Below, one piece after another: positions 1 to 40,517 of a DNA stretch of 40,517 nucleotides. Positions within the stretch are counted from its first letter, which is position 1. The number at the start of each line of letters is the position of its first letter. Origin of the DNA: Nemertoderma westbladi. Lineage: Eukaryota > Animalia > Xenacoelomorpha. Made by a program: the position numbers and the translations under genes. Location of the stretch: contig JAUCBJ010002231.1 of NCBI GenBank assembly GCA_032718475.1, forward strand, positions 1-40,517, in the 5' to 3' direction. Below the pieces are notes generated by a model. The model was not told the origin of the DNA. It worked only from the letters and a program-made list of their open reading frames with translations, and made no database searches.

Positions 1-276
1 CTTAACTTTCAATTAATTGCAACCACACGTTACTAATTAATAGTTCATTACTTGGAAATTCGGGTGGGTTAAATGTGTTAAACATAAAAACTAAGGGGAA
101 ATTTAATCTGGCATAATATTAACGGCATAATATTTAATAGTCGGTGATTGTTTCACTACCGGCAAACTTGGAGGCTCGCCCCATAAAAACTCAAATTAAA
201 AACTCAAATAAAATACTATAAGCGACAATCAGATTCATTTAAACTCATCTTACAATCTATTCTTTAACCTTTTCAG

Positions 277-619
277 CTTCGCTTCTCTGAGGAAAAGGAA
301 AAGAGATCTCGAATCCAAGATCCAACAGGGGGTGGTTGGAGGGGGGCTGGGGGGCCAGCAGGGGGGACTGGGGGGTCACCCTGGCGGACTGGGGGGCGGC
401 GGTGGGAACAACGTCGGACTCAGCGGTATCCATAACGACGTATACCAGATAATCACCAGTCTGGGATCCGGGAACCCAGCCGGCATATCGGTACAACAGA
501 TGAAGGACCACCTTCAAGGAAGGACCGAGCCACAGATACGTAAAGCTATTGAATTCCTAAGCGACGAAGGCCACATTTACTCAACTATAGATGACGATCA
601 CTTTAGTTCCTGTGGCTGA
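277..619 (+). CDS. RPA2: Replication protein A 32 kDa subunit, terminal coding exon (Gly-rich linker and C-terminal winged helix)
   Basis: Acceptor ttttcag|C at 276/277; frame from 278 reads FASLRKRKRD...GLSGIHNDVYQII...IRKAIEFLSDEGHIYSTIDDDHFSSCG*, matching the RPA32 C-terminal signature (FLSxEGHIYSTxDDDHF). Upstream exons are outside the window. Confidence 0.93.
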
Positions 620-637
620 CACCCTTTACTCTCGGAG

Positions 638-745
638 TTCATAAACACTTTATATCACTGCCTTCATCTACTCACTCACGGATAAATAAACTCTTTATTT
701 CACTGCCTCCATCAACTCGCGTGCTCATAAACACTTTATTACACC
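638..745 (+). repeat. Degenerate ~44-bp tandem triplication in the RPA2 3' UTR
   Basis: Three imperfect copies of ATAAAC(A/T)CTTTAT-N-(T/A)CAC(T/C)GC, the first two followed by CT(T/C)CATCNACTC. Confidence 0.6.
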
Positions 746-1024
746 GCATGAAGTTTCGCTACTCATAAAGAGACAATCGTGAGTTAATAAATTGGCGGTA
801 TTTCTCCCGCCAATATCAGGATTTACTTTATATATCACAGACATATAAATATTAAATTTAACCTATTATATTTTGTTGTATAATTTCATGGAACTTATGA
901 CAGCTCTGTTTATTTACAGTACGTACACAATAACCGTGCAATGTATGGAATGTGAATTGTTTTGAACTGTGAACATATAAATAATGTGCTTTAAATAATA
1001 GCGGATAGATACACGAGGTTTTCG

Positions 1025-1780
1025 AACTGTGATTTACTAACTAACTAACTGTGGTTTACTGCTAACTAACTAACTGTGATTTACTGCTAACTAACTAACT
1101 GTGATTTACTGCTAACTAACTAACTGTGATTTACTGCTAACTAACTAACTGTGATTTACTGCTAACTAACTAACTGTGATTTACTGCTAACTAACTAACT
1201 AACTGTGATTTACTGCTAATTAACTAACTGATTTACTGCTAACTAACTAACTGATTTACTGCTAACTAACTAACTGTGATTTACTGCTAACTAACTAACT
1301 GTGATTTACTGCTAACTAACTAACTGTGATTTACTGCTAACTAACTAACTAACTGTGATTTACTGCTAATTAACTAACTGATTTACTGCTAACTAACTAA
1401 CTGATTTACTGCTAACTAACTAACTGTGATTTACTGCTAACTAACTAACTGTGATTTACTGATAACTAACTAACTGTGATTTACTGCTAACTAACTAACT
1501 GTGAATTACTGCTAACTAACTAACTGTGATTTACTGCTAACTAACTAACTAACTAACTAACTGTGATTTACTGCTAACTAACTAACTGTGATTTACTGCT
1601 AACTAATTAACTGTGGTTTACTGCTAACTAACTAACTGTGGTTTACTGCTAACTAACTAGCTGTGGTTTACTGCTAACTAACTAACTAACTGATTTACAG
1701 CTAACTAACTAGCTGTGGTTTACTGCTAACTAACTAACTGTGATTTACTGCTAACTAACTAACTGTGATTTACTGCTAAC
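1025..1780. repeat. 25-bp minisatellite (TGTGATTTACTGCTAACTAACTAAC)n, segment 1
   Basis: Directly visible tandem array with a variable number of internal TAAC units; same array resumes at 3349 and 8028. Confidence 0.97.
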
Positions 1781-2343
1781 TAGGGATGTCCCGGAATCGA
1801 TATTTTGATTCCGGCCGGAACCGGAACCGGAATTCAACATGCCGGAATATTCCGGCCGGAATTCCGGCCGGAACCGGAATTTTCTATAATTAGTGAAATA
1901 CACTAAATGACCCAGGAAATTTTATGAAACAAATGAATTTTTTTAATTTCTACAGTAAGTTTGTTAATGAGATGAATCAGAACCTTGGGGGAATTAAGGT
2001 GGGTGGAGTGGAGAATGACCTGAGCTGTTTGTTATGGCCTATCGCGTCATTAGGTCCTTTGGTGCAATATCCTGGTGTCTTTAAGGAAAAGAAGCATGTT
2101 ACAGTGACATGTTATTCGAACCAAAACAATAAACGAGGCCACTAGTACATGTTACAGTTTAATTATTGCTGGGAATAAATATATTTATGGTAAGAAATGG
2201 ATTTGCTGTAAATAGAATTGAAACTACTATATTATGCAGCACCTACGACGCAGAACTGAACTAACGACCACTCGCAGGACCTGTACGTGTTGTAATAACG
2301 TTTTATATTTATATTAGTTTTAGGTTAAAAAACCACCCGCTAA

Positions 2344-2688
2344 GGCCCGTGCTCCACTGGTAAGTCTTATGTATAGTCTTAGTCAGAATAAATTATGGAA
2401 CACATTGGTTTCAATGGGAGCGTCTCCACTGGTAAATCGTAAGTTACGACTGTGATTATGTCCCATGTTCCATCTTTTGACATATGAATCATGTGTTATA
2501 TCCGGAAAGATGCCTCTGATTGGTTACTTTGGGTATAAATATGCAGTAAATGTGAGACGCATCATATATTTTTTATCAAATGACTTATGACTTGTGTTAC
2601 CAATGGAGCAAGGAGGCATTCATTTTGACATTCTGACTAAGACAATATCTGAAAACGACTTGCGACTTACCAGTGGAGCACGGGGGCC
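2344..2688. mobile_element. PIF/Harbinger (Tourist-like) MITE nested in the hAT element
   Basis: TIRs GGCCCGTGCTCCACTGGTAAGTC / GACTTACCAGTGGAGCACGGGGGCC (2-bp indel), further subterminal inverted match GTCTTAGTCAGAAT / ATTCTGACTAAGAC, TAA on both flanks (2341-2343, 2689-2691). Confidence 0.85.
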
Positions 2689-2940
2689 TAATGATGCATT
2701 TCATAAAATATCTTCAGAACGACAAAGGGTTTAATTAGTTAATGTAAATTAAAAGGGTTATTTTGAATTGAATTGTATATGAATACTACTTAAGTGGTGT
2801 AAGTGTAACAGATGGTGGGACCATTTAGTTTGATTACCAGGTAAAAAATTTTTGGAAATGTGTTACATACCCATCAAGACTGAATTCACTGTAATAAACA
2901 GGGTGGTTGTGAATTTTCCCTCGTTACATAGGTTAGTTAG

Positions 2941-3115
2941 GTTCCACCTTGGTGTAGTGGTTGCATTGAATTCCAATCTATCTGGAGGTCGTGTGTTCGA
3001 TCCCTGTATGTGGGCCAAGGCAGTTTTCGATTCAGCACGAATGGTTTGAAGGGGCTAGCCAGGGGGCATCACTAAATGTTAGCTCTAGCGGTCGAAGAAA
3101 ACTTTATTTCTATAC
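2941..3115 (+). mobile_element. Probable tRNA-derived SINE inside the hAT element
   Basis: Pol III A-box-like TGGTGTAGTGG (2950-2960) and B-box GTTCGATCC (2995-3003) at tRNA-like spacing, no convincing cloverleaf, followed by ~100 bp body and a T-rich tail (GAAGAAAACTTTATTTCTATACTTT). Boundaries approximate. Confidence 0.5.
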
Positions 3116-3348
3116 TTTTTTACAAGTGTTGAAAAGTATCTTAAACTAATTGGTAATATTGTTTAAAAAATGTATAAATGTTGATAATAATTTAACAAAC
3201 TAATTGCAGCTATTAAACTAGATATGAACCTTGTAATTCCGGTAAAATTCCGGCCGGAATTGACCACATTCCGGCAATTCCGGCCGGAACCGGAATCGGG
3301 CAAAAACCGCCGGAATTCCGGCCGGAACGGAATTCCGGGACATCCCTA

Positions 3349-3471
3349 CTGCTAACTAACTAACTGTGATTTACAGCTAATTAACTAACTGATTTACTGC
3401 TAACTAACTAACTGATTTACTGCTAACTAACTAACTGTGATTTACTGATAACTAACTAACTGTGATTTACT
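3349..3471. repeat. 25-bp minisatellite, segment 2 (between hAT and retrotransposon)
   Basis: Same unit as 1025-1780. Confidence 0.95.
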
Positions 3472-3645
3472 TTAGGTATTGCACCACGTAGTTGGTGTAA
3501 ATTTATTTACTAGCTAATAAATAGAACAAATTCACATAGTTGAAAATTATTACAAGAACAAAAATTATTTATAGAGTTACACCAAAAAAAAAAAAAAAAT
3601 CATTAACATCAGTTTCTTCGCGGTCTTGTCTGCACTCGTTGTGGT

Positions 3646-6225
3646 CTATGGCGGTGGGGCAACATCCGCATTCGCATGCACAATGGCTATGTCTGCAACT
3701 GAATTTGTGCAGCGAATGGGTCGTCTAGCAGCCGACCGGTGTCCACGGAGACACATGAGGGCCGACCGCAACAACGCGAAGTTCAACTTTCGCCGAACCC
3801 ATGTGATGCACTCCGCATACCGCGTTTCTCGCTTCTCTGCCAGGCGGTGCGCCAACCGCTTCACCAGATGTATGGCCGAAGGCGCCATACCACCAAACGC
3901 GGAGAATATCAGAGGCGTGAAGGTGGCGTGTTCCACCTCCCTCACTCTTTCCTGATACTTTAGGTTCTTCCGCGCTTCATGGTAAAGGTGGGCTGACGGT
4001 AGGGACATGGCAGCATTAGTTTCTGCCAGTGGATTGAAGACTGAGACGTCCAGGAACGTCTTCTGGAACCGATTGCCCCAGAAGCCGCTCACTGAGACGT
4101 CCAATCTCGCCAGCTGGTCCGTTGAAGTGCTGCGGTGTTCAAACTGCTCGCCCGTTAGCGGTTGGAGGACTGGCTCCACAGCCACATTATGTGACACCTC
4201 CGTCAGAGCATCAGCGACAAAGTCCCGGATCTCGTTGTGCCTGATGGAAGGAAATCCTCCAGTGGGGCACGACAGAACGTGGGTAGGAGAAAATCGCTCC
4301 CCACAGACACAACGAGACGGTAGAGACTTTGGCATCCACCCATAACGGAGGCACAGGGCATCCCTGAATTCACCCTTGTCCAGGTGGGTGTCCTGGAGGA
4401 TGAGTGGCTTGGTGTTGAGCCAGATAGAAGCGCCCTTTTCGGTGGTCAGTCCGTGGAGCCGCCGCTGGGGAGGAGATAATATTCCCACCACTTCCTCTCT
4501 CTTTTCCATCGACTGGAGCAGCGCCTCTACCTTCAACCTGCCCACCACCTCCTTTTGTTTCTCCCGGACCTGCGCCATTGTATCTGGTGTGGCGCTGATG
4601 AATGGCTCACAGACCCGAAGGGAGCTGGTATACTGATGTGACAGGTCAGTGGGCACCGGAATGCCGATACCCCCGTCACGGACTGGCAGGGAAAGTAACA
4701 GGCGTTCCTCTTTTGAGATGGCTGGCCGATCGGTGAGACGGCAAAGGAATCGATTTACAGCTTCCTCCAACAGGGTGAGATGGGCTGGCGCGGTGGATAC
4801 AACACGGGTGATGAACCGCCACCGACAGGCAAGGCCAAACGCGAGGCCCGCGTACGCACAGTGGGGGTCCACTGCTGCCACCCCCGCGAGACGATCCACT
4901 TCCATAGCGAACTCCTGAGCCTTCTCTTCTAGGGACGTGGTGCGATACTCCTCAGTGCCAACAACCCCGCCGAGTAGCTCATGGCCTGTCGTATTGATGG
5001 CGACACCAGTATTGGCGAAAAGAATCTCAGCCTCTTCCAACATTGCTGGTTTCACTGTGAGGTGACACTTGGATGGGAAGTAGCCGAAGAGAGGACCCCT
5101 TGTGGTAGCGACCTCTAGGAAGGCCCGTAGGTCAGTGAGTTTTCCTGCCGCATTGCCATCATCTGCATACCACCGCTGTGTGGCCTTGCTTGCACGTCCC
5201 AACTCAGCTAATAGTGGCATAATGGAGCACCCATACATCGCCATGGCAATGGGGTCACCCTGTGTGGTCCCCTCTTCAGAGAGCAAAGTCTCCCCTCCCA
5301 CAAAGAGTCGAGCTGGTTCGCTGTAGCAATTGGTGACTACGGTGAGAAGGGCAGGGCAGACAACTCCAATATTGTGGAGAGCGGCCGAACGGTTCAGTAC
5401 GTTGAAGGCGTTTGTAGCGTCTATCTGTAGAACCCCGTCACAGTCGTCCGAGTCCCACTCCATCGTGAGGCTGTGGATGGCGAATTCAATGCCAGCCTTC
5501 TGACCCAGGCAGAGTTGGTTGTTCCCACCGACAGACTCAAGATCCTGACGGATACAATGGGTGATAGATTTACCTATGACGCGGCGCAACACCTCACCTA
5601 TCCCTATGGGTCTGACGCCCGGGTTTTTGTCCAGTGCAATAAGTCTGGCAGACAGTAGCGCAGATAGAGACCCCTGAGAAGTCTTGGTCTGTGAGAGTTG
5701 TTTCGCCAAGTCTGCGATCCTCTCACCCAGCTCGGAAGACTGTGTCCGAAACCGGGTAAGGAGGTGCTTCCAACCCTGAACATCAACTCCCGATGGACCC
5801 GCGGCGTTTCCCTTCATTCTAAGCAAGCTCCCAAGGATGAGCTTCCCATCGATCGCCTCAAACACAACAGACTCAACACAGTGGTGCTGTGGCGCCTCAG
5901 GGAAGTGCGATAGCAGGGTCGACTCGTCTGCGGGCTGCGCTGGAGGATGTTTCGCTCGCAGAACATCCCGGACCACCTTGGTTTTCCCATCTTTGTCCGT
6001 GAATGAGTCATTCAGACTCAGTGGAGAACCGCGGTGTAACTGTCCAAGAACTCTCGTCGCCGCCGAAATATTCCCAGTCAGCATGTGGCGGGTGAACGCC
6101 TTCTGGAGTGCTATGTCCTGAGAGGCTGGGGGTCGTCGCTTAGGAAGGTGTGTCTGAATGGCCCTGGCCTCCACCATGAGTTCGTCAAATTTTGCTTCCC
6201 TCCAGCTCACTAGACGGCATGTGCC
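3646..6225 (-). CDS. Retrotransposon polyprotein C-terminal part: reverse transcriptase, CCHC zinc knuckle, restriction-like endonuclease
   Basis: RT motifs AAGPSG, LIALDK..VRPIGIGE, IDATNAFN, QGDP, YADD, LLGG; LPVRDGGIGI; knuckle CVCGERFSPTHVLSC followed by RHNEIRD; RLE-type RLDVSV...FLDVSV...EARKNLKY...FTPLIFSAFGG. Open for 854 codons without its own ATG start; joins the upstream segment by a frameshift near 6215-6225. Confidence 0.92.
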   Translation of the reverse strand, partial: GTCRLVSWREAKFDELMVEARAIQTHLPKRRPPASQDIALQKAFTRHMLTGNISAATRVLGQLHRGSPLSLNDSFTDKDGKTKVVRDVLRAKHPPAQPADESTLLSHFPEAPQHHCVESVVFEAIDGKLILGSLLRMKGNAAGPSGVDVQGWKHLLTRFRTQSSELGERIADLAKQLSQTKTSQGSLSALLSARLIALDKNPGVRPIGIGEVLRRVIGKSITHCIRQDLESVGGNNQLCLGQKAGIEFAIHSLTMEWDSDDCDGVLQIDATNAFNVLNRSAALHNIGVVCPALLTVVTNCYSEPARLFVGGETLLSEEGTTQGDPIAMAMYGCSIMPLLAELGRASKATQRWYADDGNAAGKLTDLRAFLEVATTRGPLFGYFPSKCHLTVKPAMLEEAEILFANTGVAINTTGHELLGGVVGTEEYRTTSLEEKAQEFAMEVDRLAGVAAVDPHCAYAGLAFGLACRWRFITRVVSTAPAHLTLLEEAVNRFLCRLTDRPAISKEERLLLSLPVRDGGIGIPVPTDLSHQYTSSLRVCEPFISATPDTMAQVREKQKEVVGRLKVEALLQSMEKREEVVGILSPPQRRLHGLTTEKGASIWLNTKPLILQDTHLDKGEFRDALCLRYGWMPKSLPSRCVCGERFSPTHVLSCPTGGFPSIRHNEIRDFVADALTEVSHNVAVEPVLQPLTGEQFEHRSTSTDQLARLDVSVSGFWGNRFQKTFLDVSVFNPLAETNAAMSLPSAHLYHEARKNLKYQERVREVEHATFTPLIFSAFGGMAPSAIHLVKRLAHRLAEKRETRYAECITWVRRKLNFALLRSALMCLRGHRSAARRPIRCTNSVADIAIVHANADVAPPP

Positions 6226-7851
6226 GGTGTGTGGCCGTGGTGGAAGACCGACTGGGTTTCTGTAAGAGGAGAGCTGGCAATATCATCACTGCCGTGAGGG
6301 CGACCTCATGTAGGGGATTGTCACTGATTGCCAGCGCCAACAACCGAGAAATCTCTGCCACCAATTCTCTACCCACGGCCCCCTGAGGAACCAGGAATAG
6401 GTTTGGCCTCCAGTGTACTATGCTGTTGTACACTGTGTTGATTGACTCTATTATTTGGTGCCTGGGCAAGGATTCATTGAACCATACCGCGGAGTCGACT
6501 CGACTTGTTGAAGTGAGTCCAACACTGGACAGGGAGGATGGCAGAGGTCGACCGATAGATGCCGAGGGTGCCAACTGGACTGGTGGGGGACCTGGCTGGA
6601 TCGCTGGGGGACCCGACCGGACTGAAGGGGGACCCGACTGGTCTGAAGGGGGACCCGACTGGACTGCTGGGGGACCCGACTGGACTCCTGAGGGACCCGA
6701 CTGGTCTGATGGGGGACCTGACTGGACTGCTGGGGGACCCGACTGGACTCCTGAGGGACCCGACTGGTCTGAAGGGGGACCCAACTGGACTGCTGGGGGA
6801 CCCGACTGGACTGATGGGGGACCCGACTGGTCTGAAGGGGGACCCGACTGGACTGCTGGGGGACCCGACTGGACTCCTGAGGGACCCGACTGGTCTGATG
6901 GGGGACCCGACTGGTCTGAAGGGGGACCCGACTGGACTGCTGGGGGACCCGACTGGACTCCTGAGGGACCCGACTGGTCTGATGGGGGACCCGACTGGAC
7001 TGCTGGGGGACCCGACTGGACTCCTGAGGGACCCGACTGGTCTGAAGGGGGACCCGACTGGACTGCTGGGGGACCCGACTGGACTCCTGAGGGACCCGAC
7101 TGGTCTGATGGGGGACCCAACTGATCTGCTGGGGGACCCGACTGGACTGATGGGGGACCCGACTGGGACTGCTGGGCGATCCGACTGGACTGGACATATG
7201 GGGGACCCGACTGGACTGATGGGGGACCCGACTGGACTGCTGGGCGCACCGACTGGACTGATGAGGGACCCAACTGGACTGATGGGGGACCCGACTGGAC
7301 TGCTGGGCGCACCGACTGGACTGCAGGGGGACCCGACTGGACTGAAGGGGGACCAGACTGGACTGCTGAGGGAACGGACTGGACTGCTCGGGGATCTGAA
7401 AAGTTCGGGGTCTGAAGTATAACGTCTTTAACTGCTGACCCCAAAGCAGACCCTTAACGGGGCTCCGAATCCTAGATATGATGGCACTGGCCCTCGCTCG
7501 TGCTGCGCCCGGAGACCAAACTGGAGAGTTAAATGATGCTGACGCACTGGCAGCTAGCGGATTATCCTGGACGATCGGGGATCCACCCAGTATAGTTTCG
7601 TCCTGATCCATCAATGTATCGTCCGCTGGACTTTCCAAAGCAGCGCAAGAGTTAAGCGGCTGTGAGACTGACGGCTGGGAGAACGAAGGTCGTTCGTGGC
7701 GATCCGGTAGAGGTTGAGAGGAAGGGTGCTGGCTGTTCTCGCAATTACCGTTTCTTCCTGGGGCACACGATAAGCACCGCAAGCTATTCCTGACGCATAT
7801 ACATTTCTTGCAGCGCCCGGACCGTCCATTGCAGCCACAACAAGCTGCCAT
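6185..7851 (-). pseudogene. Retrotransposon polyprotein N-terminal part, split over two frames
   Basis: ATG 7851 gives MAACCGCNGRSGRCKKCICVRNSLRCLSCAPGRNGNCEN (frame open to 6451); a second frame open 7453-6185 carries VHWRPNLFLVPQGAVGRELVAEISRL...ILPALLLQKP, which resembles the pre-RT region of CRE-like elements. Two frameshifts are needed to make one ORF. Confidence 0.7.
6570..7390 (-). repeat. 21-bp GC-rich coding tandem repeat within the retrotransposon (~39 units)
   Basis: Plus-strand unit GGGGGACCCGACTGGACTGCT and variants; translates on the minus strand as (VQSGPPA/DQSGPPS/VQSGPSG)n or (QSSRVPH/Q)n. Confidence 0.95.
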
Positions 7852-8027
7852 CAAAACGCCGGCTGCAGTGACGCGTTCACTCGAATAGAGAGGCGACACA
7901 ATCAGAAATATATAATTTGGCGCCACAAAGTCTGACAGTTGTCAAGGCAGTAGTCAGTACAGCAGTACAGTTCAGGTAGTGTTCAGGAGGCAGTGCAGTG
8001 CAGTACGTACTCACACTCACAGTACGT

Positions 8028-9362
8028 ACTGTGATTTACTGCTAACTAACTAACTGTGAATTACTGCTAACTAACTAACTGTGATTTACTGCTAACTAAC
8101 TAACTGTGAATTACTGCTAACTAACTAACTGTGATTTACTGCTAACTAACTAACTGTGGTTTACTGCTAACTAACTAACTGTGATTTACTGCTAACTAAT
8201 TAACTGTGGTTTACTGCTAACTAACTAACTGTGGTTTACTGCTAACTAACTAACTAACTAACTGTGGTTTACTGCTAACTAACTAACTAACTAACTGTGA
8301 TTTACTGCTAACTAACTAACTGATTTACTGCTAACTAACTAACTAACTAACTGTGGTTTACTGCTAACTAACTAACTAACTAACTGTGATTTACTGCTAA
8401 CTAACTAACTGATTTACTGCTAACTAACTAACTGTGGTTTACTACTAACTAACTAACTGTGGTTTACTGCTAACTAACTAACTGTGATTTACTGCTAACT
8501 AACTAACTGTGATTTACTGCTAACTAACTAACTGTGATTTACTGATAACTAACTAACTGTGATTTACTGCTAACTAACTAACTGTGAATTACTGCTAACT
8601 AACTAACTGTGATTTACTGCTAACTAATTAACTGTGGTTTACTGCTAACTAACTAACTGTGGTTTACTGCTAACTAACTAGCTGTGATTTACTGCTAACT
8701 AACTAACTGTGATTTACTGCTAACTAACTAACTGTGATTTACAGCTAACTAATTAACTGTGGTTTACTGCTAACTAACTAACTGTGGTTTACTGCTAACT
8801 AACTAACTGTGGTTTACTGCTAACTAACTAACTGTGATTTACTGCTAACTAACTAACTGTGATTTACAGCTAACTAATTAACTGTGGTTTACTGCTAACT
8901 AACTAACTGTGGTTTACTGCTAACTAACTAACTGTGGTTTACTGCTAACTAACTAACTGTGATTTACTGCTAACTAACTAACTGTGATTTACTGCTAACT
9001 AACTAACTGTGATTTACAGCTAACTAATTAACTGTGGTTTACTGCTAACTAACTAACTGTGGTTTACTGCTAACTAACTAACTGTGGTTTACTGCTAACT
9101 AACTAACTGTGATTTACTGCTAACTAACTAACTGTGATTTACTGCTAACTAACTAACTGTGATTTACTGCTAACTAACTAACTGTGGTTTACTGCTAACT
9201 AACTAACTGTGGTTTACTGCTAACTAACTAACTGTGATTTACTGCTAACTAATTAACTGTGGTTTACTGCTAACTAACTAACTGTGGTTTACTGCTAACT
9301 AACTAACTGTGGTTTACTGCTAACTAACTAACTGTGATTTACTGCTAACTAACTAATTAACT
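8028..9362. repeat. 25-bp minisatellite, segment 3
   Basis: Same unit with TGTGGTTT / TGTGAATT variants. Confidence 0.97.
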
Positions 9363-9870
9363 ACACCCATTGATTTCAAATGGAACAGTAATGACTCCCA
9401 AAATCACATGCGACTGTCGACCTTTCGTTAAGGAGTTTGAATTTCGCGCTAAACCATATCCTATTGGTTAATATTTATTATGTCAATAATCAATAACCAA
9501 TTGGTTATAATCGATAATTAAGACATGTTCTAAGGTCTAAAAATTACGCAGTTTTCTGCAGTGATAATTAGAAAATAGTTAAGAATTATAGATATATTTA
9601 GTTATTTAAATATATTTATTCTATTAACTAATAATTTTATTAAATTAGTGGAATATTTAAATAGCTGTATCTCAAAAACTAAAAGTCGTACAGTGATGCA
9701 GATTTCACCATTAAAATCACCGTAAAATTATGTATTAGATAAAATTAAAAATAAAAAACGTCCAAATTTTACCCTTCTCGGTGACCCCCCCCCCCCCCCC
9801 CCCCCCCCCCTTTAATGTTAGTCCCGGTGTATCGATATTAGTAAGTTACTAAGTTTAGTGAGCCACTTAC

Positions 9871-10009
9871 CTTCACCTTCCTCTTCTTCCTCTTCTTCGT
9901 CGAACTGATAGAATCCGAGAGGAGAAATCTGAGTTCCAGCTGATATTCTCGCTATCTGAGCCCTAAGATAGTTAGTCTCGTTTCCAGGGAAGGGAGGGTA
10001 ACTGACAAC
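9871..10009 (-). CDS. RSPH4A: Radial spoke head protein 4/6 family, coding exon 6
   Basis: tttacag|GTTGTC...GGTGAAG|gtaagt; [46 protein letters not shown] matches the RSPH4A/6A conserved block [24 protein letters not shown]. Confidence 0.93.
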
Positions 10010-13000
10010 CTGTAAACAAAAAGGAAGGATAACTGACAACCTGTAAACAAAAGGGAAGGATAACTGACAACCTTTAAACAAAAGAGGAATATAACTGACA
10101 ACCTGTAAATAAAAGAGGAAGATAACTGACAACCTGTAAACAAAAGAGGAAGATAACTGACAACCTGTAAACAAAAGGGAAGGATTACTGACAACCTTTA
10201 AACAAAAGAGGAATATAACTGACAACCTGTAAATAAAAGAGGGAGATAACTGACAACCTGTAAACAAAAGAGGAAGATAACTGACAACCTGTAAACAAAA
10301 GGGAAGGATTACTGACAACCTTTAAACAAAAGATAAATATAACTGACAACCTGTAAATAAAAGAGGAAGATAACTGACAACCTGTAAACAAAAGAGGAAG
10401 ATAACTGACAACCTGTAAACAAAAGAGGAAGATAACTGACAACCTTTAAACAAAAGAGGAATATAACTGACAACCTGTAAACAAAAGGGAAGGATTACTG
10501 ACAACCTTTAAACAAAAGAGGAATATAACTGACCACCTGTAAATAAAAGAGGAAGATAACTGACAACCTGTAAACAAAAGAGGAAGATAACTGACAACCT
10601 GTAAACAAAAAGGAAGGATAACTGACAACCTTTAAACAAAAGAGGAATATAACTGACAACCTGTAAACTAAAGAGGAAGATAACTGACAACCTGTAAACA
10701 AAAGGAAAGGATAACTGACAACCTGTAAACAAAAGAGGAAGATAACTGACAACCTGTAAACAAAAGAGGAAGATAACTGACAACCTGTAAACAAAAGAGG
10801 AAGATAACTGACAACCTGTAAACCAAAGGGAAGGATAACTGACAACCTGTTAACAAAAGGGAAGGATAACTGACAACCTGTAAACAAAAGGGGAAGGATA
10901 ACTGATAACCTGTAAACAGAATGGAAGGATAACTGACAACTAACCTGTAAACAAAAGTGAAGGGTAACTGACAGCCTGTAAACAAGGGAAGGGTAACTGA
11001 CAAACTGTAAACAGAAGGGAAGGATAACTGACAACCTGTAAACCAAAGGGAAGGGTAAGTGATAACTTGTAAACAAAAAGGAAGGGTAACTGATAACTTG
11101 TACACAAAAGGGAAGGGTAACTAACAATCTGTAAACAAAAGGGAAGGGTAACTGACAAACTGTAAACAGAAGGGAAGGATAACTGACAACCTGTAAACCA
11201 AAGGGAAGGGTAAGTGATAACTTGTAAACAAAAAGGAAGGGTAACTGATAACTTGTACACAAAAGGGAAGGGTAACTGACAACCTGTAAACAGAAAGGAA
11301 GGGTAACTAACAACCTGTAAACAAAAGGGAAGGGTAACTGACAAACTGTAAACAGAAGGGAAGGATAACTGACAACCTGTAAACAGAAGGGAAGGGTAAC
11401 TAACAACCTGTAAACAAAAGGGAAGGGTAACTGACAACCTGTAAACAGAAAGGAAGGATAACTGACAACCTGTAAACCAAAGGGAAGGGTAAGTGATAAC
11501 TTGTAAACAAAAAGGAAGGGTAACTGATAACTTGTACACAAAAGGGAAGGGTAACTGACAACCTGTAAACAAAAATGAAGGGTAACTGATAACTTGTACA
11601 CAAAAGGGAAGGGTAACTGACAACCTGTAAACAGAAGGGAAGGGTAACTAACAACCTGTAAACAAAAAGGAAGGGTAACTGACAAACTGTAAACAGAAGG
11701 GAAGGATAACTGATAACCTGTAAACAAAAGGGGAGGGTAAGTGATAACTTGTAAACCAAAAGGGAAGGGTAACTGACAACCTGTAAACAAAAGGGAAGGT
11801 AACCGACAAACTGTAAACAGAAGGGAAGGATAACTGATAACCTGTAAACAAAAGGGGAGGGTAACTGATAACTTGTACACAAAAGGGAAGGGTAACTGAC
11901 AACCTGTAAACAAAAGGGAAGGTAACCGACAAACTGTAAACAGAAGGGAAGGATAACTGACAACTAACCTGTAAACAAAAGTGAAGGGTAACTGACAGCC
12001 TGTAAACAAGGGAAGGGTAACTGACAAACTGTAAACAGAAGGGAAGGATAACTGACAACCTGTAAACCAAAGGGAAGGGTAAGTGATAACTTGTAAACAA
12101 AAAGGAAGGGTAACTGATAACTTGTACACAAAAGGGAAGGGTAACTAACAATCTGTAAACAAAAGGGAAGGGTAACTGACAAACTGTAAACAGAAGGGAA
12201 GGATAACTGACAACCTGTAAACAAAAGGGAAGGGTAACTGATAACTTGTAAACAAAAAGGAAGGGTAACTGATAACTTGTACACAAAAGGGAAGGGTAAC
12301 TGACAACCTGTAAACAAAAATGAAGGGTATCTGATAACTTGTACACAAAAGGGAAGGGTAACTGACAACCTGTAAACAAAAATGAAGGGTATCTGATAAC
12401 TTGTACACAAAAGGGAAGGGTAACTGACAACCTGTAAACAGAAGGGAAGGGTAACTAACAACCTGTAAACAAAAGGGAAGGGTAACTGACAAACTGTAAA
12501 CAGAAGGGAAAGATAACTGACAACCTGTAAACAGAAGGGAAGGGTAACTAACAACCTGTAAACAAAAGGGAAGGGTAACTGACAACCTGTAAACAGAAAG
12601 GAAGGATAACTGACAAACTGTAAACAAAAGGGAGGGATAACTGACAACCTGTAAACAGAAAGGAAGGGTAACTAACAACCTGTAAACAAAAGGGAAGGGT
12701 GACTGACAACCTGTAAACAGAAGGGAAGGGTAACTAACAACCTGTAAACAAAAGGGAAGGGTAACTGACAACCTGTAAACAAAAGGGAGGGATAACTGAC
12801 AAACTGTAAACAAAAGGGGAGGATAACTGAAAGCTTGTAAACAAAAAGGAAGGGTAACTGATAACTTGTAAACAAAAAGGAAGGGTAACTGATAACTTGT
12901 AAACAAAAAGGAAGGGTAACTGATAACTTGTACACAAAAGGGGAGGGTAAGTGATAACTTGTAAACAAAAAGGAAGGGTAACTGATAACTTGTACACAAA

Positions 13001-15912
13001 AGGGGAGGGTAAGTGATAACTTGTAAACCAAAAGGAAGGGTAACTGATAACTTGTAAACAAAAAGGAAGGGTAACTGATAACTTGTACACAAAAGGGGAG
13101 GGTAAGTGATAACTTGTAAACAAAAAGGAAGGGTAACTGATAACTTGTAAACCAAAAGGAAGGGTAACTGATAACTTGTAAACCAAAAGGAAGGGTAACT
13201 GATAACTTGTAAACAAAAAGGAAGGGTAACTGATAACTTGTACACAAAAGGGGAGGGTAAGTGATAACTTGTAAACAAAAAGGAAGGGTAACTGATAACT
13301 TGTACACAAAAGGGGAGGGTAAGTGATAACTTGTAAACCAAAAGGAAGGGTAACTGATAACTTGTAAACAAAAAGGAAGGGTAACTGATAACTTGTACAC
13401 AAAAGGGGAGGGTAAGTGATAACTTGTAAACAAAAAGGAAGGGTAACTGATAACTTGTACACAAAAGGGGAGGGTAAGTGATAACTTGTAAACCAAAAGG
13501 AAGGGTAACTGATAACTTGTAAACAAAAAGGAAGGGTAACTGACAACCTGTAAACAGAAGGGAAGGATAACTGACAACCTGTAAACCAAAGGGAAGGGTA
13601 ACTGATAACTTGTAAACAAAAAGGAAGGGTAACTGATAACTTGTAAACAAAAAGGAAGGGTAACTGATAACTTGTACACAAAAGGGGAGGGTAAGTGATA
13701 ACTTGTAAACCAAAAGGAAGGGTAACTGATAACTTGTAAACAAAAAGGAAGGGTAACTGATAACCTGTAAACAGAAGGGAAGGGTAACTGATAACTTGTA
13801 CACAAAAGGGAAGGGTAACTGATAACTTGTACACAAAAGGGAAGGGTAACTGATAACTTGTAAACAAAAAGGAAGGGTAACTGATAACTTGTAAACAAAA
13901 AGGAAGGGTAACTGATAACTTGTACACAAAAGGGAAGGGTAACTGATAACTTGTAAACAAAAAGGAAGGGTAACTGATAACTTGTAAACAAAAAGGAAGG
14001 GTAACTGATAACTTGTACACAAAAGGGGAGGGTAAGTGATAACTTGTAAACCAAAAGGAAGGGTAACTGATAACTTGTAAACAAAAAGGAAGGGTAACTG
14101 ATAACTTGTACACAAAAGGGGAGGGTAAGTGATAACTTGTAAACAAAAAGGAAGGGTAACTGATAACTTGTACACAAAAGGGGAGGGTAAGTGATAACTT
14201 GTAAACCAAAAGAAAGGGTAACTGATAACTTGTAAACAAAAAGGAAGGGTAACTGACAACCTGTAAACAGAAGGGAAGGATAACTGACAACCTGTAAACC
14301 AAAGGGAAGGGTAACTGATAACTTGTAAACAAAAAGGAAGGGTAACTGATAACTTGTAAACAAAAAGGAAGGGTAACTGATAACTTGTACACAAAAGGGG
14401 AGGGTAAGTGATAACTTGTAAACCAAAAGGAAGGGTAACTGATAACTTGTAAACAAAAAGGAAGGGTAACTGATAACCTGTAAACAGAAGGGAAGGGTAA
14501 CTGATAACTTGTACACAAAAGGGAAGGGTAACTGACAACCTGTAAACAGAAGGGAAGGGTAACTAACAACCTGTAAACAAAAGGGAAGGGTAACTGATAA
14601 CTTGTACACAAAAGGGAAGGGTAACTGATACCTTGTACACAAAAGGGAAGGGTGACTGACAACCTGTAAACAGAAAGGAAGGGTAACTAACAACCTGTAA
14701 ACAAAAGGGAAGGGTGACTGACAACCTGTAAACAGAAGGGAAGGATAACTAACAACCTGTACACAAAAGGGAAGGGTAACTGACAACCTGTAAACAGAAG
14801 GGAAGGGTAACTAACAACCTGTAAACAAAAGGGAAGGGTAACTGATAACTTCTACACAAAAGGGAAGGGTAACTGATACCTTGTACACAAAAGGGAAGGG
14901 TGACTGACAACCTGTAAACAGAAAGGAAGGGTAACTAACAACCTGTAAACAAAAGGGAAGGGTGACTGACAACCTGTAAACAGAAGGGAAGGATAACTAA
15001 CAATCTGTAAACAAAAGGGAAGGATAACTGACAACCTGCAAACAAGGGAAGGGTAACTGATAACTTGTACACAAAAGGGAAGGGTAACTGATAACTTGTA
15101 CACAAAAGGGAGGGAAAACTGACAACCTGTAAACAAAAGGCGAGGGTAACTAATAACTTGTAAACAAGGGAAGGGTAACTGATAACTTGTACACAAAAGG
15201 GAAGGGTAACTGATAACTTGTACACAAAAGGGAAGGGTGTCTGACAACCTGTAAACAGAAAGGAAGGGTAACTAACAACCTGTAAACAAAAGGGAAGGGT
15301 AACTGACAACGTGTAAACAAAAGGGAAGGATAACTGACAACCTGTAAACAAAAGGGAATGATAACTGACAACCTGTAAACAAAAAGGGAGGGAAAACTGA
15401 CAACCTGTAAACAAAAGGCGAGGGTAACTAATAACTTGTAAACAAAAGGGAAGGGTAATTGACAAACTGTAAACAGAAGGGAAGGATAACTGACAACCTG
15501 TAAACAAAAGGGAAGGGTAACTGATAACTTGTAAACAAAAAGGAAGGGTAACTGATAACTTGTAAACAAAAGGGAAGAATAACTGACAACCTGTAAAAGG
15601 AATGGAAGGATAACTGATAATCTGTAAACAAAAGGGAAGGGTAACTGACAACCTGTAAACAGAAGGGAAGGATAACTGACAACCTGTAAACAAAAGGGAA
15701 GGGTAACTGACAATCTGTAAACAAAAGGGAAGGATAACTGACAAACTGTAAACAAAAGGGAGGGATAACTGACAACCTGTAAACAAAAGGGAGGGATAAC
15801 TGGCAACCTGTACACAAAAAGGAAGGGTAACTGACAACCTGTAAACAAAAGGGAGGGATACTTGACAACCTGTAAACAAAAAGGAAGGGTAACTGATAAC
15901 TTGTAAACAAAG
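9989..15912 (-). repeat. 31-bp minisatellite (~190 units) made of the intron 5 / exon 6 acceptor junction
   Basis: Sense unit TTTTGTTTACAG|GTTGTCAGTTA(C/T)CCTTCCC; the terminal unit is the real acceptor plus the first ~20 nt of exon 6. Confidence 0.96.
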
Positions 15913-15990
15913 GTAAGTGCTGTAGAAGGTAGGTGTTGTAGATGGTGGTATTCGCCACTATGCATTTATATACATCCAGTTTATACTAAC

Positions 15991-16248
15991 CAAAGCGTCA
16001 AGTCGTCCCGTAAAGTATTTCTTTATTAGCCTGGCGCTTGCAATCTGTTCTGGTGTAACTGGCGGCAGTTTAACCCATTCTTTGCCGGGTTCGTTACAAA
16101 CAAAGTAACTCTTCCTATTGGCCCCGGAACCCTTTTCTTCCTTGAGGATCACAGGGGGAGGTTTGTAAGTCGACTTGGGGAGCTCATCTTCTTCGCCTTC
16201 GTCGTCGGCGTCTTCGGGGTTCTCGTCTTCTTCTTTATCTTCATCTCC
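15991..16248 (-). CDS. RSPH4A: Radial spoke head protein 4/6 family, coding exon 5
   Basis: ttttcag|GGA...GCTTTG|gttagt, 258 nt, phase 0/0; [86 protein letters not shown]. Confidence 0.93.
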
Positions 16249-16269
16249 CTGAAAATAATAGCGTTGTAT

Positions 16270-16555
16270 CAGGGTTCCGGAGTCCTGATAAAATCGGAGG
16301 ACTCAGATTATTTTGGTTTATGAGATAAAATGTTAAATCGACTGACATGGAATCAGGAATGTTAAGTCAGTGAGTATGTAAGTCTGAAGGCAGGGTAAAT
16401 CGGATGACCGAAACAACAATACTGTACAGCTGTAAAGTACACTGAAGCATCATCAATAGTTAAAGTTACTGAAAGACAAACATGACTACATAATAACGCT
16501 AAATTTTGGAATCAGAGTCCAGAGGATTTTTTAGGATTCCGACTCCGGAACCCTG
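16270..16555. mobile_element. MITE with hAT-like CAGGG termini (286 bp)
   Basis: Perfect 15-bp TIRs CAGGGTTCCGGAGTC / GACTCCGGAACCCTG with imperfect extension (GGACTCAGATT / AATCAGAGTCC). No clean 8-bp TSD, so superfamily is tentative. Confidence 0.75.
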
Positions 16556-16644
16556 GTTGGAGTTGTAGAGACTAAGTTAATGCTGAAACAACTACCCCCT
16601 GTCCACCCCCTGCCGTTACAACTCCTCATTTCCACCCTGCAGTT

Positions 16645-19600
16645 ACAGCTCCACCTTACAGATACAGCTCCCAACTCCACCTTACAGATACAGCTCCCAG
16701 CTCTACCTTACAGATACAGCTCCCAGCTCCTCCTTACAGATACAGCTCCCAGCTCCACCTTACAGATACAGCCCCCAGCTCCAACTTACAGATACAGCCC
16801 CCAGCTCCACCTTACAGATACAGCTTCCAGCTCCACCTTACAGATACAGCTCCCAACTCCACCTTACAGATACAGCTTCCAGCTCCACCTTACAGATACA
16901 GCTCCCAGCTCCAACTTACAGATACAGCTCCCAGCTCCAACTTACAGATACAGCCCCCAGCTCCACCTTACAGATACAGCTTCCAGCTCCACCTTACAGA
17001 TACAGCTCCCAACTCCACCTTACAGATACAGCTCCCAGCTCCAACTTACAGATACAGCTCCCAGCTCCACCTTACAGATACAGCTCCCAGCTCCACCTTA
17101 CAGATACAGCTCCCAGCTCCACCTTACAGATACAGCCCCCAGCTCCACCTTACAGATACAGCTCCCAGCTCCTCCTTACAGATACAGGTCCCAGCTCCTC
17201 CTTACAGATACAGCTCCCAGCACCTCCTTACAGATACAGCTCCCAGCTCCACCTTACAGATACAGCTTCTAGCTCCACCTTACAGATACAGCTTCCAGCT
17301 CTATCTTACAGATACACAGCTCCACCTTACAGATACAGCTCCCAGCTCCACCTTACAGATACGCAGCTCCCAGCTCCACCTTACAGATACAGCTTCCAGC
17401 TCCACCTTACAGATACAGCTCCCAGCTCCACCTTACAGATACAGCCCCCAGCTCCACCTTACAGATACAGCTCCCAGCTCCACCTTACAGATACACAGCT
17501 CCCAGCTCCACCTTACAGATACAGCTTCCAGCTCCACCTTACAGATACAGCTCCCAGCTCCACCTTACAGATACAGCTCCCAGCTCCACCTTACAGATAC
17601 AGCTTCCAGCTCCACCTTACAGATACAGCTCCCAACTCCACCTTACAGATACAGCTCCCAGCTCCACTTTACAGATACAGCTCCCAGCTCCACCTTACAG
17701 ATACAGCTCCCAGCTCCTCCTTACAGATACAGCTCCCAGCTCCTCCTTACAGATACAGCTCCCAGCTCCACCTTACAGATACAGCTTCCAGCTCCACCTT
17801 ACAGATACAGCTCCCAACTCCACCTTACAGATACGGCTCCCAGCTCCACTTTACAGATACAGCTCCCAGCTCCACCTTACAGATACAGCTCCCAGCTCCT
17901 CCTTACAGATACAGCTTCCAGCTCCACCTTACAGATACAGCTCCCAGCTCCACCTTACAGATACAGCTCCCAGCTCCACCTTACAGATACACAGCTCCCA
18001 GCTCCTCCTTACAGATACAGCTCCCAGCTCCACCTTACAGATACAGCTTCCAGCTCCACCTTACAGATACAGCTCCCAACTCCACCTTACATTACAGCTC
18101 CCAGCTCCACTTTACTGATACAGCTCCCAGCCCCACCTTACAGATACAGCTCCCAACTCCACCTTACAGATACAGCTCCCAGCTCCTTCTTACAGATACA
18201 GCTTCCAGCTCCACCTTACAGATACAGCTTCCAGCTCCACCTTACAGATACAGCTCCCAACTCCACCTTACATTACAGCTCCCAGCTCCACTTTACTGAT
18301 ACAGCTCCCAGCCCCACCTTACAGATACAGCTCCCAACTCCACCTTACAGATACAGCTCCCAGCTCCTTCTTACAGATACAGCTCCCAGCTCCACCTTAC
18401 AGATACAGCTTCCAGCTCCACCTTACAGATACAGCTCCCAACTCCACCTTACATTACAGCTCCCAGCTCCACTTTACTGATACAGCTCCCAGCCCCACCT
18501 TACATATACAGCTCCCAACTCCACCTTACAGATACAGCTCCCAGCTCCTTCTTACAGATACAGCTCCCAGCTCCACCTTACAGATACACAGCTCCCAGCT
18601 CCACATTACAGATACAGCTCCCAGCTCCACCTTACAGATACAGCTTCCAGCTCCACCTTACAGATACAGCTCCCAACTCCACCTTACATTACAGCTCCCA
18701 GCTCCACTTTACTGATACAGCTCCCAGCCCCACCTTACAGATACAGCTCCCAACTCCACCTTACAGATACAGCTCCCAGCTCCTTCTTACAGATACAGCT
18801 TCCAGCTCCACCTTGCAGATACAGCTTCCAGCTCCACCTTACAGATACAGCTCCCAGCTCCACCTTACAGATACACAGCTCCCAGCTCCACCTTACAGAT
18901 ACAGCTTCCAGCTCCACCTTACAGATACAGCTCCCAGCTTCACCTTACAGATACAGCTCCCAGCTCCACCTTACTGATACAGCTCCCAGCTCCACCTCAC
19001 AGATACAGCTTCCAGCTCCACATTACAGATACAGCTCCCAACTCCACCTTACAGATACAGCTCCCAGCTCCACATTACAGATACAGCTCCCAACTCCACC
19101 TTACAGATACAGCTTCCAGCTCCACCTTACAGATACAGCTCCCACCTCCACCTTACAGATACAGCTCCCAGCTCCACCTTACAGATACAGCTCCCAACTC
19201 CACCTTACAGATACAGCTCCCCGCTCCTCCTTACAGATACAGCTTCCAGCTCCACCTTACAGATACAGCTCCCAGCTCCACCTTACAGATACAGCTCCCA
19301 ACTCCACCTTACAGATACAGCTCCCAACTCCACCTTACAGATACACAGCTCCCAGCTCCACCTCACAGATACAGCTCCCAGCTCCACCTTACAGATACAG
19401 CTCCCAACTCCACCTTACAGATACAGCTCCCAGCTCCCAGCTCCACCTTACAGATACAGCTCCCATGCTCCACCTTACAGATACAGCTTCCAGCTCCACC
19501 TTACAGATACAGCTCCCAGCTCCACCGTACAGATACACAGCTCCCAGCTCCACCTTACAGATACAGCTCCCAGCTCCCAGCTCCACCTTACAGATACAGC

Positions 19601-20355
19601 TCCACCTTACAGATACAGCTCCCAGCACCACCTTACAGATACAGCTCGCAGCTCCAACTTACAGATACAGCCCCCAGCTCCACCTTACAGATACAGCTCC
19701 CAGCTCCTCCTAACAGATACAGCTCCCAGCTCCTCCTTACAGATACAGCTCCCAGCTCTACCTTACAGATACAGCTTCCAGCTCCACCTTACAGATACAG
19801 CTTCCAGCTCCACCTTACAGATACAGCTCCCAGCTCCACCTTACAGATACACAGCTCCCAGCTCCACCTTACAGATACAGCTTCCAGCTCCACCTTACAG
19901 ATACAGCTCCCAGCTCCACCTTACAGATACAGCTCCCAGCTCCTCCTTACAGATACAGCCCCCAGCTCTTCCTTACAGATACACAGCTCCCATCTCCTCC
20001 TTACAGATACAGCTCCCAGCTCCACCTTACAGATACTGCTTCCAACTCCACCTTACAGATACAGCTCCCAGCTCCACCTTACAGATACAGCTCCCAGCTC
20101 CTCCTTACAGATACAGCCCCCAGCTCTTCCTTACAGATACAGCTTCCAGCTCCACCTTACAGATGCAGCTCCCAGCTCCACCTTACAGATACAGCTCCCA
20201 GCTCCTCCTTACAGATACAGCCCCCAGCTCTTCCTTACAGATATAGCTCCCAGCTCCTCCTTACAGATACAGCTCCCAGCTCCACCTTACAGATACAGCT
20301 CCCAGCTCCTCCTTACAGATACAGCTCCCAGCTCCACCTTACAGATACAGCTCCC
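16645..20355. repeat. 26-bp minisatellite (CCTTACAGATACAGCTCCCAGCTCCA)n, ~140 units, filling RSPH intron 4
   Basis: Directly visible; begins ~23 nt inside the exon 4 donor and does not overlap the exon. Confidence 0.97.
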
Positions 20356-20378
20356 CCCCATATTTCTTATAAACTCAC

Positions 20379-20526
20379 TTGTTCCTCGTCATCCTCCTCT
20401 TCTTCCCCCTCCCTGTATTCCACTTCCGCTATGACGTAATTTTTCTCCAATCCCAATATTTTGCCCCAGAATCGCACTGTCTGTAGGGGATGAGTGTCCG
20501 CTAAAGTCTTTAATGCAAAATAAATC
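20379..20526 (-). CDS. RSPH4A: Radial spoke head protein 4/6 family, coding exon 4
   Basis: ttttcag|G...GAACAA|gtgagt, 148 nt; (R)[49 protein letters not shown], with the family motif [13 protein letters not shown]. Not in the ORF track. Confidence 0.93.
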
Positions 20527-20542
20527 CTGAAAAGTAGACACA

Positions 20543-21160
20543 ATTATTATTATTATATTATTTAATCCGGACAGGCGTCCATAAATCAATCATTACTAGG
20601 GGAAGTATAATACAATCAATAAAACAATCAACAAATACTGCATAATATTAATTAACATAATATATAACAGCCGTGCAATTTATAAATTATTATTTAACAT
20701 TTATGCAAAATACGTGAGATCGGCCTGCAAGTACGGAATACAGCTTGCACCACGGAAATAGAAGGAGAAAGACTCTATTAGACTTATTTTATCCTTATGT
20801 ACGATATGACAAAATATCGGAATGTTGAGTAGGCCACCCGAAGTTTGTTGAAAACAATATTGGAGTAGTTGAGGGTGGACCACAAGATACAACAATAAAC
20901 CGATGTGCAATAGGCACGGAAAAGGCAGACTTTAATATTTAAAGAAGCACTACTAAATTTCCTAATAATAGTGTTCGCCCTAGCATACAGAGAGTGGGTT
21001 TGTTTAGTAATATTATCATCATCATCATCGGTAGACGAACGTAGTATATGGCCTAAGTATAAAAATCTATCAACAATGGGTATATCTGCACCATAAATAT
21101 GAATTGTTGTAGAAAGATACAATCTTCTGGAAGATCTTATTTTCATATTTCCAAAACGAC
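20543..21160 (-). mobile_element. 5'-truncated LINE fragment (CR1/L2-group, post-RT C-terminus and 3' UTR)
   Basis: ORF 20784-21164 contains FLYLGHIL...DDDNITKQTHSLYARANTIIRKFSSASLNIKVCLFRAYCTSVYCCILW...NKLRVAY, typical of L2/CR1-group ORF2 ends; 3' end TATGGAC..GTCCGGATTAAA followed by a (TAA)n tail. Confidence 0.75.
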
Positions 21161-21244
21161 TCAAATTATTATCTTGTAAAATATTAGATTACGACACACA
21201 GTACGAAAATTGTATTCAAAAATGTAAACTGTATTTTTCTGACA

Positions 21245-24200
21245 TCCCGTATAGTTTAACTTTATCTCCCTACCTGTAGGTTTCCTCCCATATAGAATAA
21301 CTTTTTATCCCTACCTATACGTTTCCTCCCATATCGTATAACTTTATATCCCTATCTGTAGGTTACCTCCCGTATAGTTTAACTTTATGTCCCTACCTGT
21401 AGATTACCTCACGTATGCCGTATAATTTAACTTTATATTCCTACCTATACGTTTCATCCCGTATAGTATAACTTTATATCCCTACCTATAGGTTACCTCC
21501 CGTATAATTTATCTTTATGTCCCTACCTGTAGGTTACCTCCCTATAGTTTAACTTCATGTCCCTACCTATAATAGGTTACCTCCCGTATAATTTAACTTT
21601 ATATCCCTACCTATACGTTTCCTCCCATGTCGTATAACTTTATATATCCCTATCTGTAGGTTACCTCCCGTATAGTTTAACTTTATATCCCTCCCTACCC
21701 ACTGTATACGTTTCCTCCCATATATTATATCTTTATATCCATATCTGTAGGTTACATCCCGTATAGTTTAACTTTATGTCCCTACCTTTAGGTTTCCTCC
21801 GATATAGCATAACTTTATATTCCTACCTATACGTTTCCTCCCGAACAGTTTAACTTTATGTCCCTACCTGTAGGCCACCTCCCATATAATTTAACTTTAT
21901 ATTCCTACCTATACGTTTCCTCCCGTACAGTTTAACTTTATGTCCCTACCTGTAGGCCACCTCCCGTATAATTTAACTTTATATTCCTACCTATACGTTT
22001 CCTCCCGTACAGTTTAACGTTATGTCCCTACCTGTAGGCCACCTCCCGTATAATTTAACTTTATATTCCTACCTATACGTTTCCTCCCGTACAGTTTAAC
22101 TTTATGTCCCTACCTGTAGGCCACCTCCCATATAATTTAACTTTATATTCCTACCTATACGTTTCCTCCCGTACAGTTTAACTTTATGTCCCTACCTGTA
22201 GGCCACCTCCCGTATAATTTAACTTTATATTCCTACCTATACGTTTCCTCCCGTACAGTTTAACTTTATGTCCCTACCTGTAGGCCACCTCCCATATAAT
22301 TTAACTTTATATTCCTACCTATACGTTTCCTCCCGTACAGTTTAACTTTATGTCCCTACCTGTAGGCCACCTCCCATATAATTTAACTTTATATTCCTAC
22401 CTATACGTTTCCTCCCGTACAGTTTAACGTTATGTCCCTACCTGTAGGCCACCTCCAGTATAATTTAACTTTATATTCCTACCTATACGTTTCCTCCCGT
22501 ACAGTTTAACTTTATGTCCCTACCTATAATAGGTTACCTCCCGTATAATTTAACTTTATATTCCTACCTATACGTTTCCTCCCATATCGTATAACTTTAA
22601 ATATCCCTATCTGTAGGTTACCTCCCGTACAGTTTAACTTTATGTCCCTACCTGTAGGCCACCTCCAGTATAATTTAACTTTATATTCCTACCTATACGT
22701 TTCCTCCCGTACAGTTTAACTTTATGTCCCTACCTGTAGGCCACCTCCAGTATAATTTAACTTTATATTCCTACCTATACGTTTCCTCCCGTACAGTTTA
22801 ACTTTATGTCCCTACCTGTAGGCCACCTCCCGTATAATTTAACTTTATATTCCTACCTATACGTTTCCTCCCGTACAGTTTAACTTTATGTCCCTACCTG
22901 TAGGCCACCTCCCATATAATTTAACTTTATATTCCTACCTATACGTTTCCTCCCGTACAGTTTAACGTTATGTCCCTACCTGTAGGCCACCTCCCGTATA
23001 ATTTAACTTTATATTCCTACCTATACGTTTCCTCCCGTACAGTTTAACTTTATGTCCCTACCTATAATAGGTTACCTCCCGTATAATTTAACTTTATATT
23101 CCTACCTATACGTTTCCTCCCATATCGTATAACTTTAAATATCCCTATCTGTAGGTTACCTCCCGTACAGTTTAACTTTATGTCCCTACCTGTAGGCCAC
23201 CTCCAGTATAATTTAACTTTATATTCCTACCTATACGTTTCCTCCCGTACAGTTTAACTTTATGTCCCTACCTGTAGGCCACCTCCCATATAATTTAACT
23301 TTATATTCCTACCTATACGTTTCCTCCCGTACAGTTTAACTTTATGTCCCTACCTGTAGGCCACCTCCAGTATAATTTAACTTTATATTCCTACCTATAC
23401 GTTTCCTCCCGTACAGTTTAACTTTATGTCCCTACCTGTAGGCCACCTCCCATATAATTTAACTTTATATTCCTACCTATACGTTTCCTCCCGTACAGTT
23501 TAACTTTATGTCCCTACCTGTAGGCCACCTCCAGTATAATTTAACTTTATATTCCTACCTATACGTTTCCTCCCGTACAGTTTAACTTTATGTCCCTACC
23601 TATAATAGGTTACCTCCCGTATAATTTAACTTTATATTCCTACCTATACGTTTCCTCCCATATCGTATAACTTTAAATATCCCTATCTGTAGGTTACCTC
23701 CCGTACAGTTTAACTTTATGTCCCTACCTGTAGGCCACCTCCCATATAATTTAACTTTATATTCCTACCTATACGTTTCCTCCCGTACAGTTTAACTTTA
23801 TGTCCCTACCTGTAGGCCACCTCCCGTATAATTTAACTTTATATTCCTACCTATACGTTTCCTCCCGTACAGTTTAACTTTATGTCCCTACCTGTAGGCC
23901 ACCTCCAGTATAATTTAACTTTATATTCCTACCTATACGTTTCCTCCCGTACAGTTTAACTTTATGTCCCTACCTGTAGGCCACCTCCCGTATAATTTAA
24001 CTTTATATTCCTACCTATACGTTTCCTCCCGTACAGTTTAACTTTATGTCCCTACCTGTAGGCCACCTCCCATATAATTTAACTTTATATTCCTACCTAT
24101 ACGTTTCCTCCCGTACAGTTTAACTTTATGTCCCTACCTGTAGGCCACCTCCCATATAATTTAACTTTATATTCCTACCTATACGTTTCCTCCCGTACAG

Positions 24201-26981
24201 TTTAACTTTATGTCCCTACCTGTAGGCCACCTCCCGTATAATTTAACTTTATATTCCTACCTATACGTTTCCTCCCGTACAGTTTAACTTTATGTCCCTA
24301 CCTGTAGGCCACCTCCCGTATAATTTAACTTTATATTCCTACCTATACGTTTCCTCCCGTACAGTTTAACTTTATGTCCCTACCTGTAGGCCACCTCCCG
24401 TATAATTTAACTTTATATTCCTACCTATACGTTTCCTCCCGTACAGTTTAACTTTATGTCCCTACCTGTAGGCCACCTCCCATATAATTTAACTTTATAT
24501 TCCTACCTATACGTTACCTCCCGTACAGTTTAACGTTATGTCCCTACCTGTAGGCCACCTCCCGTATAATTTAACTTTATATTCCTACCTATACGTTTCC
24601 TCCCGTACAGTTTAACTTTATGTCCCTACCTGTAGGCCACCTCCCGTATAATTTAACTTTATATTCCTACCTATACGTTTCCTCCCGTACAGTTTAACTT
24701 TATGTCCCTACCTGTAGGCCACCTCCCATATAATTTAACTTTATATTCCTACCTATACGTTTCCTCCCGTACAGTTTAACTTTATGTCCCTACCTGTAGG
24801 CCACCTCCCATATAGTTTAACTTTATATTCCTACCTATACGTTACCTCCCGTACAGTTTAACGTTATGTCCCTACCTGTAGGCCACCTCCCATATAATTT
24901 AACTTTATATTCCTACCTATACGTTTCCTCCCGTACAGTTTAACGTTATGTCCCTACCTGTAGGCCACCTCCCGTATAATTTAACTTTATATTCCTACCT
25001 ATACGTTTCCTCCCGTACAGTTTAACTTTATGTCCCTACCTGTAGGCCACCTCCCGTATAATTTAACTTTATATTCCTACCTATACATTTCCTCCCATAC
25101 CGTATAACTTTAAATATCCCTATCTGTAGGTTACCTCCCGTACAGTTTAACTTTATGTCCCTACCTGTAGGCCACCTCCCATATAGTTTAACTTTATATT
25201 CCTACCTATACGTTTCCTCCCGTACAGTTTAACTTTATGTCCCTACCTGTAGGCCACCTCCCGTATAATTTAACTTTATATTCCTACCTATACGTTTCCT
25301 CCCGTACAGTTTAACTTTATGTCCCTACCTGTAGGCCACCTCCCATATAGTTTAACTTTATATTCCTACCTATACGTTTCCTCCCGTACAGTTTAACTTT
25401 ATGTCCCTACCTGTAGGCCACCTCCCATATAGTTTAACTTTATATTCCTACCTATACGTTTCCTCCCGTACAGTTTAACTTTATGTCCCTACCTGTAGGC
25501 CACCTCCCGTATAATTTAACTTTATATTCCTACCTATACGTTTCCTCCCGTACAGTTTAACTTTATGTCCCTACCTGTAGGCCACCTCCCGTATAATTTA
25601 ACTTTATGTCCCTACCTGTAGGCCACCTCCCATATAGTTTAACTTTATGTCCCTATCTATAGGCTTCCTCCCGTATAGTTTAACTTTATGTCCCTACCTG
25701 TAGGCCACCTCCCGTATAATTTAACTTTATATTCCTACCTATACGTTTCCTCCCGTACAGTTTAACTTTATGTCCCTACCTGTAGGCCACCTCCCGTATA
25801 ATTTAACTTTATATTCCTACCTATACGTTTCCTCCCGTACAGTTTAACTTTATGTCCCTACCTGTAGGCCACCTCCAGTATAATTTAACTTTATATTCCT
25901 ACCTATACGTTTCCTCCCGTACAGTTTAACTTTATGTCCCTACCTGTAGGCCACCTCCCGTATAATTTAACTTTATATTCCTACCTATACGTTTCCTCCC
26001 GTACAGTTTAACTTTATGTCCCTACCTGTAGGCCACCTCCCATATAATTTAACTTTATATTCCTACCTATACGTTACCTCCCGTACAGTTTAACGTTATG
26101 TCCCTACCTGTAGGCCACCTCCCGTATAATTTAACTTTATATTCCTACCTATACGTTTCCTCCCGTACAGTTTAACTTTATGTCCCTACCTGTAGGCCAC
26201 CTCCCGTATAATTTAACTTTATGTCCCTACCTGTAGGCCACCTCCCATATAGTTTAACTTTATGTCCCTATCTATAGGCTTCCTCCCGTATAGTTTAACT
26301 TTATGTCCCTACCTGTAGGCCACCTCCCATATAATTTAACTTTATATTCCTACCTATACGTTTCCTCCCGTACAGTTTAACTTTATGTCCCTACCTGTAG
26401 GCCACCTCCCATATAGTTTAACTTTATATTCCTACCTATACGTTTCCTCCCGTACAGTTTAACTTTATGTCCCTACCTGTAGGCCACCTCCCGTATAATT
26501 TAACTTTATATTCCTACCTATACGTTTCCTCCCGTACAGTTTAACTTTATGTCCCTACCTGTAGGCCACCTCCCATATAATTTAACTTTATATTCCTACC
26601 TATACGTTTCCTCCCGTACAGTTTAACTTTATGTCCCTACCTGTAGGCCACCTCCCGTATAATTTAACTTTATATTCCTACCTATACGTTTCCTCCCGTA
26701 CAATTTAACTTTATGTCCCTACCTGTAGGCCACCTCCCGTATAATTTAACTTTATATTCCTACCTATACGTTTCCTCCCGTACAGTTTAACTTTATGTCC
26801 CTACCTGTAGGCACCTCCTGTATAATTTAACTTTATGTCCCTACCTGTAGGCCACCTCCCATATAGTTTAACTTTATGTCCCTATCTATAGGCTTCCTCC
26901 CATATAGTTTAACTTTATGTCCCTATCTATAGGCTTCCTCCCGTATAGTTTAACTTTATGTCCCTACCTGTAGGTTTCCTC
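21245..26981 (-). repeat. 41-bp minisatellite (~140 monomers, mostly as an 82-bp dimer) made of the exon 3 / intron 3 donor junction
   Basis: Terminal unit 26941-26981 = last 14 nt of exon 3 (GAGGAAACCTACAG) + first 27 nt of intron (gtagggacataaagttaaactatacgg); array alternates ...GTGGCCTACAG|GTAGGGAC... and ...AAACGTATAG|GTAGGAAT... monomers. Confidence 0.96.
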
Positions 26982-27131
26982 AGTACTAATCGACATCCCA
27001 GCGGACTGGAAATGCGACCCCAGTTCGATAATATTGGGCACCGGTGATTGGGCGTCATCATCATCCATAGCAACGTCCATTTCCTCGTCAGTCGCTTTGA
27101 ATAGAGTTGTTTCGAGCTCAGCGTTGGCGAT
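26968..27131 (-). CDS. RSPH4A: Radial spoke head protein 4/6 family, coding exon 3
   Basis: tttataaag|ATC...ACCTACAG|gtaggg, 164 nt; IANAELETTLFKATDEEMDVAMDDDDAQSPVPNIIELGSHFQSAGMSISTEETY(R); phases join exons 2 and 4. Confidence 0.88.
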
Positions 27132-27339
27132 CTTTATAAACAAATAAATTAAACCAATAAATTATTTTATAGCTCTCACGGGATGCAAATGTGATTTATA
27201 TATTTTTTATTATAAGTAATTACTTACTATTCTATTCAAATTCAATAAATAAATAATTCAACCTTTTTTTAAATAAATTAATAATTATATACGATTTTTC
27301 GACTTGTTAATAAATTATTGTTATAAAATAACAACTTAC

Positions 27340-27493
27340 CTCATTGGGTTTCTCTGGTCTATCGTAGATATAGTCTTCACTGGCCTTCGCCCTCTCCTTT
27401 TTAACATTCTTACTAAGTTCCTCGAAGTAGTCGACTATATTTCCCGGCCTTTTACTTAGTATGTTAGACAATAACTCTGCGAGGTGGTCGTAT
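27340..27493 (-). CDS. RSPH4A: Radial spoke head protein 4/6 family, coding exon 2
   Basis: atttaag|A...AATGAG|gtaagt, 154 nt; (L)YDHLAELLSNILSKRPGNIVDYFEELSKNVKKERAKASEDYIYDRPEKPNE, matching LYDHL...IL..RP.N.VD.FE..S..VK. Confidence 0.92.
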
Positions 27494-27953
27494 CTTAAAT
27501 AGTAAATAGATGCGTATTCACTAAGTTTGTTGGCTATTAACTATTAATTTATTACAAATTGTCTACATGGCGAAAGCACATTCATATCATAAGGAATTTA
27601 AGGCAGTTGTTGGGGCACGTCACGCAAACGCTATGTATCTTTTTCATAGCAACAATGCCACTTTAATGTTTGTTGAGAAGAAAACGTACCTACAACTCTT
27701 TGAGGTGGTCTTACCTAAAATATCAGAAACGTATTTATTTATCACTTATATTTGCTATTTAAATACATAGCGATTTCTCTATTTCAAGAAACACCGGTTT
27801 AGATTCACCCCTTGGAGTCGTTTAAAGTGACCGGGTTTAAAGGTCACACCTTGGTGTAGTGATTAAATCCGTTGCAAACTTTGTGCGTTATCAATCCCTG
27901 GCGTAATGGCTGAAGAAAACTCTACTTTACTTAAAGAGGTGTACAAAACTTAC

Positions 27954-28129
27954 AGGTTTAGGCCGGATTGCGTGCTCGATTGTAGCATAAACGCTTTGGC
28001 GTCCTGGTACTTCTGTTCGCTGACATTAACCAGTCCATTGGTCGCATTGTCCCCCACTGCTGGAACAACAGGCGAACCGGCATCGGCTGCAGCCTCAGGC
28101 ACAACGTCTGGTTCCGCGGTCCCATTCAT
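27954..28129 (-). CDS. RSPH4A: Radial spoke head protein 4/6 family, coding exon 1
   Basis: ATG at 28129; MNGTAEPDVV...KYQDAKAFMLQSSTQSGLN(L), donor CT|gtaagt; matches AKAYLL..S..SG.NLYDHL across the junction. Confidence 0.88.
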
Positions 28130-28345
28130 TCTGATTTAATTCAAACACTTTTACTTTAATCAATATAGTTTTACAGGTATTACTTTACTGGAATTTCCTA
28201 GTTCACTATATTTTGTCACAAAATGATCACTTTTTATCAAATTATTAATTAAAGCAAGAAAGCTGTTATTACAAGATTATAAATTTGAAAGCAGGGCACA
28301 AATATCAGCTGCACCGGTATGCACTGGTTGCAGATAGTTTACAGT

Positions 28346-28358
28346 GTTGCCAAGTAAC
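28346..28358. promoter_or_regulatory. RFX X-box upstream of the RSPH gene
   Basis: GTTGCC-A-AGTAAC fits GTNRCC-N(0-3)-RGYAAC, 217 bp upstream of the ATG of a ciliary gene; CCAAT box (plus-strand CTGATTGG) at ~28387-28394. Confidence 0.65.
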
Positions 28359-29055
28359 TCCAACAATAACTACAAGAGCAGGCTTTCTGATTGGTTGACT
28401 TTGTAGGATGGCATCAGGCGCCAAGTTTAAACAATAATTTATTGTATACAGGCCTTTGTAGTATAAAGGGCCGTTTTACACATGGCAACATTTTTGTGAA
28501 ACTTGTTCAGCGACTAGTAACTTCATTTTAAGCAACTGGAATTATTCGCAGTATAAACGTGGCTAATTTGGTACAGCAGCTTCGTGTTTAGACAGAGCAA
28601 CATGATCGGCAACCTGGGTTAAGCTCGCCAAGTCGCTGACAGGGTTATCTTGTTGTAGTAGGTGGTAGGGTGGATCTGATCTACGCTGCCCAGATATGCG
28701 CAAGTAACTGTAGGATTATTGCAACAAATTATCCTAGGTTATGCCGTATCATTTGTTGAGTTTTGATAAATAAATTTATTTTTTTACTAAAAAATGTATC
28801 TAGTTTGGCCACTGTTTTGTATTTGTATATCGTCACTTAATCAACTACTAGGGCATTAGTGCAGCAGTGAGTACCAACCACTGAAGTTGGCTCTCAGACT
28901 CAGAACTGTTGTGTTCCTACTTACTTTGTTAATTTCTTACAAAATTGTACATAACAACATTTAACCACTTAAAACATTAGCCACAGCGAAAACCATCATA
29001 AACTTTAGCGATAATTTTACTGAGTTAGTGTTTGTATGATTTCCTATTTTTTTTT

Positions 29056-29115
29056 AGACAGACGGACAGATGAGATAGACAGACAGACGGACAGATAGAC
29101 CTAACGACAGACAGC
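29056..29115. repeat. Degenerate (GACA/GATA/GACG)n microsatellite
   Basis: AGACAGACGGACAGATGAGATAGACAGACAGACGGACAGATAGAC... Confidence 0.7.
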
Positions 29116-29865
29116 ATAAATTTGTCAAACGGGAAAACTGACGTTAGAAATGAATTCACCGATCAGAAAAACCCCATAGCAATAATTTTTGTACGCGCTC
29201 TTTATTCTCTGCGCTTTTGATCGGTCAATGCGAATTAGTCTACACGGTTTCATTCTTTTAGTACGATTGTGTGTACGTATTGATAGCGCGGCGATCGGCC
29301 AAATAAGATCGGTCCGATTACGTAATTCGGGCAGTATGTATAGATAGTAAATAGTTACGTTATCGTTCATATGCGCAACTCTGGCATCTTAAAAAATGAA
29401 AGGGAAATGAGCAGGTTACAGTCAGTGGCGGTGTTTTCCAACCGAAACAATAAACGAAACTAGATTCCTTAATCAACGGAAAGGGGTAGGTTTCAGTGGC
29501 GGGCTTTTCTAATCAAAACAATAACGATAACTCAATATCAATACGGTAATATAGGTTACAGTCTTATAATAGCCGTACTGTCATATGCTTAGTGCAGTTA
29601 GTCTTAGTAGTGATACTATTCCTATGTTATGTTTATTTGTTTATGTCAGTATGTGGCTATGTGCTGATGTGTAAGGATTACAGGATTATATACGATAAAG
29701 GAATATTCTTTTTTTCTTTAATCTGTCTCCTCTACCAGTTTTCATTATTTTCGACTCCTGGGTATATAATTTTCCCGACATACCACTGTACCAGTCCAGT
29801 ATTCAGGATTGACTGACTAATGTTAGATCGTACTGTCCGACTGTCCCAATTACTGGCAATTGGCA

Positions 29866-32145
29866 ATGTCTTGTAGATTATTTTATTGCCGAGGTCTTAC
29901 TCGATGGACCATTCCTACTTCCATCCCATCCATATATAATAAGTCAACCTCACAACATTGGGGACTTCCAAGGCGGATTGTAAGGGCTGCTACGCACACC
30001 GCCAGCCACGCAACCGACACCTCCGTAGTCCCAAACCAACGGATCCGAAACATAGGAATATCCGCTCACATAGACCACGGTAAGACGACGCTAACAGAGC
30101 GAATCCTTTACTACGCGGGTCGTATAGAGCAGATACACGAGGTTCGGGGTCGGGATGGGGTGGGGGCGACCATGGATTCAATGGAGCTGGAGCGCCAACG
30201 AGGGATTACAATCAGATCGGCGGCGACTTACATCGATTGGAACGGTTACCAGGTAAATATAATCGATACTCCCGGTCACGTCGACTTCACCATCGAAGTA
30301 GAACGTGCGTTGCGGGTTCTAGATGGTGCTGTTCTGGTGCTATGCGGTGTCGGTGGCGTCCAATCGCAGACTCTAACAGTGAACCGACAGCTGACTCGGT
30401 ACGAGGTCCCCTGTATCGCGTTCATAAACAAGTTGGACAGGATGTGGGGCGATGCGGATCGCGTGCTGCAGCAGTTGCGAACTCGGTTGAATCACAACGC
30501 GGCCATGGTGACCCTCCCCGTCGGGAGAGAGGCTGAGTTCATCGGCGTCGTCGACCTAATCAAACAGCGGATGGTCCAGTTCGAGGGTCGCCATGGCGAG
30601 CGGTTGGTTTACTCCGCGGTCCCGGAAGCGTTGAGGGATCGAACTCGGGCCGCGCGACGCGAACTGATCGAGCGAGTTGCAGACGTCGACGAGGAGATAG
30701 GCGATCTGTTCCTCGCGGACTCCGAACCGACAGAGTCGCAGCTGTATGCCGCTATCCGACGCGCTGTGATCCGTCGGACTTTCACCCCGGTGTTTGTCGG
30801 TTCTGCGCTCAAGAATAAAGGCGTGCAGACGCTGTTGGACGGCGTGGTTAACTTTCTCCCGGACCCGTCCGAACGAGATCACTCCGCGATGTCCGTCCGG
30901 GACGGAGTCGCCGATTCCGACTCTCGGACTCCCCTCGACCCGTCCCGCGACGCCGACAACCCCTTCGTCGCGCTGGCCTTCAAGTTGGACGCATCGAGCC
31001 ACGGACAGCTCAGTTACATCCGGGTCTACCAGGGGGCGTTGCGACGCGGCGAATCCGTGACTAACAGTCGGACCCGGAGTCGGACTCGGATCCAGCGGTT
31101 GGTCCGTCTGCACGCGGACCAGCTGACCGACACTGAGTGGGCCCGGGCCGGGGACATAGTCGCGATACACGGGGTGGACTGCGCCGCGAGCGGGGACACG
31201 CTGACCCGAGGCGGTAGCGAGGAGGTAACCATGGAGGGCATGTTCGTGCCGGAGCCGGTTGTGTCGCTCAGCGTTACCCCTAACAACAGGGCCGCCTCCG
31301 AGAAGTTCAGCCGCGGATTGGCCCGCTTCCAACGCGAGGACCCCACGCTGCGGGTCGCCTACGACCGCGAGTACAAGGAGACCGTCATGTCCGGGATGGG
31401 GGAACTCCATCTGGAGGTGTACGCGCAGCGGTTGGAGCGGGAGTTCGGGTGCGCGGTTACTCTGGGGCAACCGCGGGTCGCCTTCAGGGAGACCCTAACC
31501 GAACGGGTAGCCTTCGACTTCCTACACAAGAAGCAGTCGGGAGGCCGGGGGCAGTACGGGAGGGTGAAGGGCTACGTGGAACCCATGGAGAACTCGACCT
31601 ACAACGAATTCCTCGACTCCACGTCGGGGCTCAACATCCCCAAGAACTTCATCCCGCACATCCGGTCCGGGTTCCTGTCCGGCTGTGAGTCCGGCCCGCT
31701 GATCGGACACAAACTGTCCGGGATCCGGATGGTCCTGCAGGACGGGGCCTCCCATCCCGTCGACTCCAACGACATCGCCTTCACGCTCGCGGGGTTGGGG
31801 GCCCTCCGGCAGGTTATCGATCTCGCCATGGACGCGACCGCTGTGAGCGTCGTGGAGCCGGTTATGCGGGTCGAGGTTTCCGCTCCCACAGAGTTCCAGG
31901 ACGCCGCCGTCCATCTGATCTCGCTACGATCCGGATCCATAGACTCGGTTTATCCCGCACAGGAACTGTTCTCCATCGAGGCGACGGTTCCTCTCAACGA
32001 TATGTTTGGGTTCTCCGCCTCGCTTAGGAGTTGCACCCAAGGGAAGGGCGAGTTCACCATGGAATACAGTCACTACTCACCCTGTAGAACCTCAGTACTG
32101 GAAACTTTATTAGAGAAATTCCGCTCTCCGCGGGGGAGAAAGTAG
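29866..32145 (+). CDS. GFM1: Mitochondrial elongation factor G1, single exon (759 aa)
   Basis: Arg/Ser/Thr-rich presequence, then RNIGISAHIDHGKTTLTERILYY, MDSMELERQRGITI, NIIDTPGHVDFTIEVERALRVLDGA, NKLD, GSALKNKGVQ, HKKQSGGRGQYG, LRSCTQGKGEFTMEY; first ATG at 29866; AATAAA at 32177. Confidence 0.96.
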   Translation: MSCRLFYCRGLTRWTIPTSIPSIYNKSTSQHWGLPRRIVRAATHTASHATDTSVVPNQRIRNIGISAHIDHGKTTLTERILYYAGRIEQIHEVRGRDGVGATMDSMELERQRGITIRSAATYIDWNGYQVNIIDTPGHVDFTIEVERALRVLDGAVLVLCGVGGVQSQTLTVNRQLTRYEVPCIAFINKLDRMWGDADRVLQQLRTRLNHNAAMVTLPVGREAEFIGVVDLIKQRMVQFEGRHGERLVYSAVPEALRDRTRAARRELIERVADVDEEIGDLFLADSEPTESQLYAAIRRAVIRRTFTPVFVGSALKNKGVQTLLDGVVNFLPDPSERDHSAMSVRDGVADSDSRTPLDPSRDADNPFVALAFKLDASSHGQLSYIRVYQGALRRGESVTNSRTRSRTRIQRLVRLHADQLTDTEWARAGDIVAIHGVDCAASGDTLTRGGSEEVTMEGMFVPEPVVSLSVTPNNRAASEKFSRGLARFQREDPTLRVAYDREYKETVMSGMGELHLEVYAQRLEREFGCAVTLGQPRVAFRETLTERVAFDFLHKKQSGGRGQYGRVKGYVEPMENSTYNEFLDSTSGLNIPKNFIPHIRSGFLSGCESGPLIGHKLSGIRMVLQDGASHPVDSNDIAFTLAGLGALRQVIDLAMDATAVSVVEPVMRVEVSAPTEFQDAAVHLISLRSGSIDSVYPAQELFSIEATVPLNDMFGFSASLRSCTQGKGEFTMEYSHYSPCRTSVLETLLEKFRSPRGRK

Positions 32146-32508
32146 ATGTAGTTTATTTGTAGTTTAGTTACATCGGAATAAATTAGTTATAAAGGTTTAT
32201 CTTGCAGGTCAAATATTACATGTTAAAGTATTTCCATTTCGTTGACACAAATAAACTCTCGCTGTTCGATATCTCGAGATATTTATTTGTCTCCGATTGA
32301 ATCACTAAAATAAAACAAAAGTAATTATTATACAATTATTATGTCTTTATTTCCATTTTGCAGCCAAAACACTTCATATTATAAATAATAATAATATAAA
32401 ATTTAATATTCTTAGTATTACATATTATTAATAATTTTTGCTTTAATTAGTTTTAGTATTTCGTTTCTATATTATAATAAAGCTGTAAGTAAAGAAACTC
32501 TCTCCAAT

Positions 32509-32868
32509 ATGACGGGAATGGTGTCGCGATATATCCGACCGGAACTCACTCGAGTTTCCCTTAAATACGTCACTTCCGTCGAAGCAACGTTCAATCCGTG
32601 GCAAACTAAACTGCGATCGTGTCGGGTCTTCCTGACCTGGTTGAACGGGGCCAACGGTCGGGTGACCAACCCAGACTGTCGGATAGTCACCAAGGTAGTC
32701 AACGATAATGTGGAACCCGTAGTGGCTGTCAGATTCAAAGACGGAGATTCGTTAATCTTTAAAACCCGAGAACTTCAGTTCGATTACCTAAGGAAAACCT
32801 TCCAGCTGTTTCAGAAGCGAAAGGAACGCGAAATAACGATGTTGGAAGCGGACGTGATGATACGTTGA
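32509..32868 (+). CDS. MRPL53: Mitochondrial ribosomal protein mL53, single exon
   Basis: LKYVTSVEATFNPW...SCRVFL...RVTNPDCRIVTKVVNDNVEPVVAVRFKDGDSLIF follows the mL53 pattern (F.PF...S.R.FL...TN..C.....V..D..EP...V.F.DG..LI). Start may be 32509 or 32518. Confidence 0.85.
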   Translation: MTGMVSRYIRPELTRVSLKYVTSVEATFNPWQTKLRSCRVFLTWLNGANGRVTNPDCRIVTKVVNDNVEPVVAVRFKDGDSLIFKTRELQFDYLRKTFQLFQKRKEREITMLEADVMIR

Positions 32869-34922
32869 TTGGCTGACTGACGGACCTATCGTACGATGCG
32901 CAATAGATCGGTGACATCCCATTGGTTGTCCGTTGGGGTTGGATGACCTCCGAACAATCACATCTCAGCCGTAGACGCGTTTTATATTGTTTTTGAACTA
33001 ATAACCGGGAATGGATCCCAGAGACGCTATTTAATATAAAAACTAGATCGGCTCTAAACCAACCGAACAAATGTTTGTACTTTTAATATCTGTTATTATA
33101 TTAATAGCTATCCCTTCTTGTATTATTAGCTTTATTTATAGGTAAATAAATTGTAATATAAAGTTTATCGATTATCGCTAATATTTTAACCGATCACAAC
33201 GGAAAATAATAATGCTTTTAATTTCTATATTCTCATCAAATAATAATTGTTTTATTTAGAAATCTTTGGGCCAACATTAATACTGTAAGGCATAGAACAA
33301 TTACACCATCTGGTTTGGCGATTAAATTCCATTGTCCCTACCTACCGTGTAGCTCAGCATTTTTAGTTGAATGGGCACAACTTTCACACAATCTGTTGTC
33401 TCAACTAAACGGCCCATAGGGACAATGATAAACCGCATTTTTGAAGTCTTAAAATTTTGTAATGTTCTATTTTTTTCAAAAGCCGTACGAAAGTGAAAGT
33501 TTCTTTGTTGCGCAGTGAACGAAATGTGCCGACCGTTTCACATTACTACATGTTTTCAAATAAATTCAGATAATTAATTTCGGCAATTTAATAATTTATT
33601 TACGAATTGATATGACTACATCAAAAAAATAATGTCATTCATAAAGCGGAATAGAAGAGTGGTTAGCAAGCTGGCATTCAACCTACGGGTTACCAGTTCG
33701 ATCCCAGATGATGGCAATGTCGATGAATGAATGTGAAATATAGTAATAGCAGAAATACTTCGTTGTTTTTGGACGCATAACGTTTTTTGAAAAGTCGTAT
33801 GAATCTGGAAATGTGCCTGATGCGTAGAGCGTTAAAATTAACGCTAGTTTGAATTTTACAAAATTTCATTTCAACCAGCAGTTCAAAAGTTACATTGCCA
33901 AAAACGCACATCCTTTTTGAAAAGTTCTACAAATGTGCCATTTGTGTAGAATGCGAAAGGTTATGTTTGTTTCAATTTTTCATAATGAAATTTCAAAGAA
34001 GGTTCCAAAAGTTTTAACCAAAACAACAAACCGAATGCGATAACATTTCATCAACTTATATACGCAATTACTTGAAAAAGTATCCAAGGGGAGGGAGAGT
34101 TTAACAGCCATTCTGAACGGTAATCTACGATGCTGAACGATACTCTACCGTTAGTTGCCGCCTTAGGACGGTCTGCTTTAGTGAATCCAAAGTTCCCGAT
34201 GCCTTCTAAGGTTTGATCCCAACTGCTACGGTGTTTAAACGCCATGCTGTTCTACTATGCCGATAAGTATAATAAGCTTTGCTATCGATCCTGAACGCCT
34301 CGTGCTGATCAATTGCTCGTCATGTAGGTAAATTTTATCGGTAGAAACCGTTAACCATTCTAGAATACCGATCAGAAATGCCTGGTGTACCGTTAACTTG
34401 AAGCAATTACCGTTAACCACTGTAGGGTAATATTTTATTAACGCCTTTACGGAATTCGATGGCGTTTTCGAATTTTATATTAAACACAATATCCTGAATC
34501 TCACTAGCCTAGTTTCGAAGCACCAATGCAAGACTTCATGCTTTTTAAGGAAATTTTTCTAGAATACTTTGTATTTAATTACATTGATAAGGACTTCTTA
34601 TTACTGGGTGCATATAAATTGATGGAGTTTTCAATTTATTAACTAAACACGATATCGCGCATCGGACCAGCATGGTTCCGAAATTCCAAAACAAGGTCTT
34701 CACTATTTGCAGGTTGATTTTGTTATAGAATTAAGCAGCTAATAATAGATCAAATTTCTTAGTAATTATTGTATGAAATATGATTGTATTTTTACATAAT
34801 TATTAGTTCTATACTATTTCTCGTTGTCTCTTTTATTTGAAAGAAAAAGTCGGTTCCTTATCGGGCCGCTGGCCCTTTTCTAGTTAGGAATCGAGAGGTT
34901 ACTTACTGTAAGAATTACTCGA

Positions 34923-36828
<1,906 letters not shown>

Positions 36829-36829
<1 letters not shown>

Positions 36830-36930
36830 TGCATTTCATTGCATTGCCTTGCATTGCATTGCATTACAGTGCATTGCAGTGCATTGCAGTGCGTTGCGTT
36901 GCGTTGCATTGCATTGCATTGCATTGCATG
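36829..36930. repeat. (TGCAT/TGCAG/TGCGT)n pentanucleotide microsatellite
   Basis: Directly abuts the tetranucleotide array. Confidence 0.9.
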
Positions 36931-38959
36931 AAATCCATAAATAAAACTTGAATACAAAATGTAAAATCGGAATGCTGCAAAATATCACTTTCTGAGCTAA
37001 GAAAGGAAAATTGGATACAACTTGTCTGGATACAAGCGGTCCGTTTACCTTACAACAAATTGAAAAATAAAAATGTGCGAAATTAAAAACAGTCTGGGGG
37101 GGGAGTGTCCGGGGGGGGGGGGTGTCCTACTTAAACGGAGGGGGCGCAGGGCCAAGCCATAGGTTGGTGCGTGTGCGACACCCCCCCCCCCCCCCCAATA
37201 TTTTGGGCCAAGTCGGTAAAAACAAGACGATTGTGTCTGAGAATTCGGTAAAACACAGAAGGGTTGGGGAAGTCGGGGAATGTTCGAACAGCGGATAAAT
37301 AAATTGATACCCAAAATGATAGATTACAATAAACAAATTAGTATGTAACACAGTATCACTGTTGAGTTGATAGGAAAACTCGATTGTGGCCTGTAGTATA
37401 AGATAATTCAATAAGTTGTGTAACACACTGTTTAACAAAATAAAAACAAAAAACCAGACCAGACTCATTATAATGAAGGCATGGTGTATGCTTGTGTGCT
37501 CATTAAATGAGGTCATTTTTAATTTTTTTGTAGTTTTCTTGTCCGTGTACGCGTTGCGTGTAGTGAGAACTCTCATTTTAACACACAAAACGTTGGAATT
37601 TCAGTCTGTGACCCGTGACACTAACTCTACTACTCGCCTTTTAAGCGTATCTTTTCAATGTATTGTTTGTGAATGTTTGTAATTTGAAAACATTATCAGG
37701 GCAAGTGCTAATATGCCCGCCCTTCTGTTGAATATCATATTAACAAAAATTTCTAACATAAACCGTTGTTTGCCGCTGTCTGACCTTTCAACCTCAATCA
37801 CAATTTCCAATCACCATGGTCTCATTTTTTATTGTTGTATACATTCGTGTAAAGAAATTATTGAAAGTTATCTTTGCTCGCTACGCTCGCATTGTTCTAT
37901 TTAAAATTTATCTGAAAATGTTAATACAAAAGGTCCTTTCTCACTGCACATATTGCAACATACATTTTAGGCCTACATATTGGAATTCGAAAAATATGCG
38001 CGCTCCATTCGCATATCTCTACTTTAGCAGAATACAAGCTGACATGCTTTAATTAAATACAGAGAGATTTTGTTTTAAAAATTATTTATAATAAATATAA
38101 TTATATTCTTCCAAAAAAAATTGTGTAGCTCATCTCACATCACCTTTCCTTTGACGCCACAATAGGACCTGATCTGAGTGCAGTTACTGTAAGCTGCAAG
38201 ACTGTACTCTTATTTAGTCCTGTCCTGGTATGCATGTCATAACCATTATTGGCAAAATATTCTCTAAACATAAACCATAAATTTATATAATTTTTAGTTC
38301 CGCATCAGGTCCGCGTAGCGAGACCTCTAGTATTCACTTCGTTGTTGTTGTTGTTGTTGTTAATTTACAGATAGGTATTGGTATTGGGGCTTTGTACGGC
38401 TCCAGTAACTCAGTTGGACTTGGAATCTCTAGGTACCGATGTGGTCATCGGTGGTGTGGTCATATTGACCCCCCCTCTCTAAAATCTACAAATTTTTTTG
38501 ATTTTTTATTTGATTTCATTATAGATTTTTTGTTTTTACGTAGATTTCACTAGTCTGAATCCGACCGAAAAAACTAATTTCGAAAAAATGTACTGGGATG
38601 GTTATTTTGCGGTACCAAAATTACAAGTAGTGCACAATTTTCATAACATTTGAAAGTTACAATTTTCGGTTAATTGTCTTTGAATACAGGTTTTCTGGGG
38701 TGCAAAATCCATTGTAATATATTTAAAAATAATATGATTAGTATAAATGGCTGTTTAGTCCTCTATGCGTAGGAAAAAAATGAAAAAAACAAGTAACCAG
38801 CACTTTTCAGTTTGAACACAAAATTTTTAATTCACTTATACGATGCTATAAATTCCCATTTTCATGTTTTCTAGGGCGCTGATTCTAATGGAATACATTT
38901 CTAATATGCTAGATCATTGCTACTCGTATTTTCGGCGTAATTTGGTAAATTTTTGTGCT

Positions 38960-39320
38960 AGCACCAAATTTCGAACCTATCACCAAAAAGTACATGTCCA
39001 GTGCTGTTTTTATTGATTCCATCGGATTCAGGACTCTCATAAACCCGTATAACGCAAGAAACAAGATGATACTATCTATTGATCGATTTTCTTATTTACA
39101 AAAATTTGGTTCAGGCACAACAATTTTCACCCACACGGCGAAAAATACAAGTTGAAAAACTCTTGTGCAATTTTGACTTATTCCATTGAATTCAGAATCC
39201 TCACAATCCCGTATAACGCAAGAAACAAGGTGACACAATATCTATATTTGACGGTTTTCAAAATTTGGTGCCAACACCAAATTTTGCACCCACTTCCGAA
39301 AAATAGTACAAGTTGGAGAT
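38960..39320. repeat. Degenerate ~164-bp tandem repeat (~2 copies)
   Basis: CCCGTATAACGCAAGAAACAAG at 39044 and 39208, with matching flanks (TTCCAT..GA.TTCAG.A..CTCA, AAAATTTGGT, CACCCAC, TACAAGTTG). Confidence 0.75.
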
Positions 39321-40517
39321 GTCTAGTTCGAGAATTATTTATTCTATTGAATATTATATTGATACGCCTGGCGCAACTCATATATATTCTATCGAAACCA
39401 AAACCCCAAAAAACCCATATTGCTATTGCGCAAAAAACAGGTTCAAAATATTGTTTTGGTTTGATATTATGATATTGATATTACGTACATATATATAGTG
39501 TACTGTATCTTGCTCCTTCCCCTTAATTGATCAAATTACATTTATTTACATTTAACATTTATTTCCATTACTGGTCATATGACGGGGGGGGGGGGGGGGG
39601 GGGGTATGAATATTAATATTCGATTTGACTTGTGAAAGGTCCATCTCAAGATTGACCTTGAATCTATCTTACTATTATTCGTTTCTCAAATATATATTTC
39701 AAGGTATCTTCAAATCATTGTTTCAGCTGTTAGTAAGGCATATTATTGTAAAATCATTCAAATACATACTGTTTATTGTTTATTGAAATGGTTTTAGGTA
39801 TTCATTAGAAGTGAAGATCAGCTCTACCACGGAGAACTCGACGAGCGCACCAAATAAAATATACAATACAATAAAATACATATTATACTTAAAAAATGTT
39901 AATTTGATTGATTGTAATTCTGTTTAAAGAGAAATATCGGATAAAAAACAAGGTTGATGGAAATTGTTTTAATTACAATTCAATCTTAAAAGAGAGTTCG
40001 ACTGGACGCTCCTGCAGGCTGTGTAACCCGGCAGCCCGGTTGGTCTGGAATGTCGCTCAGATATGTATCTAATTTTAGTTTACTGTAGTGATACAAGCAT
40101 GAAATTTGTTATGAACGTTCCTATAGGGTCACTTTGCAGGAAAAAAGTGCTAGCCACTTGGAATTCAGACATGGCGGCCTCAAGTACACGTTGCCATGGC
40201 GACAGTCCTTAATGAGAGACTTACAGTATAACCCATAACGGTGGTGGAGATTTAAAGAAAATTATTTACATATGTGCACCTCATTTTGATAAATATATTG
40301 TTGATTATATAATTTACTCCCATTTTTACCAGTTGTTTATTGATAGCATCCGATATATTCTTTGCCCACTGTCGGTGGGATATCCTCCACTGCCTATCGT
40401 AAGTTTTATCACATTAAATTGTGACACTCAGTAAATATTTAATTTGTATTATACATATCATTCTTTCAACACAATAAAAAAATAATTACATAAGTAGAAA
40501 ATAAATTTAAATTACTC

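What the first reader, a model, noticed from the sequence alone, without database searches (positions are those of the whole stretch)
9989..15912. Intron 5 satellite is a ~190-fold tandem amplification of the gene's own 3' splice site
Seen: the 31-bp unit is the polypyrimidine/CAG acceptor (TTTTGTTTACAG) plus the first ~20 nt of exon 6 (GTTGTCAGTTACCCTCCCTT, VVSYPP). Only ~78 nt (15913-15990) of this 5981-nt intron is unique, implying an ancestral intron of about 90 nt. The functional acceptor is the last of the array, so many intact upstream decoys must be skipped. This mirrors the donor-derived array in intron 3, giving two independent junction-seeded expansions in one gene, both at AG|GT junctions.
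Basis: partly seen in the sequence, partly recalled or inferred. Interest (0 to 1): 0.88.

Follow-up and report, generated by a model that had tools for sequence, protein, structure and literature searches.

The report
Large splice-acceptor "mirage" in RSPH4
In an animal's cilia gene, the end of one intron plus the first 20 bases of the next exon are repeated 191 times in a row, yet the one likely messenger-RNA contig seen joins only at the last, genuine copy, so this is likely a very large but tolerated example of a repeat type already known from lancelets and humans.

Summary
Intron 5 (5,981 nt, minus strand) of a radial-spoke-head gene (RSPH4/6, PF04712) is 191 copies of a 31-bp unit matching its own acceptor plus 20 exon bases (29/31); 78 nt are unique. 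The copied exon bases encode a motif conserved across animals, so the array came from the gene. Two DNA samples hold the array, so it is not an assembly artefact. A spliced contig from one run (labelled DNA?, behaving as RNA) joins exon 5 to the last acceptor exactly. 106 of 190 upstream copies keep an in-register CAG; one is identical to the real site from -30 to +10 and is still skipped. Position, most likely exon definition across the 139-nt exon 6, therefore probably decides. Recursive splicing is possible at only 2 units; structural masking was not supported. The AG|GT link is not significant (chance about 0.11). This is a known kind, the amphioxus "mirage" (human: F7, ABCA7, CBS), and the scan has noted it on other DNA (68 notes, at least 10 genomes). 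What stands out is the size and three junction copies in one gene. Minor decoy use is untested.

The parts
9990..15911 (-). Intron-5 array: 191 units of 31 bp (about 11 nt intron end + 20 nt exon-6 start), the last being the real junction; variants fall in blocks (units 46-100 mostly CAAG type; units 162-190 all in-register AG)
   Evidence: unit-bearing contigs in DNA runs X1, X2, X3
15913..15990 (-). Unique 5' part of intron 5 (78 nt), donor TTG|GTTAGT (6/9 match to the U1 consensus)
   Evidence: X1 contig identical over 15882-16625
9871..10009 (-). Exon 6 (139 nt, [11 protein letters not shown]...EEEGE); functional acceptor at 10009, donor AAG|GTAAGT (8/9), purine-rich 3' end
   Evidence: Pfam Radial_spoke positions 274-318; X4 contig joins 15991 to 10009
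15991..16248 (-). Exon 5 (258 nt)
   Evidence: Pfam Radial_spoke 191-272; X4 contig spliced at both ends
10568..10628 (-). Decoy at 10598, identical to the real acceptor from -30 to +10; natural control, not used by the X4 contig
10102..10288 (-). The three upstream acceptors that are in frame and open into exon 6: 10102 (CAG, +31 aa), 10195 (AAG, +62 aa), 10288 (CAG, +93 aa)
11963..11971 (-). Unit reading CAG|GTTAGT (junction 11969|11968): acceptor and donor in one (8/9 U1 match); candidate ratchet point
10939..10947 (-). Second CAG|GTTAGT unit (junction 10945|10944), part of the same higher-order duplication
21245..26981 (-). Intron-3 donor array: 138 units of about 41 nt (15 nt exon-3 end + 26 nt intron start), 127 with AG|GT
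16646..20355 (-). Intron-4 array, 142 x 26 bp, starting about 24 nt after the donor; not derived from a junction
27694..27722 (-). Single degenerate copy of the exon-2 acceptor junction inside intron 1 (24/29 identical)
   Evidence: 1 of 1000 shuffles scored as high
20379..28129 (-). Exons 1-4 of the host gene (28129-27954, 27493-27340, 27131-26968, 20526-20379)
   Evidence: open 346-aa model, 54-56% identical to animal RSPH4/6; exon 4/5 join seen in X4, joins 1-4 by homology only

Best explanation
The array is a minisatellite copied from the gene's own intron-5/exon-6 boundary that is likely selectively tolerated rather than functional, and the spliceosome likely picks the last copy because it defines exon 6 across the exon rather than scanning from the 5' end of the intron. 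Steps: (1, shown) the unit is the junction. (2, inferred) A 31-bp slippage duplication between pyrimidine-rich stretches either side of the junction, in an intron of roughly 90 nt, seeded it. (3, inferred from the block pattern) Unequal exchange and local homogenisation grew it to 191 units. (4, shown for the dominant contig) The mRNA joins 15991 to 10009 with no added base. (5, inferred) Each decoy has a pyrimidine tract and AG but only 20 nt of exon and no good donor behind it. U1 at the strong exon-6 donor and the purine-rich exon favour the nearest acceptor; only 11 decoys would give an exon under 500 nt. (6, inferred) Of the five nearest decoys, four shift the frame to a stop, so slips would mostly be degraded.
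For: Junction identity and shuffle test. Direction gene to array: 114 of 120 homologues carry a motif of the [VI][VIM][STC][YF]PPF type here, and 112 of 120 have the same 25-aa FTG..NYLRA spacing as the 15991-10009 join (other 8: no motif match). X4's 1,854-nt contig (depth 1,159) covers exon 5 and exon 6 only; its loose ends are the neighbouring exons; record position 876 maps to both 15991 and 10010, so nothing is inserted; it was the only X4 contig laid on 9812-10075 and none lay on the units at 15850-15911. Local sequence cannot be the discriminator: decoy 10598 is identical from -30 to +10, 30 decoys are identical from -11 to +10, and 86 of 106 CAG decoys are at least as pyrimidine-rich. 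The decoys nearest the real site are intact, so they were not purged. The rule holds in mirror image for intron 3 (exon-proximal donor needed, by homology). An exon-centric proximity rule for long introns and a limit of about 500 nt are described in PMC9225289 (passages). Same outcome in amphioxus mirages (PMC3087553) and CBS 844ins68 (PMC7490669).
Against: Exon definition was not tested directly. There is one RNA-like data set, its RNA nature is inferred (label 'DNA?'), and contigs drop rare isoforms, so decoy use of a few per cent, or frameshifted products removed by decay, would be invisible. The end product cannot tell one-step from recursive removal. In PMC9225289 the 3' splice-site data show only a reduced upstream preference in long introns, not an absolute downstream rule, and they are human. 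At the two-copy stage (about 121 nt) intron definition would favour the upstream copy; the first unit is now CAAG type, which fits loss of that site, but so are 77 of 190 units. The ancestral intron was not seen.
Confidence: 0.72

Rival explanations
1. Recursive (ratchet) splicing: the intron is removed in steps, each acceptor copy regenerating a donor, ending at 10009.
For: Most CAG units are AG|GT. Two units (junctions 11969|11968 and 10945|10944) read CAG|GTTAGT and would regenerate exactly the authentic TTG|GTTAGT donor, cutting the intron into 4,022, 1,024 and 935 nt. The final mRNA would look the same.
Against: Of 112 in-register AG decoys, 110 regenerate a donor of 4/9 or worse, or no GT. 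The two good units are one 4-nt slippage event duplicated with its neighbours. Even then the last step must skip 30 units, so the model does not remove the need for exon definition.
Confidence: 0.08
2. Regulated or leaky use of decoys: the array tunes RSPH4 output through frameshift-and-decay, or adds 31-93 aa hydrophobic inserts.
For: Three upstream acceptors are in frame and open. In ABCA7, retention of one VNTR unit through a decoy donor is seen, and isoforms vary with length (PMC5954066, passages). This gene appears to use AAG acceptors at exons 2 and 3 (by homology), so the AAG decoys may be usable too.
Against: No X4 contig contains array units. The insert would fall in a segment of invariant length in 112 of 112 matching homologues. 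Openness follows from a nearly stop-free unit, not from selection.
Confidence: 0.12
3. RNA structure hides the decoys, for example pairing of the 3'-block variant tail with the purine tract of exon 6.
For: A tail variant found only in units 165-187 (12 units) is a perfect 10-nt complement of exon 6 and pairs with it in the minimum-energy fold; the terminal acceptor is the most accessible of the 107 CAG sites (0.044 against a median of 0.005 over all upstream units).
Against: In the ensemble the tract of decoy 10102 is less paired with the variant (0.22) than with consensus tails (0.32), and the real site's tract is not better exposed (0.37). A 10-nt complement arises in 2 of 33 and 5 of 129 neighbouring variants, with about 24 tail variants present. 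Absolute accessibilities are all low.
Confidence: 0.05
4. Assembly artefact, or an unrelated widespread satellite that happens to resemble the exon.
For: No long reads or whole genome were available; no contig spans the array.
Against: 41, 42 and 67 contigs (mostly array units) laid from X1, X2 and X3, two samples of two studies; variants that occur only once or twice in the window appear in X2/X3; X1 has both array junctions; summed unit depth over single-copy depth is 150-240 in X1 (rough only). The unit encodes a conserved motif.
Confidence: 0.03

Closest known systems
Amphioxus 'mirage' minisatellites (Adh3, globins BflGb6/BflGb9, troponin C, PGBD5); PMC3087553 section 16 read, PMC3902484 passages; the original Adh3 paper (PMC117041) not held, cited second-hand
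   Same: Tandem copies of an intron-exon boundary of the host gene, at 5' or 3' boundaries; BflGb6 is the acceptor type; many units keep splice signals; normal mRNA is made; local homogenisation of units.
   Different: 191 units against 3-6 (BflGb6) and 2-7 (PGBD5); Adh3 copy numbers not seen. A different, unplaced animal lineage. Donor and acceptor arrays of over 130 units in one gene.
Human CBS c.844_845ins68 (PMC7490669, passages)
   Same: Duplication of intron end plus exon start including the 3' splice site; the extra copy is spliced out, so the downstream site is used.
   Different: One extra copy of 68 bp, not 190 of 31 bp; G-run silencers are invoked there (title of a cited paper only), and the units here have no such runs on the sense strand.
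Human F7 intron-7 37-bp VNTR (PMC1557585, abstract and Discussion) and ABCA7 intron-18 25-bp VNTR (PMC5954066, passages)
   Same: VNTR whose unit carries a splice site; the exon-proximal site dominates. ABCA7 reaches about 427 units, so the size is not unprecedented.
   Different: Donor side (they match the intron-3 array here). F7 has 5-9 units; the ABCA7 unit starts at the GT and carries no exon bases; ABCA7 shows some decoy use.
Dual-specific AGGT splice sites in tandem repeats, UBC type, and intron gain by duplication of AG|GT (PMC10809524, passages)
   Same: Repeat units with AG|GT.
   Different: Here the donor lies in unique sequence outside the array and the intron is not a multiple of the unit: an existing intron was inflated, not created.

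Membership tests
Mirage minisatellite | Head-to-tail minisatellite-sized units | tested here: met
   191 x 31 bp, 88% matches
Mirage minisatellite | Unit spans an exon-intron boundary of the host gene | tested here: met
   29/31 to the junction; 0 of 100,000 shuffles reach 18/20 on the exon part
Mirage minisatellite | Many but not all units keep the splice signal | tested here: met
   106 CAG, 6 AAG, 77 shifted AAG, 1 none, of 190
Mirage minisatellite | Normal splicing of the mRNA is kept | tested here: met
   Dominant X4 contig joins 15991 to 10009; minor isoforms not visible in contigs; RNA nature of X4 inferred
Mirage minisatellite | Concerted evolution within the cluster | tested here: met
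   Variants in blocks and higher-order duplications
Mirage minisatellite | Length instability between alleles or cells | not testable with these tools
   Short-read contigs break in the array; no long reads
Recursive splice sites | Acceptor followed by a donor regenerated after splicing | tested here: inconclusive
   2 of 112 in-register AG decoys regenerate the authentic donor; the rest 4/9 or worse
Recursive splice sites | Intermediate joins, lariats or saw-tooth coverage | not testable with these tools
   No raw or nascent RNA reads
Intron created by duplication of an AG|GT site (dual-specific type) | Both donor and acceptor come from the repeat unit; intron length a multiple of the unit | tested here: not met
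   Donor lies in 78 unique nt; 5,981/31 is not whole
RSPH4/6 radial spoke head (host gene) | Pfam Radial_spoke PF04712 above cut-off, collinear across the junction | tested here: met
   Exon 5 profile 191-272 (110.8 bits), exon 6 profile 274-318 (88.3 bits), cut-off 25.7

The most novel reading that the evidence does not exclude
The array has bred its own ratchet points: two units that acquired CAG|GTTAGT regenerate the authentic donor and let the 6-kb intron be removed in three steps, which would make this recursive splicing born inside a mirage. More broadly, three junction copies and three multi-kilobase arrays at or within about 25 nt of exon edges in one gene may reflect a mutational bias toward splice junctions in this genome.
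Probability: 0.1. Interest if true: 0.7.

Novelty: new member of a known kind. Interest (0 to 1): 0.3.

Why it matters
As a system it is known. Its value is as an extreme natural test of 3' splice-site choice: a 5'-to-3' first-AG rule fails by over a hundred sites, and decoy 10598 is a built-in control with the same local sequence as the real site. It also shows how a compact intron can grow about 65-fold (if the ancestral length was near 90 nt) from its own splice junction without changing the protein; arrays make up 15.4 of the 18.3 kb between exons 1 and 6. If allele lengths vary, the locus could show whether decoy number costs splicing fidelity.

Tried and rejected
No whole genome is held, so no genome-wide survey of the unit or of junction arrays. 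No RNA holder listed; the RNA nature of X4 comes from its contig alone. Runs X6 and X7 (other organisms) gave 0 contigs on exon 5 at 80% likeness: no information on the ancestral intron. X2 and X3 showed no exon-6 contig (a filter may drop some), so they give no single-copy baseline. X1's contig from exon 6 into the array differs from the window and steps back 62 nt; I did not read this as an allele, because such contig paths through repeats can be chimeric. Lineage: EF-G best hits 57-58% (fish), no hit for MRPL53; an animal by RSPH4 and EF-G hits, phylum unresolved. The frame and stop columns were one base off and were redone. Hairpin masking and template-switch origin of the 3'-block variant: not supported. 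AG|GT enrichment: not significant. Selective purging of decoys: the proximal 29 are intact and the CAAG units are one amplified variant, not independent events. Rfam: 0 matches. PMC10078293 (passages) and PMC2812944 (outline only) added nothing. No supplements were opened; BflGb6 Additional file 4 and the Adh3 paper could hold larger acceptor-side arrays.
Full report
Host gene. The window is eukaryotic; no whole genome is held. The minus strand carries six exons of a radial spoke head gene: 28129-27954, 27493-27340, 27131-26968, 20526-20379, 16248-15991 and 10009-9871, with introns of 460, 208, 6,441, 4,130 and 5,981 nt, all GT..AG, giving an open 346-aa model that is 54-56% identical to the three animal RSPH4/6 proteins aligned in full. 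Exons 5 and 6 match consecutive parts of Pfam Radial_spoke (191-272 and 274-318). The C-terminal part of about 200 aa is not in the window. The organism is an animal without close relatives in the protein collection (EF-G best hits 57-58%; no MRPL53 hit).

The array. Tandem Repeats Finder gives 9990-15911, period 31, 191 copies; my decomposition agrees. The consensus matches the real junction at 29/31 and the first 20 exon bases at 18/20; none of 100,000 shuffled units reaches 18. The exon bases encode VVSYPPF; 114 of 120 homologues have a motif of this type there (6 gave no pattern match), so the array came from the exon and not the reverse. Only 78 nt at the 5' end of the intron are unique, which suggests about 90 nt before expansion; this is an inference. 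The unit is found nowhere else in the window. Variants form blocks and higher-order duplications, as expected of unequal exchange.

Is it real? Five of eight listed runs hold the region. In DNA run X1 one contig is identical to 15882-16625, crossing from unique intron into the first unit, and another runs from exon 6 into the array. X1, X2 and X3 (two samples, two studies; one may be the assembly's source) gave 41, 42 and 67 contigs on 9812-10075, nearly all of those shown being array units, and X2/X3 carry variants that occur once or twice in the window. Summed unit depth over single-copy depth in X1 is 150-240; the tool warns this is no copy number, so I take it only as the right order. No record spans the array, so the length of 191 rests on the assembly.

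Which acceptor is used? Homology needs the last one: 112 of 120 homologues have exactly the spacing of the 15991-10009 join, and none has another. Run X4 is labelled 'DNA?' but behaves as RNA: a 1,854-nt contig of depth 1,159 lies on exon 5 and exon 6 only, its loose ends are exon 4 and exon 6 on one stretch and exon 5 on the other, and its coordinates leave no room for an inserted base. It was the only X4 contig on 9812-10075, and none lay on the units at 15850-15911. Contigs drop rare forms, so this fixes the dominant product only.

Why the last? Of 190 upstream units, 106 keep an in-register CAG, 6 an AAG, 77 have CAA with an AAG one base on, and 1 has no AG. The gene's own exons 2 and 3 seem to start after AAG (by homology), so the AAG copies cannot be called dead. 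The copied exon bases are pyrimidine-rich and supply each next unit with a tract: 86 of 106 CAG decoys are at least as pyrimidine-rich as the real site, and the decoy at 10598 is identical from -30 to +10. The 29 units nearest the real site all keep an in-register AG. So local sequence and purging do not explain the choice; position does. Exon 6 has a strong donor (8/9 U1 match, against 6/9 for exon 5) and a purine-rich end. Only 5 decoys would give an exon of 300 nt or less and 11 one of 500 nt or less; four of the five nearest shift the frame to a stop. PMC9225289 (passages) describes preference for the sites closest across the exon when introns are long, and poor inclusion of exons over about 500 nt; for 3' sites its effect is a reduced upstream preference, in human data. 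Exon definition is therefore the likeliest mechanism, inferred and not tested.

Rivals. Recursive splicing needs a regenerated donor; 110 of 112 in-register AG decoys give 4/9 or worse. Two units (11969|11968, 10945|10944) read CAG|GTTAGT and would regenerate the true donor; they descend from one event and remain a testable long shot. Three upstream acceptors are in frame and open (10102, 10195, 10288), but no contig uses them. A 3'-block variant complementary to exon 6 looked like a masking hairpin, but ensemble folding and enumeration of neighbouring variants did not support it.

The rest of the gene. Intron 3 holds 138 copies of the exon-3 end plus donor, 127 with AG|GT; its join was not seen in RNA, but homology needs the first copy. 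Intron 4 holds a 26-bp array unrelated to its junctions, starting about 24 nt after the donor. Intron 1 holds one degenerate copy of the exon-2 junction (24/29; 1 of 1000 shuffles). Both large junction arrays are at AG|GT, but 4 of 11 junctions are, so the chance is about 0.11, and the third copy comes from AAG|AT. In a 90-nt intron a random 31-bp duplication spans a junction half the time, so no targeting is needed for intron 5; the clustering of all arrays at exon edges is a post hoc hint only.

What is known. [quoted passage not shown] Human cases: CBS 844ins68 (acceptor, one copy; PMC7490669 passages), F7 (donor, 5-9 units; PMC1557585 abstract and Discussion) and ABCA7 (donor, up to about 427 units, some decoy use; PMC5954066 passages). 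In nine searches of the open library I saw no acceptor-side array this large, but the Adh3 paper was not held and most subscription papers are missing. The scan's notes hold 68 findings for 'mirage minisatellite acceptor copy' in at least 10 genomes; the largest acceptor array among the notes shown had about 100 copies (unchecked notes).

Verdict. Observation confirmed; a large new member of a known kind; interest 0.3.

Noticed in passing
window 27694-27722 (-): Single degenerate copy of the exon-2 acceptor junction in intron 1; it reads TAG|GTAAGA and is followed 25 nt later by AG|GTACGT, so it looks like a ratchet site or a small pseudo-exon.
   Followed up: partly
window 27494 and 27132 (-): By homology, exons 2 and 3 start after AAG rather than YAG (2 of 5 acceptors); not checked in RNA.
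   Followed up: partly
window 212-619 (+): 3' end of an RPA2 (RPA_C, E 4e-14) gene on the opposite strand; the missing RSPH4 C-terminal exons must lie left of the window, so this gene is likely nested in an RSPH4 intron.
   Followed up: partly
window 1025-9356: One 25-bp satellite array, likely split in three (1025-1782, 3347-3471, 8028-9356) by a 1.56-kb element with terminal inverted repeats (about 1782-3347) and a non-LTR retrotransposon-like element (about 3600-7950, minus strand; RVT_1 E 8e-5, below cut-off; CRE/SLACS-like by recall only).
   Followed up: partly
window 30009-32147 (+) and 32509-32868 (+): Intronless, GC-rich mitochondrial EF-G (57-58% to the best hits) and an intronless MRPL53, head to head with RSPH4.
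   Followed up: partly
window about 10110-10810 (-), units 165-187: Tail variant confined to the 3' block is a perfect 10-nt complement of the exon-6 Glu-codon tract; not significant against neighbouring variants.
   Followed up: yes
window 16412-16565: Part of intron 4 matches other contigs at 80-90% in X1 and X4: likely a dispersed repeat fragment.
   Followed up: no
window 34925-36829: 1.9-kb tetranucleotide array that switches unit in blocks (CTGA, CTGG, CTGA, CCGA, CTGA).
   Followed up: no
window 15910-15946: A 16-bp x2.3 repeat in the 'unique' part of intron 5 adds another CAG about 20 nt upstream of the first unit's acceptor.
   Followed up: no

What the first reader, a model, noticed from the sequence alone, without database searches (positions are those of the whole stretch)
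21245..26981. Intron 3 satellite is a ~140-fold tandem amplification of the gene's own 5' splice site
Seen: the 41-bp unit equals the last 14 nt of RSPH exon 3 plus the first 27 nt of the intron, so most units carry AG|GTAGGG or AG|GTAGGA in the sense direction. The array is anchored exactly on the functional donor and decays at the far end (21245-21850). Reading past the true donor gives TAC AGG TAG, an immediate stop, so use of any decoy donor would give a truncated, NMD-type transcript. Inference: a process that seeds minisatellites at splice junctions, plus a spliceosome that must pick one donor from more than 100 near-identical ones.
Basis: partly seen in the sequence, partly recalled or inferred. 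Interest (0 to 1): 0.88.

Follow-up and report, generated by a model that had tools for sequence, protein, structure and literature searches.

The report
Splice-site "mirage" minisatellites in ciliary gene
In a radial-spoke (cilium) gene, one exon's end with its splice donor is copied 138 more times into the next intron and another exon's start with its splice acceptor 190 more times, a large but otherwise familiar case of a repeat type already described in human and lancelet genes, which likely leaves normal splicing mostly intact.

Summary
A 41-bp minisatellite (139 units) begins 14 nt inside exon 3 of an RSPH4/6 gene and spans its donor. Homology fixes that donor. Of 138 downstream copies, 126 keep GT and each would stop translation at once. 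Both intron positions occur in other organisms, so the arrays did not create the introns. This is a known kind: human F7 intron 7, CBS and ABCA7 (up to ~427 units), and amphioxus "mirages" on both donor and acceptor sides. In F7 the first donor wins by position. This scan has noted the kind in at least five other genomes. Junction-biased seeding is not shown: two of three arrays spanning a junction has p about 0.06-0.10 under uniform placement. RNA-structure silencing of decoys was tested and not supported. No genome or RNA run was available, so splicing outcome is inferred. The acceptor array is the more unusual half. New member of a known kind; interest 0.3.

The parts
21245..26981 (-). Array A: 41-bp minisatellite, 139 units, unit = last 14 nt of exon 3 + first 27 nt of intron 3; interior organised as 82-bp dimer
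26962..26970 (-). True intron 3 donor CAG|GTAGGG (exon 3 ends at 26968, phase 2, Arg codon split)
   Evidence: Pfam colinearity 130/132; best-scoring junction and same position/phase in L050, L061, L062-L064; not confirmed by RNA
26880..26929 (-). The two decoys nearest the true donor (junctions at 26926 and 26885) lack GT (AG|AT)
   Evidence: significance weak
21247..21287 (-). Last full unit, 40/41 identical to the first (ancestral-like end)
9990..15911 (-). Array B: 31-bp minisatellite, 191 units, unit = about 11 nt of intron 5 end + about 20 nt of exon 6 start; 112 of 190 upstream copies keep AG; 33 contiguous AG copies abut the true acceptor
16646..20355 (-). Array C: 26-bp minisatellite, 142 units, wholly intronic, starting about 24 nt after the exon 4 donor; does not span a junction
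27954..28129 (-). RSPH4/6 exon 1 (coding part; start codon inferred)
27340..27493 (-). RSPH4/6 exon 2
   Evidence: PF04712 17-66, E 4.7e-10
26968..27131 (-). RSPH4/6 exon 3 (164 nt)
   Evidence: PF04712 87-130, E 0.002; tblastn
20379..20526 (-). RSPH4/6 exon 4
   Evidence: PF04712 132-179, E 1.2e-17
15991..16248 (-). RSPH4/6 exon 5
   Evidence: PF04712 191-272, E 1.1e-31
9871..10009 (-). RSPH4/6 exon 6 (139 nt); acceptor is the last unit of array B; donor AAG|GTAAGT matches consensus 9/9
   Evidence: PF04712 274-318, E 7.7e-25

Best explanation
Array A is a minisatellite whose 41-bp unit spans the exon 3 donor of an RSPH4/6 gene, and it likely arose as one local tandem duplication at an old intron that then expanded without function, tolerated because the spliceosome likely picks the copy adjoining the full exon. 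Shown: the unit's make-up, the 139 copies, the near-identity of first and last unit, the derived 82-bp dimer and block duplications inside, the older age of the intron position, and a mirror-image array at the exon 6 acceptor. Inferred: duplication by slippage or break repair, growth by unequal exchange, and site choice by position (first donor downstream of the exon; last acceptor upstream of the exon, through recognition of a 164-nt or 139-nt exon). Inferred: rare use of a near decoy gives a premature stop and decay of the transcript, so the cost is small. Junction-spanning arrays would be seen at exon edges simply because this orientation leaves the protein unchanged, in a genome region where minisatellites fill 15.4 of the 16.6 kb of introns 3-5.
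For: Ends ancestral-like and interior homogenised (first vs last 40/41, interior median 36/41; exact internal repeats of 361, 345 and 299 bp), the pattern Ebner et al. report for mirage clusters. Intron 3 position and phase are shared with 5 of 5 loci tested for it (three of them, L062-L064, one near-identical sequence; L066 and L074 lack this intron) and intron 5 is the best junction in 4 of 5 loci, second best in L076. A third large array in the gene (C) does not span a junction, and others lie elsewhere in the window. Uniform placement gives p 0.057-0.099 for at least two spanning arrays. Decoys are not structurally masked: 111 of 126 are predicted at least as open as the true donor, so position must decide. 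Human F7 shows positional choice experimentally; lancelet mirages of both polarities do not disturb splicing.
Against: No RNA evidence for this gene, so use of the outer sites is inferred from homology and from other species. The p values (0.06-0.10) lean towards junction bias, and all three arrays begin within 24 nt of a junction. The two nearest donor decoys lack GT (p 0.007 if independent, 0.087 as one event), which hints at selection. The exons for profile positions 320-518 are not in the window, so the gene is not shown to be complete or expressed. The F7 scanning model covers donors only; the acceptor array needs the last of 113 AG sites, for which I read no experiment at this scale.
Confidence: 0.75

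Rival explanations
1. Seeding is biased to exon-intron junctions in this lineage (for example by transcription- or splicing-coupled DNA damage and templated repair at exon edges); the arrays are still functionless.
For: Two of three multi-kb arrays in introns 3-5 span a junction and the third starts about 24 nt from one. Ebner et al. call the pattern possibly general in cephalochordates and its mechanism unclear.
Against: p 0.057-0.099 under uniform placement, before allowing for the window having been picked for this feature. With arrays collapsed, intron 5 is only about 90 nt, so a 31-bp seed there spans a junction about half the time (0.49). An unchecked scan note on another genome reports no excess over chance (e1-9992352).
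Confidence: 0.15
2. The arrays are shaped by selection on splicing: near decoys are inactivated or masked, or copy number tunes RSPH4/6 output through unproductive splicing, as at human ABCA7.
For: The two nearest donor decoys lack GT, and leakage in human cases goes to the first one or two pseudo-sites. 78 of 190 acceptor copies have lost AG. ABCA7 exon skipping rises with array length.
Against: The acceptor array shows the opposite gradient: 33 contiguous AG copies next to the true site, AG loss in the middle. The two non-GT units are one duplicated variant that recurs inside the array. No structural masking; derived units fold no better than random mutants (fraction 0.31 RNA, 0.60 and 0.80 DNA).
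Confidence: 0.07
3. The gene copy is a truncated or silent paralogue, so no splice-site choice is made, or the copy numbers are partly assembly artefacts.
For: No exon for profile positions 320-518 in the 9.9 kb left of exon 6.
Against: Six exons join in one open frame of 346 codons with canonical GT-AG ends and exon 6 is 76-95% identical to homologues; the missing exons may lie beyond the window edge. Ordered variant blocks and intact ends argue for real arrays.
Confidence: 0.03

Closest known systems
Human F7 intron 7 37-bp VNTR (Borensztajn et al. 2006, PMC1557585; read parts 1, 2, 4, 5 of 6), with the IFI6/6-16, CBS intron 13, lamin B2 and PDGF cases it cites
   Same: First unit spans the exon-intron boundary, so the donor is reiterated in the intron; similar unit length.
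   Different: 5-25 copies there, 139 here; 14 exonic nt here against 4 in F7; splicing measured there, only inferred here.
Amphioxus 'mirage' minisatellites: globins BflGb6/BflGb9 (Ebner et al. 2010, PMC3087553, passages), PGBD5 and troponin C (PMC3902484, passages), Adh3 (Canestro et al. 2002, not held, known only through these citing papers)
   Same: Tandem copies of intron-exon boundaries at both donor and acceptor sides; some units lose AG/GT; boundary units excluded from homogenisation; several per gene.
   Different: 2-7 units in the globin and PGBD5 cases read, against 139 and 191 here; organism here is not identified; length polymorphism not tested here.
Human ABCA7 intron 18 25-bp VNTR (De Roeck et al. 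2018, PMC5954066; passages and one results section)
   Same: Donor GT repeated in each unit; comparable or greater size (12 to about 427 units); one-unit retention gives a premature stop and NMD.
   Different: Unit starts at the GT with no exonic part; effect on exon skipping measured there.

Membership tests
Junction-spanning ('mirage') minisatellite | Head-to-tail array of 10-160 bp units | tested here: met
   41 bp x 139 and 31 bp x 191
Junction-spanning ('mirage') minisatellite | Unit contains both exon and intron sequence of an authentic splice junction, terminal unit is the real site | tested here: met
   Periodicity reaches 14 nt into exon 3 and about 20 nt into exon 6; junctions fixed by homology
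Junction-spanning ('mirage') minisatellite | Many but not all copies keep GT or AG | tested here: met
   126 of 138 donor copies, 112 of 190 acceptor copies
Junction-spanning ('mirage') minisatellite | Concerted evolution inside, boundary units excluded | tested here: met
   Array A: first vs last 40/41, interior median 36/41, 82-bp dimer
Junction-spanning ('mirage') minisatellite | Normal splicing at the authentic site | not testable with these tools
Junction-spanning ('mirage') minisatellite | Length polymorphism between alleles | not testable with these tools
   One haplotype only; no genome or reads held
Intron gain by tandem duplication of an AG|GT proto-splice site | Intron position is new and the intron derives from exonic repeats | tested here: not met
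   Same position and phase in other organisms for introns 3 and 5; both introns have unique sequence at the other end
Recursive (ratchet) splice sites | Pyrimidine tract + AG followed at once by a strong donor | tested here: not met
   Array A units are purine-rich before AG|GT; array B units have the tract but GTTGTC after it, a poor match to GTRAGT (sequence); use not testable
Dispersed satellite or transposon-borne repeat | Same unit at unrelated loci | tested here: inconclusive
   No copy elsewhere in the 40.5-kb window (best 23/41 and 18/31); genome not available

The most novel reading that the evidence does not exclude
This lineage has a mutational process that seeds and hugely amplifies minisatellites at exon edges, and its spliceosome reliably picks the last of 113 self-contained acceptors (and the first of 127 donors) in one gene, making the locus an extreme natural reporter of exon definition, with the nearest donor decoys removed by selection.
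Probability: 0.15. Interest if true: 0.65.

Novelty: new member of a known kind. Interest (0 to 1): 0.3.

Why it matters
As it stands it is a large, clean example of a known repeat type. Its use is as a test system: one gene carries a donor-side and an acceptor-side array of over 100 intact decoys each, so long-read RNA data from this animal would measure how strictly position alone sets splice-site choice. The acceptor side is the less studied: the acceptor-side or unspecified lancelet cases in the passages I read have 2-7 units, and the scan's notes list up to 27. If a genome-wide test showed junction bias, it would point to a link between splicing or transcription and repeat birth, which the papers read leave open.

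Tried and rejected
No whole genome held, so no genome-wide enrichment or dispersal test. RNA run search with window 26968-28200: no RNA holder listed; this is no evidence either way. Organism not identified: the neighbouring mitochondrial EF-G has best hits of 54-58% identity, all named ones vertebrates, among the 7999 candidates scored; RSPH exon 5 hits are 66-81%. Hairpin silencing of decoys: positions -7..-1 can pair with +20..+26 and -3/+22 covary (T-A 64, C-G 53, other 11 of 128 units), but this reflects two unit lineages only; decoys are not more closed than the true site and derived units do not out-fold random mutants: rejected. Intron gain from the repeat: rejected. Recursive splicing: motifs do not fit. 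No Rfam match in the window. The array A motif is absent from 80 of 80 fetched homologous loci, and TRF found only short repeats in the 16 intron-bearing loci scanned; these are distant organisms and many of the 80 are intronless transcripts, so this says little. Canestro et al. 2002 could not be read. Searches for a published genome-wide enrichment test: (0 papers with all six terms); PMC10078293 passages did not address it. The library lacks most subscription papers, so absence from print is not shown. No supplementary files were read.

Full report
Gene context. The minus strand carries six coding exons of a radial spoke head protein 4/6 gene: 28129-27954, 27493-27340, 27131-26968, 20526-20379, 16248-15991 and 10009-9871. 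They join in one open frame with GT-AG ends. Exons 2-6 match Pfam PF04712 in order, at profile positions 17-66, 87-130, 132-179, 191-272 and 274-318, so exons 3/4 and 5/6 abut with no room for extra residues. tblastn with eight homologues agrees. The exons for the last 200 profile positions are not in the window. The organism is likely an animal without a close relative among listed hits.

The observation. TRF reports 21245-26981, period 82, 69.5 copies; an identity scan gives 139 in-register 41-bp units. Periodicity begins 14 nt inside exon 3. 127 of 139 units keep GT; 61 decoys have the same 9-mer as the true donor, and 126 of 126 GT decoys would put a stop right after the split Arg codon. 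The unit has no copy elsewhere in the window (best 23/41). The last unit is 40/41 identical to the first while the interior median is 36/41, so the ends keep the old sequence and the interior has been swept by an 82-bp dimer of two derived types, with exact block repeats up to 361 bp. And the two copies nearest the donor lack GT.

A second array. Intron 5 holds a 31-bp array (9990-15911) whose last unit is the exon 6 acceptor: about 11 intronic and 20 exonic nt, 191 units, 112 of 190 upstream copies with AG, 33 of them contiguous with the true site. 109 of the 112 would give a premature stop; three stay in frame. Intron 4 holds a 26-bp array that starts about 24 nt after the donor and spans no junction. 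Arrays fill 15,369 of the 16,552 bp of introns 3-5; collapsed, these introns are about 747, 446 and 90 nt.

Did the repeats make the introns? No. Of 80 homologous metagenome loci, 22 showed split matches; I tested the five with a break near codon 154 and the five with a break near codon 294 of the reference. All five of the first set have an intron at the position and phase of intron 3 (three are one near-identical sequence), and intron 5 is the best junction in four of five and second best in the fifth; L066 and L074 read through the intron 3 position.

Is seeding biased to junctions? Under uniform placement of a seed over collapsed introns 1-5, counting only intronic or junction-spanning seeds, at least two of three arrays span a junction with p 0.057; conditional on the intron, 0.099; with the 25-bp array of intron 6 as a further miss, 0.092. 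This leans towards bias but does not show it, and the window was chosen for the feature.

Are decoys silenced? Predicted opening energy of the true donor is 5.2 kcal/mol; 111 of 126 GT decoys are as open or more so. The derived dimer folds no better than 1500 random mutants with the same number of changes. Loss of GT in the two nearest copies has p 0.007 as independent events but 0.087 as one, and they are one variant that recurs inside the array; the acceptor array shows no proximal loss. So position is the likely determinant. The true exon-side context is also nearly unique: the exact exon end recurs only in the last unit. Exon 6 ends in a 9/9 consensus donor, which would favour recognition of the 139-nt exon and so the last acceptor; this step is inferred. 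I recall, without having read it here, that Reed and Maniatis (1986) found the outer site used when the duplicated exon piece is short.

What is known. Borensztajn et al. (PMC1557585; parts 1, 2, 4, 5 of 6 read) describe the F7 37-bp VNTR whose first unit spans the exon 7 donor, list 6-16, CBS, lamin B2 and PDGF as like cases, and show that the most upstream working copy is chosen; leakage in 6-16 and CBS goes to near copies. ABCA7 (PMC5954066; passages and one section) repeats its donor up to about 427 times, with about 2% one-unit retention and length-dependent exon skipping. Ebner et al. (PMC3087553; passages) describe amphioxus 'mirages' at both 5' and 3' boundaries, with concerted evolution, excluded boundary units and normal splicing; PMC3902484 (passages) adds PGBD5 and troponin C. 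I reached F7 and the Ebner paper through searches and recalled the word 'mirage' before seeing the scan's notes, which file the same kind in at least five other genomes (unchecked). I found no paper testing genome-wide enrichment, in a library that lacks most subscription journals.

Verdict. Real, correctly described, and a new member of a known kind. All sequence-level features of a mirage minisatellite are met; splicing outcome and polymorphism could not be tested. The donor array is not a size record. What stands out is the pair of very long arrays of opposite polarity in one gene, above all the 191-unit acceptor array. Interest 0.3; junction-biased seeding with extreme exon definition remains open at about 0.15 and would deserve 0.65.

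Noticed in passing
window 9990-15911 (-): 31-bp array spanning the exon 6 acceptor, 191 units; exon-derived pyrimidine-rich codons supply much of each unit's pyrimidine tract, so every unit looks like a complete acceptor. Three decoys (-93, -186, -279) stay in frame without a stop through exon 6.
   Followed up: yes
window 16646-20355 (-): 26-bp intronic array starting about 24 nt after the exon 4 donor; not junction-derived, yet it carries 128 GTAAG motifs (112 TCT|GTAAGG) in the sense direction, i.e. another field of donor-like sites.
   Followed up: partly
window 1025-1782, 3347-3471, 8028-9356: Three pieces of one 25-bp minisatellite, apparently a single array split by two insertions: an element at about 1783-3346 with inverted ends and a reverse-transcriptase element at about 3472-8027.
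   Followed up: partly
window 3646-6282 (-): 878-codon open frame with a weak RVT_1 match (E 8e-5), preceded by a 21-bp coding-like tandem repeat at 6574-7394; likely a non-LTR retroelement.
   Followed up: no
window 29827-32145 (+): Intronless, GC-rich (0.59-0.64) mitochondrial elongation factor G gene divergent from RSPH4/6; best hits only 54-58% identical.
   Followed up: partly
window 34925-36929: About 1.9 kb tetranucleotide microsatellite (two motif variants) joined to a pentanucleotide run.
   Followed up: no
window 1-9870: No exon for the C-terminal 200 residues of RSPH4/6; intron 6 is longer than 9.8 kb or the gene is truncated.
   Followed up: partly
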